Origin: Candidatus Avelusimicrobium cornigerorum
Lineage (GTDB): Bacteria > Elusimicrobiota > Elusimicrobia > Elusimicrobiales > Elusimicrobiaceae
Length of the DNA: 64,000 nucleotides
Assembly (NCBI GenBank): GCA_002309715.1
Contig: DBXW01000005.1
Coordinates: 321,613-385,612 of the forward strand
Direction of reading: 5' to 3'
Positions 1-64,000 of the stretch are shown piece by piece (positions within the stretch are counted from its first letter, which is position 1; the number at the start of each line of letters is the position of its first letter). The position numbers and the translations under genes were made by a program. The notes beneath the pieces were generated by a model. It saw nothing but the letters and a program-made list of their open reading frames with translations, had not been told where the DNA came from and did not search any database.

Positions 1-2
1 CG

Positions 3-254
3 GTGTGGGGCTCTAAAGGCGTTACCGGGCATACGCTTGGTGCAGCCGGAGCCATAGAGGCGGTGCTTGCCTTGCAAGCACTCAATACGCATACCTTGCC
101 GGCTACGGTCGGATTTACAACGACTGATGATGCTTTGCAACTCGTGCCTACGACTTCTCAACAGACGATTTCCAAACGATTTGCCGTTTCCGATTCGCTA
201 GCCTTTGGCGGGTGTAATGCGGCGGTTGTGCTGGGGGCTAAAGATGCTGCCTAA
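3..254 (+). CDS. Beta-ketoacyl-ACP synthase (FabF/FabB-like), C-terminal fragment; starts before the window
   Basis: GHTLGAAGAIE and SDSLAFGG motifs of the KAS C-terminus. Confidence 0.85.
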   Translation: MWGSKGVTGHTLGAAGAIEAVLALQALNTHTLPATVGFTTTDDALQLVPTTSQQTISKRFAVSDSLAFGGCNAAVVLGAKDAA

Positions 255-1038
255 ACTCTTTATAAACGGAGCCGTTTGCTTGACGGGAGACGCCGCCCCG
301 GAAGATTTTGCGCCTTTTATGGATGTGCGTAAATTGCGTCGGGCAGAGCCTATTTCTAAAAATGTTTTATGGTGTGCGTTTAAGGCATTAGAACAAGCCC
401 AATTAAAAGATACTTCTTCAGCCAATTTAGGTATTAGTTTGGCTATGGGGGCGGGGGCTTTGGAAAGTACACTTAAATTTATGGACAGTATTGTGCAGGA
501 TGGGGACGAACTCTCTTCGCCGACGGCTTTTGCCAGTTCTGTGCACAATTCAACGGCGCTTTTTCTCTCTATGCTTTTGGGGATTCACGGCCCTTGTGTG
601 GTAACGGGGCAACTGGATGCTTCCTTTGCCGCCGCGTTACTTACCGCACAACAATTTTTGGCTAAAAATATGTGTGAGCAAGTGTTGGTGGCAATAACAG
701 AAGACGTTAACCCGCTTTTGGCAGAACAATTGCAAAAAGATCCGCAAATCTTTGCTCCGTTTATCTATCAGCCTTCTTTGCCGCCAACGCGCTTGGCCGG
801 GGCACTTGCGGTAAGTGATAAGCCGACGGCGGCTACGCAATTTGTGTTGGATACGGTTTCTCTTTCCAACACGTCTGATTTGCAAACGCAAAGTACTCCT
901 TGGGTGACTACTTGTTCGTGCGCCCATAGTGCAGCGTTGCTAGACAGTTATTTGCGAAAAAAAGAACCGTTCGTTTTACGTGAACAATTTGCCGGAACGA
1001 TACTTGAAATAGCGGGAGAGCCGTATGTTCAGCCTTGA
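244..1038 (+). CDS. Ketosynthase chain-length-factor-like protein (probably non-catalytic KS)
   Basis: KLRRAEPISK and SSPTAFASSVHNS motifs of the CLF-like family; ATG at 244 overlaps the upstream gene end. Confidence 0.75.
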   Translation: MLPKLFINGAVCLTGDAAPEDFAPFMDVRKLRRAEPISKNVLWCAFKALEQAQLKDTSSANLGISLAMGAGALESTLKFMDSIVQDGDELSSPTAFASSVHNSTALFLSMLLGIHGPCVVTGQLDASFAAALLTAQQFLAKNMCEQVLVAITEDVNPLLAEQLQKDPQIFAPFIYQPSLPPTRLAGALAVSDKPTAATQFVLDTVSLSNTSDLQTQSTPWVTTCSCAHSAALLDSYLRKKEPFVLREQFAGTILEIAGEPYVQP

Positions 1039-2158
1039 GCAAGTCGGTTATATTGTTTACGATATTTTTTCAACGGAACTGGTTAAACAGCGGCGCGATA
1101 CGTTTGCCTTTTTTGATACGCAATCATCTTTAGACTTGCGTCAAATTCCTTCACAAGTTCGCGAGCAAGCAACCGAGCAGGTAGGACTATTTTTTGATTT
1201 TAACCCAGAGCCGTTTTCTTCCCTAGAGCAGTTAATTTTACAGGCTCATACTGCCTATCAAAAAAATAAATTTGTTTATTTGTCCACATCGGGAAGCACC
1301 GGCCAACCCAAACAAATTTTACACACGCAGGAAATGATGGAAATTGAAGGTAAAAGCGTGGGATATCATTTCCGCAACGCTAAACGCCTTATTACACTAA
1401 CCCCGCGGCAACATTTATACGGCCTTTCGTTTGGGGTGTTTTTTCCGGTGGTATACGGTACACCTACACTTCCGCTTGCGCCGCTTCCGATGCAACCGTG
1501 GCAAACGCTTTTGCGCGCCGGAGACGTGGTGGCGGGGTTCCCGTTATTTTGGGAATATTTTTTAAAAGGGGGAAACTCCTTGCCGGCCGGTGTAACGGCG
1601 GTGACTTCTACCGCGCCTTGCCCCAAAGGACTTTTTGACCGATTAAAAAAAGCCGGGGCCGAGCAAGTTTTTGAACTGTATGGGGCGACGGATACGGGCG
1701 GAATCGGCGTGCGGAGTGATGAAAACGCCCCTTTTCAAATCAACGATTTTTGGGAAGTGGACGCCGAACACCAACCGGTTTTAATTCGTCGCAAAGGCAT
1801 TGATAAATGGCTCCCCTTCCCCGACGAAGTAAAATTTGTGTCTCCGCGCGGAATTTTTCCGTTAAAACGTACCGACCGCATGGTGCAAGTAGCGGGCGTA
1901 AATGTGTCGCTTAACCGAGTGGAAAAAGTGTTGCAAGAACACCCGGCTGTAAAAACTTGCCGCGTGCGTTTAATGCGCCCGGAAGAAGGAAAACGCTTAA
2001 AAGCGTTTGTTGTATTAAACGCGGGGTATGACGAACAAATTTTGCCGCAACTGCGCGTATATTTGACCGAGCAATTATCTTCACATGAAATGCCCCGTGC
2101 TTTTACTTTCGGTAGCGCACTTCCCACCGGTGCTATGGGGAAAGACAGCGATTGGTAA
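1025..2158 (+). CDS. AMP-binding acyl-CoA ligase, resembling the 4-coumarate-CoA ligase (PYP-activation type) family
   Basis: STSGSTGQPK AMP-binding motif, YGATDTGG, C-terminal LPTGAMGKDSDW. Confidence 0.75.
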   Translation: MFSLEQVGYIVYDIFSTELVKQRRDTFAFFDTQSSLDLRQIPSQVREQATEQVGLFFDFNPEPFSSLEQLILQAHTAYQKNKFVYLSTSGSTGQPKQILHTQEMMEIEGKSVGYHFRNAKRLITLTPRQHLYGLSFGVFFPVVYGTPTLPLAPLPMQPWQTLLRAGDVVAGFPLFWEYFLKGGNSLPAGVTAVTSTAPCPKGLFDRLKKAGAEQVFELYGATDTGGIGVRSDENAPFQINDFWEVDAEHQPVLIRRKGIDKWLPFPDEVKFVSPRGIFPLKRTDRMVQVAGVNVSLNRVEKVLQEHPAVKTCRVRLMRPEEGKRLKAFVVLNAGYDEQILPQLRVYLTEQLSSHEMPRAFTFGSALPTGAMGKDSDW

Positions 2159-2247
2159 ATTAAGATAGGGAACTTTCCGTAAAAAGATAAAACCTGTAAG
2201 CGTATCTATCACCAAACAGGAAATTACATAAATCACTATTATTTTGC

Positions 2248-2278
2248 TTGACTTGGAGTTAACTCCAACTGCTACAAT
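2248..2278 (+). promoter_or_regulatory. MerR-type promoter/operator
   Basis: TTGACT (2248-53), 19-bp spacer, TACAAT (2273-78); perfect palindrome TTGGAGTTAACTCCAA at 2253-2268, directly upstream of the MerR gene. Confidence 0.9.
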
Positions 2279-2296
2279 ATCTTTATAGGAGGAGTT

Positions 2297-2674
2297 ATGA
2301 CTATTTCTGAAGCAAGTCAACGGTGTCATGTTTCGCCCGATACATTACGTTACTATGAAAAGGCAGGATTGTTATCTGACGTAAACCGTACTGCCGGCGG
2401 AATAAGAGATTACACGGAACGGGACTGCGCCCAAATAGAGTTTGTCAAATGTATGCGTAGTGCGGGACTTTCCATAGAAGTATTAAAAAAATATTTTGAA
2501 CTCTTTAAACGTGGCAAGCGCACGCTTAAAGCCAGACGGGATTTATTAGCTACGGAACGTCAAGCACTGCAAGAACGTTTCGTGAAATTGCAAGACACGC
2601 TTAAACGGTTAGATTATAAAATTTCCGTGTATGACAAGGCCCTTAAATCTAAAACAAAAGAACTTAAATTCTAG
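2297..2674 (+). CDS. MerR-family regulator (AdhR/NmlR-like)
   Basis: TLRYYEKAGLL..RTAGGIRDY HTH and FVKCMRSAGLSIE; GGAGG RBS. Confidence 0.92.
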   Translation: MTISEASQRCHVSPDTLRYYEKAGLLSDVNRTAGGIRDYTERDCAQIEFVKCMRSAGLSIEVLKKYFELFKRGKRTLKARRDLLATERQALQERFVKLQDTLKRLDYKISVYDKALKSKTKELKF

Positions 2675-2682
2675 GAGAGTGT

Positions 2683-3297
2683 ATGATTAAAAAGATACTT
2701 ATTGCATTACTTATTTTGGCCGTTCTCGGTGGGATAATGGCCCTGGCACATCACGTGCGGGTAGCCCAACGCAATAAAAAGGAACTCGCCAATTTTGCTC
2801 AAGAAACACCCTATACTGCCAAGTTGGGCAAAGTGTTGATAATTTACTATTCTTGGACGGGACATACGCAAGACATTGCCGAACAAATTGCCACCCTTAC
2901 CCGGGCAGATATATACCGCATCCAAACGCAGGAAGAATTTAAAAGTTCTCCTGCTTTTTATGCGCGGATCAAAAATGAACTCAACAACAAAATCTATCCT
3001 GCACTGGTTGGTAACTTGCCGGATGTGAATAATTACGACGTGGTATTTGTAGGTGCCCCGGTATGGTGGTACACCATGGCTACGCCGCTTTATTCCTTTT
3101 TGGGACAGGTAGATTTTAAGGGGAAAAAGGTAATTCCTTTCTCTACCCAAGGCAGTAACCCCGGAACGTTTTTGGAAGATTTTAACGCTACTGCCAAAAA
3201 CGCCCAAATGGGTAATTATGCCAATTTTAACAACGTGGGCCCGGAATATAACAAGGCCGTGCATAATAAAATCGTGCATTGGTTAAACAATTTATAG
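2683..3297 (+). CDS. Flavodoxin-like protein with N-terminal membrane anchor
   Basis: YYSWTGHT, GAPVWWYTMATP, PFSTQGSN flavodoxin motifs. Confidence 0.85.
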   Translation: MIKKILIALLILAVLGGIMALAHHVRVAQRNKKELANFAQETPYTAKLGKVLIIYYSWTGHTQDIAEQIATLTRADIYRIQTQEEFKSSPAFYARIKNELNNKIYPALVGNLPDVNNYDVVFVGAPVWWYTMATPLYSFLGQVDFKGKKVIPFSTQGSNPGTFLEDFNATAKNAQMGNYANFNNVGPEYNKAVHNKIVHWLNNL

Positions 3298-3306
3298 GAG
3301 AAAACT

Positions 3307-3846
3307 ATGAGTAGAAAAGTGTTAATTATATCAGCCTCACCCCGCAAGGGCGGCAATTCCGATTCTTTGTGTGACCAATTTCTGTCAGGTGCCAAAGAAG
3401 CCGGACACAATGTGGAAAAAATCTTTTTGCGTGACCATAAAATCAATTATTGTCTCGGTTGCGGCGTATGTAATAATACGCACAAATGCGTGCAAAAAGA
3501 TGATATGAAAGCGTTATTGGATAAAATGGTGGATGCAGATGTAATTGTGTTATCTACTCCGGTTTATTTCTATACTATGGATGCACAATTAAAGACGTTC
3601 ATTGACCGTTGCGTGCCCAGATATACGGAAATTTCCAACAAAGATGTCTATTTTATTGTGTCCGCTGCCGATACCGACAAAAACAATTTGGCCCCCACGA
3701 TAGAAGGCTTGCGCGGCTTTACGCGTGATTGTTTAGACGGTACAAACGAAAAAGGCATTATTTACGGTACCGGTGCCTGGCAAGTCGGCGAAGTAAAGGA
3801 ATTGCCCGCCTATAAACAGGCGTATGAGATGGGCAAAAAATGCTAA
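3307..3846 (+). CDS. NAD(P)H-dependent FMN reductase / iron-sulfur flavoprotein family
   Basis: SASPRKGGNS, CLGCGVC..C, TPVYFYTM. Confidence 0.88.
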   Translation: MSRKVLIISASPRKGGNSDSLCDQFLSGAKEAGHNVEKIFLRDHKINYCLGCGVCNNTHKCVQKDDMKALLDKMVDADVIVLSTPVYFYTMDAQLKTFIDRCVPRYTEISNKDVYFIVSAADTDKNNLAPTIEGLRGFTRDCLDGTNEKGIIYGTGAWQVGEVKELPAYKQAYEMGKKC

Positions 3847-3857
3847 AAGGATATAAC

Positions 3858-4874
3858 ATGAACAAAAAACTATTATTATTAGGAATAATTTTACTGGGAG
3901 GCTTTAGTATGGTAAGTGCTAAAAGTTGGGATAAAGTTTTCGCAAAAAGTGATAAGGTAACGGTCAAAAAAGTTCACTTTAAAAACCGCTATGGGATTAA
4001 ACTAACGGGCGACTTATATATGCCTAAAGGAGTAGCCAAAGATGCCAAACTCCCCGCCATTGCGGTTAGCGGGCCTTTTGGGGCTGTAAAAGAGCAAAGC
4101 AGCGGCTTGTACGCCCAAACAATGGCAGAGCGTGGCTTTATTACCTTGGCGTTTGATCCTTCCTATACGGGGGAATCGGCCGGAAAACCCAGAAATGTGG
4201 CTTCGCCGGATATCAATACGGAAGATTTTAGTGCGGCGGTAGATTATTTAAGTACACGTAACGATGTGGATGAAGATAAAATCGGTATTATCGGCATTTG
4301 CGGTTGGGGCGGCTGGGCATTAAACGCTGCTGCTATGGATACACGCATTAAAGCCACGGTTGCATCTACCATGTATGATATGACACGTGTGAGCGCAAAG
4401 GGGTATAACGATTCTGTGGATGAAAATGCCCGTTATGAAATGCTTAAACAATTAAATAATCAACGCACCCAAGATTATAAAAACGGCACTTATGCCGGGG
4501 CCCCGGGATTGCCGGAAAAATTAACCGGGCAAGAACCGCAATTTGTGCAAGATTATTGGCATTATTATAAAACCCCGCGCGGGTTTCATAAACGTTCCAT
4601 CAATTCTAACGGGAATTGGAACACTACTTCCGCGCTGGGACTTATCAATCAGCCCGCGTTGCAACGCAGCGGCGAAATACGCAATGCCGTACTCGTAATC
4701 CACGGAGAAAAAGCCCACAGCCGTTATTTTGGGGAAGATGCTTTTAAAAAATTAAAAGGCGAAAACAAAGAATTGCTGATTATTCCGGGCGCAAATCATG
4801 TGGATTTGTATGACAATATGGCAAAAATTCCGTTTGATAAAATAGAAAGTTTTTTTAAAACAAACTTAAAATAA
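3858..4874 (+). CDS. Alpha/beta hydrolase with signal peptide
   Basis: GPFGAVKEQ, GICGWGG nucleophile elbow, HVDLYD. Confidence 0.88.
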   Translation: MNKKLLLLGIILLGGFSMVSAKSWDKVFAKSDKVTVKKVHFKNRYGIKLTGDLYMPKGVAKDAKLPAIAVSGPFGAVKEQSSGLYAQTMAERGFITLAFDPSYTGESAGKPRNVASPDINTEDFSAAVDYLSTRNDVDEDKIGIIGICGWGGWALNAAAMDTRIKATVASTMYDMTRVSAKGYNDSVDENARYEMLKQLNNQRTQDYKNGTYAGAPGLPEKLTGQEPQFVQDYWHYYKTPRGFHKRSINSNGNWNTTSALGLINQPALQRSGEIRNAVLVIHGEKAHSRYFGEDAFKKLKGENKELLIIPGANHVDLYDNMAKIPFDKIESFFKTNLK

Positions 4875-4940
4875 GTTGCGTCCAATTTTCTATATCATGG
4901 AATTAAGCAGGGAAATATACATTAGTGAGAATAAATAATT

Positions 4941-5564
4941 ATGAAAGTATTACTTATTAACGGAAGTCCACATCAAGCAGGATGTACCTTTACGGCACTT
5001 AGCGAAATTGCCAATACCCTTAAAAAAAACGGTATTGAAAGCGAAATTTTTCACATTGGCGTAAAGCCGATTGCTAATTGTATTGCTTGCGGGAAATGCC
5101 GCGAAACAGGCAAATGCGTATTTGACGCCGACGGTGTTAATGAGATTGGCGCACAAATAGATGCGTTTGACGCCATTGTGCTCGGCTCGCCTGTTTATTA
5201 TGCGGGGCCATCCGGTCAACTTTGTTCGTTTTGTGATCGGCTATTTTTCTCTAATTCTAAAAAAATGGCCGGCAAATTAGCAGCAGCAGTCGTATCATGC
5301 CGCCGGGGGGGAGCAACGGCTTGTTTTGACCGGCTGAACAAGTATTTTACCATTACCAATATGCAGGTGGTTGGCTCCCAGTATTGGAATATGGTGCACG
5401 GTTTCACGCCGGAAGATGTACGCAAAGACGCGGAAGGTTTGCAAACCATGCGCACATTGGCACAAAATATGGCGTGGCTACTCAAATGTATTGAACTGGG
5501 CAAAAAACACGGCATTAACAAGCCGGAATATGAGCCGATAAAATTTACGAATTTTATCCGGTAA
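4941..5564 (+). CDS. Flavodoxin family iron-sulfur flavoprotein
   Basis: INGSPH, CIACGKC..C, GSPVYYAG, SCRRGGAT. Confidence 0.88.
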   Translation: MKVLLINGSPHQAGCTFTALSEIANTLKKNGIESEIFHIGVKPIANCIACGKCRETGKCVFDADGVNEIGAQIDAFDAIVLGSPVYYAGPSGQLCSFCDRLFFSNSKKMAGKLAAAVVSCRRGGATACFDRLNKYFTITNMQVVGSQYWNMVHGFTPEDVRKDAEGLQTMRTLAQNMAWLLKCIELGKKHGINKPEYEPIKFTNFIR

Positions 5565-5631
5565 CTTAAAGTTCCGTAAGATAGCAATAGCGTTTTAGGG
5601 CAAATGACCATATTTTGCTATAATAACTGTA

Positions 5632-7344
5632 ATGAAAGGCCTTCTTCTCTCTCTTGATTTGCTAGGCGGTCTAGGGGTATTCCTGTTGGGCATCAAAATG
5701 ATGAGCGACGGGTTGCAGAAAGCCGCCGGAGACCGTTTGAGACGGATTATCGCCCGCGCTACCACTAACCGATTTACAGCAACCTTGTCCGGTATTTTAG
5801 CCACCTCTATTATTCAATCTTCTTCTGCCACTACCGTCATGGTAGTGGGGTTTGCCAGTGCGGGGTTGCTTAGTTTATCCCAATCGCTCGGCGTTATTTT
5901 CGGGGCCAATATCGGCACTACCACTACAGCCTGGTTAATTAGTATCCTTGGCTTTAAAGTCAACATTTCCGCGTTTGCTATGCCCATGATCGGCATTGGT
6001 TTCTTCTCGCAATTTATTAAAAAATGGCCGTTAGCGCGTCGTATCGGAGAGGCCATGGTGGGTTTTGGGTTGCTGTTTTTGGGCTTATCGCTTATTCAAG
6101 GGGCGTTGCCCGATATGCAAAATTCATCTGCCGTGGTGGAGTGGATTGTAAAATTTCGGCCCGATACGTTACTTTCATTATTGGGAGTAATCGGCGTAGG
6201 AACGGTGCTGACCGTACTGCTCCAATCTTCCAGTGCAGTTATGGCGGTTACGCTCACTTGTGCTGCTAAAGGGCTGATTGACTATCCCACCGCTTGTGCC
6301 CTTGTGTTGGGCGAAAATATTGGGACCACCATTACCGCCAACATTGCCGCTATCGGCTCTCCGCGAATTGCGAAACGCGCCGCGTTGGGACATATGCTTT
6401 TTAACGTACTGGGGGTAGTGTGGGCGGTGGCATTTTTCCATCCTTTTTTAGGACTCATTGATTGCTTTGTTCCCGGCGAGACTACAGGCACCAACCCCGA
6501 AGTGCTTTTGACCAGCATCCCCTACCATTTAGCCGCTTTTCACACCACGTTTAACATTATAAATACCAGTATCATGCTTATGTTTATAAAACCGTTTGAA
6601 AAACTGATTTTATTTCTCTTGCCTGTTCAGCGTAACGAACAAAACCAAACCGAACTACGCTATCTAAAAGTTGGCGTCACCACTACGCCGGAATTGTTCA
6701 TCGGGGCGGCACGTAAAGAAATAGATATTATGGCCGGTATGGCTACTTCTATTGTGTCCAAGTTACTACACGTGTTGAAAGCCGATACCGACGCGCTGTT
6801 TGAAAATCTTGTACAAGATATATATGCGCAGGAAAAAGCCAGCGATACATTGGAATATAAAATCACAGAATTCTTAAAAAATTTAACCCACGAGCAACTT
6901 TCGCGTGATATGGTGAGTGAAATAATGCACCTATTGGATCAAACAAGTTATTTGGAAAAAATAGCCGACCATGGGGAACGAATTGCCAAACTGCTTACTA
7001 AAGCGCACGATATTAAAGCATTTAACGCGCAAGATTACGAGCGATTGGAAACCATCGGACAACAAGTGCGTAAAATTATTAAACACATGCGTTCCACTAT
7101 TTTGCCCATTGAACAGTTGGATAAATCAACAGTTTTGGACTATGCCCGAAAACAGGAAAACATACTAAACGATATGCGTCATGAACTGCGCGAAGAAAAG
7201 ACATCAAATGACTTTGAAAAAAAACAAATTTCCCCTGCCGGGCTTACTATTTACGCGGACATTTTAACCAGTTTTGAGAAAATGGGCGATTACGCCTTTA
7301 ATGTGGTAGAGTCCAATACGGACCAACCCAAACACGTAAAATAA
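5632..7344 (+). CDS. Na/Pi cotransporter family protein with PhoU-like C-terminus
   Basis: Duplicated QSSS motifs (IQSSSATT, LQSSSAVM), GANIGTT and GENIGTT. Confidence 0.92.
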   Translation: MKGLLLSLDLLGGLGVFLLGIKMMSDGLQKAAGDRLRRIIARATTNRFTATLSGILATSIIQSSSATTVMVVGFASAGLLSLSQSLGVIFGANIGTTTTAWLISILGFKVNISAFAMPMIGIGFFSQFIKKWPLARRIGEAMVGFGLLFLGLSLIQGALPDMQNSSAVVEWIVKFRPDTLLSLLGVIGVGTVLTVLLQSSSAVMAVTLTCAAKGLIDYPTACALVLGENIGTTITANIAAIGSPRIAKRAALGHMLFNVLGVVWAVAFFHPFLGLIDCFVPGETTGTNPEVLLTSIPYHLAAFHTTFNIINTSIMLMFIKPFEKLILFLLPVQRNEQNQTELRYLKVGVTTTPELFIGAARKEIDIMAGMATSIVSKLLHVLKADTDALFENLVQDIYAQEKASDTLEYKITEFLKNLTHEQLSRDMVSEIMHLLDQTSYLEKIADHGERIAKLLTKAHDIKAFNAQDYERLETIGQQVRKIIKHMRSTILPIEQLDKSTVLDYARKQENILNDMRHELREEKTSNDFEKKQISPAGLTIYADILTSFEKMGDYAFNVVESNTDQPKHVK

Positions 7345-7467
7345 GCGGAATGTTTGCGTTTTTATTCAAAGTTGTGAATAGTTTGTCCAATATATCGCCA
7401 CGGTCTATTGCTCCACGCACTGTCCCGAAAGGTATGAAAATTTAGAACAAAAGAAGATTATAAAATT

Positions 7468-8592
7468 ATGAGTACACAAGAATTAGAACTTAACCGCGAA
7501 AAAATCATTGTGAAAACCAGTATCATCGGTATTGTTACCAATATACTGTTAGCGGCTTTTAAGGCAGGGGTGGGCTTTTTGTCCAACTCCATTGCTGTTA
7601 TATTAGATGCCGTCAATAATCTCTCCGATGCGTTGTCCTCGGTCATTACGATTATCGGCGCCAAACTGGCCAACCGTGCCCCGGATAAAAAACATCCGCT
7701 GGGGCATGGGCGTTTGGAGTATATTAGTTCTATGTTGGTAGCGGCCATTGTACTATATGCCGGGGTGACGGCGTTCGTGGAATCTGTCAAAAAGATATTT
7801 CATCCGGAAAATTCTGAATATACGCTCACCGCGCTACTCATTATTGCGGTGGCGGTAGTGGTAAAATTGGTATTAGGCCGCTATGTAAAAGGACAGGGGG
7901 AAAAGGTTAACTCCGGCGCATTAGTGGCATCAGGTTCGGATGCTTCTTTTGATGCTATTTTATCGGCCTCGGTGTTGGCTTGTGCGATTATCCATATGCA
8001 TTTTCATATATCGTTAGAAGCGTATATGGGTGTAATTATTTCAATTGTTATTATCAAAGCAGGCATGGAAATGATACAAGATACGGTGCACGATATATTG
8101 GGCAAACGCGCAGACGTACAACTTTGTAAAGATATCAAACAAATTATTAACGGAGAATCCGGAGTACGCGGTGTGTATGATTTGCTGATTAACGACTATG
8201 GCCCGAATAAGCACTATGCTTCTGTGCATATAGAACTACCCGACACAATGACCGTGGACGAAGTGGACCGTTTAACACGGCAAATAGAAGAAAAAGTGTA
8301 CCATAAAACGGGCGTCATTTTAACGGGCGTAGGGGTATATTCTTATAATACCAAGGATGAAGAAGCCGCGCTTGTGCGCAATAACGTACAGAAGATAGTC
8401 TTGACGCACGATTGGGCGTTACAACTACACGGATTTTATGTGGATATTGCCGAAAAGAAAATGCGCTTTGATGTGGTGCTTAGTTTTGATATTGCCAGAG
8501 AATATGCCCTTGATAGGCTAACGCAAGAAGTACAAGCGGCCTATCCCGCCTATCAGATACACATTACCCCGGATGTGGACTTAACGGATTAG
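7468..8592 (+). CDS. Cation diffusion facilitator transporter
   Basis: DAVNNLSDA, HPLGHGRLEY, six TM segments and a C-terminal dimerisation domain. Confidence 0.92.
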   Translation: MSTQELELNREKIIVKTSIIGIVTNILLAAFKAGVGFLSNSIAVILDAVNNLSDALSSVITIIGAKLANRAPDKKHPLGHGRLEYISSMLVAAIVLYAGVTAFVESVKKIFHPENSEYTLTALLIIAVAVVVKLVLGRYVKGQGEKVNSGALVASGSDASFDAILSASVLACAIIHMHFHISLEAYMGVIISIVIIKAGMEMIQDTVHDILGKRADVQLCKDIKQIINGESGVRGVYDLLINDYGPNKHYASVHIELPDTMTVDEVDRLTRQIEEKVYHKTGVILTGVGVYSYNTKDEEAALVRNNVQKIVLTHDWALQLHGFYVDIAEKKMRFDVVLSFDIAREYALDRLTQEVQAAYPAYQIHITPDVDLTD

Positions 8593-8653
8593 CGTACCCA
8601 ATACAGCCACTCTGCAGGGGATGTGGGCGGTTTTTCCGCAAACAATTTATTGC

Positions 8654-9910
8654 TTAAATTCGGCCCTTAAATTCAAAACCAAGAGCCTCTACGGTCTTTT
8701 GTACTTCTTCGCTAGTGGGAGTTCCTTTAACGTGGGCGATACCGTCGCTTAAATTTACGGTAACTTCTTTGACAGATGGCAACTTGCTGATTGCGTTGAT
8801 TACGGTGCTTTTACAATGGTTGCACCGCATACCGCTGATTTTAAAAGAAATCACGTCATTATCTTTTGTGTTTTCCATAATTTTTTCCTTTTTCTTGTTT
8901 TTCTTGAGCCACATGGCATTGATAAAAAGCGCAACAAGTATCAAGGAGCAAATCATTTTAAAATAGTGAAAGCCCCCATGATGATGTACGGCCGTTACAA
9001 AATGAGACACATCAAACCAACCGGGCGGTAAAAAGTTATCTATAATCAGGCCGCAACCCATGGCCCCAATAATAAGCGTGGTAAGATAAAGCGTAAATGT
9101 TTTTTTGCCCAACACCTTGCCGATAACAAGCATAGAGGCGATATTGGCCGCCGGCCCCGCCATGAGAAGTACAAGTGCCGTTCCGGGGCTCATCCCTTTC
9201 ATCATAAGCGCGATGGCTATGGGTATAGAACCCGTCGCACACACATACATGGGCACGGCTACCAAAAGCACCAGTAACATAGTCAAAATCGTATTATTGC
9301 CAAAGAGCATAAAGAAATTATCCGGCACAAAATAGGTAATTAGCCCCGCAAGCAGTAGGCCGAATAAAAGCATCTTGCCGATATCTTCCATCATTTCTAC
9401 ATACCCATAATGGAAAGCGCTTTTTAATTGCTGGGCAAATGAAAGTTTTTCAGTCGGTTGACTACTTGTCTGCGTAAGGGAAACAGGTGACTTTTCGTTT
9501 AACGTAAAGACGTTGGTTGTAATCCCCGCAAACAGGGCTGTGCATAAGGCAACTACCGGGCGGATGAGAGCAAAAGGAAATCCCATTAGGGAATAAGTCG
9601 CAATAATGGAATCTACCCCTGTCTGCGGAGTGGCTATTAGAAACGCCACGGTGGCCCCCTTGGATGCCCCTTCTTTATAAAGGGCCATAGCGGTAGGGAT
9701 TACCCCGCACGAGCACAAGGGAAGCGGAATGCCAAATAACGTAGCATAAAATACGGATGTCCAACCGCTTTGGGATAAGTATTTAGAAAATAACCGTTGC
9801 GGTACAAAAGCGTGCAGGATTCCGGCAAACAGAAAACCCAGGAGTAGATAAGGGGACATGGTATTAAATATTGAAAAAATGACGATGGCTATTTCTCTTA
9901 TAAACTGCAT
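8654..9910 (-). CDS. SO_0444-like Cu/Zn efflux permease with C-terminal HMA domain
   Basis: PLPLCSCGVIP, YVCATGSIP, C-terminal GMRCNHC. Confidence 0.88.
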   Translation of the reverse strand: MQFIREIAIVIFSIFNTMSPYLLLGFLFAGILHAFVPQRLFSKYLSQSGWTSVFYATLFGIPLPLCSCGVIPTAMALYKEGASKGATVAFLIATPQTGVDSIIATYSLMGFPFALIRPVVALCTALFAGITTNVFTLNEKSPVSLTQTSSQPTEKLSFAQQLKSAFHYGYVEMMEDIGKMLLFGLLLAGLITYFVPDNFFMLFGNNTILTMLLVLLVAVPMYVCATGSIPIAIALMMKGMSPGTALVLLMAGPAANIASMLVIGKVLGKKTFTLYLTTLIIGAMGCGLIIDNFLPPGWFDVSHFVTAVHHHGGFHYFKMICSLILVALFINAMWLKKNKKKEKIMENTKDNDVISFKISGMRCNHCKSTVINAISKLPSVKEVTVNLSDGIAHVKGTPTSEEVQKTVEALGFEFKGRI

Positions 9911-10080
9911 TTTTCTCTCTCGTATTATTTTTGAATTTGTTGTATGGTAATAAATTTCTTTATTTCTTTACACGACATCATATTTTGTCTCATTATCAAC
10001 AATAATATCATAATTTTATTTACTTATTAACAAAAAATGGAATAAAGCGGCAATGTGTTGTCCTTTACTTATCTTTTTGA

Positions 10081-10593
10081 TTGCCGAAAAGTGTAAAAAC
10101 GCGGGTGGGGGAAGGCGATAAAGACGGTAATATGCCAGGCGAGCGGTACGGTTGCCGGTGCGGTATTGAGTGGCTGAGCGAGAAGGAAATGACTGCGGAA
10201 GAAAAAATAGCGGCAGTGCAAATAGATTTTAGCAAAAACAATATATTACCTTGGCTCAATCATGAACAATTAGAAGTATTGGGTAGTAAGAGTAAACCCG
10301 TGCTTTTTAAGAAAAGCACTCTCGGGCGTAATGCGGGGATTAGACATAAAGATATTTTGAAAAGCGAATATGATGAACTGTTAGGGGTTGCACTGTACAG
10401 CCCGGCTTTTCCACCAATAAAAGATCCTGTGCGGAAAAACTATTGGCATTTTATAGGGAAAGCGGGTAAATATAATTCGGTTGTTCTTTTGGATGTAGAA
10501 GATAAAAAAACTCATTTTGAAATAGTGCACTTAATCAAAATGAAAGAAAGGGGGATAACTAAGCTTTTGAGGAAAATAAGAAGACTAACCTAG
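10081..10593 (+). pseudogene. 5'-truncated phage MuF head-morphogenesis gene with a C-terminal BECR/PBECR-like RNase extension
   Basis: MPGERYGCRCG resembles the MuF C-terminal PG..CRC motif; IDFSKNNILP, RHKD, NSVVLLDV, EIVHL resemble PBECR-type domains; in-frame TGA immediately upstream. Confidence 0.6.
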
Positions 10594-10674
10594 GAGGCCT
10601 GCTAACTCTCCATTGTAATCGCAGAAGCGAAAACGTCAGTGGAAGCAGAAATCTCTGAACTTTAGGTTAGTCCT
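10572..10674 (-). ncRNA. Putative structured antisense sRNA
   Basis: 10-bp perfect closing stem (10583-92 with 10663-72), inner stems, upstream minus-strand promoter, U-rich tail on the minus strand. Confidence 0.55.
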
Positions 10675-10680
10675 ACTTAC

Positions 10681-10709
10681 AGTATAGGTGTTTTTTGGGA
10701 AAAAATCAA
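10681..10709 (-). promoter_or_regulatory. Sigma70-like promoter facing the structured RNA
   Basis: Minus strand TTGATT (10709-10704), 17 bp, TATACT (10686-10681). Confidence 0.7.
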
Positions 10710-10723
10710 GGGGTAATTTGAAT

Positions 10724-10891
10724 ATGAAAAAATTATTGGAACTGATGTTAAAACAAAATATACTCCGTGCACCGGAAGGTGCTGACGGAGCAGATGGCGG
10801 TGCGGACGGGAAAACGCCCGATTTGGCCGCCCAGGTAGCCGAATTAAAGAACCTACCGTTTGGGCTATTTGTTGCCAAGTGTAGTGTCTGA
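10724..10891 (+). pseudogene. Truncated phage scaffolding-protein-like N-terminus
   Basis: MKKLLELMLKQNILRAPEGADGADGG looks like a scaffold N-terminus, sits right after MuF, and loses similarity after about 40 aa. Confidence 0.4.
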
Positions 10892-10963
10892 TATTTTGTC
10901 ATATCAAAACCTGGCTAATTTTATGCTGTGCGAACTTATGAATCTCGTTGCGAGAAATACGTT

Positions 10964-10997
10964 GCGACACTATGTTGTCGCGCGGGTTTGTTATCCT
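10964..10997 (+). promoter_or_regulatory. WYL-activator box and promoter, site 1
   Basis: GCGACA-CTATGT-TGTCGC, then GCGGGTTTGT, then TATCCT. Confidence 0.8.
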
Positions 10998-11031
10998 ATA
11001 GGTGTAGTAAAAACTAGATAGGAGAACAACT

Positions 11032-11145
11032 ATGGCTGAACAAAAATACGAATGTAGCAAATGCCGTCAGATGTTTACGTTTACTTTTCCACCTGCCGGG
11101 ATGAAATGCCCGTCTTGCGGTGGGCCACTCTATCGTAGAGGGTAA
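11032..11145 (+). CDS. 37-aa zinc-ribbon microprotein (not in the ORF track)
   Basis: MAEQKYECSKCRQMFTFTFPPAGMKCPSCGGPLYRRG; two CxxC pairs; GGAG RBS. Confidence 0.7.
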   Translation: MAEQKYECSKCRQMFTFTFPPAGMKCPSCGGPLYRRG

Positions 11146-11152
11146 AGTAGAT

Positions 11153-11178
11153 GCCCCGGTCATCACGGGGACCGGGGC
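11153..11178. other. GC-rich hairpin without U-tract
   Basis: GCCCCGGTC-ATCACGGG-GACCGGGGC, 9-bp stem. Confidence 0.6.
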
Positions 11179-11221
11179 TACAAATCGTTAATATGTGGTA
11201 TCATAGGTTTAAGAGGTGCTT

Positions 11222-12688
11222 ATGAATTTATCCAAATCACAATACACAAAATACCGCAGTTGCCCTAAACGCTTGTGGCTGTCCCGCAATAAAAAGGAGG
11301 TGCTAACTCCGCCAAGTCCCGCTTTGCAGAAAATCTTTGATAGAGGACACCAAATCGGCGAACTGGCTTGGAAACGCTTTCCGGGTGGGGTGCTGGTCAA
11401 AGACGGCTACCAAAATCCGCAAGAGGCCATTAAACGCACGCAGGAACTCATGGCGCAAGGTGTTCCGGCTATCTACGAGGCCGCTTTTGCCTATAACGGT
11501 ATTTTGGTATTTGTGGATATTTTGGAAAAAACGCCAACCGGATGGAATTTAGTGGAAGTAAAAAGTAGCGGACGCAAAATTGATCCCATTTATGTGGACG
11601 ACATCTCTATCCAGCGCTATGTGCTTACGCATTGTGGGGTTACGCCGGAGAATTGTTATTTAATGCATATCAATAGCGACTATTTTATGGAAACGGACGA
11701 GCCGGATATAAAACAACTTTTCCTTTTAACACCTATGGATAGCGAACTATTTTCAGATGAGAATATTGAGGAAAATTTAGACGCTATTAAGAAATTACTA
11801 GCGGGCCCTGAGCCGACCGCCGAACTGGATAAAAGTGGGTGTGCGGATTGTGAGTGCCACGACTATTGTTGGAAAGATATTCCGCAAGATTCCGTGTTTG
11901 CCTTGTTACGCGGCAACCGGGCGCGGGAATTTATGGCGCAGGGAATTGTGCGTGTAGCGGATTTGCCGCCGAATAGTTTTGATAATGAAAAATGTAACCG
12001 TTGGGTAGAGGTGTTACGCACCGGGAAACCCTATATTGACCATGCGGCGGTGGCGGCGTGGCTTAATAAACTGGAGTACCCGCTTTATTATTTGGATTTT
12101 GAGACGACGCAACCCGTTGTCCCTTTGTGGAAATACTCGCGGCCCTATCAGCAAATCCCGTTCCAATTCTCGCTCCACGTGCAACGCGAGCCGAACGGTA
12201 AATTTGAGCATTATGAGTATCTTTCTATTGGTAAAGAAGATCCGCGCTATGGTTGCGTGGAGGCCTTGCTTAAATATATCGGCAATAGTGGCACTATATT
12301 GGCTCACTTTATGACTTTTGAGAAGGGGCGTATTAGCGAAATGGCGCACGACTTGCCCATCCCCGAAAAGGATGCTAAACGGCTTTTGGACATGACGGAA
12401 CGCTTTATGGACACCGGCACTCCTTTTAAACAGGATTATTTACACCCCAAAATGCATTGTAGTTGGTCTATCAAAAAGGTTTTGCCCGCCCTTGTGCCGG
12501 ATATGACTTACGAAGGCATGGCAGTTGCCAACGGTGGGGATGCCATGGATGCCTTTGACGTGTTATACGCGCAGAAACTGCCACCTGCCGAGTTAGAGCA
12601 ACTACGCAAAGATTTGCTTAAATATTGCGAGCAAGACACATGGGCCATGGTCAAAATCGTGGATGTGTTACGGGATAGTGTCGCATAA
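11222..12688 (+). CDS. DUF2779 protein (PD-(D/E)XK-like N-terminus, RNase H-like C-terminus)
   Basis: LSKSQY..YRSCPKRLWL, VDIL..LVEVKSS, YLDFET, QQIPFQFSLH, YCEQDT. Confidence 0.85.
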   Translation: MNLSKSQYTKYRSCPKRLWLSRNKKEVLTPPSPALQKIFDRGHQIGELAWKRFPGGVLVKDGYQNPQEAIKRTQELMAQGVPAIYEAAFAYNGILVFVDILEKTPTGWNLVEVKSSGRKIDPIYVDDISIQRYVLTHCGVTPENCYLMHINSDYFMETDEPDIKQLFLLTPMDSELFSDENIEENLDAIKKLLAGPEPTAELDKSGCADCECHDYCWKDIPQDSVFALLRGNRAREFMAQGIVRVADLPPNSFDNEKCNRWVEVLRTGKPYIDHAAVAAWLNKLEYPLYYLDFETTQPVVPLWKYSRPYQQIPFQFSLHVQREPNGKFEHYEYLSIGKEDPRYGCVEALLKYIGNSGTILAHFMTFEKGRISEMAHDLPIPEKDAKRLLDMTERFMDTGTPFKQDYLHPKMHCSWSIKKVLPALVPDMTYEGMAVANGGDAMDAFDVLYAQKLPPAELEQLRKDLLKYCEQDTWAMVKIVDVLRDSVA

Positions 12689-12708
12689 TTAGGAAATCTT
12701 AAGAAAAT

Positions 12709-12743
12709 AATACCGGGTGACAAGGAAATTGCCACCCGGTATT
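12709..12743. terminator. Probable bidirectional terminator
   Basis: AATACCGGGTGACAA / TTGCCACCCGGTATT inverted repeat between convergent genes. Confidence 0.7.
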
Positions 12744-12767
12744 ATTCCATAGCTAATTTGCTTTGAA

Positions 12768-13784
12768 TTATTTTTTTTCTTTCTGCGAATATACTTCCGA
12801 TAGAGCTACTAATAATTCTTTCTTTTGCGTAAATTTACTCTCATTTTCTGAAATTTTTTTTCTCTTTGCATCGCTCGAAAGGAGATAATGTGCCAATCTA
12901 TGACAAGTGGGGCATAGCGTGACTAAATCGTCAACAGAAGTAATAATCAGCTCATCAGTAGTATATAATGGAGTTAAATGATGGGCTTCTGTAATTTTAT
13001 TTTGATATTGAAAGGCGCATTTGGGATTTTGGCACGTATACTTATCTATTTCTTTGCGTCGTGTAACAATTTTACTATTGCGTTTACGTGAGAGGATTCT
13101 AATTTCTTTACGTTCATTTTCTTCTCTCTTGAGTATTTCCCTTTGTTGTTCTCTTGAAATTTTTTTTCGTTCTTCTTCTGAAAAATTACTTCGATATTTG
13201 CTCCAAATTTCTTCACTTATTTTTAAGCATTCTTTGAAATTTTTGATATTCTTCTTTTTGAAAATAAATCTTTGAATTGCCGCATAGGATTTAATGTTTT
13301 CTGAAACATACTCATTTAAGGCTTCTTTTTTAAATACTGCGAGAATGGTGGTTTTTTTTATGTTTTGATAATGGAATGCAATTTTCCATTTGTACGATGC
13401 CCCTAGATCGATTTTATCAATTTTTTCTAATTCATTGTTTTGTGCAAATAGAATAATATTAATAATGTTTTGTTTTACCGTAGCAAAGGCAGATTCTGGA
13501 GAATTTCCATATTTGCTATACCAAGCATACTTGTCAGTATAGGTATATCCTTGTTTTTTATGTTCAGTTCCTATTTTTTGAGGATCTCGTTCATATACTC
13601 CAAATTTGAAAGAACTTCCACCCCAAATACTTCCCAATAATTCTAATCTTTTTTCAATCCAATAGGTGAATGAATTTTTATTACCAACGCATGTATATTG
13701 TTGAAGTGTCATGCTTTTTATTTTTTCTATAGGCCATTGTTTTTGAAATTCTAAAAATAATTCTTTTAGTGATTCTTCTTGCAT
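12768..13784 (-). CDS. HNH endonuclease with an McrB-N-like domain; putative modification-dependent restriction nuclease
   Basis: CQNPKC..EAHH..LVTLCPTCH HNH core; N-terminal WPIEKIKSMTL..SFTYWIE..GSIWGGSSFKFG; AT-rich. Confidence 0.7.
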   Translation of the reverse strand: MQEESLKELFLEFQKQWPIEKIKSMTLQQYTCVGNKNSFTYWIEKRLELLGSIWGGSSFKFGVYERDPQKIGTEHKKQGYTYTDKYAWYSKYGNSPESAFATVKQNIINIILFAQNNELEKIDKIDLGASYKWKIAFHYQNIKKTTILAVFKKEALNEYVSENIKSYAAIQRFIFKKKNIKNFKECLKISEEIWSKYRSNFSEEERKKISREQQREILKREENERKEIRILSRKRNSKIVTRRKEIDKYTCQNPKCAFQYQNKITEAHHLTPLYTTDELIITSVDDLVTLCPTCHRLAHYLLSSDAKRKKISENESKFTQKKELLVALSEVYSQKEKK

Positions 13785-13854
13785 ATCTTTCTCCTTTTAA
13801 TTTCTAATCTATTTTAATTATGTTATATTTGTTTGAATTGGGTGTGTCAACGTG

Positions 13855-14052
13855 TTATTTCCTCATACAGAACATGCTGTGGCTTGTCGATTCTACAAAG
13901 CATTCGATGTCGCCCAAATCGTAGCGGGCAATATTCGCTCCGGCGTATTGGGTAATCGTTTTAACTTGTTCCATTTTGATTTGGATTTGTGCCGCACCAT
14001 ATCCTACTCCGGCGGCCACAAGTAAGGCCAAAATTAAATAAATTTTCTTCAT
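13855..14052 (-). CDS. Small secreted/membrane protein
   Basis: MKKIYLILALLVAAG signal peptide; start overlaps the WYL stop (ATGA). Confidence 0.65.
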   Translation of the reverse strand: MKKIYLILALLVAAGVGYGAAQIQIKMEQVKTITQYAGANIARYDLGDIECFVESTSHSMFCMRK

Positions 14053-14969
14053 TTTACACTCCTTAAATAATCGTTTAAAACATCTTTTACACGTTTATGC
14101 ATAGACGTGGGAGAAATTACCTTAATATGCGGTAGCCAATGCAAAATGGTGGGGAGTATTTCTTCCTCTTTGGCGGCTTTGCACGAGAGGATTATGCGCC
14201 CGTCTTTGAGTTCCTTTTCTAGCTTTTGCAACGGAAAATAGTTTTTTTGTTTAAAGAAATGCGCGCACTCGGCCGATACTTCTAACTGCACCGATAAGGG
14301 GCGTTCCTTTTCAAACCATACATTCGTACTTTCTCGCAGGATTTTATCTATATTTTTATCGTATTTGAATGGTTTATTTGTGGCTTTGGCTGATGTAATT
14401 TTTTCCAAACGGAATTTAAGGAGTTTGTCATCAGTGGTAAGAGCCAAAAGATACCAAAAACCTTCCACCCACATTAACTTAAGCGGACGCATTAAATAGT
14501 CGGCCATTTTACCGCCCTTGTAGCATATTGTTACCCACTCACGCTCACGTACACATTCTTCCAAAGTGCGCGTAATAGGCGTATCTTTATACATTTCTCC
14601 GCTGTTCATTTTGATAAAGAAAGGGTTATCTTGCGGAGCGGCCAATAAGCGGTTTTTAAGCATGGCAAATGAATGACCGAAATTACCACCTAACGAGGAC
14701 GCCATATCACTCATAAGTACCAAAATAGATGCCTCGGCACTAGACAACTTCATTCGTTCTAACGAAAACCCTTCTTCAAATGCGTATACACCGGGATCAG
14801 GGTTCCACAGCGGGAAGTTGGCTTCTTGTATATCATTCATATCCCGCTGAATAGTGCGTACCGCTACACCAACTTCTGCCGCCATGTCTTTTAGGCGGAT
14901 GGCCCCCTTATCCAGGGCGTTAAGTTCATACAAAAGGCGAGTCAGTTTGTTGTGCATTTCTTTTTGCAT
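14049..14969 (-). CDS. wHTH-WYL-WCX transcriptional regulator (YafY/PafBC/DriD-like)
   Basis: GVAVRTIQRDM HTH; PLKL..GFWYLLA..KFRLEKI WYL domain; C-terminal WCX. Confidence 0.92.
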   Translation of the reverse strand: MQKEMHNKLTRLLYELNALDKGAIRLKDMAAEVGVAVRTIQRDMNDIQEANFPLWNPDPGVYAFEEGFSLERMKLSSAEASILVLMSDMASSLGGNFGHSFAMLKNRLLAAPQDNPFFIKMNSGEMYKDTPITRTLEECVREREWVTICYKGGKMADYLMRPLKLMWVEGFWYLLALTTDDKLLKFRLEKITSAKATNKPFKYDKNIDKILRESTNVWFEKERPLSVQLEVSAECAHFFKQKNYFPLQKLEKELKDGRIILSCKAAKEEEILPTILHWLPHIKVISPTSMHKRVKDVLNDYLRSVK

Positions 14970-14977
14970 AGTTACCT

Positions 14978-15091
14978 CTATTTATCCTTTAAACCTTCTA
15001 AAACGTCTTTATATTCAATAATGACTCTTTTAGCTATTTTTATCGTATTACTGGTTTTTTCTTTATCTTTTTTAGAATTGCTGTTAGTCAT
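14978..15091 (-). CDS. 37-aa peptide resembling a Phd-like antitoxin C-terminal helix (not in the ORF track)
   Basis: MTNSNSKKDKEKTSNTIKIAKRVIIEYKDVLEGLKDK; GAGG RBS; its stop overlaps the WYL RBS. Confidence 0.55.
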   Translation of the reverse strand: MTNSNSKKDKEKTSNTIKIAKRVIIEYKDVLEGLKDK

Positions 15092-15112
15092 ATTATCTAT
15101 CCTCTTACAAAA

Positions 15113-15162
15113 AGTATAGCACATAGCAGCGACAAGGTGTTGTCGCAACAGTTTGTTATTCT
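15113..15162. promoter_or_regulatory. WYL box site 2, a symmetric bidirectional promoter
   Basis: GCGACA-AGGTGT-TGTCGC (15129-46); TATTCT 10 bp to the right and minus-strand TATACT 10 bp to the left, both preceded by TGn. Confidence 0.82.
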
Positions 15163-15195
15163 AATCCTATGACGAATAAGGAAATGGAGTGCATT

Positions 15196-15636
15196 ATGCA
15201 GTTTAGTTTGTTTAAGTATTTTGACGCTATCTTGGACGGTGCAGAGCAAAACGGTCTGGCGGCGCTGGAACAACCGGAGGTAAAGAAAGCGCTTGCGGAA
15301 CTAGACAGTTTTTTGCCGCCTTTGTCCGACGTAGCCAAACTGGTGTTTAGTTATTACTATGTGTACCAGTTAAAGCCCCAGCCGTTGTTCATTTCGCAAC
15401 TTGAAAAGGACCTCAATGCGCCAACGCTATATTTGGAACACGAGAAAGTATGGCAAGAACTGGTGGATTTGGATTTATTGGTGCGGGTAATGGGGAGTGA
15501 ATATCTCATGCCGCGTAGCGTAATAGATGCGGTAGCGGTCATTGATTTGGAGTATTATTGGCCCAACGACCGCGTGATTATTGCGCCCGAGCATAAGAAA
15601 GAAGTATTTTGGCGGTGGATACATGGCCAAAAATGA
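15196..15636 (+). CDS. Hypothetical protein
   Basis: GGAG RBS before ATG 15196; first gene after WYL site 2. Confidence 0.7.
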   Translation: MQFSLFKYFDAILDGAEQNGLAALEQPEVKKALAELDSFLPPLSDVAKLVFSYYYVYQLKPQPLFISQLEKDLNAPTLYLEHEKVWQELVDLDLLVRVMGSEYLMPRSVIDAVAVIDLEYYWPNDRVIIAPEHKKEVFWRWIHGQK

Positions 15637-16504
15637 AATAATTTACGTGGCTAAACCCACTCGGTACACGGAGCAGACATACCCCGGACACACGAAATTT
15701 TATGAGCATTTTGTGTCGCAGTTGAGAGAATATCACGAAGTGCGCGCGCTGGAACTACCCGATATATGGGTGCGAGATTTTCTACCTGTGCAAAATGTGC
15801 AAACCGGAGAGCTATACCAACTCTTTTTTGACCCGCGCTATGCCAATTATACGCCTAAATTTACGGCGGCTATCCGCGAACAGGTACGGGGTGCTTTCCC
15901 GCGTGTTAAACCGTGTAATGTGCGTATAGACGGGGGAAATATCGTGCTGTCCCCTGGCAAAAAACGGGCATTTTGCTTGGAAAAACAAACGATTTTCCAT
16001 AAATCAAACCCCGGGCAAAAGGAACACGCGGAGCAAGAATTAAAGCGTGCGCTCGGTGTGCAGGAAATTTTATGGCTACCACAGCAAAAAGGCGACAAAA
16101 TCGGCCATATAGACGGGTATATCCAGTTTTTGGGAGATAATCTCATGGAAGGTGCGACAAACATTTTTGACGGAGATATTGCCCTTGAAACGTTGCTTGA
16201 TGATAAATCTAGCAATTTGTTAGCTAGTTTTCATCATTTTAAGACGGTGCCTTTGTTATGCCGGATAGACGAAAATAATTGGCTAAGTGCTAAAGGCCTT
16301 TACGTGAACTTTTTGGAAACGTCCCGCGCCGTTTTTGTGCCACAATTTAATTTGCCCGAAGATGACAAAATTGTTACTATAATGAAAAAGCACATCCATA
16401 AGCCGCTTGTGCGCGTGGATTGTGAACAAATATCGCAGTACGGCGGTGCGGTGCATTGTTTAACGAGGGAATATGAAAGATCAACAGTTGAAAAATATTT
16501 TTGA
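15623..16504 (+). CDS. Agmatine/peptidyl-arginine deiminase family protein
   Basis: WVRD, DGGN, GHIDG and GGAVHC catalytic motifs. Confidence 0.88.
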   Translation: MAKNEIIYVAKPTRYTEQTYPGHTKFYEHFVSQLREYHEVRALELPDIWVRDFLPVQNVQTGELYQLFFDPRYANYTPKFTAAIREQVRGAFPRVKPCNVRIDGGNIVLSPGKKRAFCLEKQTIFHKSNPGQKEHAEQELKRALGVQEILWLPQQKGDKIGHIDGYIQFLGDNLMEGATNIFDGDIALETLLDDKSSNLLASFHHFKTVPLLCRIDENNWLSAKGLYVNFLETSRAVFVPQFNLPEDDKIVTIMKKHIHKPLVRVDCEQISQYGGAVHCLTREYERSTVEKYF

Positions 16505-16952
16505 AGATGCCTTAAGACATGAATTAAGGCCGGCAGTCCAAAAGAAATTGGCGCAGTTGTATCCTGATATTAAATATGAATATTTTGAAAAGGAAGTACG
16601 ACGAATCGGTAAATTACGCAACAAAAAAAAAGGATTTAAGGATTTTGTGAGTTGGTATCTAGAACGTTGGGAAGCTGATGGAAGTGCTGTTTGCAAATAC
16701 TGCGGCATTAGTGAAAAAGAATGTGCGGAAATTTTACAACCGCTTACCAAACGGGCTAAAACGCGCAGCCAGCATTTAGAGATAGAACAGAAGAGCGCTA
16801 ATGATGGTTATAGTGAGAATAACTGTATTTTAGCATGTTATGTTTGTAACAATGCCAAAAGTGATTTTATGAGCGAGGATGAGTTTAAAAAACTTATTCC
16901 GGGTATCCAAGCGTTTTGGAAAAGTCAACGGGAAAAGAAAAAGCAAAATTAG
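16473..16952 (+). CDS. Small HNH-like zinc-binding endonuclease
   Basis: CKYCG..LEIEQK..GYSENNCILACYVCNNAKSD. Confidence 0.75.
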   Translation: MKDQQLKNIFEDALRHELRPAVQKKLAQLYPDIKYEYFEKEVRRIGKLRNKKKGFKDFVSWYLERWEADGSAVCKYCGISEKECAEILQPLTKRAKTRSQHLEIEQKSANDGYSENNCILACYVCNNAKSDFMSEDEFKKLIPGIQAFWKSQREKKKQN

Positions 16953-16976
16953 TTTTTTTAAGTAGTTTTTTATTTC

Positions 16977-17008
16977 AAAAGACCTAGGTTTTGGCCTAGG
17001 TCTTTTTT
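16977..17008 (+). terminator. Intrinsic terminator
   Basis: AAAAGACCTAGG / CCTAGGTCTTTT followed by a T-run. Confidence 0.75.
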
Positions 17009-17018
17009 GTGACTTTTG

Positions 17019-17054
17019 TTGCGACATAGTGCTGTCGCAAGGGTTTGTTATCCT
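17019..17054 (+). promoter_or_regulatory. WYL box site 3
   Basis: TTGCGACA-TAGTGC-TGTCGCAA; TATCCT 10 bp after TGTCGC. Confidence 0.82.
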
Positions 17055-17087
17055 ATAAGTAATCTAACGAAAAAGGAGAACAAAATT

Positions 17088-19082
17088 ATGGAATACACTT
17101 ACGAACAATACGAGGCATTTTACTACCTACACAAGCTGTTGCCCTATCTGCAAAGTTTCGGCGATTTTGAAGATAATTTTTCTTGGTTTAGCCGGGCCTG
17201 TGGCCGTAAGCCTCTTATAGCATTTCGGCCCCTGAAAAAAGACACTCGGGAAGATCATATTAAATTTAATAAGAAGATCATTGAATTTTTGGATAAACAC
17301 GCACCTTGCTATTTGGAACAACCGCTATCCGTTCCCCGGAAAAATGTACGGGAATTGAGTAAACTGTTTGGCCTTTCCTCTCCCGAAGAAAATTTGGTAG
17401 CTTTTTTTACCCTTGCGCGTAGGAACCGTTTATTCAACAAAACGCTGCAGCGTTTTCAGCATGATTATTGCGAGAATAGGGAAGTGCTGGAATTAATAGC
17501 CGAAAAGACAGGGAATAATATCGGTTTTTTATTGAAATCCACTGCTCCGCTTATGAAATTGGGTATTTTACAGCGTCGGGGATATTCTGCGGACTATGCT
17601 GCCAGCCCGTGGCTGGAAGAATTTGTGAATAATCCGCATAAGGATTACGATGCCGTTTGTACGAGCATTTTGGGGAGCCCGACGACGTGCCAGGTTGCTC
17701 TTACTTCAAAAGACTTTAAATATGTGGAAGCGGCCGATTTGGCTTTGCGGCTTATGAAGCAAGCCAAACATACCAAAGGGTTTAATATTCTTTTATATGG
17801 TGTTCCCGGCACGGGAAAGACAAGTTTTGCCAAATATCTGGCTCAAGCGGCTAAACTCCGTTTGTACCCGGTAGGAGTATGTAATGAGGGGGAAGAAGAA
17901 AAAAATTATCGTTTGCAACAATTTTACCGCAAACAATATTTGTTGGAAAAAATAGATAATACGTGTATTCTTTTTGACGAGGGGGAAGATATGTTCTCTA
18001 GTTTGGAAACTCGTACCAATAAAATAGAAATCAATAATCTGTTGGAAAATAATGAAGTCCCTGTTATTTGGACGACCAATAAAATTCATCACATGGATCC
18101 GGCCTATATCCGGCGTTTTACGCTCGCGGTATGTTTTAACAAGCCTCCAATAGAAGTGCGCCAAAAAATTTGGAATAAGTACCTAACGGAAAATAAAATT
18201 ACATGCGGCAAGGAAGATACATTAAAACTTGCCAAAAAGTACGAAGTACCGCCATCCATGATTGCAGGGGCGGCGCAGGCGGCCCGTATGGCTAAAGGGG
18301 ATTTGAATACAGTTAAAGACCACCTGTCTTTTATGACGCAAGCTCTTAACGGCGGCTACAAAAAGCCGGAAGAAAACAAAAAAGAACATGAATTTTGCCC
18401 GGCGCTTATTCATGCGGATATAGATTTAAACGCATTGACTTCTCAATTAAAATGTTTGGGCCGTCTTAATTTCTCGCTTTGTTTGTATGGGGCTAGCGGG
18501 ACGGGTAAATCGGCTTACGCTCGGTATTTGGCCGATCAGTTAGGGTTAGATGTTTTGCACCGCAGAGCGTCGGATTTATTGTCTATGTGGGTTGGCGGAA
18601 CCGAGAAAAATATTGCCGAGGCATTCTCTGAGGCTAAGGAAGCCAAAGCTATGCTGATTTTTGATGAAGCCGATAGTTTCTTGCGTGATCGTTCTACGGC
18701 ATCACACTCATGGGAAGTGTCCGGCGTGAACGAAATGCTGACATGGATGGAGAGCCACCCCTATCCGTTTGTCTGTACGACCAATTTAATGGATACATTG
18801 GATCCGGCCAGTTTACGTCGGTTTAGTTTTAAGGTCAAATATGACTTTTTGACAAGAGAGCAGGTACAAGAAGCGTTTTCCTACTTTTTCGGCTTACATA
18901 TAACGCCTCGGCAAGTGGCGGGGTTAGATAAACTGACGCCCGGCGATTTTGCCCTTGTAAAGAACAAAGCCGAAATTTTGGGGAAAACTTCACAGTTTGA
19001 TGCCATCAGAGAAATGTTGGAAACCGAGCAAAAACTTAAACACAATTCCTATGGTAGCGGCATCGGTTTCCGCGTAAATTAA
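17088..19082 (+). CDS. AAA+ ATPase with two AAA modules
   Basis: GVPGTGKT/LFDE and GASGTGKS/LIFDEAD; DPAYIRRF and DPASLRRF Arg fingers. Confidence 0.9.
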   Translation: MEYTYEQYEAFYYLHKLLPYLQSFGDFEDNFSWFSRACGRKPLIAFRPLKKDTREDHIKFNKKIIEFLDKHAPCYLEQPLSVPRKNVRELSKLFGLSSPEENLVAFFTLARRNRLFNKTLQRFQHDYCENREVLELIAEKTGNNIGFLLKSTAPLMKLGILQRRGYSADYAASPWLEEFVNNPHKDYDAVCTSILGSPTTCQVALTSKDFKYVEAADLALRLMKQAKHTKGFNILLYGVPGTGKTSFAKYLAQAAKLRLYPVGVCNEGEEEKNYRLQQFYRKQYLLEKIDNTCILFDEGEDMFSSLETRTNKIEINNLLENNEVPVIWTTNKIHHMDPAYIRRFTLAVCFNKPPIEVRQKIWNKYLTENKITCGKEDTLKLAKKYEVPPSMIAGAAQAARMAKGDLNTVKDHLSFMTQALNGGYKKPEENKKEHEFCPALIHADIDLNALTSQLKCLGRLNFSLCLYGASGTGKSAYARYLADQLGLDVLHRRASDLLSMWVGGTEKNIAEAFSEAKEAKAMLIFDEADSFLRDRSTASHSWEVSGVNEMLTWMESHPYPFVCTTNLMDTLDPASLRRFSFKVKYDFLTREQVQEAFSYFFGLHITPRQVAGLDKLTPGDFALVKNKAEILGKTSQFDAIREMLETEQKLKHNSYGSGIGFRVN

Positions 19083-19095
19083 AGGAGAAAGAATT

Positions 19096-19881
19096 ATGAT
19101 AACAATGAAAGAACAAGCAGAGCAGTTCCGGAAACTTTTACACTATATGAATATGCCTAAAAAAGCAACCAATAATGGTATTGCAATCCCTTATGAAAAC
19201 TTGGCAAATGCGTGCATAGAGTTCGCACCCGGCGAGTGTTATAGTTTCTTCGGCAGTCAAGATACAAATACATTGTCTTGTTGGAAAACAAACTTACTGT
19301 TGAAATTATTGCAAAATGGGGTATCTGTCTGCGTGTTGGAAGGCGGCGATACTTTCCGGCACGATTTTGCAGAACTGGCTTGTTTGCAAGCCAAAATTGA
19401 TCCGGATATGATGTTGAGCGGACAGGGGGATGTGGAAGATTTTCAAGCGTTTACGCTTGGCCTTAAAGAAATCGCCCTATTCCCTATGGTATGGACGACG
19501 GATGAGGAAATTCCGTCAAACTTGAAAGGGCCAATGATTTGCGTAAAAAATATGACATTAGATGAGTGGCACGAGAACGCTGAAACGTTGTGGGTACAAG
19601 CCAGAGAGCGCAATGTGGTGCTATTTTTATTTGTAACTATACCACATTATGTGCCACTTAAATTTGATAGTTTATATCATCCGCATAAAATTATTGTGCC
19701 GGAAAATTTATCTTCCTATGTAGGGATGGTAAAAATGGAGCAAAGTGCCGGTTCCCCGTTAGAAAAGCAGCGGATGCAATTAGCACTTACTATCAAACAA
19801 ACAGAATCTTTTACGGTAGAGCATTTGTATTTTGATATTGACTCGCATTCCCGAGAGATTAGTGTGGCTTCACACATATAG
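19096..19881 (+). CDS. Degenerate DnaB/RecA-fold protein lacking a Walker A motif
   Basis: FAPGECYSF..GVSVCVLE..LACLQAKID..LSGQ..EDF follows the DnaB helicase pattern, but has no GKT. Confidence 0.5.
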   Translation: MITMKEQAEQFRKLLHYMNMPKKATNNGIAIPYENLANACIEFAPGECYSFFGSQDTNTLSCWKTNLLLKLLQNGVSVCVLEGGDTFRHDFAELACLQAKIDPDMMLSGQGDVEDFQAFTLGLKEIALFPMVWTTDEEIPSNLKGPMICVKNMTLDEWHENAETLWVQARERNVVLFLFVTIPHYVPLKFDSLYHPHKIIVPENLSSYVGMVKMEQSAGSPLEKQRMQLALTIKQTESFTVEHLYFDIDSHSREISVASHI

Positions 19882-19897
19882 CCATGGGAAGACTATT

Positions 19898-20569
19898 ATG
19901 AACAAATATCAAATGATCCGCAAGTGGAAACGCAGTAAAGAAGACGAAGATGTACAATTAGAGGCACTTTTTGACGCGTTGTATGCGCTTAAAAAGGTGA
20001 CAGAGGATGATTTATTTATTGAGTTGCACCTTAAGCGGCTTAGAGATAGAGGATATATTTATCCCAAGAGGGAAGCCGTGCGGCACTTTATGTGTTATCA
20101 ATTCGCCTACGAAGCAGAGCCATTTTTGGATAAAATGAACTGTTATCATCATAGCCCGATTGATTTGGCTAATCAAATTTATGAACGTATTTCCAAAGCC
20201 ATTGAACACGAAGATGAGGGCGTAGCATTTTATACATGTACGGGGGCTCCTGCTGTGATGGGCACGATCGTGTGCATGGGCAAAATGCAAGACGGAAAGT
20301 ATATCACTAATCCAACCGAAGGTGCGCCGCGCCAATTGGTGGACAAACTAACTCCCAACGATATTTTGATGTTTTTAACTAAATACGGCAAATGGCTCAA
20401 GGATCCGCTTCTGATGTTTGGCGTGTGGCGAACGTACGCTAAAAACAAGTATGGACCGTGGCTTATGTGCTTATGCCACCATTTGGGCACGGGCCGGCGT
20501 GAAGATTATTACGAGTATGCCTTTGATGCCGGATTAGATGCTATTGACTATATTGGCACGGAATTTTAA
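19898..20569 (+). CDS. Hypothetical protein
   Basis: 223-aa ORF continuing the operon. Confidence 0.7.
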   Translation: MNKYQMIRKWKRSKEDEDVQLEALFDALYALKKVTEDDLFIELHLKRLRDRGYIYPKREAVRHFMCYQFAYEAEPFLDKMNCYHHSPIDLANQIYERISKAIEHEDEGVAFYTCTGAPAVMGTIVCMGKMQDGKYITNPTEGAPRQLVDKLTPNDILMFLTKYGKWLKDPLLMFGVWRTYAKNKYGPWLMCLCHHLGTGRREDYYEYAFDAGLDAIDYIGTEF

Positions 20570-20578
20570 GTGTCAGTT

Positions 20579-20753
20579 TGGATCCTGCGAATTTGGTGGT
20601 TAGAGAAAAAGGCCCGAAATGGGCCTTTTTGGCGCCCATCTAAAAGCACTCTATGACCTAAACGGATAAAAACTGCGTAATTTTCCCGACGTGAGTGGGG
20701 AAAACTAGCCAACAAAAAAGGCACCTCCTACAAGATGCCTTTTCAAATGGTGG
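20579..20753. repeat. 175-bp island-end element, copy A, ending in a tRNA-like 3' end (TGGTGG)
   Basis: Same length as 42121-42295 and aligns with it throughout; weaker match to 43562-43735. Confidence 0.85.
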
Positions 20754-20810
20754 GGCAGAAATTTTTGATGGGGTGCGGGTTCTTAGAACGCAGAGTGGTA
20801 ATGCGCAATT

Positions 20811-20966
20811 CCCTGTTTAACAGGCAATTAACAGGCAAAAAACAGGCATTAGCCGGTTTATCCTTTGGATTCCGGAGCCATGCTGATATATGTGCCTTCG
20901 TCTTAGAAATAGTTGCTGAAATATCCGCCAATTCCCTACGCAGAGAAACAGGGAAGGATCAGGGAA
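20811..20966. repeat. 11-bp-period AACAGG repeats
   Basis: TTAACAGGCAA x2 plus AAAACAGGCAT (20817-20849); ACAGGGAA and TCAGGGAA at 20948 and 20959. Confidence 0.7.
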
Positions 20967-20996
20967 ATTACAAAAACAAAGCAAGGAAAAGTTGCT

Positions 20997-22136
20997 CTAT
21001 TGAACTTCCCTTTTCCAATGATCATAAATCGTTTTAATCGCTTGTGTTGATTTATAATCTAATTCATCATTTTTGGTCCAATCACTAGAAATTTTTCTAG
21101 CAGAAATAACTTTTTTCATTTCTTCCACAATTAACTTAGATTTTTTTTCTAAATAACTATGGAATCGAGCCCGTTCTTCGTCAGAACGGAAAATGATAAT
21201 ACGCTGATTTATTGGTTTGGTAAAACATTCTAATGAGCGGCTTATGGATTGAGTTTGAATAAATTTATTAAATAACCATAATAACGAGTTTTGCACGACA
21301 TAAAAATATGTGAACCATTTTTGTTTGTTACTCGATGGGGCGAATTCTTGATGAGGTACTGCAATATGGATACGACCTCCATCTAAACTGACATGATATT
21401 CTGAGTGAATAATGTGATCGTAAACCTTAAAGTCAGCTCTTTCCCAAGTGGCATCTTTGTCAGGAAAAATTTTAGATAAAAAATTCTTATGGTTGGTTTC
21501 GTATCCTTCTAATGTTAGGGAAAATTCTGGCGCAAATTCATAATAATAACGGCCAGTATATTCATCACTTCTCATCCAGTGCTCCGGTGAAGAGAGATAG
21601 TATTCTAATTTCATTAGGGGAGTTGCATCTATACGAAAACGTTTTTTAAATAAATACTCAACCTTGTCATTATCAGCAGTGGAATCTATAGGTGTGTTGG
21701 AGTCTTGAATCCTTGTATAGATATTCCCTTCGTGAGCGCACTTATTTCCGTCGTTGCATTTTTCGCGGAGAACAAAAGGAGTATTGCGCGAATTTTTTAT
21801 GGTTACCACATGTAGGGTTTTAGTGTTTATTGGGAGAGAATCAACAATTGTCTCAGGGCGGAAGTCCCCTACAAACTTCTTGCTACGTAGGAAGTCATTG
21901 AGTTGTTGCGTGTTCAATGCGTTCTCTGTTGTGGAGAGCCCGACAATTTGCGCGTTATCATTGACGCCAAAAATTAAGTAGGCGTCACGGTTTTCTAAAT
22001 TATTTGATAGACATATAATATCGTGAAGTAATTCGGCTTTGTTATTATGCCACGTTTCTTTGAAATCCCAATAACCGCCTTCTCGTTTTTTTGCTATGAG
22101 TTCAAGTACAATTTGTTTTATGTTTGTGTTGGGCAT
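20997..22136 (-). CDS. AlbA_2 (Schlafen-like) domain protein
   Basis: EGGYWDFKE..LLHDIICLSN..YLIFGVND; IYTRIQDSN. Confidence 0.85.
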   Translation of the reverse strand: MPNTNIKQIVLELIAKKREGGYWDFKETWHNNKAELLHDIICLSNNLENRDAYLIFGVNDNAQIVGLSTTENALNTQQLNDFLRSKKFVGDFRPETIVDSLPINTKTLHVVTIKNSRNTPFVLREKCNDGNKCAHEGNIYTRIQDSNTPIDSTADNDKVEYLFKKRFRIDATPLMKLEYYLSSPEHWMRSDEYTGRYYYEFAPEFSLTLEGYETNHKNFLSKIFPDKDATWERADFKVYDHIIHSEYHVSLDGGRIHIAVPHQEFAPSSNKQKWFTYFYVVQNSLLWLFNKFIQTQSISRSLECFTKPINQRIIIFRSDEERARFHSYLEKKSKLIVEEMKKVISARKISSDWTKNDELDYKSTQAIKTIYDHWKREVQ

Positions 22137-22141
22137 TTAAT

Positions 22142-22978
22142 TTATTTCTTTTTAATCTGTCTCTTCGGTGTAAAGTCCGGCAGGGAACTTTTGGATGTAA
22201 CTACCTTGGTTCCGGTGGCTTCTTCAAATTGTAAACGCGCTTGTTTGGCAAGTTTGCCGCCTTTACGCCCGGCTGCTTTATTTTCTTGCACGCCTTCTGC
22301 TTGGTCTTTCTCCGCAATTTGACGGGTGGATAACTCAGCCAAAGCCGTAAAAAGCAGTTCTGCTTCACTCATATGCTCGCGCAGGTTTTCATGCTCTAAC
22401 CCTTTTAACTTTTTGTGTTGGGCAACGGACAAATCACTCCACTCTTGGTGGATGACGTTTGTGAGCATGGCAAAATCGTCCGATTTGGTAACTCCGTGCG
22501 CTTGCCAGTAATCGGTTAGTTTATTGCGGGTTTCTTGGCCCGTCATGCGCTGTTGTATCCATTGTTTGCTACGGCCTTGCTTTTTCCAAGTTTGGCGCGC
22601 GCGATCCAGGGCCTTTGATGGGTCCGCGGTTTCCTGGATGCGCTCATAGCCCACTTTGGCCAGCCACAATTTAAATGGCTCAGCTTTGGGGCTAGGGATG
22701 GACTGGATAAGGCGTAAAAGCTGTTCCGGGGTGGCTACATCCGTCTTATAAAACTTGCCATCTGCCGCCTGTAATTTCAGTTGACTACAATTTGTAGCCA
22801 ACTGACTTCCCTCGGCTTTTAAACGGGTTTTTAAGACGCTCCAATATTTTCTAGGGTTATTGCTTTGAGTAAGCGCATAAATTACATCCACAATAGAAAA
22901 ATACCACGTTTCTGTCTTTTCGTCATAGTGGCGACGGATTTTAAAATCTTCAAAAATAGCAAGTGCTGATTTAGTCAT
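22142..22978 (-). CDS. Bro-N domain protein (antirepressor-like)
   Basis: IRRHYDE..WYFSIVDV..PRKYWSVLKTRL; QSIPSPKAEPFKLWLA. Confidence 0.88.
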   Translation of the reverse strand: MTKSALAIFEDFKIRRHYDEKTETWYFSIVDVIYALTQSNNPRKYWSVLKTRLKAEGSQLATNCSQLKLQAADGKFYKTDVATPEQLLRLIQSIPSPKAEPFKLWLAKVGYERIQETADPSKALDRARQTWKKQGRSKQWIQQRMTGQETRNKLTDYWQAHGVTKSDDFAMLTNVIHQEWSDLSVAQHKKLKGLEHENLREHMSEAELLFTALAELSTRQIAEKDQAEGVQENKAAGRKGGKLAKQARLQFEEATGTKVVTSKSSLPDFTPKRQIKKK

Positions 22979-22988
22979 ATAATCTCCT

Positions 22989-23573
22989 TTAATTCATTCT
23001 CACAAGTTTGGCTAAAATTTGGACGGACGCGTCTGCCGGGAACGGCTCATATTTGGACTTATTGTCCGATACCAACCGGTAGGCGGGGCCGTTTTCGGTG
23101 TTGTACCGCCCAAGGCGCTTAATTTTGAGCCCGTCTTCGCGGCGGCATAATACCACACTTCCAACAGAGGGCAACTGGCTAGTCTTACGGAACATTAGCA
23201 TATCCCCGTCACTAATAGACGGCTCCATAGAATCGCCCTTGGCCTTAATAAAAAACAAATCCTGCGTAGGGGTGGGCAAAAACTTAGTGGGCATATTCAC
23301 ATAGTCCACAATGTTTTCTTCGGCAAAAATGTCCGTATCCCCGCATTGGGCAAATCCGTAAAAGGGGATGGGGGTAAACTCATCCACGGGCCTGTGCGTG
23401 GCAATTAGCGCGTGCCCGTTACGCTCTAAAAAGTTTTCTTTAATCAGTTTGCGGATATGCACGTGCACGGTGCTGACCGATTTTAAGCCAACCACTTTAG
23501 CCAGTTCTGCCAAAGTGATTTGCGGGTTTTGTTGGACGAGTTCTAAAATTTGTTTTTGTTTTGCCGAAAGCAT
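22989..23573 (-). CDS. LexA-like S24 autopeptidase repressor
   Basis: wHTH; KGDSMEP (Ser) and KIKRL (Lys); FAQCG putative Cys-Gly cleavage site; GGAG RBS before ATG 23573. Confidence 0.88.
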   Translation of the reverse strand: MLSAKQKQILELVQQNPQITLAELAKVVGLKSVSTVHVHIRKLIKENFLERNGHALIATHRPVDEFTPIPFYGFAQCGDTDIFAEENIVDYVNMPTKFLPTPTQDLFFIKAKGDSMEPSISDGDMLMFRKTSQLPSVGSVVLCRREDGLKIKRLGRYNTENGPAYRLVSDNKSKYEPFPADASVQILAKLVRMN

Positions 23574-23621
23574 AGTGTTCTCCAATACAAACAGTATAAC
23601 TTTTTTTACGCGTTTAGTCAA

Positions 23622-23672
23622 TTTCTATTAAAAATAGAAAAAGTTGACATAAAATAGAAAATATGTTTTAAT
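23622..23672 (+). promoter_or_regulatory. Operator palindrome and rightward promoter
   Basis: TTTCTATT-AAA-AATAGAAA (23622-40); TTGACA (23644), 17 bp, TTTAAT; extra AATAGAAA half-site in the spacer. Confidence 0.7.
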
Positions 23673-23769
23673 GTAGCGTGGGTTTTGCCGTTATCGGCAA
23701 AAAATAGACTAACTCTAGAGGGATAAAATTATGACGGAAACAAATAAAACATAACACAAGGAGCAGTAT

Positions 23770-24816
23770 ATGAACGAAAACGAAGTAAAAGAAGTAACCG
23801 CGCAAGCGGAGTCCACCATGCCCAAACAGTACGAAGTAGGGTACGGTAAGCCGCCCAAGAAAACGCAATTCAAGCCAGGCCAAAGCGGTAACCCCAAAGG
23901 CCGCACCAAGGGAAGTAAAAACGGTATCTACACCTATATCCAGCGTGAATTAAACTCGTCCATTACGCTTACGGACGGTTCTAAAATTACCAAAGAACAG
24001 GGTTTTGCAAGACAACTAACCAATAAGGCACTTCGTGGCGATATCCAAAGCCAAAAGCTATTATTTAACATCCACCAAAAAGGGCAACGCAAAGATAAGG
24101 CCGAGCTGTTTATGGGCCGCCTGATTAAAGAGGGGTACGTGACGGAAGAAATGATAGATAATTTCTTGTACCACAATAAAATCATATCATCTGCCAAGCC
24201 GTGCGACCCGATGAAGTGCGATTTGAACTTGAATGCTATGTTTAAGCAGATAGGTGGCCGGAAGGCGTTTGGTACCGCACTTATTCTGTCGGACTTATTA
24301 TGCACGTATGCGTGCCTGTTTATTTTGGAAAACCTTTGGGAAGAAATATCCCAAGATTATTCATATTGGCAAGGTGTAGAGGACGCAACCGCTAACCTTG
24401 CCGAGGAACAAAAGGCAACGCTTTATCAAACATTAGCCGCAAACCGCCCCATAGCGCGAATTACAGATGAAGAGTACGAACAAATCCAAAAAGTAATAGA
24501 ACTGGTGCGCGTTGGGTTTATGCGGCAATTTAAAGAATATATGGACCTAATGGCGGAGAAAAGCGAGTATACCACGGTTGAGTGGGAGTTTAAGCGCGGC
24601 GATATGCTAACCCAAGCGCTAAAAAAGACGCACTTTCAATGGGAAATGAAAGAACTAAACGGCAGTTACGAGCATTTCAAAGGAGTATATCAATCGGCTC
24701 AAACCTTACCGAGTGTCGGCCAATGTGCCAAGTATATTGACGAATTGGGCATTAGCGAAGAAGATGCCATGCAAACAATAAGGGAATTATTGATTCCTTT
24801 GTTTGCCAAACGGTAA
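23770..24816 (+). CDS. DUF5681 domain protein
   Basis: YEVGYGKPPKKTQFKPGQSGNPKGR. Confidence 0.85.
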   Translation: MNENEVKEVTAQAESTMPKQYEVGYGKPPKKTQFKPGQSGNPKGRTKGSKNGIYTYIQRELNSSITLTDGSKITKEQGFARQLTNKALRGDIQSQKLLFNIHQKGQRKDKAELFMGRLIKEGYVTEEMIDNFLYHNKIISSAKPCDPMKCDLNLNAMFKQIGGRKAFGTALILSDLLCTYACLFILENLWEEISQDYSYWQGVEDATANLAEEQKATLYQTLAANRPIARITDEEYEQIQKVIELVRVGFMRQFKEYMDLMAEKSEYTTVEWEFKRGDMLTQALKKTHFQWEMKELNGSYEHFKGVYQSAQTLPSVGQCAKYIDELGISEEDAMQTIRELLIPLFAKR

Positions 24817-24857
24817 AAATTAACAACCCGGCAGCAATATTTACTAGTATCGCCGGG

Positions 24858-25883
24858 TTAACTTAATCCTATTTTTTTTATACTGTCTTCATTGAAACCA
24901 GACTCAAGTATGTGTAAATTTCCATTTTTGTTCTGCAAATCAAACAAATCATACCATCCTTGTTCTATATCCATCATTGGTTTAAGGGTGACGATAAAAA
25001 TCTCACATTCTGGATTTAATTGTGTTTGCAATACAAATCGTGTCGCTACATCTGTGAAGGGAATTGAGTAGCCAATAATATATAATTTGGTCGTTTGAGT
25101 TAAATTGTCTTTAAAAACATGCCATTGAAAATCTAGAAGTTTTGTTTTTAATTCAAAATTTTTAAGCATAGTTGGGGGGACTATTAAACATTGGAGTCCT
25201 TGTCGATATTCTGGTAAAGTATGGCTGGAAACGATTCTAACTCCATTTTGAAAATCCGGATCATATAACCAGTTAATGGAACCATGTAATTTATAAAGTT
25301 TGATGGATTTTCTCCAATAATCTCTAGCATCGTTATTGAAGAAGCTTGTGTTACTGTTATCCATAGTTTTTATGGTATAGATTGGATCAAAATCGTGGTT
25401 AGGATAGTTTAAAGATTGGGCAAGAAGATTTTCCAATACTAAATCATAATTAAAAGTGAATATTTCGGCTCGTTCATTATGTAAGCGTTTGGCAAAATTA
25501 TGAAGCCAAGGAACTTGTAATATGCTCTTTTCTTGATTTTTTCTTTCGAAGATTTTCACTATTAAATCTGTGATATACCGATATAGAATTGCTTTTAGGT
25601 GTTGATCTTTGTAATCTTCATAAGCAAAATCCGAGGATAAGAAAGTCATGATATCTTCGAAATTGGATCGATTTTTATCAGGATCTTGTTCCTCGATTGA
25701 TCGAATGTTTCCAATATTAGGTTGAACAATATATTGATCCCATATGTTTTTAATATCATTATCTGAAACAGACGTTATTCCTTCGGAAATTTCTTTTGTC
25801 AATTCATGAAGTAAAGGCATGCTGTTGCCTGCTATTGCTCGTGAGAAACCTGCTCCTAAAATAAAAATTTCTTTTTCTTCCAT
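24858..25883 (-). CDS. SIR2-like protein, putative NADase effector
   Basis: ILGAGFS, TFNYD, KLHGSINW, IIGYS; AT-rich. Confidence 0.88.
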   Translation of the reverse strand: MEEKEIFILGAGFSRAIAGNSMPLLHELTKEISEGITSVSDNDIKNIWDQYIVQPNIGNIRSIEEQDPDKNRSNFEDIMTFLSSDFAYEDYKDQHLKAILYRYITDLIVKIFERKNQEKSILQVPWLHNFAKRLHNERAEIFTFNYDLVLENLLAQSLNYPNHDFDPIYTIKTMDNSNTSFFNNDARDYWRKSIKLYKLHGSINWLYDPDFQNGVRIVSSHTLPEYRQGLQCLIVPPTMLKNFELKTKLLDFQWHVFKDNLTQTTKLYIIGYSIPFTDVATRFVLQTQLNPECEIFIVTLKPMMDIEQGWYDLFDLQNKNGNLHILESGFNEDSIKKIGLS

Positions 25884-26020
25884 ATTCTATTATTTATCCT
25901 CAAAGGTATATTAAACTGTATTACAGATAGAACATCGTGAAGATATTTATCTTCGTTATAATAGTATAACAAAATGAAATTATCATTGATATCATGAGAG
26001 AAAGATTTTCTTAAATTAGC

Positions 26021-26052
26021 TTGACTTATCGCCCGATAGTAAGCGTGAATGT
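26021..26052 (+). promoter_or_regulatory. Duplicated promoter element, copy 1
   Basis: TTGACTTATC-GCCCG-ATAGTAAGCG-TG-AATGT. Confidence 0.65.
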
Positions 26053-26090
26053 AGTACGAAGTAAAAATCGCTTACTTAAGGAGATAAGTT

Positions 26091-26399
26091 ATGAAGAAAA
26101 ACACTAAAAAATCAGCACCCAAAACTACATCTGCAAAACCCGCAGTTCTGCGCGTGGTAAGTCCTATCATGCAAGCAGAAACTGCGCTTGAAAACTTGCC
26201 GGTCCGGCCACGCGATAATCGCTTGCCTGCGCCGGGTAGCATCATCACTAAAACCTACCGCGGTAAAACCATAGAAGTAAAAGTATTGGAAAATGGCTTT
26301 GAATATGAAGGAAAAGTATTCAAAAGCATCTCGCGCGTGGCGATGACGATCGTTAAACGCCAAATCAGCGGTTATGTGTTCTTTGGACTTACCAAATGA
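26091..26399 (+). CDS. DUF2924 domain protein
   Basis: LPAPGSIITKTYRG..EYEGKVFKSISRVA..SGYVFFGL. Confidence 0.88.
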   Translation: MKKNTKKSAPKTTSAKPAVLRVVSPIMQAETALENLPVRPRDNRLPAPGSIITKTYRGKTIEVKVLENGFEYEGKVFKSISRVAMTIVKRQISGYVFFGLTK

Positions 26400-26599
26400 C
26401 ACCGCGCCAACTGCCACCAGTATCGGGGAGATTTGTAAAGGGCCGCTCGGGTAATCCCCTGGGGCGGCCTCCCCGAAATCTTTGTGAAAGAGATATTGTT
26501 TTGTTAGTCGCTAAATTTTTGGAAACTTTAGCCAAGGCCTATTGTAATCAAAGCCGTTCGGTGGAAAAAATCCGTCAGATTAAAGATATTTTGTCATGA
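26396..26599 (+). CDS. Small DUF5681-like protein
   Basis: RFVKGRSGNPLGRP; 4-bp overlaps with both neighbours. Confidence 0.7.
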   Translation: MTPRQLPPVSGRFVKGRSGNPLGRPPRNLCERDIVLLVAKFLETLAKAYCNQSRSVEKIRQIKDILS

Positions 26600-27036
26600 G
26601 AAGAAAATGCTACTTGCCCAAAAGTTATGAAGAATTAAAAGAATTATCTCCCAAAGAACTGCGGTTTTATTGGAATGTTTTCTATCCCAGTCCTTTGCGA
26701 GGTGTTAAGGCCAAGCTACGCCCTTTGTGGTATGCCATTCAATGTGAATTAGGGCGTTGCAAATTGCAAGAAAAATACATCACGCGGCTTGATCGTTATG
26801 CGAGCAATCCCGACAAGTATATTGAGCATGCGCATAAAAAGCGTTATGCGCTGGCCGTGGGCACGATTCTTACAAAAACTTATAAAGGACGGACGTATCA
26901 GGTGACCGTAAAAGGGGAAAACGCCTACGAGTGGGAAGGGAAAACATATCCCAATTTAACAGCACTAGCGGAGAAAATTGTGCGGGCCCACGTTAGCGGC
27001 CCCAAATTTTTTGGGTTAACGCGTAAAAAACTATGA
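26596..27036 (+). CDS. DUF2924 domain protein
   Basis: GTILTKTYKG..EWEGKTYPNLTALA..SGPKFFGL. Confidence 0.88.
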   Translation: MRRKCYLPKSYEELKELSPKELRFYWNVFYPSPLRGVKAKLRPLWYAIQCELGRCKLQEKYITRLDRYASNPDKYIEHAHKKRYALAVGTILTKTYKGRTYQVTVKGENAYEWEGKTYPNLTALAEKIVRAHVSGPKFFGLTRKKL

Positions 27037-27468
27037 ATTCATTGTCTGATTGTATATTGCAGATATAATATCGCATATATCTTGTATAGACAAAGTGATT
27101 TGAAATGTCCGTTTTTTATTTATGGGATTATAATCAGTAAAAGAGATCTTTTCTATATTTTCTTCTCCAATTATATTATCAAAAAAATGTCCATGGGCAA
27201 CGGAATTTCTTAGATGTTTGAACAAAGCTTCACTTGTTCGTTTAGATATTTTTATTTTTTCTGTTATACGAGGTATTTTTATGTTTTTTAATAACTCTGT
27301 TTCTTTTTCTTGGGGCAATATAATAAGTCCTAAAAAAGAATTTATTATTGCTGTAACTTCCCATGGATATCGAGAAGGATTTCGCTTGTTTTGATCAATA
27401 TAGAGATCTAAATTTTCTTTTGTTCTTTTTATAAAATCTTTTATCCCATCTTGTTTGCTGTATAACAC
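27031..27468 (-). CDS. HEPN family nuclease (pEK499_p136-like)
   Basis: YPWEVTAIINSFLGLIILP; RNSVAH (RxxxxH); GTG start. Confidence 0.8.
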   Translation of the reverse strand: MLYSKQDGIKDFIKRTKENLDLYIDQNKRNPSRYPWEVTAIINSFLGLIILPQEKETELLKNIKIPRITEKIKISKRTSEALFKHLRNSVAHGHFFDNIIGEENIEKISFTDYNPINKKRTFQITLSIQDICDIISAIYNQTMNS

Positions 27469-27500
27469 TTGACTTATCTCCCTATAGTAAGCGGTAATGT
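27469..27500 (+). promoter_or_regulatory. Duplicated promoter element, copy 2
   Basis: TTGACTTATC-TCCCT-ATAGTAAGCG-GT-AATGT; 28/32 identical to copy 1. Confidence 0.65.
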
Positions 27501-27520
27501 GTATAGGAGAATTATACTAA

Positions 27521-29149
27521 ATGGCAAAAATTAATTGTGCAATATACACCCGTAAATCTACGGAGCGCGGGCTGGAAATGGAGTTTAACTCGCTCCAAAA
27601 TCAGGAAGAGGCGTGCAAGGCCTATATTCTCTCGCAAGCATTTAACGGGTGGGAGTATTATAAAACTTTTGAGGATGGTGGGATTAGCGGTGGCACGATG
27701 GAGCGCCCCGGCTTACAGGCTCTTTTGGGAGAAATCCGCGCCCGCAATATACAAGTGGTTGTTGTCTACAAGGTGGACCGTCTGTCTCGCTCTATTTTTG
27801 ACTTCCATAAAATGATGCAGGAGTTTGCCAAGTATGAGTGCAACTTTGTATCTATCACGCAGTCTTTTGATACAAGCAATTCCATGGGTAAATTAACCCT
27901 CAATATGCTCTTATCTTTTGCACAATTTGAGCGGGAAGTATCCGCCGAGCGTGTGCGCGATAAAATTGCTGCCAGTAAGGCCAAAGGGCTATGGATGGGG
28001 GGTAATTTGCCATTAGGATATGACCTCAACGACAGGCATCTTGTGGTAAATGAGCCGGAAGCTGAGATCGTGCGGCAAGTGTTTCAAAAATATCTTGAAG
28101 TGCAAAATATGCTTGGAATGGCTGAATGGCTAAATAAACAGGGGATACATACCAAAAAATGGGTTACCAAACACAGCCAGCGTACGCGGGGCGGCGAACC
28201 GTTTAAGAAAAACACCGTGCAACGTATGCTGACAAATCCTGTTTACCTCGGCAAAATCACGCATTACAGACAAAATAAAATTTATAACGGAGTGCATAAA
28301 CCTATTATTACGCGTGAATTGTGGGAACAGGTCCAACAAGTAATTCGGCGACGTTTTCATGATCCCAATGCGTTTAACCACTATAAGTTCCATAAAACGG
28401 TTTTGGCGGATAAGTTATACGATGATAAAGGGAAAAAATTCCGTTTTACTTCCTCAAAAAGTCACCGGAGAAAAATACTGTATTACTACAACGGTGTAGG
28501 CGGGCATTACTTGCCCGTGGAGCAGTTGGATGGATTTGTGCTTGATATGCTCCGGCAAACAGATTTGGAGGAATTAGAGCCCCTGGCCGATGGAATTGGC
28601 ATAACGGATAAACAAATGCAGTCTTGGATTGTTAAGGCAACATGCCAGACGGCAGGGAAAGCGCATTATTTGACGATTCTTTTAGATGAAAAACAAATAA
28701 AAACCGATTTAATCAATTGCCCGAAAATAACGGAGAAATTAGAGAGAAAACCCCTTTCGCTAGAACGGATGGAAGGTAATTTATATGTGCGCGGGAAATT
28801 TGTGGTTGCCAATGTATCCTCTGTAAAATTGCGAAATGGCACAGCGCGCAATATTTTAACTGTACGGCAACTCAATGAAAGTTTAGTTCGCGCCTTGGCA
28901 CGAGGTTGGCAACTTAAAAAGATAAGCGAACGCGGCGGGGGAATGAGAGTTTTGGAAAAAGAAGTGCACATGACGAAACGCACGATTACGCGGTATATTA
29001 ACCTATGCTATTTATCCCCGCGCATAGTAACTGATATTTTAGAATACAGAAATACAAATAATGTGACTTTACGTGAGCTTATGAATGTTGCGGAAGGGGA
29101 GGTGAACTTTGAAGATCAGGAAAAACGATGGATAAAGCAAGATGTTTAA
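27521..29149 (+). CDS. Large serine recombinase
   Basis: CAIYTRKS catalytic Ser; VYKVDRLSRS; FAQFERE; recombinase DNA-binding domain. Confidence 0.95.
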   Translation: MAKINCAIYTRKSTERGLEMEFNSLQNQEEACKAYILSQAFNGWEYYKTFEDGGISGGTMERPGLQALLGEIRARNIQVVVVYKVDRLSRSIFDFHKMMQEFAKYECNFVSITQSFDTSNSMGKLTLNMLLSFAQFEREVSAERVRDKIAASKAKGLWMGGNLPLGYDLNDRHLVVNEPEAEIVRQVFQKYLEVQNMLGMAEWLNKQGIHTKKWVTKHSQRTRGGEPFKKNTVQRMLTNPVYLGKITHYRQNKIYNGVHKPIITRELWEQVQQVIRRRFHDPNAFNHYKFHKTVLADKLYDDKGKKFRFTSSKSHRRKILYYYNGVGGHYLPVEQLDGFVLDMLRQTDLEELEPLADGIGITDKQMQSWIVKATCQTAGKAHYLTILLDEKQIKTDLINCPKITEKLERKPLSLERMEGNLYVRGKFVVANVSSVKLRNGTARNILTVRQLNESLVRALARGWQLKKISERGGGMRVLEKEVHMTKRTITRYINLCYLSPRIVTDILEYRNTNNVTLRELMNVAEGEVNFEDQEKRWIKQDV

Positions 29150-29255
29150 GAGAACTCTGCAGGGAAAACTGTGGTAAAAGATAGGACATATTTATTAAAA
29201 TAACATAAAGCCCTATTTTGGCACCGAAATTGGGCCGATAGGGATAGGAATAGTT

Positions 29256-29894
29256 ATGCAATTACAAAATAAAAGCCCATACAGTGCTTCTATGACAGGT
29301 TGTGGTTTCATGTTAGAAGAAATGAACCGTATCCTGCCGTTACTTATGGACCCAGCTTCAGACACCTTGTTGAAAAAGGAAGTTGTTGAAAATTCCTACT
29401 TAATGATCAATACAGAAAACACCAGAAAAAGAGCGGTGGTCGAACTTGTAAAAAGATATCAGTCTGTACCACAAGAATTTTGGAAAGAATATTTGTCTTT
29501 TTCCAAAGAGGCTCAGTGTGTAGCTATGTATTTTGTAAATTTAAAGTGTTATCGTCTCTTTTTTGATTTGCATTTAAATCTTGTTCTTAAGAAATGGCAT
29601 TCTATTCGCCAAACATTGACTAGAACGGATGTATTGATGGAAATAAATGCAATTGCTACCCAAGATGATTTCGTAGATAGTTGGAGTGATAATACGAAAA
29701 TCAAAGTGGCAAGTGCCTTCCTGTCTTTTCTACGTAAAGTTAAATTTTTGGAACCAAATGGGGAACAACTTAAGCCGATTTCTTTGACTGATGAAGAATT
29801 TGCATTTTATTTGAAAATACGAGAAAATTGGTTCTTGGAAGCTTGTCTCCTGCAGCCGTATGAAATTGAGCGTATTACAAAGGTGCTTGTATGA
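29256..29894 (+). CDS. brxA: BREX BrxA (DUF1819)
   Basis: YSASMTG.. family pattern; first gene of the BREX operon. Confidence 0.8.
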   Translation: MQLQNKSPYSASMTGCGFMLEEMNRILPLLMDPASDTLLKKEVVENSYLMINTENTRKRAVVELVKRYQSVPQEFWKEYLSFSKEAQCVAMYFVNLKCYRLFFDLHLNLVLKKWHSIRQTLTRTDVLMEINAIATQDDFVDSWSDNTKIKVASAFLSFLRKVKFLEPNGEQLKPISLTDEEFAFYLKIRENWFLEACLLQPYEIERITKVLV

Positions 29895-30499
29895 AAAATA
29901 TGAGTTTAAAAGAATTGGAAGAAAAATTGCGTAGCAATGAGTTCCAAAATACAGAAAATGATATTTTTTATAATTTTTTTATCTATCTGTATGATCCGGC
30001 TGATGAATATATAATGCGAGCACAGATACGTGAGTTTAAACAAAATCTTTTGCGTCCTGTTGATTATGTAGATGTTTTAACAATAGATATTTTCGAGGAA
30101 CTATGTAATTTTTTGAATAATCAACCGTACGGTAATTTTAATTCATCTTTATTGCAATATTTGCTTGAAAAAGATAAAGATGATCATGAAGCGGTGCTTC
30201 GACTATTAACAGGAAAAGCTAATTGTTCGGAATTCTATAAATATCTTGATAAGCACATTAAAGAACACATCAGTATTAGTGACGACAAAAAGCGGCCCTA
30301 TGTATTTTTATATGGACTAGGAAAAATTTTCCCGTATATGAGAATAAGTACGTTGTTGGCTAATTACGAGCAATACAACAAAAGCAGTCGTTATAAAATA
30401 ATTGTATTTTATCCCGGGAATAAAGAAGGTAATAATTACCGACTTTTTAACATTTTGGAAGATCATCATACATATCGTGCAACTTTAATGAATGGGTAA
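29891..30499 (+). CDS. brxB: BREX BrxB (DUF1788)
   Basis: FFIYLYDP..; GLGKIFPYMR; IIVFYPG. Confidence 0.82.
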   Translation: MKNMSLKELEEKLRSNEFQNTENDIFYNFFIYLYDPADEYIMRAQIREFKQNLLRPVDYVDVLTIDIFEELCNFLNNQPYGNFNSSLLQYLLEKDKDDHEAVLRLLTGKANCSEFYKYLDKHIKEHISISDDKKRPYVFLYGLGKIFPYMRISTLLANYEQYNKSSRYKIIVFYPGNKEGNNYRLFNILEDHHTYRATLMNG

Positions 30500-30504
30500 A
30501 TCAT

Positions 30505-33500
30505 ATGAAATTGGAAGAAATATATCTTAAGGACATTACAAGAGCTGTTAATCCTGCGGTATCTGCTAGCGATTTGGCTGAAGAAACTGCAAAAATCGAA
30601 ATAGATGAATATGTGTTTACAGATGAAATTGTAAATAGCCTGTATAAGATTTTGTCGGCCATCCGGAAACGTCAGTTAAGTCATAATGGAATTTGGATTA
30701 ATGGATATTTTGGCACTGGGAAATCTCATTTTTTGAAATATTTGGACTATTGTTTAGATACGCGTTTCCAAGAGAAAGCTTTAGGACGCTTGGAAGAAGC
30801 TGTCAAAGATTTAGATCCTTTTAAGAATCCTACGAATAATTTAGATGTTTCTGTTAGTGAGATGCACGATCTGGTTTCATGGATTAAATCAGCAAAAGTA
30901 GATACCATTTTGTTTAACATTGGCACAGTGAATAATATTCGAGGAAATGAGCAATGTGTCTTTTTGGATGCCTTTTGGCATGAATTTAATTCATTTAGAG
31001 GATATAATCGCTCAAATTTGGCATTAGCTCGTTATTTTGAAAAAGTGTTGGATGAAAAGGGAAAATTTCTTGAATTCAAACAACAGATAAAAAAACAATT
31101 GGGGTTAAATTGGGAACAAAGCGGAGCTGATTTAGCTATTACAGAATTAGATACCGTACTTAAAATAGGCAAAGGAGTCGTTCCATCTTTATCAATTGAT
31201 TCCATTAAGAAAAGAATTGAAGATGATGATGCATTGGTCAGCGTAGAAAGTTTCTGCGAAGAATTAAAACAATATCTTCAAGAAAAAGATGATAAATACC
31301 GCTTGATTTTTCTTGTAGATGAAATCAGTCAATTTATAGACGCCCGTCGAGGATTATTACTTCAGCTACAGGAGATTGTTACACGTTTGCATGAGAAGTG
31401 TAACGATAAGATATGGATTGCGGCTACTGCACAACAGGACTTACAAGAAATTCTTGAAAGTTGTCAAATTAATGCGACCAGCGAAGACTATGGAAAAATC
31501 ATGGGACGCTTCGAAGTCAAAGTTTCATTGACGGGCACCAAGTCTGAGTATATTACTCAAAAGCGTATTTTAGATAAAAACGGAGCAGCGGCTATAAAAC
31601 TTGGGGAGCTCTATGATAAAAAGCGTAATGCGATCGCGGCTCAATTTCAATTGCCGCCTTCTTATAATGCGTTTGCAAATAAGGATGAATTTATAAAATT
31701 CTATCCTTTTGTGCCTTATCAATTCCGATTAATTGAGCAGGTCTTTAACTCCTTCGAGCGTTTGGACTTTGTAGATAGAGAAGTGAAAGGAAATGAAAGA
31801 TCTATTATCAAGGTTACGCACAGTACAGCTAAAAAGGCAAAAGATTGGCCTGTAGGAAGCTTTATTCCATTTGACTCCTTCTTTGGTCCAATGTTTAAGG
31901 GAGCTCTTGTCGCTAAAGGACAAAGAGCAATAAGAAATGCCAATAATGTGATTGCCGAATATTCAGATAAAGAAATGGGGCAAAGGGTGGTTAATATCTT
32001 GTTTATGGTCTGTAACTTATCGCAGAATGATAAGCTCCTATTCCCCGCAACGGTTGATAATATTACATGTTTGCTCATGAATGATGTGGATACTCAAAAA
32101 TTGACCTTAAAAGAAAATGTACAAAAGGCTTTGGACTATTTGATGGATAGAAATATTATCAGAACCGAAGTTTCAAAGTCAGGAATGGTGTCTTATGCGT
32201 TCTATAGTGAAGATGAAAGCGAAGTAGCCTCTTTGATTAAAAATCAAAATATAGATAATAATACGATGGCAGAGGAATTGAAGGAATTGTTTATTAATTA
32301 TATCACTCCCCAGCCGCGAGAAACTTTTGAATCCAGTAAATTCACAATAGGTGCTAGCATTATGGAAAAAAATTTCTTGAGTAATAATGCAGATATCACC
32401 TTAAATTTTGTTATGGAATCTGCGGAAGATTCTGCTGAGCAATTTGCATTTACCAATACTCCCAAAGTCTTAGCATTTTTCATGGCGGAGGAGTATAAGA
32501 ATCAGAAAGAATTACGAAATAAGTTTTATTGGTATTGTCAGGCCCAGACATATTTAAGAAATAATCGTGCAACCAGTGAGGAACGAGCTAAAACTTTGCA
32601 AGAGTTTAAGCAACGTGCTGCCGATTTATATAGAAGCAAAATTGAAAAGGGATTTCGTGATTTGTTTGATAAAAGCACAGTAATATCCGGTACTACAGTA
32701 TTAGACATAGGAGCCAATAAAGGAAAAACTCGTTACGAAATGGCTTTAAAAAAGCACTTCCAAAATGTGTTTCCGCAGGCTTCTTTAGTTGCTGATTTGC
32801 CGGTTACTTCTACTGATTTGAATCGAGAAATATTGCAACCTAGTAAAAATGTTCAGCTTACGCCTGTTTCAGAAGCTGAACAGCGGGTAAAGGACTATTT
32901 GATTAAACATCAGCCGGAAGTAAATGTAAATGATATTGTGCAGAACTTTGCAGCTGCTCCATATGGGTGGAGTGAAATATGTACACTCGCTATTCTTAAC
33001 CTACTCGTATTAAGAAATGAATATATGTTTCTGTACAACAATAATCCACATGTGGAAAGACAAGTGGTTGCTCAAAAAATATGTAAAGAAAAACAAAAAT
33101 TCACAATTAGAACAGCAGAGAAAATATCGCAAGAGCTTATTAACAACTTTATAAATAGCTGGCGTACCATTTATAACAAAGTAGCTACTTTTGTACCCGA
33201 AATGGATCCTCGTACAATTTACGAAGAAGCGCAGTCTCAATTAGCTAACGAGGAATCTGCTTTGGATGATGTGTATAGGAAGATTCGGGATTATCCCTTT
33301 GGCAAAACAGTGCAAGATTTACGTCAATTAGTGGATACATGGCGGCAGAAACGTGATATACAAGAATTCTTTAAGCAGATTATTGCTGACGCGGCGCAGG
33401 CCCAGCAATTAGAAGATAAGTATAAGCAAATTGTTGAATTTTGTGCCGATCAGTTTGCTCGCTATCAAGAGTATTTGCAATTTATCCGGGATAATGAGGC

Positions 33501-33999
33501 CAATTTCGAGCAACTAAGTGGTTGCGAAAAGGCAGTAAATGCCATGTTGGCACTTAAACAAAATGCATGGCCGATAGATGATATGCCTAGTTATAAAAAA
33601 TTGCGTGACGAGTTGCAAACGCAATTGGAACAGGTAAAAAAATCTCTTCGTCAACAGATTGCGGATGCTTATACGCACGAGATTGAGCAGTTGCATTCGT
33701 TAGCCGAGGAAAACCAGGTGCCATATAATAAAACCGCTAACGATGTTATTGCGGATAAAACTAAATCGGATAATATTCTCGTTTTAAAGAATGTGTTAAA
33801 TGAAAAGAGTTCCTTCTATCAAGAGGAATTGGATTCTATCTTAAATCACGGGAATAAAGGTGTTGTTAAATTCGTTAAGTTAAATACACGTAATTCTACC
33901 CCTATTACGAATGAAAAAGAAGTGGATGCCTATTTAAATCAATTAAAAGGGCAGTTAATGGAACACATTTCCAAAGGGGATAAGATAATCATTTCGTAA
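30505..33999 (+). CDS. brxC: BREX P-loop ATPase BrxC
   Basis: GYFGTGKS Walker A; FLVDEISQF; YPFVPYQF. Confidence 0.92.
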   Translation: MKLEEIYLKDITRAVNPAVSASDLAEETAKIEIDEYVFTDEIVNSLYKILSAIRKRQLSHNGIWINGYFGTGKSHFLKYLDYCLDTRFQEKALGRLEEAVKDLDPFKNPTNNLDVSVSEMHDLVSWIKSAKVDTILFNIGTVNNIRGNEQCVFLDAFWHEFNSFRGYNRSNLALARYFEKVLDEKGKFLEFKQQIKKQLGLNWEQSGADLAITELDTVLKIGKGVVPSLSIDSIKKRIEDDDALVSVESFCEELKQYLQEKDDKYRLIFLVDEISQFIDARRGLLLQLQEIVTRLHEKCNDKIWIAATAQQDLQEILESCQINATSEDYGKIMGRFEVKVSLTGTKSEYITQKRILDKNGAAAIKLGELYDKKRNAIAAQFQLPPSYNAFANKDEFIKFYPFVPYQFRLIEQVFNSFERLDFVDREVKGNERSIIKVTHSTAKKAKDWPVGSFIPFDSFFGPMFKGALVAKGQRAIRNANNVIAEYSDKEMGQRVVNILFMVCNLSQNDKLLFPATVDNITCLLMNDVDTQKLTLKENVQKALDYLMDRNIIRTEVSKSGMVSYAFYSEDESEVASLIKNQNIDNNTMAEELKELFINYITPQPRETFESSKFTIGASIMEKNFLSNNADITLNFVMESAEDSAEQFAFTNTPKVLAFFMAEEYKNQKELRNKFYWYCQAQTYLRNNRATSEERAKTLQEFKQRAADLYRSKIEKGFRDLFDKSTVISGTTVLDIGANKGKTRYEMALKKHFQNVFPQASLVADLPVTSTDLNREILQPSKNVQLTPVSEAEQRVKDYLIKHQPEVNVNDIVQNFAAAPYGWSEICTLAILNLLVLRNEYMFLYNNNPHVERQVVAQKICKEKQKFTIRTAEKISQELINNFINSWRTIYNKVATFVPEMDPRTIYEEAQSQLANEESALDDVYRKIRDYPFGKTVQDLRQLVDTWRQKRDIQEFFKQIIADAAQAQQLEDKYKQIVEFCADQFARYQEYLQFIRDNEANFEQLSGCEKAVNAMLALKQNAWPIDDMPSYKKLRDELQTQLEQVKKSLRQQIADAYTHEIEQLHSLAEENQVPYNKTANDVIADKTKSDNILVLKNVLNEKSSFYQEELDSILNHGNKGVVKFVKLNTRNSTPITNEKEVDAYLNQLKGQLMEHISKGDKIIIS

Positions 34000-34003
34000 A
34001 ATT

Positions 34004-37000
34004 ATGGAAACTAGCCAAATAAAGAAATTCGCTCAACAAGCAAGAACAATATTAAAACAAGGAATACAAAATAAAATATCTTCCTTGGGTTTTGATGCTA
34101 GCGGTCATGTGCCGGCAGATAAAATGCCCATAAAGGGGCAAGATCATGTTGTATTCATGGGGCAAGTTATTGAAGATGTTTCCTTTTACGATAAATGGCA
34201 GTCGTTGTATACCCATGTAACAGAAAAGGGTATTGCACAGGTATGCGAGGAAGCAGCTTACACTTGGTTTAACCGCCTCGTGGCTATTCGTATTTTAATG
34301 AAAAATAACCTGATAGAGCCTGTTTTAGCGTATCCCAATCCATCTTTACGTATTCCACGCATTGTAGCAGATGCCCGTCGCGGTATTTACCCACAAATGA
34401 CAGCCTACGACCGCAAACAACTTAATCAATTGCTAGATGATGATACCAAAACAACGGAACAATTTGGGTTGCTGATAGTGAATTATTGCCGAAATAACCC
34501 TGTGTTAGCGGCTTGTTTTGGGGATATTAATGACTATACAGAATTACTATTGCCTATTAACATTTTAGCGGCAAATGGTTTTGTGGATTTGCTTAACAAC
34601 ACTACTTTTATTACGGATGAAGATTATAAACAGAGTGAACTGATAGGCTGGCTGTATCAGTTTTATATTTCCGAGAAGAAAGATGAGGTTTTTGCTTCTA
34701 AACAAAAACGTAAACCGGAAGATATTCCGGCAGCTACCCAAATTTTCACGCCAAATTGGATTGTAAAATACATGGTTCAGAATACGTTGGGGCGAATCTA
34801 TTTAGACAATAATCCCAACGCACAGAGTATCAAATCCCAAATGAAATATTTGGTGGAACCGGGTGCTCCCAGCCCTGAAGAGTTGATTTTCCATTATACA
34901 GATGTACATCAACTGACAATTGCCGATTTAGCGTGCGGATCGGGCCACATATTAAACGAAGCTTTTGATTTGTTGCTTTCCATTTACATTGAGGAAGGAT
35001 ATAATCGCCGCCAGGCCATTAAGGAGATTTTTGAATATAATCTATTGGGAATAGATTTGGATACACGGGCCAAACAGCTGGCCATGTTTGCACTCTTGTT
35101 AAAAGCATGTCAAAAAGATAAATCCTTTTTAGATGCCCAAACATTGCCCCGTGTATTGGATATGCATGTAGCGGACCTTGTAATTGAACTTAATGCTAAA
35201 GCCAATTTGTCAACTATATTGAACGAATTTTTTGCCGGAGCGAATGAGACCACCCTCAAGGAAACAATGGTGGCTCTGAAATTGCTTGAACAAGGGAAGA
35301 ATTTGGGCTCTATTATGCGGTTTGAACTATCGGACTCCACCCGTGCGGCTATTGCTATGCGGTACCAAGAATGGAAAGGAAAAATCGTTAATCGGGAAAT
35401 AAAAATACTTTTATCCGCTTTTGAAGTAATATTGGCTTTGACGGATAAGTATGCCACTTTGGTAATGAATCCACCATACATGCATAGTAGCGATATGAAT
35501 GTGGATCTTTCCAAGTATGTTAAAGAAAACTATTCTGACGGAAAAGCTGACCTATTTTCCGTATTCATGCTCCTTTCTAACAATTTATTGGCTCGGAAGG
35601 GGAAATATGGCATGATAAGTATGCAAGGATGGATGTTTTTATCTTCATTTGAAAAATTACGCAGTTCCTTGCTTACACAACAACATATAGATAATTTGCT
35701 TCATCTCGGTCCGCGTACTTTTGATGAATTATCCGGAGAAGTGGTGCAAAATGTGGCTTTTGTTGTTAGTAAAAATAAATATTCCGCAAGTGGTATCTAT
35801 TACCGTCTTGTAGACGGCAAAAATTGTTCTGATAAAGAAAGGATGTTTTTAAATGCTGAAAATCTTAAAGGGGTATATTATCCTAATGTTAATCAGAAAA
35901 ATTTTGAAAAAATACCCGGTTGCCCGTTGGGGTATTGGGTTAAATCAACCGTTTGGCAAATGTATGACACCAATCCAACTATTGGAGAGATTGCTCAACC
36001 AAAAGTTGGAATGCAAACATCAAACAATGACAAATATTTACGTCTTTGGTTTGAGATAACATTTAATGAATTTAATGGAACAAGCACAGGATTAAAATGG
36101 ATAAAATATCTTAAAGGTGGAACTTTTAGAAGATGGTACGGAAACATGGAGCACCTTCTTTGGTATAACAAAACCCCATCATTTGTATTACAACAAGATA
36201 ATGCAAGAGTTTTGGAATTAGATTTCTTGGAAAAAAGGAAATGCACATGGAGTGATATCACTTCGGGGAAAAATGCATTTAGATTTGCTCCGGCAGACAC
36301 ATTCTATGATATATCAGGTCATTGCTATTTCCCATCTAAAGATAATCAATACTGGACTTTAGGCGCTGTTAATACTCCCGTTTTCCATTTGTTAAAAAAA
36401 GTTTTTAATTCAACATATCATTGTCAATGTGGTGATGTTGCTAAATATGTGTTGCCGACATTGAAAGAGGATGAAAAACAAATAATTTCAGATCTTGTTA
36501 AGCAAAATATTTTCGTCAGTAGAATTGATTGGGATGCTCATGAAACTTCTTGGGATTTCCAAGAGAATGAATTGTTACGTTTGAGCAAGGAACATCCTGC
36601 CTATTCTTTGGAAAAACTGACGGAAGAGTATCAAAAATACTGGGCAGATAAGTTTTTAACACTTCATAAAAACGAAGAAGAACTCAATCGCCAATTTATT
36701 GATATTTACGGCTTGCAGGACGAACTGACACCGGATGTGCCATTAGATGAGGTAACCATTCTTCAACAAGGTGAGATTACCATAGAAAATAATGAGTTAA
36801 AGTGGAACAAAGACGAAATTGTAAAACAACTTATATCGTATGCAGTAGGTTGTATGATGGGGCGTTACCGCTTAGATAAACCGGGATTGCACATTGCACA
36901 TCCCAACCCAATAGACGAAGAAATATCTACCTATTCTTATAACGGCCAATCGTTTAGTATAGACAAAGATGCTATTCTGCCATTAATGACGCGGGATAGT

Positions 37001-37525
37001 GCCTTCTCTGACAATGCCACTGAATGCTTTAAGCGTTTTCTTAAAGTGGCGTTTGGAGCCGAAAACCTAACGGGAAATCTTAATTTTATAGAATCTGTTC
37101 TCGGTAAAGATATAGAAACCTATTTTGTGAAGGACTTTTGGAAAGATCACTTAAAACGTTACCAAAATAGGCCCATTTACTGGTTATTCCGTTCCGATAA
37201 GGGGGCTTTCCAATGTTTAGTGTATATGCACCGCATGAACCCATATACAGCGGAGCAAGTGCGTACGCGCTATTTATTGCCACATATAGAATATTTAACT
37301 ACCCGCCTGGCAGAATTAGAAAGCCGTGCCGCTGAATTGAACAGCCGTGAACGCCGCTTAAAAACTAAGTTTGAAAAAGATTTAGTGGAATGCCAAGAGT
37401 ACCACGATCGCTTACATCGAGTGGCCGATAGACAGATTGCATTTGATTTGGATGACGGCGTAGTGGTAAATTATGCCAAATTTGAAGATGTACTTGCTAA
37501 AATAAAAAAAGCAGAGAAGAAATAA
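34004..37525 (+). CDS. pglX: BREX-1 adenine methyltransferase PglX (BrxX)
   Basis: AYTWFNRL, IPAATQIFTP, DLACGSGH, NPPY, RPIYW, DLDDGVVVNY. Confidence 0.95.
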   Translation: METSQIKKFAQQARTILKQGIQNKISSLGFDASGHVPADKMPIKGQDHVVFMGQVIEDVSFYDKWQSLYTHVTEKGIAQVCEEAAYTWFNRLVAIRILMKNNLIEPVLAYPNPSLRIPRIVADARRGIYPQMTAYDRKQLNQLLDDDTKTTEQFGLLIVNYCRNNPVLAACFGDINDYTELLLPINILAANGFVDLLNNTTFITDEDYKQSELIGWLYQFYISEKKDEVFASKQKRKPEDIPAATQIFTPNWIVKYMVQNTLGRIYLDNNPNAQSIKSQMKYLVEPGAPSPEELIFHYTDVHQLTIADLACGSGHILNEAFDLLLSIYIEEGYNRRQAIKEIFEYNLLGIDLDTRAKQLAMFALLLKACQKDKSFLDAQTLPRVLDMHVADLVIELNAKANLSTILNEFFAGANETTLKETMVALKLLEQGKNLGSIMRFELSDSTRAAIAMRYQEWKGKIVNREIKILLSAFEVILALTDKYATLVMNPPYMHSSDMNVDLSKYVKENYSDGKADLFSVFMLLSNNLLARKGKYGMISMQGWMFLSSFEKLRSSLLTQQHIDNLLHLGPRTFDELSGEVVQNVAFVVSKNKYSASGIYYRLVDGKNCSDKERMFLNAENLKGVYYPNVNQKNFEKIPGCPLGYWVKSTVWQMYDTNPTIGEIAQPKVGMQTSNNDKYLRLWFEITFNEFNGTSTGLKWIKYLKGGTFRRWYGNMEHLLWYNKTPSFVLQQDNARVLELDFLEKRKCTWSDITSGKNAFRFAPADTFYDISGHCYFPSKDNQYWTLGAVNTPVFHLLKKVFNSTYHCQCGDVAKYVLPTLKEDEKQIISDLVKQNIFVSRIDWDAHETSWDFQENELLRLSKEHPAYSLEKLTEEYQKYWADKFLTLHKNEEELNRQFIDIYGLQDELTPDVPLDEVTILQQGEITIENNELKWNKDEIVKQLISYAVGCMMGRYRLDKPGLHIAHPNPIDEEISTYSYNGQSFSIDKDAILPLMTRDSAFSDNATECFKRFLKVAFGAENLTGNLNFIESVLGKDIETYFVKDFWKDHLKRYQNRPIYWLFRSDKGAFQCLVYMHRMNPYTAEQVRTRYLLPHIEYLTTRLAELESRAAELNSRERRLKTKFEKDLVECQEYHDRLHRVADRQIAFDLDDGVVVNYAKFEDVLAKIKKAEKK

Positions 37526-37528
37526 ACC

Positions 37529-40054
37529 ATGAGTATTCAAACGAATATATATAACTATTTTGACAGGAATCCCGAATTAAAGGTTCTTTTTGTATTTGAC
37601 CCTATGATCTGTGCTGAATTGACAGAGGCCGAATGGCAAAATGGCTATAAAGCTATTTTTTTTGACGGCGCGTGGTTTAGGACCAAATATGCATTGGAAC
37701 ATGATTGGAAGGATCTAAAAGTAATATTATTGTTTGATTTTATTCGTCCCAGCAATTTGAGTAAGTTCCCGCTTGCCGGTGAGTTGGCTGCTAATATGGA
37801 GTATAAAGCGGAGGATTACGAGGCTTTCCTGCAACAATATAGACTAAGTGCCGAAAAATTCGGTTCCTATGTCCGGCGACATATTGGCGAACTACAATTA
37901 TCCAAAATAGACAAAATTTTGCACGATTATTATACTTCAGATGCCTTTAGCATAGATGTGGCTAATAGAGGGTTTATTTGCGCCTATATGGGGGAGAGCA
38001 AGTTGCTTGAATGGAATGAGATTATTATCCGTCTTATGATGCTTGCCCTACCGGAAGATAAAAGGAAAGAAACCAGTTTTTATGTGGCTTTGTGTAAAAA
38101 CCAGGATGCCAAAGATGCCCTACAAGAACAACTAAAGAGAATTTTTAATCTTTCGTATGAGGAAAATTCCCTTTCTAAAATGAAGAAAATAGTGGAGTGC
38201 TTTAAGTATAATCTGATAACCTCCAATTTGGTGGCTGTTGCCTCTGACAACTACAAAGATTATAAGATTACTAATTCCGTACAATTGGAATCTATGCAAA
38301 AGTTGCTTTCGACCGGGTTAAATCAACTGCCGGCCAAACGAGGAAGATTTTTGCAGGTTTTGGATGTTGTGGGTGCAGATATACATGTGGAAGAGATTGT
38401 TCGTGCCTATGGAATAGAAGCAGATTTCTTTTATGTGCCCGATTCTCTTTGTATTCAAATTGTTCAAAAGGCACTGGAAGATATTTCTGTGACGGATTCT
38501 ATGCTTTTACAAGACAAAATGCGAAACTTGCTACTACAACAGCAAGAATCATCGCTTGTGCCGGCTATAGAATATGTGATTAGACTGATAAAATATTATG
38601 ATAAACGCAAACAGATAACATCTTTTGTGAAATCCACCCCACAGGAGTACATTAAACTTTATCAAGAAGAATATTATTTGTTAGATATGTACTACCGGCA
38701 GAGTTTGGAATATTATTTTCAAATAAATGTAGAAAATGAGTCTTTTAATGAAAGTTTATCTTCCGCTAAAAGAGATTTAGATGCAGATTATGCCTATTAT
38801 TGTCAGGAATTAAACAGAGAGTGGCTAAGATGTTGGAGTGAGAAAGGGAACACTTATAAATCATTGGGAATAGTACCTAAACAACAGGATATTTATACCC
38901 AAGAACGCAATCCGGGGGTAAAACAAGTTTTTATTATAAGTGATGCATTCCGTTATGAACTAGCGGTAGAGTTGTTAAATCGTGAGCTATCCCAAGAAAA
39001 AAATATAGCAGAATTACATTATGCCGTTGCAATGTTGCCCACTGAAACGAAATATACTAAGCCGGCACTTTTGCCTCATCAAACCCTTGAACTACAGGGG
39101 GCAGATATGGTGGTAGATGGGCAAGTTCTCAATACAGTAACCAAACGGATGCAGCATCTAAACAAATATGTTAACGGGGCTGTATGTGTTGATTACAACG
39201 ACTGGGATCAAAAAACCAGAGAAGAAAAGCGAGAAATTTGTAAGAATCCTCTTGTATATATTTTTCACAATACTCTCGATAAGGGTGGTCATGATGCCAC
39301 TGCTAGAGAATTAACGAGGACTTGCCAAGAAGCTATTGCGCAACTTAGAGACCTGATTACAAAATTACATTCCACTATGCATGTGACGGATGTGGTATTA
39401 ACCGCCGACCATGGCTTTCTTTATAATGATATCGTGTTTGCCGACAAAGACAAACAAATTGTAACTGAAAATGTATTGGAACAGAAAACCCGTTATTATT
39501 TGACAACGTCTAATGTTCCTATTATGAATGTAGTAAAATTCCCATTAAACGAAGTATCAGCCATGAAAGGGGATTGTTATGTAGCGGTTCCTTTTGGAAC
39601 TAATCGTTTTAATGCTCCCGGTGGTGGGTATGATTTTGCTCATGGAGGGGTTTCGTTGCAAGAGATGATTATCCCGGTTCTTCACAGCAAGCATAAACGA
39701 GTAGAGACCAAAGAAAAAGTAGGAGTGACATTGATTTCTACGGATTTGAAGATGGTTTCTAGTAGTTTGAAATTTCAAATTATTCAAAGTGATGTGGTAT
39801 CTATGGAAAAAACACCACGTCATATTGTATGTGCTGTTTATGTTAATGACAAACCTGTCACAACATTAAAAAAACTATTCCTAAATAGTACGGATTCAAC
39901 GCCTGCTAGTCGTATTTTGGAAGTGGAGCTTGTTCTCAATACATCTGTTAATACTAGTATCATGGAGCTGCGTATTTATGATGAAAATGATATGCTTAAT
40001 CCTCTGATCAAACAGAATGTAAAGAATAACACTTTGATAGAGAGAGATTTTTAG
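37529..40054 (+). CDS. pglZ: BREX PglZ (BrxZ) alkaline-phosphatase-fold protein
   Basis: IISDAFRYE, LPTET, TADHGF, FAHGG. Confidence 0.93.
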   Translation: MSIQTNIYNYFDRNPELKVLFVFDPMICAELTEAEWQNGYKAIFFDGAWFRTKYALEHDWKDLKVILLFDFIRPSNLSKFPLAGELAANMEYKAEDYEAFLQQYRLSAEKFGSYVRRHIGELQLSKIDKILHDYYTSDAFSIDVANRGFICAYMGESKLLEWNEIIIRLMMLALPEDKRKETSFYVALCKNQDAKDALQEQLKRIFNLSYEENSLSKMKKIVECFKYNLITSNLVAVASDNYKDYKITNSVQLESMQKLLSTGLNQLPAKRGRFLQVLDVVGADIHVEEIVRAYGIEADFFYVPDSLCIQIVQKALEDISVTDSMLLQDKMRNLLLQQQESSLVPAIEYVIRLIKYYDKRKQITSFVKSTPQEYIKLYQEEYYLLDMYYRQSLEYYFQINVENESFNESLSSAKRDLDADYAYYCQELNREWLRCWSEKGNTYKSLGIVPKQQDIYTQERNPGVKQVFIISDAFRYELAVELLNRELSQEKNIAELHYAVAMLPTETKYTKPALLPHQTLELQGADMVVDGQVLNTVTKRMQHLNKYVNGAVCVDYNDWDQKTREEKREICKNPLVYIFHNTLDKGGHDATARELTRTCQEAIAQLRDLITKLHSTMHVTDVVLTADHGFLYNDIVFADKDKQIVTENVLEQKTRYYLTTSNVPIMNVVKFPLNEVSAMKGDCYVAVPFGTNRFNAPGGGYDFAHGGVSLQEMIIPVLHSKHKRVETKEKVGVTLISTDLKMVSSSLKFQIIQSDVVSMEKTPRHIVCAVYVNDKPVTTLKKLFLNSTDSTPASRILEVELVLNTSVNTSIMELRIYDENDMLNPLIKQNVKNNTLIERDF

Positions 40055-40062
40055 GAGATTAT

Positions 40063-42117
40063 ATGCCATTACAAGAAAAAATAATGAAGTGTTTTGATGG
40101 AAAAGTGGTTCGCAAAGATTTGGCTTTTTTAATAAAAGGTGGACTGCCTGTCCCTACGTTTGTATTGGAGTATTTATTAAGTCAGTACTGCGCCAGTGAC
40201 GATGAACAGGTTATTAAAGAGGGAGTGGAACAGGTAAAACAGATAATACAGGAAAATTATGTCCATAGAGCCGATGCTGAGGCGGTCAAAGGTAAGATCC
40301 ATGATTGTGGTAAATATAAAATTATTGATAAAGTAAATGTTTTTTTAAATGAAAAATCAGACGAATATCAAGCATCTTTTGCTAACTTAGGCTTATCAGG
40401 AGTCCCAATAGGGGCAAAATACGTGCAAGAAAATCCAAAATTACTTTCTGGAAATGGAGTATGGTGTATTGTTTCATTAGGATACATAAGTGGGGAAGAT
40501 GTACGTGTTCGTTGGGATATTCAGACATTAAAGCCAATTCAAATTTCTAATATCGATTTGGAATATTATATTGCTCAAAGAAAGAATTTTACTACCGAAG
40601 AATGGATTGATTTTCTAATCCATACAATGGGATTAAATCCAGAAGAATTAAATAGAAGGGAAAAGTTTATTACGTTAGCTCGTCTTTTACCTTTTGTAGA
40701 AAATAACTTTAATTTTGTAGAACTTGGGCCTAAGGGAACCGGAAAATCTCATGTTTTCCAAGATTTGTCACCGAATGGGGTGCTAGTTAGTGGTGGAGAT
40801 GTGACGAGTGCTCGATTGTTCGTTAAAATGAGCGGTAATCGCGAAATCCTTGGGTTAGTTGGGTATTGGGATCTTGTGGCTTGGGACGAATTTGAACAAC
40901 AAAAAGGGCGTTCCATAGATGCGGTTCTTATAGATACAATGCAAAACTATCTTGCCAATAAGGCATTTAACAGAGGAAAGTCGACGCATGAAGCGAGTGC
41001 TTCAATGGTTTTTGTCGGTAATACGAAGCATACTGTTCCTTACATGTTAAAAAATACTCATTTGTTTGAATCTATTCCCGTTGCATTTATTAAAGGAGCT
41101 TTCTTAGATCGTATTCATTTGTATAATCCCGGTTGGGAAATAAGAATGCTGAAAAAAGGAAGTTTTTCTCATGGGTATGGTCTAATTACAGATTATATTG
41201 CTGCAGTACTTCATGAATTTAGAAATCAAGATTTAACCAATTGGCTCCAAAAATATGCTAAATTTGACTCGTCGCTATCGGAAAGAGATCATTTAGCAAT
41301 CCGTAAAACATTTTCTGGAATGATAAAATTATTGTATCCCGATGGTAATATTACTGATGAAGAGGCCTATGAATTGGTAGATTTTGCCGCGGAAGGACGT
41401 AAGCGTGTAAAAGAGCAACTTTATATTATAGATGGGACATTTAAATTGGAACCGGCAGTATTCCAATATATTAATTTGAAAAGCGGAGAGAAAACAGAAA
41501 TAGAAACATTAGAATGTGTTAATTTTGAGCATTCTACCCCGTTGGTATTGCCTTCGAATCAAAAGTCCGAAATAGGACAAAAAGAGCAAGAATCTAAAGT
41601 TCCTAATGCGGAAAAGAAAAAAATAGTATTGCAAGAAAAACGATTACCTGTGCGTATGGGGCAAACAGGCATTTCGTACGAGACACTATTTGCTGATTAT
41701 TTAAAAGGAGCCAACAAAATCGTTATAGAAGACCCCTATATTCGAACATTTTGGCAGATAAAAAATTTAGTAGAATTTTTCTCTATGCTTGAAAAGACAC
41801 GCCCGGTCGAGGGGCTTGACGTCCATTTAATTACCACGAAAGATGAGACTGAAGAGAAGATAAATAGATTGCTGGAGGATTTGGAAGCAATAAAATCAGA
41901 TGTGAGTAATGTAGGTATAAATTTTACTTATGAATTCAATGAATTCCACGATAGATGTATTAAAACAGATACTGGATGGATTATTTCATTAGGAAGAGGA
42001 TTAGATATTTTCGAGCCCTGTGATAAATTCTCTTTAAGTGCTTTGGATCAAAAACGTCGTAAATGTAAGGATTTTAGTGTCATTTACTCTCAAGGAGACC
42101 CTGACAAATTGCCCTAA
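40063..42117 (+). CDS. brxL: BrxL with a C-terminal PLD/HKD-like (MIT_C-type) domain instead of Lon protease
   Basis: VVRKDL, ELGPKGTGKS; C-terminal EDPYIR..FHDR..TDTGW..GRGLD. Confidence 0.9.
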   Translation: MPLQEKIMKCFDGKVVRKDLAFLIKGGLPVPTFVLEYLLSQYCASDDEQVIKEGVEQVKQIIQENYVHRADAEAVKGKIHDCGKYKIIDKVNVFLNEKSDEYQASFANLGLSGVPIGAKYVQENPKLLSGNGVWCIVSLGYISGEDVRVRWDIQTLKPIQISNIDLEYYIAQRKNFTTEEWIDFLIHTMGLNPEELNRREKFITLARLLPFVENNFNFVELGPKGTGKSHVFQDLSPNGVLVSGGDVTSARLFVKMSGNREILGLVGYWDLVAWDEFEQQKGRSIDAVLIDTMQNYLANKAFNRGKSTHEASASMVFVGNTKHTVPYMLKNTHLFESIPVAFIKGAFLDRIHLYNPGWEIRMLKKGSFSHGYGLITDYIAAVLHEFRNQDLTNWLQKYAKFDSSLSERDHLAIRKTFSGMIKLLYPDGNITDEEAYELVDFAAEGRKRVKEQLYIIDGTFKLEPAVFQYINLKSGEKTEIETLECVNFEHSTPLVLPSNQKSEIGQKEQESKVPNAEKKKIVLQEKRLPVRMGQTGISYETLFADYLKGANKIVIEDPYIRTFWQIKNLVEFFSMLEKTRPVEGLDVHLITTKDETEEKINRLLEDLEAIKSDVSNVGINFTYEFNEFHDRCIKTDTGWIISLGRGLDIFEPCDKFSLSALDQKRRKCKDFSVIYSQGDPDKLP

Positions 42118-42120
42118 CTT

Positions 42121-42295
42121 TGGATCTTGCGAAATTCGCAGTTAGAGAAAAAGGCCCATTTCGGGCCTTTTTGACGCGTATCTAAAAGCACTCTATGACC
42201 TAAACGGATAAAAATCACGTAATTTTCCCGACGAGCGTGGGAGAAATAGGCCAACAAAAAAGGCATCTCTTACAAGATGCCTTTTCAAATGGTGG
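42121..42295. repeat. 175-bp island-end element, copy B
   Basis: Direct repeat of 20579-20753. Confidence 0.85.
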
Positions 42296-42324
42296 TCCGC
42301 GCGAGACTTGAACCTGTGACCTTC
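42290..42324 (-). repeat. tRNA 3'-end relic, direct repeat 1
   Basis: Minus strand reads GAAGGTCACAGGTTCAAGTCTCGCGCGGACCACCA; 26/28 identical to 43499-43526. Confidence 0.75.
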
Positions 42325-42504
42325 TGGATTTTTCTCTCGTGTAAGAGGTGTTGTGGGGGCAAATCCGCCCAATGTGGGCTTTATAGAGTGGGGTGGGTAT
42401 AGGTACCCGCAGAAAAAATCACAGAGACAAATGTTAAGAGTAATCCTTCAATTCCCCGAAGGAGGATAACTCCCATGTTAAGATTAAATGTTAAGCAACT
42501 TTTT

Positions 42505-42564
42505 CCGTTATCGGCAAAATATAATTATTTATTTATAAAATATAACTTGATTTATTGCCGATAA
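42505..42564. promoter_or_regulatory. Inverted TTATCGGCAA / TTGCCGATAA boxes upstream of HTH-Fic
   Basis: 42508-17 and 42555-64 are reverse complements. Confidence 0.55.
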
Positions 42565-42595
42565 TGAGTTATACTAGTAGTAACAGGAGGGGGTT

Positions 42596-43486
42596 ATGGA
42601 ATATATCTCGGCAGTACAAGCGGCTAAAAAGTGGAAAATTTCGGAGCGGAGCGTGCGTAATTATTGTGCGCATGGCCGTATTGCGGGGGCTTTTTTAACC
42701 GGCAAGACATGGAACATTCCAGCAGAGGCCTCTAAACCTATGCGTAAGCCCAAACAAAGCAAGCACGCTAATACCTTACTTAATATATTAAAAGCCGAGC
42801 AATCTTCCAAACAACATGGCGGTATTTATCATAAGATACAAATTGACCTTACTTATAATTCCAACCATATAGAAGGCAGTCAACTCACCCATGACCAAAC
42901 TCGCTATATTTTTGAAACAAACACGATTGGTGTGGAAGATAATACCGTAAAGGTAGATGATATCGTAGAAACCGCAAACCACTTTAAATGTATTGATATG
43001 ATTATTGATAACGCCAACTATAAACCCAGCGAACATTTCCTAAAAGAATTACATGGTGTGCTTAAAAACGGGACGTCGGATAGCCGCAAGGCCTGGTTTG
43101 CGGTGGGGGATTATAAACGCAAACCCAATGAGGTGGGGGGACATCACACCACGCGCCCGGAACACGTAGCGGCCAAAATGAAAGAACTGATTACAAAGTA
43201 TAACCGCAAAAACAAACACACCTTTGAAGAACTATTGGATTTTCATTACCAATTTGAAGCCATTCACCCATTTCAAGACGGGAATGGACGTATTGGGCGG
43301 CTGATACTGTTTAAGGAGTGTTTGCGTAATAATATCGTTCCGTTTATCATTACGGACAAGATAAAGATGTTCTATTATAAAGGACTTAATGAGTGGCCGA
43401 AAAATCACGAACGCTTAACTGATACTTGTTTATCAGCACAAGACCAAATGAAAGCGGTGCTAGATTATTTTAAGATTACCTATTAA
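42596..43486 (+). CDS. HTH-Fic protein
   Basis: N-terminal HTH; SNHIEG inhibitory motif; HPFQDGNGRIGR. Confidence 0.93.
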   Translation: MEYISAVQAAKKWKISERSVRNYCAHGRIAGAFLTGKTWNIPAEASKPMRKPKQSKHANTLLNILKAEQSSKQHGGIYHKIQIDLTYNSNHIEGSQLTHDQTRYIFETNTIGVEDNTVKVDDIVETANHFKCIDMIIDNANYKPSEHFLKELHGVLKNGTSDSRKAWFAVGDYKRKPNEVGGHHTTRPEHVAAKMKELITKYNRKNKHTFEELLDFHYQFEAIHPFQDGNGRIGRLILFKECLRNNIVPFIITDKIKMFYYKGLNEWPKNHERLTDTCLSAQDQMKAVLDYFKITY

Positions 43487-43494
43487 AACAGTTT

Positions 43495-43526
43495 GATACC
43501 GCGCAGGACTTGAACCTGTGACCTTC
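43495..43526 (-). repeat. tRNA 3'-end relic, direct repeat 2
   Basis: Minus strand GAAGGTCACAGGTTCAAGTCCTGCGCGGTATC. Confidence 0.7.
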
Positions 43527-43561
43527 CACGTATTAGTAAAGAAAAAAGCAAAGCCCAAAAG

Positions 43562-43732
43562 TGGATCTTGCGATTTTTGCCGTTAGAGAACTAGGGCCGA
43601 ATTATCCGTATTTTTTGCAAGGGATAAAGCACTCTATGACGGGGAAGGATAAGAAATCAGAACTTTTCTCGTCGGTAAAAGATAAACTTAAATACAAAAA
43701 AATCCCCGTCTCTACGACGGGGAAAATCAATT
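43562..43732. repeat. Diverged end element, copy C, abutting the tRNA-Val 3' end
   Basis: Shares TGGATCTTGCGA, GTTAGAGAA and AAAGCACTCTATGAC with copies A/B; terminator hairpin near 43703-43724. Confidence 0.7.
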
Positions 43733-43805
43733 TGGACCGGAAGGGACTCGAACCCCTGACCTCCTGCGTGTAAAGCAGGCGCTCTACCAACTAAGCTACC
43801 GATCC
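43733..43805 (-). tRNA. tRNA-Val(TAC), CCA not encoded
   Basis: GGATCGG acceptor, D-arm TAGCTTAGTTGGTAGAGC, CCTGC-TTTACAC-GCAGG anticodon arm, GTTCGAG T-loop. Confidence 0.96.
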
Positions 43806-43881
43806 GTAAAACTTTTAAAGCGATACTTTATTATATCAAATTCATTTCAACTTATACAACTTATCCTTTGTATCGCAACGA

Positions 43882-44406
43882 TTATTTCTCACACTTCCCT
43901 TCGCAACAAGCACATTCGCACGAAGTTTCCGCTTGGGGTGTTGTTCGGGCCCATTCGTCGGCTTCCGGCCCCCATTTGGCGCGCACGGCATCCGGCAATT
44001 TGTAGAGCAAACTTACGCACTTGGCTGATACTGTTCCGTCGGGCAAAATAATTTCGCCTTCTACTTGCGCGCGAGAACCGCCTCCTTTTATCAGCCGTCC
44101 CACGGCTCGCAAGGGCGTATTTGTCGGAGTGTTGTGTTTATAGACTACTTCCATTTTAAGCGTAACCATTAAATTGTTGAAATTGTTGTTAAGTAACACC
44201 GCGCGGCCGGAAGTCTCATCCAAAATCGTAGCGATAATACCCCCATGTACCGTGCCGGGATAAGAACAATAATTATCTCCCAACGTAAAAGTAGTTTCTA
44301 CTTGTTGCTTTTCATCGTCGTTAAACCATTCCAAGTGCAAGCCAAAGGGATTATTTTTGCCGCACGCAAAACAATTTAATGAAGTGGGTTGACGTAATTT
44401 TTTCAT
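43882..44406 (-). CDS. PaaI-family hotdog thioesterase
   Basis: CFACGKNNPFGL; VHGGIIATILDE. Confidence 0.9.
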   Translation of the reverse strand: MKKLRQPTSLNCFACGKNNPFGLHLEWFNDDEKQQVETTFTLGDNYCSYPGTVHGGIIATILDETSGRAVLLNNNFNNLMVTLKMEVVYKHNTPTNTPLRAVGRLIKGGGSRAQVEGEIILPDGTVSAKCVSLLYKLPDAVRAKWGPEADEWARTTPQAETSCECACCEGKCEK

Positions 44407-44449
44407 AACTCCTCCTACTTATATTATACTTTTTTGCTAAACTAAACTT

Positions 44450-45073
44450 ATGAGTATGGAAATAGAATTTAAGTGGGAAGCCAATATGCCGCGCGCTTTT
44501 TATAAGATGCAACGCGCTGTTTTGTTATCGGGAATATCTATATTATCGGGACAACCTATAAGGATAACCGACGTGTATTTAGACACACCTACCCGCGATT
44601 TTGAAAAACAAAAAATTGCATTTCGCGTGCGCAACACAAATCAAAAATGGGAAGCCACTTTTAAAACACGTACCCAAGTGATAAACGGCAAAGCAGTTCG
44701 GCGCGAAGAAACGCTTTTGCTGCCGGGCGTAAAAAATTTGCCGCAAGCATTGGATTTTTTGCGACGTAAAAAAACATGGAAAAATCTTTGCATAGAAAAT
44801 TTAAAACCACTTTTTGTTTTGAAAAACCGACGCCAAATCCAGGCAATTAGTTGGCATAAAATGCAGGCGGAACTTGCGTTTGATGCGTGTGAAATTTTAG
44901 TTTATGGCCGGCGGGTGCGTTTTAAGGAAATTGAAATGGAACTTAAAAAAGGTTCCGCTCAAACACTTGAAAAATTAGCCGAGCAACTTACTCAAATAAG
45001 CGGGCTTAAACGAGCAACGATTTCTAAAGTGAAAACAGCATTGGCTTTGCGCGTATTATGGGGGGGAAAATGA
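44450..45073 (+). CDS. CYTH domain protein
   Basis: EIEFKW, YLDT, FRVR, EIEMELK. Confidence 0.9.
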   Translation: MSMEIEFKWEANMPRAFYKMQRAVLLSGISILSGQPIRITDVYLDTPTRDFEKQKIAFRVRNTNQKWEATFKTRTQVINGKAVRREETLLLPGVKNLPQALDFLRRKKTWKNLCIENLKPLFVLKNRRQIQAISWHKMQAELAFDACEILVYGRRVRFKEIEMELKKGSAQTLEKLAEQLTQISGLKRATISKVKTALALRVLWGGK

Positions 45074-45486
45074 CGCCCGTGCTTGCGCTTTTTTTTACGC
45101 TCATCGCCCCCGGAAGCGGACATGTGTTGACGGGGAATTATACGCAAGCCGTTGTAATAGGTGTATTGTTCGCGCTTGGGAAAAGTGCGTTCTTGCCGCT
45201 GGCCTTGCGCGCTTTTCGGGTGCAAACTTTAAAGCGCACATTGCAATTTTTTTATGTGTGCAATTGGTGCTATATAGTGCTTATTTTTTATGCGTTAATC
45301 AGCGCGTTTTTTTGCGCACTTAAAACACAAAAATTATTTTTATGGCAAGCAATTTTAGTTGCGCTTATGCTGATTTTGATGCAAAAGAATACGCAAAATA
45401 AAAATATTTTTTCCGCGCTGTGCGGACGCGCAGGTGTATGGGAAATTATGCAGGGGATGTATAATTCCCCGACGGAGAAAAAATAA
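45070..45486 (+). CDS. Hypothetical membrane protein
   Basis: Several hydrophobic segments; overlaps the CYTH stop. Confidence 0.65.
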   Translation: MTPVLALFFTLIAPGSGHVLTGNYTQAVVIGVLFALGKSAFLPLALRAFRVQTLKRTLQFFYVCNWCYIVLIFYALISAFFCALKTQKLFLWQAILVALMLILMQKNTQNKNIFSALCGRAGVWEIMQGMYNSPTEKK

Positions 45487-45625
45487 ATCAATGGGTTTGT
45501 GACGAAAAAAAACAGACTTGATTTTTTGTTAAAAAATATTTTAAGACGGAAAAAAAGTTGCATTTTTAAAAAATTTGTGCTATTATTTTCTTGAGGTTAA
45601 AACTAGTTGTCTTAGGAGAATAAAC

Positions 45626-45853
45626 ATGGCCGTTAAAAAAACCGTGAAAAAAGTAACGAAAAAAGTAGCCGCTAAAAAACCGGCTAAAAAAGCCTGTGCT
45701 AAGAAAACTTGCAAAAAGGCTTGTGCGAAAAAAGTAACCGTGAAAAAAGCCGCTGTTAAAAAAACAGCCAAAAAAGTAACCAAAAAACCGGCGAAAAAAG
45801 TAACCAAAAAAGTTGCTAAAAAACCGGCGAAAAAAGTAGCAAAAAAGAAATAA
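45626..45853 (+). CDS. Histone H1-like Lys/Ala-rich protein
   Basis: Repeats of KKVT/KKPA/KKAC; GGAG RBS; followed by a terminator. Confidence 0.85.
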   Translation: MAVKKTVKKVTKKVAAKKPAKKACAKKTCKKACAKKVTVKKAAVKKTAKKVTKKPAKKVTKKVAKKPAKKVAKKK

Positions 45854-45865
45854 TTTAGTACCAAC

Positions 45866-45904
45866 AAAACACCGCCCGGCTTAATCGGCCGGGCGGTGTT
45901 TTTT
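45866..45904 (+). terminator. Intrinsic terminator
   Basis: AAAACACCGCCCGGC / GCCGGGCGGTGTTTT. Confidence 0.9.
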
Positions 45905-45960
45905 GTGTTCGCATTTTCCTTTTTAATAATTATCCCGCCGACATTTTACAGAAAAATAGG

Positions 45961-46071
45961 CCAAAAGACCTAAACAACAATAGGTCTTTTGGTTATTTTA
46001 GACAAGGGCTAAAGACCTAACTCAAATTAGGTCTTTTGGCCGTTGCGGCCCAATTTCATTATGTTTACAAT
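45961..46071 (+). promoter_or_regulatory. Two AAAGACCTA-N8-TAGGTCTTT palindromes and a sigma70 promoter
   Basis: Palindromes at 45961-92 and 46011-36; TTGCGG (46043), 17 bp, TACAAT (46066). Confidence 0.7.
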
Positions 46072-46104
46072 GGGGGTATAAGGGAGTTTTTTAGGAGCGA
46101 TGAT

Positions 46105-49100
46105 ATGAAAACAAAATTAAGTATCAGCGTTATTGAAGTAATTAAAAGAAGCATTAGTCTAACCCTTGCCTTTATTATGCTAGGCAATCTGATGGCCGAG
46201 GCTATGCCTAAACAAACTACGGCTGTCCGGCATCAACAAATTGTTAACGCTATTGAACAACAACTTCAACTGTCTCCGACCGAAAAACTACGAATTATAA
46301 ATGAGCAACTATTAAAAGGTTTTACTGATTCTTCCGAAAAAACTTCCGAAACGATAGATAAAGAAACCCAAGAAATTATTGCCGCGTTTACCCCAAAAAG
46401 CAGAGAAGAATTTTTAAATGAGTATAAAAAATTGGCGGATGATAGTTTGGCTAAAGAACAAAAAGCCCTACAGGCCGAGTACAATAAACAAATTGAGGCG
46501 CTTCAAACTTCCCTGGACGAATCTTACGCACTGGCCCAACAGGAAGCATTGGATGAATCCGGCAAAATCGCGGATGATAAAGTTTTACAACTTGGCATAT
46601 ATAAATCCTATTTAAAAGACGAGCAGGAAAAGAATTTGGCCGAACTAAAGGCAAATTTTGAACAAGCCCAAAACAAATTAAATAAAGATTTTTCTTCCTA
46701 TATAAACGATGGAGATAATGCTTATAGAGAGTATTTGGACTCTTTTTCCCAAGCCCAACAAGATTTTCGTAGGGCGGTCAATGAACAACTTAATGCGTTC
46801 TTGCAAGAGGCTATTGATGCCTATAAAGAGGTTTCCGATACTGCCCAATCCTACAGCATTTCTGCGCGTACAACCGATTTAGAAAAGGTGAAAACGGCTG
46901 CCCAGGCTATGGAAAATTTTCTATCCATTATCACCGTTTTGGCTTCCATAGAAGATCATGAGGCCATTTTTCAGGGAGTAGATTTGGCGTATATTCATAA
47001 ATTTCTCCAATCGTTTATTAAAAACGGAGCGTGCAGTACACACCAAGAAACAACGTATGATCCTCAGGCCGACTACAATACATCCTCTTATGCGCCTATC
47101 GGCGGGAGCCCAAGTGCCGCCAAAATGTATGCGGTACAATCGGCCAAACGATATTCGGTTGAACTTGATAAACCCAAAACTTGTGAATATGCATTGACGG
47201 CGTTAATCCCTTACGGTACGTTGAAAGGGGCACCGGCCGTCGTGGCGGAGTTTGTAAAATCGCACTATCAGAGCGCCACATTTGCCACGGTACTTTTATT
47301 CGGTACCCGGTCTTTGTTACTATCCAAAGAGCCGCAACGCGTTGCCGTACTTAAACCGATTGTTGAAAAGAGTATTCGCTTAGAAAATGATGCCCGCGCG
47401 GGCAAAACCGGAAGTTGGACTGATTCATTACACTTTTTAGACTTTTTACAAATCGGTTATTGGACACGCAAAACCATTACTGACGGTCCTTATGTAAATC
47501 ACAACGTGGCGGCTTCGGGACAGCAAGCCAATGGAGAAGATAACCTGTGGGAAGATTTCGCCAAACTTTTAGCGGGGGAAATGCACCAAGGCAACCAAAA
47601 CGCCAAAGAAATTTTAACATTATCGGTTAACCAATGCGAACTTAAAACATCCGGCGGTTATTCGTGGTTCGGTCAGCAAGATAATAATAAACAATGGCTG
47701 GAATGCGGTGGTATTTATCCGTTCTTATTCGGGGTACTAAGATACGCCCCCGAATTGGCGGAAAGTTTAAAAGTACATTCTTGGCCCAATAAACCGACGG
47801 TGTCCGGGTATGCTATGGGCGGATACAACGGTAAATCTCGTTATGTTACTCCGGAAGAAGCCGATGCAAATAAACAATGGCTCAAAGAGCATGATATCTT
47901 GGAAAAATTTACAAAAGCCGAAGTATTGGCCATGGATTTTTACAGCAAGGTTTTTGAAGGCCAAACTATGCTTGAGAAACAGCGTATTGATAATATCATT
48001 GCCCGTTCCAACATTTTGAACAAACATAAAAAGATGCTCCCGTATAAAAAAGGGGACGATACCTATAAAAGCATAGAAAGACTTACCAATGTGGGGCTCG
48101 TGCTCAATGCGCTGGCAGATTATGCCGATCAACTTATCGCGTTGGTGCTGTTGACTAAATTAGGCGCGAGTGCGTTAGGTAAAGTTTTTACGATATTCAA
48201 AACGCTGACTAAAGCCAAGACCATCCGTGCGATGATTCTGTCATTTAAACTAATTCCCAATTTAAGTTTAGCAAAAGGTGTTAAAATGGCAAATGCTTTT
48301 AAGGCAGCCGGCTTAAACCCGCAAATCCTTCTTAAACTAAATGCGATTCCCCAAAAGATCAAACAAATCAAGCGGTTCAAAACTAAAACATTGGCTAATT
48401 TCAGAAGTGCTTACGCAACCACCTATGTTTTCAAGCCGTTTGTGACGGTAAAATCGGTTAATAGTATGAAAGGAGCCGTCGGTTCGGTCGGAATAACTAA
48501 AGTGGCGGGGGCCACCAAATTGACCGGCGTATCCGGGGCGGTTTCGGAAGTACATACGGTAGGCGGCACGGCTTTTTGGGGCGGAAAGGGCCGGATTGTT
48601 CGGCCTAAGCCGTTAACCCGGGAAGCGGCCCAAAAAGAAATTCCGCTGTATGGGAAAGGGAGTCCGGCTTATCCGTGGAATACAAAAGAAAAAGCCAATT
48701 TTGAATTAAATAAAGAAGGCGTAACCGCTCAGTATTTTGCGTTGGAAGTAAATGAAGACGGTACTGCGGTTAAACGGTTGGTGGAAATCAAGGACTTAGG
48801 TTTTAAGGACAAAGTGCTTTATATCAACGGGCAAATGGCAAAAACTTTTAAGGCCTATATCCCGATGGACCAGTTGGAAAGCCTATCGGCCATTGCCAAA
48901 GACAGCGGATTTGGGTTTGATTTTAAGGGAGTATGGGTTCGCTTGTACCGGGAAGGAGAATTGCCCGAGGATATCAAAACATTTAGCGAAGTCAAACAAA
49001 CGGCCGGAAATGTGGGACAAATTGCCAGAGCCAAGAAAATAAAAGGAGTCAAGAAAAATAAAGGAACTCCTATTGAGCCGGATGAAAAAGTAATTCCGCT

Positions 49101-51537
49101 CAAACAAAAAGAAGACCTCGGCTTCTGGGGTAATTTACGTAAAAAATTGAAAACCAGACATGAAAAACGTCTTTCCTTAGACGAAAATACCTACGTTGTA
49201 CCGTTGTACGATGAAACCGGCACCCGGCAAATTCTCGGAGTGGGATTAAACCCCGGCGATAAAGTACAAGCCGTATTGCTTGAAAAGTTGGATCCGAAAA
49301 CTTTTAAGGAATGGAAAGCGGCTAAAGATTCTAAATGGTTTAGGAAAAAAACGGCAAAAGTGGAAGATATTGTTCCCGATGCTAAGTTAATATACAAAGA
49401 CGGTAAAATATTTTTACAAGAAGGTAAAAAATTAAAATGGTTAGAGGAATACAAAGGCGTGGGTATTCCGAAAACGGTTTTCTCCAACGTAACGGACATT
49501 CGTGAAGTAGAGAAAGTTCAAGCCGTCAAAGAAGCCAAGGAAGCGGCCAATGTGGCCAAGGCTACCAAATTTCTAAATCAATTATTTGCGTTGGGCGGTG
49601 CCGAAGGTAAGGGTGGGCTCATTTTGTGTCAAACAAAAGACAAATTGGGCTTTGCCAAAATGCTCAACGTGCTTAGTTACAGCGCAGCGAGCAGTGCCTT
49701 AATGATGACGTTGGAAGCGGACGTAGGGCCGTTTATCAGTACAGCAGTCGGTCTCGGGTTGCCGTATATTTCCGCGTTTTTGGCTCCGATACTAGCCCCC
49801 TTTGTGGAGCGGTTCGGCGCGCGTACAGTAGTGTTGGCATCTTTAGGTTTGGCGACCGCTTCGCTGGCGTATGTAATGTTGTCGGGTTGGTATGGGGATG
49901 GCATGGAATGGAACGAAAAAACCGGGAAAAAGGATATTTTGAAGGCGTCAAAATGGCCGCTTATTATCAACGCTTTTCTGACGGGTATAGCGGCTACCGG
50001 TTTGCGGGCTTCTTCCAACGCGATATTAAAAGCGTATGAAACTTCTCCAAGTACGTTAGTAGGATCTATGGTGTGGAAGAGCGTCGGTGCTTTAACGACA
50101 ACGGCTCTGCCGTTAGGGTGGTATTTATGCGCCGGGCTTCGGGAAGATAAAACGGTGGATTTCTCTTTCGCGTTTCCGATAATGTTTGTCCTTACAGTAG
50201 CGGCGGCGGCCGGGATACGTCTTAATTTCCCGAAAAAAGCCAATCCCGCGGCCGAGATTACCGCTCAGACAATAAGAGATTCGTTTGCGTACATACGACC
50301 GGTTTGGTGGGGCTTTTGGAACGGTGAAGCCGGAAAAGTAGGGCCCTTGGCGCGCAATGTATGGGGTATGATGTTGATGAGTTCCATGGAAGGTTATGTA
50401 TATTTCAAGGCGATTTCTGCGGTATACCGCGACATTGCCAAAGGACAGTTCAGTTTAGATGATACCCCAGCCAAATTAGTTGCAGCGGTTGCCTCGGCTA
50501 TTCCGCAAGTATTTGTAAGAAGCAGTGGTTTGGGCAAAGTTAAACAAATTGAAAGAGCCAGTAATTTTAAGTTGGGGGTGGTTAATTCCATCGCTCTTTC
50601 ATTAGCCGGGACACTGCTTTATATGTTGCCCTTGGATAATGCTGATAACGGAACGAAGATTTTTCAGGGGTTGCTCAGCGGGATTTTACTGGGGATGGGT
50701 ACGGCCAATATCTTCCAATACACCCAAAAAGTAACCTTGAACCGCGCCGACTTGCTAGGTATTAAACCGGCGCATACTACCACGGTATTTTCTGTAGCCA
50801 ATTTGGGGCTTGCGTTGCCACTCTTTCCGGCTGCCTTTGCGAAGAGTCTGAAGGAAAACAAAGGATATTCCGAGGCGGAAGCCAACCAAAAAACCTCAAG
50901 TATACCGCTTGGTTTTTACTTATTCGGAATGATGTTATTCGGGATGGGTGAAGGCGTAATCGGAAACGTGTTTAGACCGGTAGCCAAAGCGTTGAATTTG
51001 GGTTGGAAAATAGGCGCAACCGGCGATGCGTTAGACCAAGTTAAGAAATCGGCAATACCTGCTCCTGCGGTGGATCCTTACACTACCTCTCCGATAGTCC
51101 CCGGTTTCGGGACCATTAAGCGCCCCTTGTTAACGCCTCAGGAAATAGACGATGCGTTTTTGGAGCAGCAAACGCAAGAACAACGGGATACGTTTGTTCG
51201 TTCTGTCCAAGCCAAGCATATGCAAAGTTTCTTTGGGAACAGTTTCCTCAGCCGCTACTTGGACTTGGAAAGCGGCGAGGTGAAAAACGCAGAACAGGAA
51301 CGTGTAACGGAAGAAAAACCGCTTTACGAGCGGTTGTATGAAGCGGAAGTGGAACGACAAAATCAAGCCATACGGAACAAAATATACTGTGGGCTGCTAT
51401 TATACAATCACTTCAAGATTCTTTTTCCGGGAATCGGCCTGACTGCTTTAATGAAAGCGGCAATTGATTCACGGAATTCGTTTCATCCAAAGTTTTCCCA
51501 GTCAAAAAGGGAGCCGGTGTTACAAGGTGCTAATTAA
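46105..51537 (+). CDS. Giant (~1810 aa) protein: signal peptide, coiled coil, unknown middle, C-terminal MFS-like multi-TM domain
   Basis: GGAG RBS; hydrophobic N-terminus; PFVERFGARTVV MFS loop-like motif and multiple TM helices at about 49660-50960. Confidence 0.8.
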   Translation: MKTKLSISVIEVIKRSISLTLAFIMLGNLMAEAMPKQTTAVRHQQIVNAIEQQLQLSPTEKLRIINEQLLKGFTDSSEKTSETIDKETQEIIAAFTPKSREEFLNEYKKLADDSLAKEQKALQAEYNKQIEALQTSLDESYALAQQEALDESGKIADDKVLQLGIYKSYLKDEQEKNLAELKANFEQAQNKLNKDFSSYINDGDNAYREYLDSFSQAQQDFRRAVNEQLNAFLQEAIDAYKEVSDTAQSYSISARTTDLEKVKTAAQAMENFLSIITVLASIEDHEAIFQGVDLAYIHKFLQSFIKNGACSTHQETTYDPQADYNTSSYAPIGGSPSAAKMYAVQSAKRYSVELDKPKTCEYALTALIPYGTLKGAPAVVAEFVKSHYQSATFATVLLFGTRSLLLSKEPQRVAVLKPIVEKSIRLENDARAGKTGSWTDSLHFLDFLQIGYWTRKTITDGPYVNHNVAASGQQANGEDNLWEDFAKLLAGEMHQGNQNAKEILTLSVNQCELKTSGGYSWFGQQDNNKQWLECGGIYPFLFGVLRYAPELAESLKVHSWPNKPTVSGYAMGGYNGKSRYVTPEEADANKQWLKEHDILEKFTKAEVLAMDFYSKVFEGQTMLEKQRIDNIIARSNILNKHKKMLPYKKGDDTYKSIERLTNVGLVLNALADYADQLIALVLLTKLGASALGKVFTIFKTLTKAKTIRAMILSFKLIPNLSLAKGVKMANAFKAAGLNPQILLKLNAIPQKIKQIKRFKTKTLANFRSAYATTYVFKPFVTVKSVNSMKGAVGSVGITKVAGATKLTGVSGAVSEVHTVGGTAFWGGKGRIVRPKPLTREAAQKEIPLYGKGSPAYPWNTKEKANFELNKEGVTAQYFALEVNEDGTAVKRLVEIKDLGFKDKVLYINGQMAKTFKAYIPMDQLESLSAIAKDSGFGFDFKGVWVRLYREGELPEDIKTFSEVKQTAGNVGQIARAKKIKGVKKNKGTPIEPDEKVIPLKQKEDLGFWGNLRKKLKTRHEKRLSLDENTYVVPLYDETGTRQILGVGLNPGDKVQAVLLEKLDPKTFKEWKAAKDSKWFRKKTAKVEDIVPDAKLIYKDGKIFLQEGKKLKWLEEYKGVGIPKTVFSNVTDIREVEKVQAVKEAKEAANVAKATKFLNQLFALGGAEGKGGLILCQTKDKLGFAKMLNVLSYSAASSALMMTLEADVGPFISTAVGLGLPYISAFLAPILAPFVERFGARTVVLASLGLATASLAYVMLSGWYGDGMEWNEKTGKKDILKASKWPLIINAFLTGIAATGLRASSNAILKAYETSPSTLVGSMVWKSVGALTTTALPLGWYLCAGLREDKTVDFSFAFPIMFVLTVAAAAGIRLNFPKKANPAAEITAQTIRDSFAYIRPVWWGFWNGEAGKVGPLARNVWGMMLMSSMEGYVYFKAISAVYRDIAKGQFSLDDTPAKLVAAVASAIPQVFVRSSGLGKVKQIERASNFKLGVVNSIALSLAGTLLYMLPLDNADNGTKIFQGLLSGILLGMGTANIFQYTQKVTLNRADLLGIKPAHTTTVFSVANLGLALPLFPAAFAKSLKENKGYSEAEANQKTSSIPLGFYLFGMMLFGMGEGVIGNVFRPVAKALNLGWKIGATGDALDQVKKSAIPAPAVDPYTTSPIVPGFGTIKRPLLTPQEIDDAFLEQQTQEQRDTFVRSVQAKHMQSFFGNSFLSRYLDLESGEVKNAEQERVTEEKPLYERLYEAEVERQNQAIRNKIYCGLLLYNHFKILFPGIGLTALMKAAIDSRNSFHPKFSQSKREPVLQGAN

Positions 51538-51561
51538 CTTTTCCCTAAAACAACCTACTCT

Positions 51562-51588
51562 GTATCCCCCGGTCTGCCCCGGGGGATA
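51562..51588. terminator. Hairpin terminator
   Basis: GTATCCCCCGG / CCGGGGGATAC. Confidence 0.7.
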
Positions 51589-51682
51589 CTTATTTTAGCA
51601 AAGCATATCACGGGAGAGTTCTTCCTTTCGGATGGCCGAAATACGCCCGCTTTTAATACAAATTTCATATAATATATGAAGT

Positions 51683-52963
51683 ATGGGAATAATTTTACTT
51701 TTCCTAACCAATTTAATTTTTCCGCTGGCTGCGTTAGGGGTAGTGCTTGGTTTTTTGTTTTCCGGGCGCCGCGGGTTGCTTGCTCATTTGACACAAGAAT
51801 TGCGCGAACGCTTCGGTTTGGAAAAAGAAAACGAAATCATACAAGATGCTGTTTGGTTCCACTGCGCTAGCGTAGGGGAAGTGCTTTCCATTAAAGAAAT
51901 AATTTCTCGTTTTAAAGAGATTTACGGCCGAGATGTGCTTATTACAACTTCCACCCAAGCCGGAAAAGAAACGGCCCTTCAAAATCCGCAAGTCAAACAA
52001 GCCTTGCTCGTGCCGCTTGATTTTTATCCTTCTTGCCGCCGGTTTATCCGGTTAGCCCGTCCGCACCGTTTATTCGTGGTGGAACGTGAAATTTGGCCCA
52101 ATTTGTTGGAAGCGGCCTACCAAGCCAAAGTGCCGACGGCTTTACTCAACGGGCGCATTTCGGCCCGTTCGGCGCGTGCTTATATGCTTATCAAACCGCT
52201 TTTCTCGCGGGCGTTTAAACACCTGGCTTTTGCCGCGCTTCAAACGCAGGAAGACGCATCCCGATATATACGTTTGGGCTTGCCGAAAGAACATTGCTTT
52301 GTATGCGGTAATGTGAAGTACGATACCTTAACCGATACTCCTATTAACACGGATCAAGCCGATGAACTGTTTAAGAAATTAGGTTGGGGGGGCAAACAGG
52401 TAATTGTGTTGGGAAGTACACATCCGCAAGAAGAAACGATGCTTCTTCGGGCCGCGCCGGAGTTAGTAAAAAAAGATATTAAAATTGTTTTTGCGCCGCG
52501 TCATTTGGAACGTATGCCGGAAATCCGCGCGACATTACGCCAAAGCGGGCTGATTCACGCTTTTGCCAGCGATGAAAAATTGGTTAAAAATGCCGAGATT
52601 TTATGTGTGGATAAAATGGGTTTGTTATCGGCATTTTATTCACGTGCCACATTAGCGTTTGTAGGCGGATCGGTCGTTCCGCGCGGAGCGCATAATTTGT
52701 TGGAACCGGCCATTTTGGCAAAGACCGTTTTGTTTGGTAAGTATTTTTATAATACGCCGTATCCGGCGCACTCTTTGTTGGAAAATGGCGGCGGGGTATT
52801 GGTGGATGAATATAATTTTAAAGCGATTGTGTTGCGTCTATTGGCTGATAAAGAGCAATTAAATAATATGTCTCAAAAAGCACGCAATACCGCATTAAGT
52901 TTTAAAGGAGCAACCCAAAAAATTATAGAAGTGGTAGAAAATTATGAACGAAAATCTTACTGA
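51683..52963 (+). CDS. waaA: Kdo transferase
   Basis: WFHCASVGE, VERE.WPN, GNVKYD, GSTH, HNLLEPA. Confidence 0.93.
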   Translation: MGIILLFLTNLIFPLAALGVVLGFLFSGRRGLLAHLTQELRERFGLEKENEIIQDAVWFHCASVGEVLSIKEIISRFKEIYGRDVLITTSTQAGKETALQNPQVKQALLVPLDFYPSCRRFIRLARPHRLFVVEREIWPNLLEAAYQAKVPTALLNGRISARSARAYMLIKPLFSRAFKHLAFAALQTQEDASRYIRLGLPKEHCFVCGNVKYDTLTDTPINTDQADELFKKLGWGGKQVIVLGSTHPQEETMLLRAAPELVKKDIKIVFAPRHLERMPEIRATLRQSGLIHAFASDEKLVKNAEILCVDKMGLLSAFYSRATLAFVGGSVVPRGAHNLLEPAILAKTVLFGKYFYNTPYPAHSLLENGGGVLVDEYNFKAIVLRLLADKEQLNNMSQKARNTALSFKGATQKIIEVVENYERKSY

Positions 52964-54497
52964 AAAACAACCCAATGTTTTGGTGATTCGCCTATCTTCT
53001 TTAGGCGATATTGCACTTACGTCACCCGTCTATAAAAATATCAAGGCGGCCTGGCCCAATGCTCGTATTACCCTGTTGGTTAAGCCACAGTTTGCCCAGG
53101 TATTGGCGGGGCATCCGGATATTGATGAAATTATGGTGGCTAAACCCAGTTTGATTTCCAACATCCGCCAAATTCGCGCGGGGGGATTTACCCACCTACT
53201 AGATTTGCATTGCACGCTTAAAACGATGCTTATGAGCATGTTTAGTCGTGTGCCTAACCGGATTCGTTACGATAAAAATTCGTTGGAACGCCGCTTGTTT
53301 GTGCGTTTTCGTAAAATGTCCCCGGTGTTGGAACGCCATACGCTAGACAAGTATTTAAAAGCATTGGAAGCGTGGAACATCCCGGTGAAGTACCGCGAAC
53401 CCAAAATGGGGGATTGGGCCTATAAACACGTAGAAGGAAATGGAAAGAAAGTAAACACGATTGCCATTTTCCAAACTTCGTTTATCGGCGACAGTGTGTT
53501 GACAACACCGTTAATTCGCAAGACGGCAAAACTTTTTCCGGAAGCCAAAATTGTAGTAATCACGCGTCCGCAGACGGAAGATATTTTCCGTCCGATGAAG
53601 GAAGTATCCCAAATTATCCTAAACGATAAAAAAGGGTGGAATAAAATTGCCGGTGTGTGGAAAACTGCCAATGCCATTAAAGCCACGAAAGCGGATATTT
53701 TGTTAGTGCCGCACCGCAGTTTTAGAAGTGCTCTTATTGCGTGGCTTTCGCGTGTGCCGGTGCGTATTGGTTTTACTTCCAGCGAAGGGCGTTTTTTATA
53801 TACAAAGACGGTTCCGTTCTCTTGGATGATACACGATGCCGAGCGCAATTTGTCTTTATTGCAAGGAATCGTAAAAGAAAAATTTACTGCTGAAAAATTA
53901 AACATGGACTATGCTTCCTCGGCTGAAGAAAACGTGGAACGCTTGATGAAAGATTTTAATTTGGAAGGCAAAACGTTGGTCGGTATCCATGCCGGCAGCG
54001 CTTGGCCGACTAAATGCTGGCCCATGGAGTATTACGTTAAACTCATCAGCCGCCTTCAAACCGAACTCGGTGTTCAGGCCGTTCTCGTAGGGGGGGGCAA
54101 AAAGGATACCGATTTGGGTGAAAAAATCTGCCAACTTTCCACCGGGCACGCGGCGAGTCTATGCGGTAAAACCAGCCTGGCGGACTTGATGGCGCTTATG
54201 CAGCATTTAAAATTATTTATTACTAACGATTCGGGGCCTATGCATATTGCCACTGCGTTTGATGTGCCCACCTTGGCAATTTTTGGACCGACCACGCGGG
54301 AATTGGGTTTCTTCCCGTATGGAGAAGGGCACCGTGTGATGGAAGTGCCAAACTTGTCTTGCCGGCCGTGCGCTTTGCACGGGGGAAAGAAATGCCCCGA
54401 GGGCCATTTTAAATGTATGCGCGATATTTTGCCGGACGATGTGTTTAATGTAGCAAAAGAAATGTTGGAAAAAAATAACGCGCTTGAAAAGAAGTAA
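52944..54497 (+). CDS. waaF: GT9 heptosyltransferase (WaaF-like) with an extra N-terminal GT9 half-domain
   Basis: RLSSLGD near aa 15 and QTSFIGD near aa 177; DSGPMHIA. Confidence 0.85.
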   Translation: MNENLTEKQPNVLVIRLSSLGDIALTSPVYKNIKAAWPNARITLLVKPQFAQVLAGHPDIDEIMVAKPSLISNIRQIRAGGFTHLLDLHCTLKTMLMSMFSRVPNRIRYDKNSLERRLFVRFRKMSPVLERHTLDKYLKALEAWNIPVKYREPKMGDWAYKHVEGNGKKVNTIAIFQTSFIGDSVLTTPLIRKTAKLFPEAKIVVITRPQTEDIFRPMKEVSQIILNDKKGWNKIAGVWKTANAIKATKADILLVPHRSFRSALIAWLSRVPVRIGFTSSEGRFLYTKTVPFSWMIHDAERNLSLLQGIVKEKFTAEKLNMDYASSAEENVERLMKDFNLEGKTLVGIHAGSAWPTKCWPMEYYVKLISRLQTELGVQAVLVGGGKKDTDLGEKICQLSTGHAASLCGKTSLADLMALMQHLKLFITNDSGPMHIATAFDVPTLAIFGPTTRELGFFPYGEGHRVMEVPNLSCRPCALHGGKKCPEGHFKCMRDILPDDVFNVAKEMLEKNNALEKK

Positions 54498-54515
54498 GCA
54501 ATCGTTTGCAGTTAT

Positions 54516-54551
54516 AAAATATCCCCCGAATTTTTATCCGGGGGATATTTT
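54516..54551. terminator. Bidirectional terminator
   Basis: AAAATATCCCCCG / CGGGGGATATTTT between convergent genes. Confidence 0.85.
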
Positions 54552-54571
54552 TGTGCCGGGAAGGAAAAAGT

Positions 54572-55468
54572 TTAATGCTCTTCTACCTTTTTTTGGATAA
54601 GCCACAAACTGACAAATACTAAACCCATCCCGATGATTTCCGCTTTTAACGGGATTCGGTGACGAAAAATCATATCCGTTAGCATGGCTACAATCGGGGT
54701 AAAATAGGTAACAGAGGCCATCCGCGTAGCTCCCCAGCGTTGGATAAGAGCCACCATCAGCAGGAAAGCCACTGCGGAAGAAAATACGCCGGCCACAACA
54801 ATAGAGACAATCACTTTCCCCGAGAACGCGCTTAAAGGCGGTATCGGTTCGGCAAGGGTGGCAATAATCAGCAGTGCCCCGGCCGAAAGTAAGTATTGAT
54901 AAAACGTATTTGCTTCCAACGAAACAGCGTTGCTGTCCACCATAATTTTTTTGGTAAGTACATTGCCTAGGCCATACGACCACGCCATAATAAGCAAAGC
55001 AAAACAACCATATAATGCCATGGGCGAAGTGTTAATTTGCCGGGCAGATAATGTCGGGCTAACAATGACGAGTAGGCCGATTAAACCGATCGTTACCCCT
55101 AATGCACGCCGCCATGTAAAGCGGTCCACTCCTTTTAAAAGGATAGCCCCGGCAATAAAACTCCATATCGGTACCGTTCCGTTAAAAATACCCCCCAGCG
55201 TGGGATCTACAAATTGTTGTCCCCAGGACAAGGCCGCAAACGGCAGTAAAATAAGCAGTAGCCCAATCGTGCCGGGCCGCCACAATTCTTTGATGGGGCA
55301 TTTTAAATTTTTCCGGCGAACGCCGTAGAAAATGATAAAGAAAAGTAACCCGGCCATTACCCTAAAAAAGGTACTCCACCACGGCGGTAAGGCCTCTACC
55401 ATATTTTTTGAAGCCAAAAAGGCAGTTCCCCAGCATAAGGCCAGACAAATTGCTAATACATAACTCAT
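54572..55468 (-). CDS. EamA/DMT family transporter
   Basis: About ten TM segments; WGTAF. Confidence 0.9.
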   Translation of the reverse strand: MSYVLAICLALCWGTAFLASKNMVEALPPWWSTFFRVMAGLLFFIIFYGVRRKNLKCPIKELWRPGTIGLLLILLPFAALSWGQQFVDPTLGGIFNGTVPIWSFIAGAILLKGVDRFTWRRALGVTIGLIGLLVIVSPTLSARQINTSPMALYGCFALLIMAWSYGLGNVLTKKIMVDSNAVSLEANTFYQYLLSAGALLIIATLAEPIPPLSAFSGKVIVSIVVAGVFSSAVAFLLMVALIQRWGATRMASVTYFTPIVAMLTDMIFRHRIPLKAEIIGMGLVFVSLWLIQKKVEEH

Positions 55469-55538
55469 ACAATTCTCCTTTTTTTCATTATAATAAATTT
55501 CTGTCTGGGCCGTTCGTGAAATCGTATAATATATAGTG

Positions 55539-56432
55539 ATGAAAAAAATAGTTTTTTGGGTAATGATAGCAGTAATATTAGCGGTGGTTGGCGGATATAT
55601 TTTTAAGCCGTCGCACTCCGCTCCGGCGGTCTCAGGGCTACAAGTAGTGGCTTCCGGCTATGTGCCGTATACGATAGCCAAGCAGATGGTGGGGGAGCAC
55701 GCGCAAGTGTCTATGCTTTTGCCGCCAAACGCTGAACCGCATGCTTTTGAGCCGACGCCGGGCGATATGGTGGCGGTGCACAAGGCGGATGTTTTTGTGT
55801 ATGTTTCCGATGATTTGGAACCGTGGGCTAAAGACGTGCTGGGCGGTGCCGGTGCGAATACACGCGTGGTGCAGTTAGCGTCAACGTTGCCTAAGAGTAA
55901 TGATCTACACGTGTGGATGGATTTTGATAACGTACGAACTATGGCGCGCACGTTGGTCGGTGCATTAGCGCAAGCGGATCCGTCACAGGCGCAGGTTTAC
56001 CAAGACAACTTGGCCCATTTTGAAGAAGAAATCTCGTCGCTGGATAATGAATTTGCCCACGCGTTAGCCAACTGCCAAAGCCGTGAAGTAGTACATGTGG
56101 GCCATTTAGCCTTTTCGGCGTTGGCTAAACGATATAATTTAAAACTTTCTGCGTTAGCGGGGGCTTCGCACGATGGGGAACATTCCGCCCGTAAATTGGC
56201 CGATTTGGTCAAATACATTCGCGCTCGCAACGTGAAAGTGGTATTTACCGAAGAAGCCGTTTCTCCCCGTCTGGCGCAAACGGTGGCGGTGGAAACGGGT
56301 GCATCTTTATTGCCGCTTTATACCATTGAACACGTTTCCAAAGATGATTTTAAAAAGGCCGTTTCCTATAAGGAACTAATGCGTCGCAATTTGGAAAATT
56401 TAAAACAAGGATTAGTATGTCAGGCGTCATAG
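55539..56432 (+). CDS. Zn/Mn ABC transporter substrate-binding protein (ZnuA-like)
   Basis: EPHAFEP, DLHVW, HLAFSAL. Confidence 0.9.
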   Translation: MKKIVFWVMIAVILAVVGGYIFKPSHSAPAVSGLQVVASGYVPYTIAKQMVGEHAQVSMLLPPNAEPHAFEPTPGDMVAVHKADVFVYVSDDLEPWAKDVLGGAGANTRVVQLASTLPKSNDLHVWMDFDNVRTMARTLVGALAQADPSQAQVYQDNLAHFEEEISSLDNEFAHALANCQSREVVHVGHLAFSALAKRYNLKLSALAGASHDGEHSARKLADLVKYIRARNVKVVFTEEAVSPRLAQTVAVETGASLLPLYTIEHVSKDDFKKAVSYKELMRRNLENLKQGLVCQAS

Positions 56433-57208
56433 AAGCGAACCATATTCATTTTGCCTATACGAGTGCTCCGGTGTTGGAAGACATTTCTTTTACGGTGAGT
56501 GCGGGTGATTATATCGGTCTTATCGGCCCTAACGGCGGGGGAAAAACCACCTTGCTTAAAGTTCTATTGGGTTTGGAAAAGGGCCGCGGAGAAATTAAAT
56601 TATTCGGCACACCGCTTGGCGAGTTTACGGGCTGGCACAAAATCGGGTATTTGGCTCAAAAAAGTCCGGTGGCACAGAGCCGTTTTCCCATTGCGGCCGA
56701 AGAAGTAGTGCTGATGGGGATTCCCGGTCGCGGTGCGCGAGTAACACGGGAAGAATTAAAAGAAGTGTACGCGGCGATGCAACAAACCCGAACGCGCCAA
56801 TTTACCGGAAAGATTTTTAACGACTTATCTATCGGACAACAACAACGTGTGCTGTTGGCGCGTGCGTTGGTGAGCAAGCCGCAACTGTTAATTTTAGACG
56901 AACCTTCCACTGCGTTAGATGCCGGCTCGCGCGAAATGTTTTTTGATTTACTGGGCAAACTCAATAAACAAAACGGTACGACGATTTTGCTTATCACGCA
57001 CGATACCGGTGAAGTGGGAAAATATATTTCTAAATTTATGTACGTGGATAAGAACTTAGTGTTTTTCGGCACAAAGGAAGAATTTTGCCACTCACAAAAA
57101 GTGGCCGAAAAATTGGGGCCGTTTGCCCAACATACCATTGATCACCTGCATAATACACACGGACATTGTCCGTTAGGCGCGTCTTGCCGGGAGTGTAAGC
57201 ATGATTGA
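56417..57208 (+). CDS. Metal ABC transporter ATPase (ZnuC-like)
   Basis: GPNGGGKT, LSIGQQQR, ILDEP. Confidence 0.92.
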   Translation: MSGVIEANHIHFAYTSAPVLEDISFTVSAGDYIGLIGPNGGGKTTLLKVLLGLEKGRGEIKLFGTPLGEFTGWHKIGYLAQKSPVAQSRFPIAAEEVVLMGIPGRGARVTREELKEVYAAMQQTRTRQFTGKIFNDLSIGQQQRVLLARALVSKPQLLILDEPSTALDAGSREMFFDLLGKLNKQNGTTILLITHDTGEVGKYISKFMYVDKNLVFFGTKEEFCHSQKVAEKLGPFAQHTIDHLHNTHGHCPLGASCRECKHD

Positions 57209-58010
57209 GTTTTTAAGTTATTCCTTTGTGCAACGCGGACTTGTGGCCGGCAGTTTGGTGGCGGCTGCTTGTGCGCTACTGGGCGTATTTTTGGTGCTCA
57301 AGCGTTTGTCGCTTATCGGCGATGGGATGAGCCACATTTGTTTGATGGGAGTGGCGGTGGCGCTTCTTACTTCTACTAACCCGGTGTATATGTCTATCCC
57401 GATAGTAGCGGTGTCTTCGTTGGGCATTATGAAGATTTCCCGGAAATTTAAAATTTATGGGGATGCTGCTATCGGTATTGTCAGTGCGGCGGGGTTATCG
57501 GTGGGGTTACTTTTAACGGCGTTGGCCGGCGGTTTTAATACCGATTTACTCGGCTTTTTGTTTGGCAGTATTTTAACCGTCAGCCGTGGCGAAGCAGGGC
57601 TTTGTATGTTGTTGTTGCTAGTGGTAGTTGGCGGTATTGTCAGTTTTTACCGATTGTTGGTGGCCACTTGTTTTGATGAATCTTTTGCCCGCACGCGTGG
57701 AGTAAAAACGCAATTGGTTAATGCGGGCCTTGTGCTTATTACGTCGGTAGCGGTGGTGCTTTCGTTTAAGGTGGTAGGGATATTTTTAATTTCTGCACTT
57801 ATCATTATCCCGCCGGTCAGCGCGTTACTTGTTTCGCGTACATTTAAACAAGTGCTTTGGTTGGCGACCGGGTTTAGTGTAGTCAGCGTGTGGTTGGGGG
57901 TGTATGGCTCTTTTGTGTTTAATATCCCGTCAGGAGCGGCGATTATTTTAGTCAATTTGGTGTTTTTATCCGGCTGTTATTTATATAACAAAAGGGGGCA
58001 CCGTGGGTAA
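57201..58010 (+). CDS. Metal ABC transporter permease (ZnuB-like)
   Basis: GDGMSH, FLFGSIL. Confidence 0.92.
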   Translation: MIEFLSYSFVQRGLVAGSLVAAACALLGVFLVLKRLSLIGDGMSHICLMGVAVALLTSTNPVYMSIPIVAVSSLGIMKISRKFKIYGDAAIGIVSAAGLSVGLLLTALAGGFNTDLLGFLFGSILTVSRGEAGLCMLLLLVVVGGIVSFYRLLVATCFDESFARTRGVKTQLVNAGLVLITSVAVVLSFKVVGIFLISALIIIPPVSALLVSRTFKQVLWLATGFSVVSVWLGVYGSFVFNIPSGAAIILVNLVFLSGCYLYNKRGHRG

Positions 58011-58638
58011 GGGGAAGAACGGACCGGAAGTATTACTCAAAGAACTCAAAAAATTATACCCCAAGCACGTTATTCCGTTGCACCACAAAAACGCGTGGGA
58101 ACTGTTGTGTGCGGTTATTTTATCCGCCCAATGTACCGATGCACGTGTGAATTTGATTACCCCGCATTTATTTAAAAAATATCCTACTGCATACGATTTG
58201 GCCAATGCCAAAATTCAAGACGTGGAAAAGATTATTCATTCGGCAGGTTTTTTTCATAGCAAGGCGTTGTCTTTAATAGAAACCTCTAAATGTTTATGCG
58301 AGGTATACGGCGGTGAAGTGCCGCAGACAATGGAAGATCTGCTGACGTTACGCGGCGTGGCACGCAAAACGGCCAACGTAATGTTGGGTGATTATTTTAA
58401 AAAGCCTGCCGGCATTGTAGTGGATACGCACGTTAAGCGGTTGGCTTTCCGATTAGGGCTGACGCGCAATACCGATCCGGTGAAAGTGGAAAAAGATTTA
58501 ATGAAAATTATTCCCTACAAATACTGGGGTTGGCTGGCGATTGCACTTATTTTACACGGACGTAGCGTGTGTAGTGCACGCAAGCCGTTATGCGAAAAAT
58601 GCACGCTTCGGCCGTGGTGTGCCCAAAATAAGGTGTAG
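58003..58638 (+). CDS. nth: Endonuclease III
   Basis: LSAQCTD, GVARKTAN, VDTHV, C-terminal 4Fe-4S cysteines. Confidence 0.95.
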   Translation: MGKGKNGPEVLLKELKKLYPKHVIPLHHKNAWELLCAVILSAQCTDARVNLITPHLFKKYPTAYDLANAKIQDVEKIIHSAGFFHSKALSLIETSKCLCEVYGGEVPQTMEDLLTLRGVARKTANVMLGDYFKKPAGIVVDTHVKRLAFRLGLTRNTDPVKVEKDLMKIIPYKYWGWLAIALILHGRSVCSARKPLCEKCTLRPWCAQNKV

Positions 58639-58688
58639 GCGCAATGAGCGGCCCCGTCTGGCGGCTTTTTGCCGGGGAAAAAGCCGCT

Positions 58689-60194
58689 TTATTTATCTTC
58701 CAAACGAGGGAAAAGCGGCGGGTATTTTTCAATTTTCCCGGCTTGTAAGCGACGCGCCATTTCCGGGCCGATGGTGGGCATAAAGGGCGTGAGCCATTTG
58801 GCTACGTAGCGCAAACAGGCCACAAGTTCTAATAATACTTCTTGGGCGGCGGTTACGTCGGTTTTGGCTAACTCCCACGGTTTTTTCTCGTCAACAAGTT
58901 TATTTAAGTCACCGGCAAAGCCGTAGATTTGTTCTAACACTTTATCAAAAGCCAGGTCCTCATAGGCTGCGTCAATTATTTTTTCTATTTCACCGGTTTT
59001 GGCAAGCAGTTTGTAATTGCCTTCAATTTTTTCCGGTAACTCGCCGATATTTTTGGCAGCCATATTAAGCGTGCGGGAAAGCAAGTTGCCGACATTGTTG
59101 GCTAAATCGGAGTTATAGCGGTTTTTAAAACTTGTCATAGAGAAATCCCCATCTTGTCCGAAGGGCACTTCGCGGAATAAAAACGCGCGTACCGGGTCCA
59201 CGCCGTATTTGGCGGCTACTTCGGCGGGGTTTACAATGTTGCCCATGGTTTTGGACATTTTTTCCCCTTCCACGGTCCACCAACCGTGCGCAAAAACTTT
59301 TTTAGGCAGCGGTACATTGAGTGCCATTAAAACAGCGGGCCAAATTACCGTGTGAAAACGAAAAATTTCTTTGCCTACCATGTGCAAATCAGCCGGCCAT
59401 AAATCTTCAAATTTGTCTACGCCGATTTTTTTAAGTTGCGCTTCGTGTTCCGTTTTATCATTGCAAATATGCGTACCAAAACCCGCACCGGAAATATAGT
59501 TAATAAGAGCATCAAACCAAACATAAATAGTATGTTTGGGGTTACTGGGTACCGGGATACCCCACGCTACCTTGGTGCGAGTAACGGATAAATCTTGCAA
59601 ACCTCCTTTGACAAAATTGATAATTTCATTGGCGCGTGTTTTGGGACTTAAAAATTCCGGGTGTTCTTCGTAGTATTTTAAAAGCGGTTTTTCATAACGC
59701 GACAATTTGAAAAAATACGTTTCTTCGTGCACTTCGGTCAAAGGGCGTTTATGTACGGGGCAGAGATTGCCTTCCAAAATTTCGCTGTCGTTATAGTATT
59801 GTTCGCACGAAACGCAGTATTTGCCGGTATAAGAACCTAAATAAATATCCCCTGTTTTGAGCAATTTTTCAAAAATGGCTTGTACGACGTGTTCGTGGTA
59901 CGGGTCGGTGGTACGGATAAAATCGTCGTAGGAAATGTTTAACGTTTTCCACATGGCTTTGTATTTGGCGGCCACGTCATCGGCCCATGCTTTGGGAGTG
60001 ACGTTGTTAGCAGCGGCGGTTTTTTCAATATTGGCACCGTGTTCATCGGTACCGGTCAAATAGTGTACGTCAAAACCTTGCTGGCGTTTGTAGCGGGCCA
60101 GAATATCCTGTGCAATAGTCGTATAAGCATGGCCGATATGCGGCACGGAATTTACATAATACAAGGGTGTGGTAAGATAATATTTTTTAGACAT
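58689..60194 (-). CDS. metG: Methionyl-tRNA synthetase, short form
   Basis: HIGH, GTDEHG, KMSKT. Confidence 0.96.
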   Translation of the reverse strand: MSKKYYLTTPLYYVNSVPHIGHAYTTIAQDILARYKRQQGFDVHYLTGTDEHGANIEKTAAANNVTPKAWADDVAAKYKAMWKTLNISYDDFIRTTDPYHEHVVQAIFEKLLKTGDIYLGSYTGKYCVSCEQYYNDSEILEGNLCPVHKRPLTEVHEETYFFKLSRYEKPLLKYYEEHPEFLSPKTRANEIINFVKGGLQDLSVTRTKVAWGIPVPSNPKHTIYVWFDALINYISGAGFGTHICNDKTEHEAQLKKIGVDKFEDLWPADLHMVGKEIFRFHTVIWPAVLMALNVPLPKKVFAHGWWTVEGEKMSKTMGNIVNPAEVAAKYGVDPVRAFLFREVPFGQDGDFSMTSFKNRYNSDLANNVGNLLSRTLNMAAKNIGELPEKIEGNYKLLAKTGEIEKIIDAAYEDLAFDKVLEQIYGFAGDLNKLVDEKKPWELAKTDVTAAQEVLLELVACLRYVAKWLTPFMPTIGPEMARRLQAGKIEKYPPLFPRLEDK

Positions 60195-61221
60195 AAGCAT
60201 TCTCCGTATCAAAAATGGGTAATGATATCCCGTCTAGACTCATTAAAGCAGTTTCTACAATAAGTGCGGGGGAAACATTACGCGATAAACTGCGTTTATA
60301 GTTTTCAAATTGTTTTAAAATTTGCATATAGCGGTGTTGGTCCGCCTTGTCGGCCCGAAGCCAACTTTGGTGTAGGGCCATTAGCAGTACGTCTAAAATG
60401 GCTTGGGCTTCTTGTCGGCCTGTTGCTAACGTGCGGCTCAATCCGGTAGCCACGGCAGCCGGGCCTTGTGCGGAACATCCTTTTTGATTAAATCCGGCTT
60501 GTTTAAGTAGTGTAAGTGCCCCATCGGCTTTCAATGCGCCGGATACCGAACCTCCGCTATAAGCCGCGCACAGGGAAGGGTTTTCTGTTTCTAATTGGTT
60601 GTCTTGTAAAATTTGTTCTATATGTTGGTGTGAAAGGGGGGCAAACGCAAGCGGTTGGCAACGCGACAAAATCGTACGCAACATAGCCGAGCGTTTGTTA
60701 GTAATCAAAATCCATACGGTTTTGGCAGGGGGTTCTTCAATAAATTTAAGAAGAGCATTGGCCGCTGCCCCTTGCATAGATTGGGCTTGGTCAATAATCA
60801 TTACCTTGTAGCCATTGCCCACGGCCTTTTGTTGGGATTTAGCCGCTACTTCGCGGATAGTGTCTACACTTAAGTGTTGTTGTTTGGCAAGTTCTTTTTC
60901 CAATTCTTCTTCGTAGCCGGAAGCAGAAAAATCTTTTTTTATTTTTCGTCTTGCTTGATATAAAAAATCGGCAAACAGTACATCCGGGTGGGTTTGTTGG
61001 CCGATGGCTTTGCAAGAAGCACATACGCCACAGGCTTGCCCGGATTGTCGGGCTTGCGGATCTAAACAATTTAACGTTTTGGCAAATTCTAAAGCGGTTT
61101 TTGCCTTGCCTACTCCGTCGGGCCCGTAAAACAACAAAGCCCCCGGCACGCGTTTTTTATTGACGAGTGTTTGTAAGTAAGAAATGGCTTTTTCCTGGCC
61201 GAGGATTTCAGTAAACGGCAT
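60187..61221 (-). CDS. holB: DNA polymerase III delta-prime subunit
   Basis: GPDGVGK, CGVCASC, ANALLKFIEEP, TILSRC. Confidence 0.9.
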   Translation of the reverse strand: MPFTEILGQEKAISYLQTLVNKKRVPGALLFYGPDGVGKAKTALEFAKTLNCLDPQARQSGQACGVCASCKAIGQQTHPDVLFADFLYQARRKIKKDFSASGYEEELEKELAKQQHLSVDTIREVAAKSQQKAVGNGYKVMIIDQAQSMQGAAANALLKFIEEPPAKTVWILITNKRSAMLRTILSRCQPLAFAPLSHQHIEQILQDNQLETENPSLCAAYSGGSVSGALKADGALTLLKQAGFNQKGCSAQGPAAVATGLSRTLATGRQEAQAILDVLLMALHQSWLRADKADQHRYMQILKQFENYKRSLSRNVSPALIVETALMSLDGISLPIFDTENAYV

Positions 61222-61836
61222 TTAGATTTGATGTTCGGCCAACAATTCCCGCACGTTGGCTTGTATGTCCATAATATTTTTATCCGCATCTATCAGGTAA
61301 GCGTTGGGAGTGCGTTTAATCATATCCAGATATCCCCGGCGCATTTTTTGACGGAAGGCTAAATCTTCTTGTTCCAAACGGTCGGAAAACAGATATTCTC
61401 CGCGTTGCGTGAAGTACTTATCCGACATTAAAAACACAAGCGTAATATCCGGCTTGAGCCCGACGGTTGCGATGCGGTTTAGGGTATCAATAATTTTTAA
61501 ATCAATGCCCCGGCCATAACCCTGATAGGCACAGGTTGACATTGTGTAGCGCTCGCAAATAACAGTTTTCCCGGCGTTGATGGCGGGGATAATTTTTTCT
61601 TCTGTGTGTTGGGCGCGGGATGCTTCGTAAAGCAAAAGTTCCGTCATGGGGGAAACTTCCGCCCCCGGCTCCAGCACAATTTGGCGGATGCGTTCCGCGG
61701 TGGGGGTTCCGCCGGGTTCGCGGGTTAAGAGCACATCTTTGCCTTGCTCAATAAAATAATTTACAAGCATCTTGGCCTGTGTTGATTTTCCACAACGGTC
61801 AGGTCCTTCTAATACGATAAATTTTCCTTTCTTCAT
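61222..61836 (-). CDS. tmk: Thymidylate kinase
   Basis: EGPDRCGKST, TREPGGT, ICERY. Confidence 0.95.
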   Translation of the reverse strand: MKKGKFIVLEGPDRCGKSTQAKMLVNYFIEQGKDVLLTREPGGTPTAERIRQIVLEPGAEVSPMTELLLYEASRAQHTEEKIIPAINAGKTVICERYTMSTCAYQGYGRGIDLKIIDTLNRIATVGLKPDITLVFLMSDKYFTQRGEYLFSDRLEQEDLAFRQKMRRGYLDMIKRTPNAYLIDADKNIMDIQANVRELLAEHQI

Positions 61837-62429
61837 GCGAGACCTTCTTGCGAAGTAATAATTTTGGTTTCCGGTTTTTTGGGCAATACCCAACCCCTTT
61901 GGGTTTCTTCAATCAGCGGTTCCAGTTTGCCCTGGGCTTGCAAAATAAAATCTATAATTTCGCGATAAGCGCCGTCTCCCCCGTTTCGGGTAGATACAAA
62001 ATGTGCGGCCCGTTTTACTGGTGCTACTGCACCCGGTACAGTAGCGGCAAAGCCGACAGATTTTAAGAGCGGCAAATCGGTAATATCATCGCCAATATAG
62101 GCAATTTGGTCGGCGGTTAATTTTTCGCGTTTTAAAATATCTTCCAGGGGGGCTAATTTGGATAAGAAACCTTGATAAATGTAGGTATAGCCTAAAATAT
62201 CTGCGCGGCGCACGGTGGTTTCGTGGCGGCGCCCGGTAATAATGCCCAGAATCAGGCCAGCCTTACGGCAAAGAAGTGCTGCGATACCGTCTTGCGTATG
62301 GAAAGACTTAAATTCGTCTATGTGACCGTTTTCTGTCAGAAAAAAGTTTACTTTTCCGTCTGTTAAAATGCCATCTACGTCGGTTAGGATGGCTTTTACT
62401 TTTTTGGCACGTTCTAAAGCGTTTTGCAT
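61833..62429 (-). CDS. kdsC: KDO 8-phosphate phosphatase
   Basis: DVDGILTDG, YIGDDITD, GGDGAYRE. Confidence 0.9.
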   Translation of the reverse strand: MQNALERAKKVKAILTDVDGILTDGKVNFFLTENGHIDEFKSFHTQDGIAALLCRKAGLILGIITGRRHETTVRRADILGYTYIYQGFLSKLAPLEDILKREKLTADQIAYIGDDITDLPLLKSVGFAATVPGAVAPVKRAAHFVSTRNGGDGAYREIIDFILQAQGKLEPLIEETQRGWVLPKKPETKIITSQEGLA

Positions 62430-62552
62430 ACAACTATTATAGCAAATTTTCCGGGGTTTCCTTTTAAGCGAAAATGGACTGATAATTTTTAAATTTGCGC
62501 GCGCGTGCGCGTATTTTTATATAATAAAGGTACTCATTTTTAAGGGGTATTT

Positions 62553-64000
62553 ATGGCTAAACGATTTACTGAAAATGCACAAAAGATTATTTTAATTGCT
62601 CAAGAAGAGGCCAAACGTCTCAATCACGATTATGTCGGAACGGAACACATTTTGCTGGGCTTAAGTGCCATTGATGGCACGGTGTCGCACCGGATTTTGT
62701 CCGGCTTGGGAGTTACCTTTCGCAAGGTACGCCAAGAGATTGAAAAGATGGTAGGTATCGGCGATACCATTATGCTTTTGGGCGAAATTCCGTTTACGCC
62801 GCGTGCCAAAGCCGTGTTGGAGTTTTCGGTGGAAGAATCCCAAATGTTAGGGACCGAGCATATCGGTACGGAACATATTTTACTGGGGCTTATCCACGAA
62901 GAAGAAGGCATGGCCGGTAAGATTTTGGAAAATTTAGGTCTTACTCTAACGGTGGTGCGCGACGCGGTACTTAACTTTTTAGGCAATGCCGAGCCGGAAG
63001 ATTTAGCGGAAAAGAGCACCGGCCCCTCGCAAGAGATCAATTTAAATGCTTTCCCAAAAGCGGAAGGCAAGCAAGCGCAATCCAACGCGAATAAGAAATC
63101 AAAAACCCCAACGTTGGATGAATATACGCGCGATTTAACGCGTTTGGCTGCCCAGCACAAATTGGATCCGGTCATCGGGCGCGAAGAAGAAATTGAACGC
63201 GTGGTGCAGATTTTGGCTCGTCGCACGAAAAATAACCCGGTGCTTATCGGCGAGCCGGGCGTAGGAAAGACGGCTATTGTGGAAGGCCTTGCCCAAAAAA
63301 TTGCTCGCGGGGAAATTTCCGATTTATTATCCGGCAAGCGGTTGCTTGCTTTGGATATGGCCTCTGTAATTGCCGGGACCAAATATCGCGGTGAATTTGA
63401 ACAACGCTTAAAAAATATCATTGATGAGATGGCGGCTTCGCAAGATGCTATTATCTTTATTGATGAGTTGCACACTATTATCGGCGCAGGCGCGGCGGAA
63501 GGCTCTATGGACGCATCCAATATGCTTAAACCTGCTTTGGCGCGCGGTGAAGTGCAGTGTATCGGTGCTACTACGTTTGACGAATATCGCAAATACGTGG
63601 AAACCGATACCGCATTGGAGCGCCGCTTCCAACCGGTTGTTATTGAACCGCCGGATGCCGAGGAAACGATTTCCATTTTAAAGGGCGTGCGTGCCAAATA
63701 CGAACAGCACCACAAAGTAAAGTATACCGACGGAGCCATCCGCGCGGCGGCGATGATTTCCGACCGCTATATTTCCGACCGTGCTTTGCCGGATAAAGCG
63801 TTAGATTTATTTGATGAAGCCGGTGCGCGTGCGCGTCTTAAACACGCTACACTTCCGCCGGAAATTAAACAAAAACAGGCGGAGTATAATCAGGCTGTTT
63901 TGGAAAAAGACGAAGCACTTGCCAGTAAAGAATTTGAAAAAGCGGCCGCGGCCAAAGATACCGAAGAACGGTTAAAAGAATATATTGACCATTTGAAGGA
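62553..64000 (+). CDS. clpC: ClpC ATP-dependent Clp protease ATPase, partial (runs off the window; absent from the ORF track)
   Basis: MAKRFTENAQK..GTEHILLGL repeat domains, KNNPVLIGEPGVGKT, FIDELHT. Confidence 0.93.
   Translation, partial: MAKRFTENAQKIILIAQEEAKRLNHDYVGTEHILLGLSAIDGTVSHRILSGLGVTFRKVRQEIEKMVGIGDTIMLLGEIPFTPRAKAVLEFSVEESQMLGTEHIGTEHILLGLIHEEEGMAGKILENLGLTLTVVRDAVLNFLGNAEPEDLAEKSTGPSQEINLNAFPKAEGKQAQSNANKKSKTPTLDEYTRDLTRLAAQHKLDPVIGREEEIERVVQILARRTKNNPVLIGEPGVGKTAIVEGLAQKIARGEISDLLSGKRLLALDMASVIAGTKYRGEFEQRLKNIIDEMAASQDAIIFIDELHTIIGAGAAEGSMDASNMLKPALARGEVQCIGATTFDEYRKYVETDTALERRFQPVVIEPPDAEETISILKGVRAKYEQHHKVKYTDGAIRAAAMISDRYISDRALPDKALDLFDEAGARARLKHATLPPEIKQKQAEYNQAVLEKDEALASKEFEKAAAAKDTEERLKEYIDHLK

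What the first reader, a model, noticed from the sequence alone, without database searches (positions are those of the whole stretch)
10964..17054. WYL-activator regulon: three GCGACA-N6-TGTCGC boxes driving four PafBC-style promoters
Seen: the palindrome occurs at 10964, 15129 and 17021. Each copy is followed after exactly 10 bp by an extended -10 (TGn-TATCCT or TGn-TATTCT), with no consensus -35. Site 2 is symmetric and has a fourth -10 (TATACT) 10 bp away on the minus strand, pointing at the WYL gene itself. Known: mycobacterial PafBC promoters have the layout TGTCGG-N10-TA, and WYL factors such as PafBC and DriD are activated by ssDNA. Inference: this single WYL protein activates itself and three separate operons of nucleases, a deiminase and an ATPase when ssDNA appears through phage infection or DNA damage. 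That would be a compact inducible defence or damage-response module that I do not recognise as described.
Basis: partly seen in the sequence, partly recalled or inferred. Interest (0 to 1): 0.85.

Follow-up and report, generated by a model that had tools for sequence, protein, structure and literature searches.

The report
DriD-like WYL activator regulon, Elusimicrobia
A gut Elusimicrobium carries a conserved set of palindromic DNA boxes placed exactly 10 bp before weak promoters. They most likely let a DNA-damage/phage-sensing WYL regulator switch on itself and several operons of nucleases, an ATPase, a deiminase and a small membrane protein; the control logic is known from Caulobacter and mycobacteria, but these target genes have not been linked to it before.

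Summary

- **Boxes:** GCGACA-N6-TGTCGC occurs exactly three times in the window (0 expected). Each box lies 10 bp upstream of a TGn-TAnnCT -10 element with no -35.
- **Rest of the genome:** the 1.38-Mb genome (Elusimicrobiaceae) has its other boxes beside a paralogous WYL gene on another contig.
- **Relatives:** across 27 related stretches there are 74 boxes and 94 promoter arms. All keep TGTCGN-N10-TAnnnT in front of at least 15 unrelated genes.
- **Match to known systems:** this is the published PafBC grammar, tGTCgg(N10)tA(N3)T. It is also the DriD arrangement: a CGAC...GTCG palindrome over the -35 position at a fixed distance from the -10.
- **The regulator:** WYL1 is closest to DriD and PafBC, not to the repressors BrxR and CapW. 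It keeps DriD's two base-reading arginines.

Best reading (about 0.65): homodimeric, DriD-like, probably ssDNA-triggered activators. WYL1 would use N6 boxes and WYL2 N7 boxes.

The targets are a conserved lineage-specific module (AAA+ ATPase, small membrane protein, winged-helix protein, PAD-like deiminase, HNH, DUF2779 nuclease) plus dynamin-like GTPases.

The control mechanism is known. The phylum, the box spacing and the target genes are new. No expression or binding data could be obtained.

The parts
10964..10981 (.). Box 1: GCGACA-CTATGT-TGTCGC, candidate WYL1 binding palindrome
   Evidence: Exact match, 0 expected. The orthologous box is kept in front of the zinc-ribbon/DUF2779 operon in relatives.
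10989..10997 (+). P1 extended -10 (TGt-TATCCT), starting 10 bp after the box; no -35
   Evidence: Sequence; spacing statistics.
11032..11145 (+). 37-aa zinc-ribbon protein, first gene of the P1 operon
   Evidence: Weak zinc-ribbon Pfam matches. Found by tblastn at 58-100% identity at the same place in 10 relatives.
11222..12688 (+). Cas4/RecB-like PD-(D/E)XK nuclease fused to a DUF2779 (RNase H-like) domain
   Evidence: Pfam DUF2779 7.7e-37 and Cas_Cas4; PADLOC Cas4; NCBIfam TM0106 RecB-like. Cluster 2 is syntenic in 13 relatives.
13855..14052 (-). 65-aa protein with an N-terminal hydrophobic segment, co-transcribed after WYL1
   Evidence: ORF; cluster 4 follows the WYL gene in 10 relatives.
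14049..14969 (-). WYL1: wHTH-linker-WYL-WCX regulator, candidate box-binding activator
   Evidence: Pfam HTH_11/WYL/WCX. PDB profile search finds DriD 1.5e-5 and PafC 0.011, with no BrxR or CapW. Foldseek gives DriD 5e-14, PafBC 1.6e-13, CapW 2.5e-9, BrxR 1e-8. R38 and R42 are invariant and align with DriD's base-reading Arg37 and Arg41.
14978..15091 (-). 37-aa ORF between P2b and WYL1; an insertion unique to this genome
   Evidence: No tblastn match in any relative. In relatives the WYL ATG lies about 20 nt after the -10.
15113..15121 (-). P2b extended -10 (TGc-TATACT on the minus strand), 10 bp from box 2, pointing at WYL1
   Evidence: Sequence. The same TGTCGC-N10-TATACT precedes WYL1 orthologues in nearly all relatives.
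15129..15146 (.). Box 2: GCGACA-AGGTGT-TGTCGC, bidirectional
   Evidence: Exact match. It lies between divergent genes, so it cannot be a terminator.
15154..15162 (+). P2a extended -10 (TGt-TATTCT), 10 bp after box 2
   Evidence: Sequence; orthologous arms in relatives.
15196..15636 (+). c7: 146-aa protein of unknown function with a winged-helix subdomain; start overlaps the next gene
   Evidence: No Pfam, PADLOC or NCBIfam hit. AF2 model has pLDDT 83 and pTM 0.82, with no PDB match below E=0.4 except Z-alpha-like winged-helix fragments. Conserved before the PAD gene.
15623..16504 (+). PAD/agmatine-deiminase-family enzyme (short form, C-terminal GGAVHCLT Cys motif present)
   Evidence: Pfam PAD_porph 3.5e-25. 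Far below the NCBIfam aguA cut-off. 166 close homologues; the two that carry names are an Elusimicrobiaceae record and a JGI record, the rest are unnamed metagenome proteins.
16473..16952 (+). 159-aa HNH nuclease; a variable slot (HNH-type c8 or unrelated c12 in relatives)
   Evidence: Weak Pfam HNH match; synteny map.
16980..17009 (+). Intrinsic terminator (AGACCTAGG-loop-CCTAGGTCT-TTTTTT) ending the P2a operon just before box 3
   Evidence: Sequence. The same hairpin lies next to the orthologous box in relatives (flanks).
17021..17038 (.). Box 3: GCGACA-TAGTGC-TGTCGC
   Evidence: Exact match. An orthologous box precedes the AAA+ gene in 16 relatives.
17046..17054 (+). P3 extended -10 (TGt-TATCCT), 10 bp after box 3
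   Evidence: Sequence.
17088..19082 (+). 664-aa protein with two AAA+ modules and a specific N-terminal domain
   Evidence: Pfam AAA 3.7e-38 in two stretches; PADLOC IetA-like and NCBIfam IteA-like over the AAA domain only, far below cut-off.
19096..19881 (+). c10: 261-aa protein of unknown function, follows the AAA+ gene
   Evidence: No family hit; conserved in some relatives.
19898..20569 (+). c14: 223-aa protein of unknown function, last gene of the P3 operon
   Evidence: No family hit. In L009 and L011 it has its own box arm.

Best explanation
The boxes are operator-like binding sites for homodimeric wHTH-WYL-WCX transcription activators of the DriD/DdaA/PafBC type.

**How it most likely works**
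- The promoter-proximal half-site TGTCG(C/G) sits 10 bp upstream of a weak -10 hexamer (TATCCT, TATACT or TACACT), at about -28 to -23.
- The palindrome covers the place where a -35 would be, and no -35 is present. RNA polymerase with the housekeeping sigma should therefore need the bound regulator to use these promoters.
- By analogy with DriD and PafBC, single-stranded DNA from DNA damage or phage replication binds the WYL domain. This frees the wHTH domains to bind the box, and the factor recruits RNA polymerase.

**What is switched on in this genome**
- WYL1 (N6 boxes) would turn on itself, [zinc ribbon + Cas4/DUF2779 nuclease], [winged-helix protein + PAD-like deiminase + HNH], [double AAA+ ATPase + two unknown proteins], and a relocated 59-aa membrane protein on contig C5.
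- WYL2 (N7 boxes) would turn on itself (through a structured leader), two dynamin-like GTPases and a 409-aa protein.

**Shown versus inferred**
- Shown: the boxes, the fixed geometry, its conservation across species and across unrelated genes, the absence of a -35, and the protein's affinities.
- Inferred: binding by WYL1/WYL2, the sign of regulation, the ssDNA signal, the N6/N7 division of labour, and the biological role (damage response or phage defence).
For: 1. **Specificity.** There are 3 exact boxes in 64 kb against 0 in shuffles. Genome-wide, the only other CGACA-N6/7-TGTCG boxes lie beside the WYL2 gene on C5, plus one degenerate repeat copy on C7.
2. **Geometry.** In the window, the C5 locus and 19 relatives, 83 of 132 box flanks have TAnnnT exactly 11 nt after TGTCG, and no other offset exceeds 18. 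With more loci there are 74 boxes, 94 arms and 83 unique sequences. The N10 spacer sequence varies while its length does not.
3. **Different spacings, same arm.** The same arm geometry is kept at N6 and at N7 palindromes. This points to a fixed contact between the proximal subunit and RNA polymerase.
4. **No -35, and often no TG.** The best -35 match is at most 3 of 6 in all arms, and only 39 of 83 have the TG extension. The same genome does use canonical promoters: TTGACA-17-TACAAT at the third WYL locus and TTGACA-17-TATAAC for the inserted HNH gene. TTGACA is enriched at 16-18 bp spacing.
5. **Published grammar.** PafBC: tGTCgg(N10)tA(N3)T (PMC8635444). [quoted passage not shown] The didA oligo reads TGTCGC followed 9-10 bp later by the -10 (PMC13004042).
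6. **The protein.** The PDB profile search finds DriD, then PafC, and no BrxR or CapW. Foldseek ranks DriD and PafBC about 5 orders of magnitude ahead of CapW and BrxR. DriD's base-reading Arg37 and Arg41 (PMC10853764) align with WYL1 R38 and R42, invariant in 13 homologues. Aromatic and Arg residues aligning with DriD's ssDNA contacts Y168, R207 and Y240 are conserved (Y150, R187, W218).
7. **Regulon logic.** In distant relatives the targets form one operon, AAA+-TM62-c7-PAD-c12-DUF2779, divergent from the WYL gene with two boxes. In this genome the operon is split into three, and each piece has its own box. The small membrane protein has moved to another contig and still has a box with the same geometry.
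8. **Gene placement.** The -10 elements lie 17-40 nt before Shine-Dalgarno/ATG pairs, and a strong terminator precedes box 3.
Against: - There are no transcript, TSS or binding data.
- About half of the arms carry an extended -10 (TGn), which can work without a -35. Those promoters could be constitutive and repressed by a protein sitting on the -35 position.
- WYL regulators next to defence-like genes have so far been repressors (BrxR, CapW; PMC10853764 introduction), and those repressors also sense ssDNA (PMC11662680 abstract).
- Similarity to DriD is remote (19% identity; E about 1e-5). The AF2 model is poor in the linker/three-helix region (pLDDT below 50 for residues 74-125, pTM 0.37), which is the part DriD uses to touch RNA polymerase.
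- Half-site spacing differs from DriD: CGAC-N8/N9-GTCG here against CGAC-N7-GTCG.
- The exact box-to-(-10) distance in DriD promoters could only be read to within 1 bp from a published oligo.
- recA and other repair genes have no box, so this is not a general damage regulon.
Confidence: 0.65

Rival explanations
1. The WYL proteins are BrxR/CapW-like repressors. They sit on the palindrome over the -35 position of -35-independent extended -10 promoters and keep a defence island silent until ssDNA releases them.
For: - 39 of 83 arms, and all four window arms, have TGn before the -10.
- The neighbourhood is defence-like: the 12768-13784 HNH gene matches PD-T4-1 and a type IV restriction enzyme model, and the AAA+ protein matches IetA. 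GmrSD genes sit next to the WYL gene in L025, and dynamin-like GTPases at WYL2 loci.
- Published immunity-linked WYL factors are repressors that also sense ssDNA.
Against: - A repressor needs only to overlap the promoter. It does not explain a distance fixed to the base pair over 94 arms, 27 sequence stretches and at least 15 unrelated genes, kept even when the palindrome spacing changes.
- 44 of 83 arms have neither a -35 nor TG, and have non-consensus -10 hexamers (C at position 5 in 81%). Such promoters should be nearly silent without help.
- The protein is nearer to DriD and PafBC than to BrxR and CapW by sequence profile and by fold.
- The genome's third WYL locus shows what a repressor layout looks like here: a canonical TTGACA-17-TACAAT promoter flanked by operators.
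Confidence: 0.2
2. The boxes are bound by another factor, not by WYL1 or WYL2. Candidates are an unrelated HTH protein or, in relatives, the HTH-TPR protein c5. The linkage with WYL genes would then be synteny only.
For: c5, found in 9 relatives, has the same R-T-x-Q-R recognition helix, so more than one protein family can probably read CGAC/GTCG boxes.
Against: - c5 is absent from this genome although the boxes are intact.
- Every box in the genome lies at a WYL locus, or at a gene that belongs to the WYL operon in relatives.
- N7 boxes follow the WYL2 clade and N6 boxes the WYL1 clade.
- The base-reading arginines of DriD, which read the same CGxC core, are invariant in WYL1.
Confidence: 0.07
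3. The palindromes act at the RNA level as intrinsic terminators or attenuator hairpins (stem GCGACA/TGTCGC followed by GGGTTTGTT), not as protein sites.
For: - The consensus scan lists boxes 1 and 3 as terminator-like.
- One box class in relatives (GGGCGACA...TGTCACCC plus a U-tract) forms a 9-bp hairpin with a G-U pair on the transcribed strand, at the end of the DUF2779-c5 operon.
Against: - Box 2 and the C5 N7 box lie between divergent genes with nothing upstream to terminate.
- The same 5-nt half-sites recur at every site and in every species, instead of covarying.
- Box 3 is already preceded by a strong terminator.
- A hairpin does not explain the fixed 10 bp to a -10 on either side.
- At most this is a secondary insulating role at some sites.
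Confidence: 0.03

Closest known systems
DriD of Caulobacter crescentus (homodimeric wHTH-3HB-WYL-WCX activator; PMC9186387, PMC10853764, PMC13004042)
   Same: - Best PDB match by sequence profile and by fold.
- The base-reading Arg pair is conserved.
- The site is a palindrome with a CGAC...GTCG core that covers the -35 position at a constant distance from the -10, in promoters without a -35.
- A bidirectional promoter lies between the regulator and an uncharacterised operon.
- The regulon is small and holds nucleases and a small membrane protein (didA there, a 59-62-aa TM protein here).
   Different: - Half-site spacing is CGAC-N8-GTCG (WYL1) or N9 (WYL2) instead of N7.
- Identity is only about 19%.
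- The target genes are unrelated: no didA, bapE, recJ or dnaG homology was seen.
- Here the regulator's own promoter arm has full geometry in nearly all species, whereas DriD does not activate driD.
- Phylum Elusimicrobiota.
PafBC of mycobacteria (sigma adaptation; PMC8635444, PMC11804915)
   Same: - The promoter grammar is the same: tGTCgg(N10)tA(N3)T against TGTCG(C/G)-N10-TAnnnT, with no -35.
- WYL/WCX architecture; second-best structural match.
- An ssDNA-activated activator.
   Different: - PafBC is a PafB/PafC heterodimer that reads one non-palindromic half-site and binds DNA only together with RNA polymerase.
- Its regulon is about 150 genes including recA, and it is linked to the Pup-proteasome locus.
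- Here the sites are palindromes, the regulators are single genes, the regulon is small and recA has no box.
DdaA of Acinetobacter (WYL activator of aciT and DNA-damage genes; PMC13010146)
   Same: A homodimeric WYL activator in a lineage without LexA. It uses a DriD-like CGAC-N7-GTCG motif and induces a small membrane-anchored division inhibitor. In this genome the only S24/LexA-like repressor lies in an adjacent mobile element.
   Different: DdaA controls recA, ssb and uvrA. Here no repair gene carries a box. Sequence relationship to DdaA was not tested.
BrxR and CapW (WYL repressors of BREX and CBASS; PMC9122601, PMC11662680)
   Same: wHTH-WYL-WCX architecture, palindromic sites at a divergent promoter next to the regulator gene, defence-like neighbourhood, and ssDNA sensing (CapW).
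   Different: - No BREX or CBASS genes are present.
- These proteins are not recovered by the sequence profile search and score about 10^5-fold weaker by fold.
- Their operators are not reported to keep a base-pair-exact distance to a -35-less -10.

Membership tests
DriD-type homodimeric WYL activators (class A wHTH-WYL-WCX) | Domain order wHTH, linker/three-helix bundle, WYL (Sm-like), WCX dimer domain | tested here: met
   Pfam HTH_11, WYL and WCX. The alignment with DriD is full length. The AF2 model has a long helical segment at 77-109 between the HTH and WYL domains, but at low confidence.
DriD-type homodimeric WYL activators (class A wHTH-WYL-WCX) | Recognition helix with two arginines that read the guanines of CGxC (DriD Arg37, Arg41) | tested here: met
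   WYL1 R38 and R42 (motif R-T-I-Q-R) align with DriD R37 and R41. Both are invariant in 13 WYL1/WYL2 homologues.
DriD-type homodimeric WYL activators (class A wHTH-WYL-WCX) | Pseudo-palindromic target CGAC(N7)GTCG | tested here: inconclusive
   The core half-sites are the same, but the spacing is CGAC-N8-GTCG (WYL1 clade, over 60 boxes) or N9 (WYL2 clade). This is a spacing variant.
DriD-type homodimeric WYL activators (class A wHTH-WYL-WCX) | Site overlaps the -35 position, lies at a constant distance from the -10, and the promoter lacks a -35 | tested here: met
   83 of 132 flanks are at one offset. The -35 match is at most 3 of 6 in all 83 unique arms.
DriD-type homodimeric WYL activators (class A wHTH-WYL-WCX) | ssDNA binding to the WYL domain switches on DNA binding and activation | not testable with these tools
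   Only residue conservation is available: Y150, R187 and W218 align with DriD Y168, R207 and Y240. The R176/R178 region aligns ambiguously.
DriD-type homodimeric WYL activators (class A wHTH-WYL-WCX) | Target genes are induced (not derepressed) in a regulator-dependent way after DNA damage | not testable with these tools
PafBC | Promoter motif tGTCgg(N10)tA(N3)T with no -35 | tested here: met
   All 7 arms in this genome and 94 arms overall fit TGTCGN-N10-TAnnnT. The consensus is from PMC8635444.
PafBC | Heterodimer of adjacent or fused PafB and PafC, with a non-palindromic single half-site | tested here: not met
   The WYL genes are single, and the paralogues lie on different contigs. The sites are two-fold symmetric.
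PafBC | Controls recA and the bulk of DNA repair genes | tested here: not met
   recA lies at C3:386858 with no box or half-site arm nearby.
BrxR/CapW-type WYL repressors | Encoded with, and repressing, a BREX or CBASS (or other recognised defence) operon | tested here: not met
   PADLOC finds no BREX or CBASS components. The only hits are Cas4-like, PD-T4-1-like and IetA-like (AAA domain only).
BrxR/CapW-type WYL repressors | Closest sequence and structure relatives are BrxR or CapW | tested here: not met
   They are absent from the profile search at E<=10. Foldseek E is 2.5e-9 to 1e-8, against 5e-14 for DriD.

The most novel reading that the evidence does not exclude
The box-driven AAA+ / small TM / winged-helix / PAD-like deiminase / (HNH or c12) / DUF2779 nuclease operon is a previously unrecognised ssDNA-induced anti-phage or self-destruct system. 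Together with the dynamin-like GTPases under WYL2, it would be switched on by activator-type WYL factors. That would break the current rule that immunity-linked WYL factors are repressors. It would also show that TGTCG(C/G)-N10-TAnnnT is an ancient promoter code for WYL activators, shared by Actinomycetota, Pseudomonadota and Elusimicrobiota.
Probability: 0.3. Interest if true: 0.75.

Novelty: new variant of a known kind. Interest (0 to 1): 0.5.

Why it matters
- **A promoter code that can be searched for.** The same half-site-to-(-10) geometry now appears with WYL factors in three distant phyla. This suggests the contact between the promoter-proximal wHTH and RNA polymerase is ancient, so WYL-activator regulons could be predicted from sequence alone by searching TGTCGS-N10-TAnnnT next to WYL genes.
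- **A test of the activator/repressor divide.** The literature currently separates 'activators for DNA damage' from 'repressors for immunity'. This locus has activator-type promoters in front of defence-like and wholly uncharacterised genes, so it is a good place to test that divide.
- **A functional handle on unknown proteins.** Co-induction, probably by ssDNA, links a conserved module whose members are little studied (DUF2779/Cas4-like nuclease, a short PAD-family enzyme, a double AAA+ ATPase, a small membrane protein).
- **A possible alternative to SOS.** This occurs in a small-genome gut lineage that seems to lack a chromosomal LexA.
- **A natural spacing experiment.** The N6/N7 pair of paralogues shows how half-site spacing could separate two regulons that share one recognition helix.

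Tried and rejected
- The genome search worked once and was then closed. The planned phylum-wide motif scan and the own-genome Pfam searches for LexA and WYL domains could not be run.

**Searches that found little or nothing**
The only S24 repressor is in the adjacent mobile element. The sensitivity of this test is limited.
- PADLOC and NCBIfam do not recognise the module as a known defence system.
- A literature search for DUF2779 gave nothing functional. A search for Elusimicrobia plus WYL gave nothing relevant.
- c7: a good AF2 model, but no significant PDB neighbour.
- Rfam has no family for the WYL2 leader.

**Readings considered and rejected**
- Terminator reading of the boxes (raised): rejected for the reasons given under rivals.
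- A Bacteroidota-type promoter (TTTG/-7 motif) for the GGGTTTG spacer: rejected because the genes have strong Shine-Dalgarno sites and the organism is an Elusimicrobium.
- The upstream half-site GCGACA acting as a -35: rejected because it lies 22 bp from the -10.

**Limits on two claims**
- The exact box-to-(-10) distance in DriD promoters could not be fixed better than 9-10 bp, because the figure is not held.
- Covariation tests on the boxes themselves would be circular, since the boxes were found by searching for the palindrome, so none is claimed.

Full report
**1.

The pattern GCGACA-N6-TGTCGC occurs at 10964, 15129 and 17021 and nowhere else in the window. 100 dinucleotide-preserving shuffles gave no match, and allowing two mismatches adds nothing. 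Read directly, each box is followed after exactly 10 bp by a TAnnnT hexamer preceded by TGn:
- P1: TGTCGC-GCGGGTTTGT-TATCCT
- P2a: TGTCGC-AACAGTTTGT-TATTCT
- P3: TGTCGC-AAGGGTTTGT-TATCCT
- P2b, on the other side of box 2: TGTCGC-TGCTATGTGC-TATACT, aimed at the WYL gene

Shine-Dalgarno/ATG pairs follow 17-40 nt later. A strong terminator (16980-17009) separates the P2a operon from box 3. None of the four arms is called a -35/-10 promoter by the consensus scan.

**2. Genes**

Family searches give the following layout.
- P1 drives a 37-aa zinc ribbon and a Cas4/RecB-like nuclease fused to DUF2779.
- P2b drives a 37-aa ORF, WYL1 (HTH_11-WYL-WCX, 306 aa) and a 65-aa protein.
- P2a drives a 146-aa unknown protein (c7), a short PAD/agmatine-deiminase-family enzyme with the catalytic Cys motif, and a 159-aa HNH.
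- P3 drives a 664-aa double AAA+ protein and two unknown proteins.

The 338-aa HNH gene (12768-13784) lies in low-GC DNA and has its own canonical TTGACA-17-TATAAC promoter. It is an insert outside the regulon.

Upstream of 10 kb are transporters. From 21 kb a mobile element begins (AlbA_2, Bro-N, an S24 repressor, DUF5681, SIR2, a serine recombinase).

**3. The rest of the genome**

The genome has 1.38 Mb in 12 contigs and is 98.5% complete. It belongs to the Elusimicrobiaceae, and the closest named relative of WYL2 is Candidatus Avelusimicrobium.

A scan of the whole genome finds further boxes only on contig C5, around a second regulator, WYL2 (310 aa, 37% identical to WYL1):
- An N6 box lies in front of a 59-aa membrane protein.
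- A bidirectional N7 box (GCGACA-ACTCACT-TGTCGG) lies between WYL2 and two dynamin-like GTPases.
- An N7 box lies in front of a 409-aa gene.
- A degenerate copy of that last box sits in a 300-bp repeat on C7.

Every arm again reads TGTCG(C/G)-N10-TAnnnT with TG. Genome-wide, the count of TGTCGS-N10-TAnnnT is 28 against about 15 at other spacings, an excess that matches these sites.

A third, shorter WYL-like gene (C3:47069) has a different layout: a canonical TTGACA-17-TACAAT promoter flanked by GACA-N7-GTCG sites, which looks like a repressor arrangement.

recA is present without a box. No LexA was found apart from the S24 repressor of the mobile element.

**4. Comparative evidence**

Nineteen loci with WYL1 orthologues (55-93% identity) were fetched from other Elusimicrobiaceae genomes. 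Together with the window and the C5 locus they hold 66 boxes. Of the 132 flanks, 83 have TAnnnT exactly 11 nt after TGTCG, and no other offset exceeds 18.

Adding a distant locus and four WYL2 loci gives 74 boxes, 94 arms and 83 unique sequences:
- The -10 is TATCCT (23), TATACT (22) or TACACT (13).
- C occupies position 5 in 81% of arms.
- TG is present in 39 of 83.
- The best -35 match at 16-18 bp is never above 3 of 6.

The N10 sequence differs widely between promoter classes, for example GCGGGTTTGT, ACACCTTTTC, CCCTATGTGC and AAGAGAAAAC. It is the length, not the sequence, that is kept.

The arms precede at least 15 unrelated genes. These include WYL1, WYL2, c7, PAD, AAA+, the zinc ribbon, small ORFs, an ankyrin protein, c14, c25, GTPases and PDDEXK_4 nucleases.

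Boxes of the WYL2 clade are N7 in orthologues of 51-100% identity. Those of the WYL1 clade are N6. The proximal arm is identical in both.

**5. The targets form one system**

In distant relatives the genes form a single operon, AAA+-TM62-c7-PAD-c12-DUF2779, divergent from the WYL gene with two boxes in the 155-bp spacer. In the window's clade this operon has been cut into three, and each piece has acquired or kept its own box.

The small membrane protein has left the locus. It now sits on C5, 45% identical to the operon copy, still behind an N6 box. Co-regulation kept through rearrangement is the strongest sequence-only argument for a regulon.

The zinc ribbon is conserved in 10 relatives. The PAD-like enzyme has 166 close homologues; the two that carry names are an Elusimicrobiaceae record and a JGI record, and the rest are unnamed metagenome proteins.

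**6. Comparison with the literature**

- **PafBC.** The in vivo consensus is tGTCgg(N10)tA(N3)T, at -23 to -28, with no -35 (PMC8635444).
- **DriD.** It binds the pseudo-palindrome ATACGAC(N7)GTCGTAT (consensus oligo ATACGACAGTAACTGTCGTAT). [quoted passage not shown] In the published didA oligo, TGTCGC is followed 9-10 bp later by the -10. The exact figure could not be checked.
- **The DriD regulon.** It contains a small membrane division inhibitor (didA), an endonuclease (bapE), recJ, dnaG, and a bidirectional promoter between driD and an unknown operon.
- **DdaA of Acinetobacter.** This is a further case, with a DriD-like motif and a small membrane-anchored division inhibitor, in a lineage without LexA.
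- **SiwR.** It binds a 19-bp palindrome between the -35 and the -10.

**7. The protein**

- A single-sequence search of the PDB finds only DriD (E = 4.6e-4, full length).
- A 13-sequence profile finds DriD (1.5e-5), DriD C-domains, PafC (0.011) and PafBC. BrxR and CapW do not appear even at E<=10.
- The AF2 model is moderate (pLDDT 74.5, pTM 0.37, weak in residues 74-125). Foldseek ranks DriD (5e-14) and PafBC (1.6e-13) ahead of CapW (2.5e-9) and BrxR (1e-8).
- DriD reads its CGxC core with Arg37 and Arg41, helped by Thr38 and Glu40 (PMC10853764). WYL1 has R38-T39-I-Q41-R42 at the aligned positions, and R38, T39 and R42 are invariant in the family.
- Residues aligning with three DriD ssDNA contacts are conserved. 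A fourth region aligns ambiguously.

**8. Reading**

The anatomy is that of a DriD-like activator system written in the PafBC promoter grammar. The sign of regulation is inferred from four things:
- the base-pair-exact geometry;
- the lack of a -35 in a genome that otherwise uses TTGACA;
- the many arms without TG;
- the protein's affinities.

The main rival is a repressor on extended -10 promoters. It keeps about 0.2, because the four window arms all have TG and the neighbourhood is defence-like. The ligand (ssDNA) and the role (damage response, abortive infection or defence) are analogies.

What the module does remains open. It combines a nuclease/exonuclease, an HNH, an unfoldase-like ATPase, a guanidino-group-modifying enzyme and a small membrane protein. 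This fits an induced DNA-processing or self-limiting response, and the membrane protein is a candidate DidA/AciT-like division inhibitor. None of this was tested.

**9. Limits**

- No expression or binding data were available.
- The related loci are mostly orthologous, so the 94 arms are not 94 independent events. Independence rests on the at least 15 unrelated downstream genes, the varied spacers and the N6/N7 contrast.

Noticed in passing
Own genome contig C5:66882-67074 (= L005:6883-7075), outside the window: A conserved leader RNA of about 175 nt lies between the N7 box promoter and the WYL2 start codon. It is nearly invariant in 8 loci although the WYL2 proteins are only 51-79% identical. 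RNAalifold on 3 sequences gives 49 pairs, 8 of them with compensatory changes. A hairpin loop (CCUUUGGAAU) is complementary to AUUCCAAAG 75 nt downstream, and L029 changes both sides (GGAGU/ACUCC), which suggests a pseudoknot. There is no Rfam match and only one copy in the genome. It is a candidate new cis-regulatory RNA.
   Followed up: partly
L006:8327-9376 (-) and orthologues in 8 other relatives; absent from the window genome: A 350-aa HTH-TPR protein follows the DUF2779 nuclease in relatives. Its recognition helix (SRRTIQRD) has the same R-T-x-Q-R motif as WYL1, but it has TPR repeats in place of the WYL/WCX domains. It may bind the same boxes with a different sensor.
   Followed up: partly
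window 12768-13784 (-) and its promoter near 13800-13830: A 338-aa HNH protein with an N-terminal PD-T4-1-like domain sits in a low-GC insert between the DUF2779 operon and the WYL1 operon. It has its own canonical TTGACA-17-TATAAC promoter and a shared bidirectional terminator at about 12712-12745. It is constitutive rather than box-driven.
   Followed up: partly
Own genome contig C3:47069-48200 (= L028:1070-2200), outside the window: A third, 262-aa WYL-like paralogue (28% identical over the N-terminal 173 residues) is followed by a canonical TTGACA-17-TACAAT promoter flanked by three GACA-N7-GTCG sites. This repressor-style layout contrasts with the WYL1/WYL2 promoters.
   Followed up: partly
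window 14978-15091 (-): A 37-aa Lys-rich ORF with its own Shine-Dalgarno site is inserted between the P2b promoter and WYL1. It is absent from all relatives, where the WYL ATG lies about 20 nt after the -10.
   Followed up: partly
Own genome C5:60421-68711 (= L005:422-8711): The WYL2 locus (409-aa protein, 236-aa protein, two dynamin-like GTPases, WYL2, 59-aa TM protein) is bracketed by tRNA-Ser and tRNA-Ala. The 300 bp after tRNA-Ser are 85% identical to the 300 bp after tRNA-Asp on C7, including a box copy, so this is probably an integrated island. WYL2 orthologues carry different cargo: three dynamin GTPases, HSR1-type GTPases or PDDEXK_4 nucleases.
   Followed up: partly
L006:8279-8294 and orthologous sites in L007, L009, L010, L011, L016: One class of box (GGGCGACA-N6-TGTCACCC) carries a one-sided change. 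On the transcribed strand this gives a 9-bp hairpin with a G-U pair followed by a U-tract. It probably doubles as the terminator of the DUF2779-c5 operon and as the promoter box for the next small gene.
   Followed up: no
window 22992-23621 (-): An HTH_24 + Peptidase_S24 repressor in the adjacent mobile element is the only LexA/CI-like protein detectable in the genome by tblastn. A chromosomal LexA seems to be missing.
   Followed up: partly

What the first reader, a model, noticed from the sequence alone, without database searches (positions are those of the whole stretch)
15196..16952. Overlapping operon: unknown protein, arginine/agmatine deiminase, small HNH nuclease
Seen: three genes with overlapping ends lie between WYL site 2 and a terminator. 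The deiminase keeps GHIDG and GGAVHC. No polyamine-catabolism partner (such as N-carbamoylputrescine amidase) is nearby. Inference: in this context it may citrullinate a protein target or deplete agmatine/polyamines as an anti-phage activity linked to the HNH protein.
Basis: partly seen in the sequence, partly recalled or inferred. Interest (0 to 1): 0.65.

Follow-up and report, generated by a model that had tools for sequence, protein, structure and literature searches.

The report
Deiminase paired with swappable DNA-cutting partner
A shortened relative of agmatine deiminase is, across several bacterial phyla, usually encoded next to (or fused with) one of three unrelated DNA-attacking enzymes, here a PacI-like nuclease, which suggests an undescribed defence module that chemically edits foreign DNA or a DNA-bound protein rather than a metabolic enzyme.

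Summary
The three overlapping genes, motifs, WYL box and terminator are real. The deiminase is not an ordinary AguA. It keeps the Cys-His-Asp triad but belongs to a short clade lacking the AguA N-terminus and the second tunnel Trp, and its genome lacks any downstream carbamoylputrescine enzyme. The HNH is PacI-like (Tyr in place of His). The pairing is conserved, but the partner is interchangeable: a PacI-like HNH, an AAG/MPG-fold glycosylase, or a hypoxanthine-glycosylase-like UDG-fold protein. One of these lies within 160 bp in 23 of 30 held-out Bacteroidales loci and 52 of 80 metagenome loci, against 0 of 24 canonical AguA loci. HNH-deiminase and MPG-deiminase fusions exist. Partners swap between deiminases 97.5% identical. 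ORF1 is a lineage-limited extra. Best reading (0.4): an inducible anti-phage module in which the deiminase hydrolyses an amidine/guanidine group on modified DNA (for example dG+) for its partner, analogous to Brig3-BapA. Protein citrullination, repair and free-agmatine depletion remain rivals. No activity or phage phenotype is shown. This scan noted the glycosylase version before on other DNA (e1-3565395, e1-2959326); the nuclease version and the three-fold interchange are tested here.

The parts
15129..15162 (+). WYL box (palindrome 15129-15146) whose right arm TGTCGC plus 10 nt plus TATTCT matches the PafBC-type tGTCgg(N10)tA(N3)T promoter; the left arm gives the same pattern on the - strand towards the WYL gene
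   Evidence: consensus from a passage of PMC8635444; the same pattern lies upstream of ORF1 or the deiminase in many relatives
14049..14969 (-). HTH-WYL-WCX regulator, divergently transcribed; probable activator of the operon (inferred)
   Evidence: Pfam WYL, WCX, HTH_11; a WYL-cluster gene lies in 34 of 45 Elusimicrobiota loci
15196..15636 (+). ORF1, 146-aa protein of unknown fold; directly upstream of the deiminase in some Elusimicrobiaceae only; not a core part
   Evidence: no Pfam, PADLOC or NCBIfam hit; Atlas only sub-0.9 leads; 19 of 45 Elusimicrobiota loci; its profile finds nothing in the other loci except L117, a close Elusimicrobiaceae-like metagenome locus
15623..16504 (+). Short pentein (PAD_porph) deiminase, 293 aa; W49, D52, D158, H162, D164 and C279 kept; lacks the AguA PxEW N-terminus and the FNxWG loop (FxPxY instead)
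   Evidence: pLDDT 95.5; Z 26.7 to 1zbr, 26.6 to 6nic
16473..16952 (+). PacI-like His-Me finger nuclease, 159 aa; two CxxC, E105, Y113, N126; Q106 where PacI and most relatives have Arg
   Evidence: (profile versus 3ldy E=3.4e-15)
16977..17006 (+). Intrinsic-terminator-like hairpin closing the operon
   Evidence: -18.7 kcal/mol, z=-4.49

Best explanation
A two-part, ssDNA-inducible anti-phage (anti-foreign-DNA) module. The short deiminase uses normal pentein chemistry (Cys279 attack, His162, Asp52/Asp164) but on a macromolecular substrate. Most likely this is an exocyclic amidine or guanidine on a hypermodified phage base, such as the 7-amidino group of dG+ (giving the amide, dADG) or an Arg/agmatine-type adduct. 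Removing that charged group makes the DNA a substrate for the neighbouring effector: here a PacI-like nuclease, elsewhere an AAG-fold or UDG-fold glycosylase. Shown: catalytic residues, loss of AguA tunnel features, conserved and reciprocal pairing, fusions, partner folds. Inferred: defence role, DNA as substrate, the identity of the base, induction by the WYL protein.
For: Partner within 160 bp: 28 of 45 Elusimicrobiota loci, 52 of 80 metagenome loci, 6 of 7 short Bacteroidota loci, 3 of 7 viral loci, 2 of 3 short plasmid loci; 23 of 30 held-out Bacteroidales loci (14 MPG, 5 HNH, 4 UDG); 0 of 24 canonical AguA loci, 20 of which have a CN-hydrolase within 500 bp. Reverse direction in 145 family genomes: 20 of 21 MPG-like loci have the deiminase within 1.5 kb, and 9 of 14 HNH loci abut it. 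Fusions: HNH-deiminase P0181 and P0219; a 72-member MPG-like/PAD_porph Atlas cluster; a fragmentary UDG-like fusion P0169. Partner folds: AAG Z=10.4, Foldseek E=5e-5; TIGR04274 hypoxanthine-glycosylase-like, below cut-off. The only thing these three unrelated folds share is DNA. They swap at 97.5% deiminase identity, with at least 16 changes among 79 labelled rows, which fits a shared substrate better than a fitted complex. The tunnel-entrance loop is net basic (+0.84, 73 of 80 representatives) versus acidic (-1.43, 23 canonical). Context: PD-T4-1-like HNH, DUF2779 nuclease, PDC genes and BREX in the window; GmrSD pairs beside some partnerless copies. Precedent: Brig3-BapA (10.64898/2026.02.25.707755, abstract and discussion read).
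Against: No enzymatic, expression or phage data. No pentein acting on nucleic acid was found in my searches. The window protein's own loop is only +1, and D158, an acid at the position that binds agmatine's amine in AguA (role recalled), is kept. 17 of 45, 28 of 80 and 7 of 30 loci lack an abutting partner, including a 19-locus metagenome subclade mostly fused to a membrane-anchored domain. Partners occur without an adjacent deiminase (L254, L259, L275). Why a PacI-type nuclease would need a tailored base is not explained, and Q106 may weaken it. PafBC-type promoters are DNA-damage promoters in mycobacteria. Loci are related, so the counts overstate independence.
Confidence: 0.4

Rival explanations
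1. Protein-arginine deiminase within a defence module. It citrullinates DNA-binding Arg residues, either on its own partner (an enzymatic antitoxin, one writer for many toxins) or on a phage or host protein that shields DNA.
For: An opened tunnel also suits peptide substrates; PPAD is in the same family (Z 23.5). The MPG-like family has invariant Arg102 and Arg162. The two genes overlap like a toxin-antitoxin pair, and the nuclease has no methyltransferase partner.
Against: An intact-looking MPG-like gene (L275, G100) and an HNH gene (L259, G106) occur in genomes where one search listed no deiminase match; L254 has the HNH without an adjacent deiminase. One enzyme would have to recognise three unrelated folds. 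The Arg after the metal ligand is Gln in this HNH.
Confidence: 0.24
2. DNA-damage processing cassette: the deiminase removes guanidine from oxidised-guanine lesions (such as guanidinohydantoin) or related adducts, and the glycosylase finishes base excision.
For: PafBC-type promoter motif. The AAG and hypoxanthine-glycosylase folds are repair folds. An AlkA-like HhH-GPD gene lies next to L208, and a UvrA-like gene (by eye) next to L141. Guanidinohydantoin lesions are described in passages of PMC12623156.
Against: Patchy distribution (21 of 76 same-genus genomes), rapid partner swaps, plasmid and island locations, and a restriction-type nuclease filling the same slot.
Confidence: 0.13
3. Free-agmatine deiminase, either ordinary or used to drain polyamine precursors during infection.
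For: The nearest solved structures are agmatine deiminases. W49, D52 and D158 are kept. The genome encodes two pyruvoyl arginine decarboxylases, so agmatine is available.
Against: TIGR03380 score 42.9 versus cut-off 381.8. 0 of 118 short loci keep FNxWG, versus 25 of 25 canonical. No short-clade locus has a CN-hydrolase neighbour. The genome already has an ADC-agmatinase operon and no OTCase. This reading does not explain why the neighbours are only DNA-acting enzymes.
Confidence: 0.15
4. Chance neighbours in a defence hotspot, with no functional link.
For: The WYL/AAA/DUF2779 island has variable cargo; the HNH can sit there alone (L254).
Against: The same three partner classes recur in other phyla without this island, upstream rather than downstream, overlapping the gene, and fused. 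0 of 24 controls show them.
Confidence: 0.04

Closest known systems
Agmatine deiminase AguA / AIH (PF04371, TIGR03380; PDB 2jer, 3hvm, 6nic, 6b10)
   Same: Pentein fold (Z about 26), Cys-His-Asp triad, W-x-R-D and H-x-D motifs
   Different: About 50-70 aa shorter; no PxEW N-terminus; FxPxY instead of FNxWG; DGGN instead of EGG; no RLxASY Arg; never beside a CN-hydrolase in the loci examined; patchy and mobile
Brig3-BapA (bioRxiv 10.64898/2026.02.25.707755)
   Same: Two-gene logic proposed here: a hydrolase tailoring a hypermodified base plus a DNA-damaging effector; the effector can occur alone
   Different: BapA is a glucosyl hydrolase and Brig3 a 5hmC glycosylase. Here the helper is a pentein, the effector is any of three folds, and no activity is shown.
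R.PacI (PDB 3ldy; His-Me finger group 20 in PMC5714182)
   Same: Two CxxC zinc sites, Tyr replacing the catalytic His, no cognate methyltransferase
   Different: The host genome does not avoid TTAATTAA (44 sites, about 42 expected); coupled to a deiminase; specificity unknown
Dag defence glycosylases (bioRxiv 10.1101/2025.10.29.685425) and END nucleases (PMC12191111)
   Same: Repair-type folds repurposed against modified phage DNA, including 7-deazaguanines
   Different: Single-gene systems; no deiminase and no AAG/MPG mention in the Dag main text. Most Dag homologues failed against dG+ phage 9g, a gap such a helper could fill.
Porphyromonas gingivalis PPAD
   Same: Same Pfam family and fold (Z 23.5)
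   Different: PPAD is a longer secreted protein (secretion recalled); this protein is 293 aa with no visible signal peptide or extra domains

Membership tests
Pentein / PAD_porph (PF04371) | Profile match over cut-off, propeller fold, Cys-His-Asp triad | tested here: met
   89.4 bits versus 25; Z 26.7, rmsd 2.9, 274 aligned; D52, D164 and C279 invariant and H162 near-invariant in 80 sequences
Agmatine deiminase AguA | TIGR03380 equivalog cut-off | tested here: not met
   42.9 versus 381.8 bits
Agmatine deiminase AguA | Two-Trp substrate tunnel (Trp91/Trp125 in MtAIH) and PxEW N-terminus | tested here: not met
   First Trp kept (W49); FNxWG 0 of 118 and PxE[WF] 0 of 118 short loci, versus 25 and 21 of 25 canonical; tunnel residues from passages of PMC6447857
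Agmatine deiminase AguA | Coupling to N-carbamoylputrescine amidase or putrescine carbamoyltransferase | tested here: not met
   (genome 98.5% complete)
Agmatine deiminase AguA | Hydrolyses agmatine | not testable with these tools
   needs an assay
PPAD-type protein deiminase | Secreted multi-domain architecture | tested here: not met
   single 293-aa domain; absence of a signal peptide judged by eye
PPAD-type protein deiminase | Citrullinates peptidyl-Arg | not testable with these tools
   needs an assay
PacI-like His-Me finger nucleases | Two CxxC, acidic metal ligand, loop Tyr replacing His, helix Asn | tested here: met
   C74/C77, C122/C125, E105, Y113, N126 align with 3ldy
PacI-like His-Me finger nucleases | Self-protection by absence of the site in the host genome | tested here: inconclusive
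   TTAATTAA is not avoided; no informative absent 8-bp palindrome; the true site is unknown
Brig3-BapA-type modification-dependent defence | Base-tailoring hydrolase co-encoded with a DNA-damaging effector | tested here: inconclusive
   Gene pairing met; the chemistry on DNA is untested; the folds differ, so it is not a member by descent
Brig3-BapA-type modification-dependent defence | Phage protection dependent on both activities | not testable with these tools
   needs plaque assays
Catalogued PADLOC systems | Profile match of the genes to a described system | tested here: not met
   deiminases and glycosylase partners had no hit; HNH proteins gave only weak generic hits, E at best 7e-5 (library of 2023)
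PafBC-type WYL-activated promoter | tGTCgg(N10)tA(N3)T motif without a -35 | tested here: met
   TGTCGC-AACAGTTTGT-TATTCT; no sigma-70 site there; dependence on the WYL protein not testable

The most novel reading that the evidence does not exclude
The short penteins are DNA-base deiminases, a substrate class I found no record of for this superfamily. They strip amidine or guanidine groups from hypermodified phage bases (dG+ or an as yet unknown Arg/agmatine adduct), or deaminate a purine to a xanthine/hypoxanthine-type base that both glycosylase partner folds are built to excise. This would make a plug-and-play 'unmask then destroy' immune module with three alternative effectors.
Probability: 0.35. 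Interest if true: 0.9.

Novelty: new variant of a known kind. Interest (0 to 1): 0.7.

Why it matters
A sizeable clade of genes annotated as 'agmatine deiminase / putrescine biosynthesis' (49 of 401 Bacteroidales genomes at E<=1e-45; 21 of 76 genomes of the window's genus) would be mis-annotated conflict genes. If the substrate is DNA, this is new chemistry for penteins, a route to defeating dG+-type phage protection that known Dag glycosylases mostly miss, a pointer to unknown phage modifications, and a possible mapping reagent. The 1.3-kb deiminase-HNH pair is directly testable in laboratory E. coli.

Tried and rejected
ORF1 identity: Pfam, PADLOC, NCBIfam, PDB profile and Atlas gave nothing usable. 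Its proposed homology to the 114-aa domain that recurs beside or fused to deiminases (Prob 0.1) and to the AAA N-terminus (Prob 1.0) was rejected. Searches for longer fused forms with alignments A4 and A3 returned nothing (weak evidence, since fusions were found otherwise). A viral scan with the single protein found nothing; one with the HNH alignment found 2 unrelated phage HNH genes. The 350-aa homologues in Bacteroides DAC/SJC phages are long-branch, sit beside the portal gene and have no partner, so they were not counted as members. No MPG-like partner gene was found in the own genome. PacI site avoidance was rejected. No complex prediction was obtained, so binding between the two proteins is open. 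Paper searches listed no paper describing a deiminase with a glycosylase or HNH in defence. The library lacks most subscription papers, I read only listings for most hits, and bioRxiv supplements (Dag and Brig3 tables) were not seen. I found no paper documenting an Arg- or agmatine-modified phage base, so that substrate is speculative. One search found no paper with E. faecalis AguA residue numbers.

Full report
OBSERVATION. The three genes are there as described: ORF1 15196-15636, deiminase 15623-16504 and HNH 16473-16952, overlapping by 14 and 32 bp. They lie between a palindrome found three times in the window (0.08 expected) and a 13-bp hairpin at 16977-17006 (z=-4.5). The palindrome's right arm reads TGTCGC-N10-TATTCT, matching the PafBC activator motif tGTCgg(N10)tA(N3)T (passage of PMC8635444). 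A WYL regulator is transcribed divergently. The relatives are Elusimicrobiaceae. The region from about 10 to 43 kb is a defence island: DUF2779 nuclease, PD-T4-1-like HNH, AAA ATPase, PDC-S50/S13/S04, SIR2-like, a recombinase and BREX.

THE DEIMINASE. It is the genome's only PF04371 gene. The model is confident (pLDDT 95.5) and matches agmatine deiminases best (Z 26.7). D52, H162, D164 and C279 are conserved across 80 diverse relatives, so it is probably catalytically active. It is not AguA: TIGR03380 gives 42.9 bits against a cut-off of 381.8. Among 118 short-clade loci none has the PxEW N-terminus or the FNxWG loop, 111 have FxPxY and 117 have DGGN; among 25 canonical loci the counts are 21, 25, 0 and 0. 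In Medicago AIH two tryptophans shape the agmatine tunnel and a gate loop closes it (passages of PMC6447857). The first Trp is kept here; the second Trp and the RLxASY Arg are lost (mapping to the plant numbering not checked). The loop that follows is net basic in the short clade (+0.84, 73 of 80 representatives with the motif) and acidic in canonical enzymes (-1.43, 23 sequences). This comparison ignores relatedness, and the window protein itself is only +1. D158 is shared with AguA, which argues some caution. A quick tree of 143 rows separates 23 canonical rows from the rest with SH-aLRT 100; the other 120 include three long-branch, longer proteins of unsure place. The genome has two pyruvoyl arginine decarboxylases, one in an operon with an agmatinase. 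It has no stand-alone CN-hydrolase, no OTCase and no PLP decarboxylase of the two families tested. So agmatine exists but is already routed, and a deiminase product would have no next step.

THE NUCLEASE. Alone (E=2.3e-8) and as a 12-sequence profile (E=3.4e-15) the HNH matches R.PacI. PacI uses a loop tyrosine instead of the histidine and has no methyltransferase (passages of PMC5714182). Y113, E105, N126 and both CxxC are kept; residue 106 is Gln where PacI has Arg. The genome does not avoid TTAATTAA.

THE PAIRING. In 45 Elusimicrobiota loci (the window, 38 of the 39, 6 of the 20) a partner lies within 160 bp in 28: 10 PacI-like HNH, 17 of a Pfam-less family and 1 UDG-like. Two of the 28 are on the opposite strand, and five more have the second family 542-545 bp away across ORF1. 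The Pfam-less family folds like human AAG (Z 10.4, rmsd 3.6, 160 aligned; Foldseek E=5e-5), and some members hit PF02245. The UDG-like family is nearest TIGR04274 hypoxanthine DNA glycosylase, below cut-off. Of the best 80 of 544 metagenome loci, 52 have a partner (45 MPG, 4 UDG, 3 HNH); 19 of the 28 without belong to a subclade mostly fused to a membrane-anchored N-terminal domain, and several others are cut by contig ends. In a 351-genome Bacteroidota sample, 6 of 7 short loci had an MPG-like neighbour, while 0 of 24 canonical loci had any partner and 20 had a CN-hydrolase. The partner profiles were built from these sets, so I ran a held-out test on the 30 best of 53 matches from 401 Bacteroidales genomes: 23 had a partner within 160 bp (14 MPG, 5 HNH, 4 UDG), 26 within 500 bp, and none a CN-hydrolase (two pairs of loci are near-identical). 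Two Flammeovirga plasmids carry deiminase plus the same HNH. In reverse, over 145 family genomes, 20 of 21 MPG-like loci had the deiminase within 1.5 kb and 9 of 14 HNH loci abutted it. Fusions exist for HNH (P0181, P0219), for the MPG-like domain (72-member Atlas cluster) and, as a fragment, for the UDG-like domain (P0169). Partners swap fast: L081 (HNH) and L118 (MPG) carry deiminases 97.5% identical, and the tree needs at least 16 changes among 79 labelled rows (no shuffle control). ORF1 is in only 19 of 45 Elusimicrobiota loci and was not found in other phyla, so the module is deiminase plus effector.

AGAINST. Many loci lack a partner. Partners occur without an adjacent deiminase (L254, L259, L275), and G100 and G106 were not among the matches. 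In Elusimicrobiaceae both genes ride in one WYL/AAA island, which inflates local linkage. All counts are of related genomes.

MECHANISM. Three unrelated folds that share only DNA as a target, exchanged while the deiminase barely changes, point to coupling through a common substrate rather than a fitted complex (inference). Penteins hydrolyse guanidines and amidines (established chemistry; PMC6447857). dG+ is a known phage base (passages of PMC10516641); that it carries a 7-amidino group is recalled. Most Dag glycosylases did not protect against dG+ phage 9g (section 7 of 10.1101/2025.10.29.685425). Brig3-BapA shows that a base-tailoring hydrolase can widen a glycosylase's range while the glycosylase also works alone (abstract and discussion), which fits partners that occur alone. 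I therefore favour an ssDNA-induced 'unmask then cut or excise' defence module (0.40). The rivals are protein citrullination or an enzymatic antitoxin (0.24), free-agmatine turnover (0.15), lesion repair (0.13) and chance neighbourhood (0.04). Both glycosylase folds are known to excise deaminated purines (recalled for AAG; family name for TIGR04274). This leaves open the bolder idea of direct purine deamination, which is chemically harder.

NOVELTY. No PADLOC system matched, and seven paper searches listed no description of the pair; subscription papers and bioRxiv supplements were not seen. This scan's earlier notes e1-3565395 and e1-2959326 report the AAG-like plus deiminase pair on other DNA; they are unchecked AI notes and I count only my own tests. 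The module is a member of PF04371 and of the PacI-like group, is not an AguA, and works, if the best reading holds, like Brig3-BapA with different parts. Verdict: a real, undescribed, widespread module with unproven mechanism; new variant of a known kind; interest 0.70.

Noticed in passing
window 10964, 15129, 17021: Three WYL boxes, each with a PafBC-type half-site and -10, in front of the DUF2779 nuclease, this operon and the double-AAA ATPase; WYL, AAA and DUF2779 accompany the deiminase in 34, 33 and 24 of 45 Elusimicrobiota loci.
   Followed up: partly
window 12768-13784 (-): 338-aa HNH protein with a PD-T4-1-like N-terminal region, downstream of the WYL gene and a 65-aa signal-peptide-like ORF; a possible modification-dependent nuclease.
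   Followed up: no
window 29256-42117: Complete type 1 BREX set (BrxA, B, C, PglX, PglZ, BrxL) after a serine recombinase and two DUF2924 genes.
   Followed up: no
L135, L144, L147, L287 and related loci: Subclade in which the short deiminase is fused behind a transmembrane helix and an unknown helical domain; usually no glycosylase or HNH neighbour.
   Followed up: partly
L282:993-1337, L284:1017-1361, P0273, P0266, P0232, P0174: An unnamed domain of about 114 aa recurs as a separate gene between the MPG-like gene and the deiminase, or fused to either end of the deiminase.
   Followed up: partly
L200-L202: Short deiminase inserted directly after a type I hsdR-like gene, and before an hsdM-like gene in L200 (labels by eye).
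   Followed up: no
L102:4837-5715, L083:4545-5201: Pfam-less protein with a K...VPAFD pattern reminiscent of HhH glycosylases (recalled), in the same WYL island.
   Followed up: no
L133:4317-4787: GIY-YIG-like ORF (by eye; no Pfam hit) directly after a short deiminase; possibly a fourth partner type.
   Followed up: partly
whole genome G000: ATTAAT is strongly under-represented (53 observed, about 452 expected) and CATATG less so (63 versus 250); cause unknown.
   Followed up: no
L111:7728-8780 (phage SJC03): Large Bacteroides phages carry a 350-aa PAD_porph gene near the portal gene, annotated as hypothetical.
   Followed up: partly
L086:3994-4890, L096/L279, L108: Broken copies: a split deiminase without partner (L086, L108) and an intact deiminase with a decayed MPG-like gene (L096).
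   Followed up: no
window 46036-51537: 1833-aa ORF without any Pfam hit.
   Followed up: no

What the first reader, a model, noticed from the sequence alone, without database searches (positions are those of the whole stretch)
17088..20569. Double-AAA ATPase with a Walker-A-less DnaB-like protein and an unknown protein
Seen: the ATPase has two intact AAA modules. The next ORF follows the DnaB helicase pattern, but the P-loop position reads FFGSQDTNT. The operon starts at WYL site 3 and ends at the island-end repeat. Inference: the dead DnaB fold may be a decoy or sensor for helicase loaders or helicase-targeting phage proteins, with the AAA protein acting as remodeller. This matches no named system I know.
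Basis: inference. Interest (0 to 1): 0.65.

Follow-up and report, generated by a model that had tools for sequence, protein, structure and literature searches.

The report
Dead helicase cassette in WYL island
A gut bacterium keeps an enzymatically dead copy of the motor domain of its own DNA-unwinding helicase, with an unknown partner and a protein-remodelling ATPase, behind a switch of the DNA-damage-sensing type; it probably works as a binding decoy or brake on DNA replication, and the three genes are not a fixed unit.

Summary
The three genes are real and under purifying selection.

A (17088-19082) is a double-AAA ATPase with both modules intact and a hypervariable N-domain. Its family is widespread and usually lies beside WYL regulators.

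B (19096-19881) is a DnaB C-terminal domain (AlphaFold pLDDT 88; Foldseek E 4e-13; Z 22; profile-profile E 3e-6). It has lost the N-terminal collar, Walker A Lys, catalytic Glu, Walker B Asp and Arg finger, but keeps the linker and docking helices that loaders bind.

C (19898-20569) has no known family. Its C-terminal domain resembles uncharacterised phage proteins and is fused to a DnaB domain in two relatives, which links C to B.

The operon starts at a palindromic box with PafBC-type spacing (89 of 91 boxes).

The trio recurs but is not obligate: B follows 11 of 47 A loci, and B and C also occur under their own boxes without A.

Best reading: a WYL-inducible cassette whose pseudo-DnaB acts by binding (helicase poison or loader decoy) with C; A is a frequent, non-dedicated companion. 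No binding or defence activity is shown. I found no named system with this content.

The parts
17021..17038 (+). Palindromic WYL-type operator (GCGACA-N6-TGTCGC), third of three copies in the island
   Evidence: 3 perfect copies in the whole genome; 91 boxes in 808 kb of related loci against 0.6 in shuffles.
17049..17054 (+). -10-like hexamer TATCCT exactly 10 nt after the box (PafBC-type promoter geometry)
   Evidence: 89 of 91 boxes have TA-N3-T at offset 10, against 1-19 of 91 at other offsets. PMC8635444 consensus.
17088..19082 (+). Gene A: double-AAA+ ATPase, 664 aa; hypervariable N-domain (about 1-205), two intact AAA modules, aromatic-Val-Gly pore loop in module 2
   Evidence: (PHROG_10401 over residues 54-660, E 3e-76); dN/dS 0.07-0.14
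19096..19881 (+). Gene B: catalytically dead DnaB C-terminal (RecA-fold) domain with linker helix, no N-terminal collar, 261 aa
   Evidence: dN/dS 0.06-0.27
19898..20569 (+). Gene C: 223-aa protein of no known family; C-terminal domain resembles uncharacterised phage proteins and is fused to a DnaB domain in two relatives
   Evidence: dN/dS 0.08-0.22
20606..20630 (+). Inverted repeat with A/T tails, probable terminator of the operon
   Evidence: Perfect 25-nt inverted repeat; function inferred
20577..20753 (+). Island-end repeat, duplicated at 42119-42295; follows C in many relatives and abuts a tRNA-Val 3' end
14049..14969 (-). HTH-WYL-WCX regulator, the likely reader of the boxes
   Evidence: WYL E 1e-8, WCX E 6e-9; binding is inferred
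10964..10981 (+). Box 1 of the same regulon, upstream of the Cas4-like DUF2779 gene
15129..15146 (+). Box 2 of the same regulon, between the WYL gene and the deiminase-like/HNH operon

Best explanation
The three genes are the last transcription unit of a WYL-controlled island at tRNA-Val, built from cassettes that are shuffled between strains.
(1) Inferred from promoter geometry and known WYL activators: ssDNA from DNA damage or an invading element activates the island's WYL protein, which switches on the box promoter at 17021.
(2) Shown: B is a DnaB motor domain without ATPase, DNA-gripping or trans-activating residues, kept by selection.
(3) Inferred: B acts by binding. Its retained linker and docking helices let it enter DnaB-type rings as a dead subunit, or soak up helicase loaders of the host, a phage or a mobile element, so that helicase loading stalls while the island's nucleases act.
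(4) Supported by gene fusion, not by binding data: C is B's partner (regulator, antidote or targeting domain).
(5) A is a general ATP-driven protein remodeller of these islands. It is co-transcribed here and may clear B-containing complexes, but it does not depend on B.
For: Fold: top matches are DnaB C-terminal domains, above T7 gp4, T4 gp41 and Twinkle (Z 22.3 versus 18-19; RadA 15.2). Foldseek best E 3.7e-13. hhalign of the B family against DnaB-domain alignment A3: probability 88.7, 223 columns.
Dead site: Walker A Lys aligns to Leu60 and the catalytic Glu to Gly84, both invariant in 20 close homologues. KQR finger reads KQT.
Selection: dN/dS 0.06-0.27 in 15 pairs, and 0.16-0.45 in 6 pairs of distant subfamilies.
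Loaders lambda P and DciA bind at the linker/docking helix site (PMC6391071 and bioRxiv 2024.11.09.622779, passages).
B-C link: both in 13 genomes (21 of 145 have B, 21 of 145 have C). C-domain::DnaB-domain fusions in G080 and G033. A Walker-A-intact DnaB domain lies directly before a C-like gene in G160.
Promoter: with PMC8635444.
A is independent.
Against: No binding, expression or defence activity is shown.
The model of B rests on a 20-sequence alignment, and two of five AlphaFold models were poor (65, 56). The linker helix is the less confident part (pLDDT 73-77). B is only about 12% identical to DnaB structures, so it may no longer fit DnaB rings or loaders.
C occurs without B in 8 of 21 genomes, and B without C in 8 of 21 and in one further contig.
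8 of 23 B-family copies are broken or partial, so B is dispensable or costly.
Five B-family copies sit beside a serine recombinase and a Walker-A-intact DnaB domain with no box, which fits a housekeeping role for the element.
The two fusions are close relatives of each other, probably one event, and their DnaB part keeps Walker A.
Confidence: 0.45

Rival explanations
1. Dedicated three-part system: B is a bait for phage loaders or helicase inhibitors, the double-AAA ATPase recognises and remodels the occupied bait, and C is the effector.
For: B is the first or second gene after the double-AAA in 11 of 21 B-bearing genomes and in 7 of 9 metagenome loci. Intact A-B-C runs occur in G000, G073, G158 and G100 (A cut by a contig end in G100). 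A different, ClpB-type AAA precedes a DnaB-domain-only gene behind boxes in G117 and G162. A has a threading-type pore loop in module 2 and a hypervariable N-domain.
Against: 36 of 47 A loci have no B next to them (3 end at a contig edge). A lies near WYL at 30 of 42, the deiminase-like gene at 28 of 42 and DUF2779 at 22 of 42 mapped loci. B-followed A proteins are interleaved with B-less ones on a quick tree. B and C have their own boxes in G001, G027 and G008. A is intact where B is deleted (G064, G099, G103).
Confidence: 0.2
2. Mobile-element helper: collar-less DnaB domains, active and dead, are subunits or adaptors for the element's own replication or recruitment of host helicase. The three genes share a promoter through cassette shuffling, with recombination in the conserved 3' part of A carrying B and C along.
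For: B-family genes pair with Walker-A-intact DnaB domains beside the recombinase in G015, G030, G061, G105 and G118. Further collar-less DnaB domains of all degrees of decay lie on DUF2924/recombinase elements. A is mosaic: G008 and G109 share 84-87% identity with G000 in module 2 but 55-56% in module 1.
Against: The close B subfamily sits behind damage-type boxes among nucleases, not in a replication module. B has no collar for primase and no Arg finger to stimulate a neighbour. This island encodes no evident replication initiator. B and C were not found in IMG/VR.
Confidence: 0.27
3. B is a decaying DnaB paralogue without function.
For: All catalytic motifs are lost; 8 of 23 copies in 21 genomes are broken or partial.
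Against: dN/dS 0.06-0.27. Full-length 240-273 aa homologues span 16-98% identity and keep the hydrophobic core. The model is confidently folded.
Confidence: 0.05

Closest known systems
DnaB replicative helicase, C-terminal domain (Pfam PF03796; PDB 4a1f, 4nmn, 2r6a, 6kza)
   Same: Same fold over about 230 residues (Z 22.3, rmsd 3.3 A), including the linker-helix position and the docking-helix region; ranks above gp4, gp41, Twinkle and RadA.
   Different: No N-terminal collar; Walker A Lys/Thr, catalytic Glu, Walker B Asp, H3 Gln and Arg finger are replaced; about 20 residues before Walker B are deleted; about 12% identity; no Pfam hit.
PafBC (mycobacteria) and DriD/DdaA (Caulobacter, Acinetobacter) WYL activator regulons
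   Same: HTH-WYL-WCX regulator; promoter TGTCG-N10-TA-N3-T as in the PafBC consensus (PMC8635444); palindromic CGAC...GTCG core as for DriD (PMC13010146).
   Different: Spacer of 8 rather than 7 nt; single WYL gene; targets are island cargo (nucleases, AAA ATPase, pseudo-DnaB). No box was found elsewhere in this genome except one imperfect site near a second WYL gene.
Type II (double) AAA+ ATPases Cdc48/p97; PHROG_10401 'ATPase'
   Same: Two tandem classical AAA modules and a threading-type pore loop in module 2; whole-length match to PHROG_10401.
   Different: 66 bits against the 803 cut-off of TIGR01243; unrelated, hypervariable N-domain; island-borne beside WYL.
IetAS anti-phage system (IetA ATPase with IetS protease)
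   Same: A's second module is its best defence-library match (PADLOC E 1e-34).
   Different: IetA has one AAA module; the score is far below cut-off (103 versus 510); no protease among the neighbours scanned.
Pfam divDNAB (PF20307, divergent DnaB-like ATPase)
   Same: A named family of divergent DnaB domains; weak partial hits to the two fusion proteins (E about 1e-4, below cut-off).
   Different: No hit to B or to 19 homologues at E up to 5; no description of the family was found in the paper search.

Membership tests
DnaB replicative helicase (gene B) | RecA-type SF4 C-terminal fold | tested here: met
DnaB replicative helicase (gene B) | N-terminal collar domain | tested here: not met
   261 aa; the alignment to DnaB structures starts at about DnaB residue 173-204; host DnaB is 471 aa
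DnaB replicative helicase (gene B) | Walker A GKT | tested here: not met
   Lys aligns to Leu60 and Thr to Ser61; Leu60 invariant in 20 homologues
DnaB replicative helicase (gene B) | Catalytic Glu and Walker B Asp | tested here: not met
   Glu aligns to Gly84. Walker B strand reads MICVK with Lys151 at the Asp position; this register was read by eye from the predicted strand, as hhalign is unreliable there
DnaB replicative helicase (gene B) | K-x-R arginine finger | tested here: not met
   KQT at 234-236 aligns to host KQR; no Arg at that column in the 20 rows
DnaB replicative helicase (gene B) | Linker helix and docking helix (ring and loader surfaces) | tested here: inconclusive
   Helices are predicted at the matching places (4-18; 85-126); whether they still bind was not shown
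DnaB replicative helicase (gene B) | Hexamer formation, ATPase and unwinding | not testable with these tools
   Needs purified protein
PafBC/DriD-type WYL regulon | Operator half-site 10 nt before a -10 hexamer | tested here: met
   89 of 91 boxes; consensus in PMC8635444
PafBC/DriD-type WYL regulon | HTH-WYL-WCX regulator in the locus | tested here: met
   14049-14969
PafBC/DriD-type WYL regulon | ssDNA-dependent activation at the box | not testable with these tools
   Needs a reporter or binding assay
Cdc48/p97 (gene A) | Two intact AAA modules | tested here: met
   Walker A2, Walker B2 and finger 2 kept in 42 of 42 homologues
Cdc48/p97 (gene A) | Family model cut-off (TIGR01243) | tested here: not met
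   66.5 versus 802.65 bits
Cdc48/p97 (gene A) | Double-psi-barrel N-domain | tested here: inconclusive
   No Pfam match in residues 1-200 among the 25 best of 49 families shown; the N-domain was not folded
IetAS | IetA equivalog score | tested here: not met
   102.9 versus 510 bits
IetAS | Adjacent S8 protease IetS | tested here: not met
   None among the 18 neighbouring proteins scanned
divDNAB PF20307 | Pfam model match | tested here: not met
   No hit for 20 B-family members at E up to 5

The most novel reading that the evidence does not exclude
Bacteria have repeatedly turned the motor domain of their own replicative helicase into a damage- or infection-induced pseudo-enzyme. It is paired with an AAA+ remodeller and a phage-like partner domain (C), and it baits or blocks the helicase-loading step of phages and mobile elements. 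This would be an undescribed class of replisome-decoy immunity.
Probability: 0.25. Interest if true: 0.82.

Novelty: new variant of a known kind. Interest (0 to 1): 0.55.

Why it matters
Helicase loading is a step that phages hijack: lambda P binds the same DnaB surface as host loaders. A naturally selected, inducible dead DnaB domain would be a host-side or element-side way to contest that step, and a tool for studying helicase rings and loaders. The family is invisible to Pfam, PHROG, NCBIfam and PADLOC, so annotation pipelines miss it. The double-AAA family recurs beside WYL regulators from Elusimicrobiota to Proteobacteria, and I found no described role for it. The control logic itself is known.

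Tried and rejected
HMM libraries gave nothing useful for B or C. PDB sequence searches for B gave nothing significant; the wider profile had DnaB 2q6t as best hit at E 0.84. The close B alignment against host DnaB alone was not significant.

C: no PDB fold match (best Foldseek E 0.37, best Z 4.2) and no Atlas hit. This shows neither novelty nor absence. The only 433-aa gene in the first 100 kb of phage Spud, gp106, was taken as the BFVD hit B5LKL1 by length alone; it has no family name and no sequence likeness to C. A search for longer, fused C proteins (428-2000 aa) found none; the known fusions are shorter than that range.

Complex prediction of B with C returned no answer (score 0.00). This is no evidence either way; A with B and B with DnaB were not run.

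No RNA holder was listed for the stretch. Two contig sets were laid and say nothing on expression. B and C were not found in IMG/VR. The careful tree did not finish; the quick tree was used.

A 494-aa gene before two dead DnaB domains in G079 and G064 looked like another AAA partner but is a terminase, so it was rejected as support.

Literature: nine searches found no description of a dead DnaB cassette, of a WYL-linked double-AAA, or of this Elusimicrobiota island. Most subscription papers are not in the library, and I read no supplements, where such gene neighbourhoods could be listed. Passages of PMC4012209 and PMC7824862 held nothing on them.
Full report
Observation. The three ORFs are as described: A 17088-19082, B 19096-19881 and C 19898-20569, co-directional with gaps of 13 and 16 nt. 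Named homologues come from Candidatus Avelusimicrobium and other Elusimicrobiaceae, so the host is very likely of that family. The region from about 10.9 to 20.75 kb is an island with a WYL regulator, a Cas4-like DUF2779 nuclease, two HNH proteins and a deiminase-like gene. It ends in a 177-nt repeat (20577-20753, again at 42119-42295). In one related contig this repeat runs straight into the tRNA-Val gene, so the island lies at the tRNA-Val 3' end and a second element has inserted between them. I did not define the left end.

Gene A. Pfam finds two AAA stretches, and PHROG_10401 covers residues 54-660 (E 3e-76). CDC48 and IetA models score far below their cut-offs. In 42 homologues Walker A2, Walker B2, sensor 1 and finger 2 are kept in 42 of 42. 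Finger 1 is kept in all 41 that cover it, and module 2 carries an aromatic-Val-Gly pore loop in the variants shown. From general knowledge of classical AAA proteins, that loop marks a protein-threading motor. The N-domain is 17-35% identical to ours, against 54-95% for module 1 and 59-87% for module 2, which suggests a variable specificity domain. Homologues occur in 42 of 145 genomes of the family, in 1 of 283 other genomes of the phylum and on 12 plasmids. Of five proteobacterial plasmid loci read, four have a WYL gene within 7 kb, one has DUF2779, and none has B or C.

Gene B. No HMM library recognises it. The Atlas places it among DnaB_C clusters. AlphaFold on 20 sequences gives pLDDT 87.9; three of five models score 87-88 and two score 65 and 56. 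Foldseek ranks DnaB structures first (E 3.7e-13). The unbiased search gives the H. pylori DnaB C-terminal domain at Z 22.3, rmsd 3.3 A over 231 residues, ahead of T7 gp4 (19.2), gp41, Twinkle and RadA (15.2). A 25-sequence B profile aligns to a profile of host DnaB and island DnaB domains with probability 88.7 over 223 columns.

In that alignment Walker A Lys-Thr fall on Leu60-Ser61, the catalytic Glu on Gly84, the H3 Gln on Thr181 and the KQR finger on KQT. By eye, the Walker B Asp falls on Lys151 and about 20 residues before it are missing. The N-terminal collar is absent. Helices remain at the linker (4-18) and docking positions. These are the sites where lambda P and DciA bind (passages of PMC6391071, and bioRxiv 2024.11.09.622779).

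B is under purifying selection: dN/dS is 0.06-0.27 in 15 pairs, like A (0.07-0.14) and C (0.08-0.22 where dS was defined). The family is small and narrow: 21 hits among 1.84 billion representatives, and 19 of 401 phylum genomes, all in this family.

Gene C. It has 48 homologues, no family and no PDB match. Its model (pLDDT 74.6) matches seven uncharacterised or unnamed viral proteins at E below 0.001, mostly over 130-150 residues.

G080 and G033 encode a protein whose first 125 residues are a C-family domain and whose remainder is a DnaB C-terminal domain with intact Walker A (hhalign E 4e-5 over C residues 74-223). The homology is weak but holds transitively. Stand-alone proteins in G117 and G109 match the C profile at E 2e-8 and 3e-9 and the fusion domain at E 2e-21 and 3e-19, among 16,556 six-frame segments. 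In G160 a Walker-A-intact DnaB domain directly precedes a C-like gene. This is the best evidence that C works with DnaB domains; it is probably one fusion event.

Promoter. The box occurs three times in the genome, all in this island. Across 54 mapped loci (808 kb) there are 91 boxes with at most one mismatch, against 0.6 in shuffles. In 89 of 91 a TA-N3-T hexamer lies exactly 10 nt downstream; other offsets give 1-19 of 91. This equals the PafBC consensus tGTCgg(N10)tA(N3)T, read by an ssDNA-stimulated activator (passages of PMC8635444, and PMC11804915). It also resembles the DriD/DdaA core CGAC-N7-GTCG (passages of PMC13010146, and PMC9186387), with one more base of spacer. An earlier AI note on this window reached the same reading of the boxes; I tested it here independently.

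Is the trio a unit? In 145 genomes A is in 42, B in 21 and C in 21. Maps of all 47 A loci show B next to A at 11; three of the other 36 end at a contig edge. Of 42 loci counted, WYL is near A at 30, the deiminase-like gene at 28 and DUF2779 at 22.

From B's side, the 21 genomes divide as follows: 11 have B after the double-AAA; 1 has it after a ClpB-type AAA (G117); 2 have it under its own box with no A found in the genome; 5 have it beside a recombinase and a Walker-A-intact DnaB domain; 2 have isolated partial copies. Seven of nine metagenome loci have A directly before B; these may overlap the genomes already counted.

Intact A-B-C runs occur in four genomes. B and C share 13 genomes, and each occurs without the other in 8. 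Eight of 23 B copies are broken or partial. On a quick tree, B-followed A proteins are interleaved with B-less ones, and A is mosaic, with module 2 exchanged along with downstream genes. Kin are not independent, so these counts are descriptive. They show a recurrent but optional grouping: B leans on an AAA gene and on C, while A does not need B.

A second case of a ClpB-type AAA gene (here in two pieces) before a degenerate DnaB domain behind boxes is G162. Unchecked AI notes report similar WYL-AAA-dead-DnaB units in other genomes; I treat these as leads only.

Mechanism. Shown: fold, loss of catalytic residues, selection, promoter geometry, shuffling and the C-DnaB fusion. Inferred: induction by ssDNA through the WYL protein; action of B by binding, either as a dead subunit in DnaB-type rings or as a sink for loaders; C as partner; A as a general remodeller that may also clear B complexes. 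I put this at 0.45, a helper role for the mobile element at 0.27, the dedicated trio at 0.2 and decay at 0.05. The main weakness is that B has drifted to about 12% identity, so its helices may now serve another partner.

Novelty. The control logic is known, and A belongs to a catalogued family. The pseudo-DnaB family and its link to C were not found in nine paper searches. I saw listings and the passages cited, not whole texts or supplements. Verdict: a real, undescribed cargo of a known kind of regulon, worth a bench test, but not a demonstrated three-gene system.

Noticed in passing
window 29256-42117: Six co-directional ORFs (212, 202, 1164, 1173, 841, 684 aa) whose sizes and order fit a type I BREX system (pattern recalled, not scanned), inside the second element bounded by the 20577/42119 repeats.
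   Followed up: no
window 20997-29149: Second element carries a Schlafen/AlbA protein matching PADLOC PDC-S50 (E 7e-103), a SIR2-like protein, Bro-N, a LexA-like S24 regulator, DUF5681 and a serine recombinase.
   Followed up: partly
window 42290-42320, 43495-43530, 43733-43805: Two degenerate tRNA 3' fragments and tRNA-Val mark stacked insertions at one site; a 296-aa ORF with a Fic-like motif (recalled) lies between them at 42596-43486.
   Followed up: partly
window 15623-16504: Agmatine/peptidylarginine deiminase-like gene (PF04371) is one of the most constant neighbours of the double-AAA (28 of 42 loci); an unexplained pairing.
   Followed up: partly
L170, L172, L173, L174, L175, L176, L169, L181, L182: Many further collar-less DnaB domains, from Walker-A-intact to fully degenerate and often in tandem, on DUF2924/recombinase elements or behind boxes in this family.
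   Followed up: partly
L126:2050-3099, L144:600-1604, L122:11624-12397, L127:5364-5594: A domain of about 76 aa is fused to the end of DnaB domains (G160, G135), to the start of a C-like protein (G152), or stands alone (G165); a second indirect link between DnaB domains and C.
   Followed up: partly
L097 and L096, just after the AAA gene: G064 and G099 carry the same internal deletion of B that leaves a 56-codon frame; A stays intact in both and C stays intact in G064.
   Followed up: partly
window 10081-10593: LPD13 (large polyvalent protein-associated domain) gene at the left side of the island.
   Followed up: no
L145:2794-6806 (own genome, contig C5): Two adjacent long ORFs (572 and 763 aa) with GTPase-like motifs beside a second WYL gene with one imperfect box; resembles a dynamin-like pair (recalled, not scanned).
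   Followed up: no
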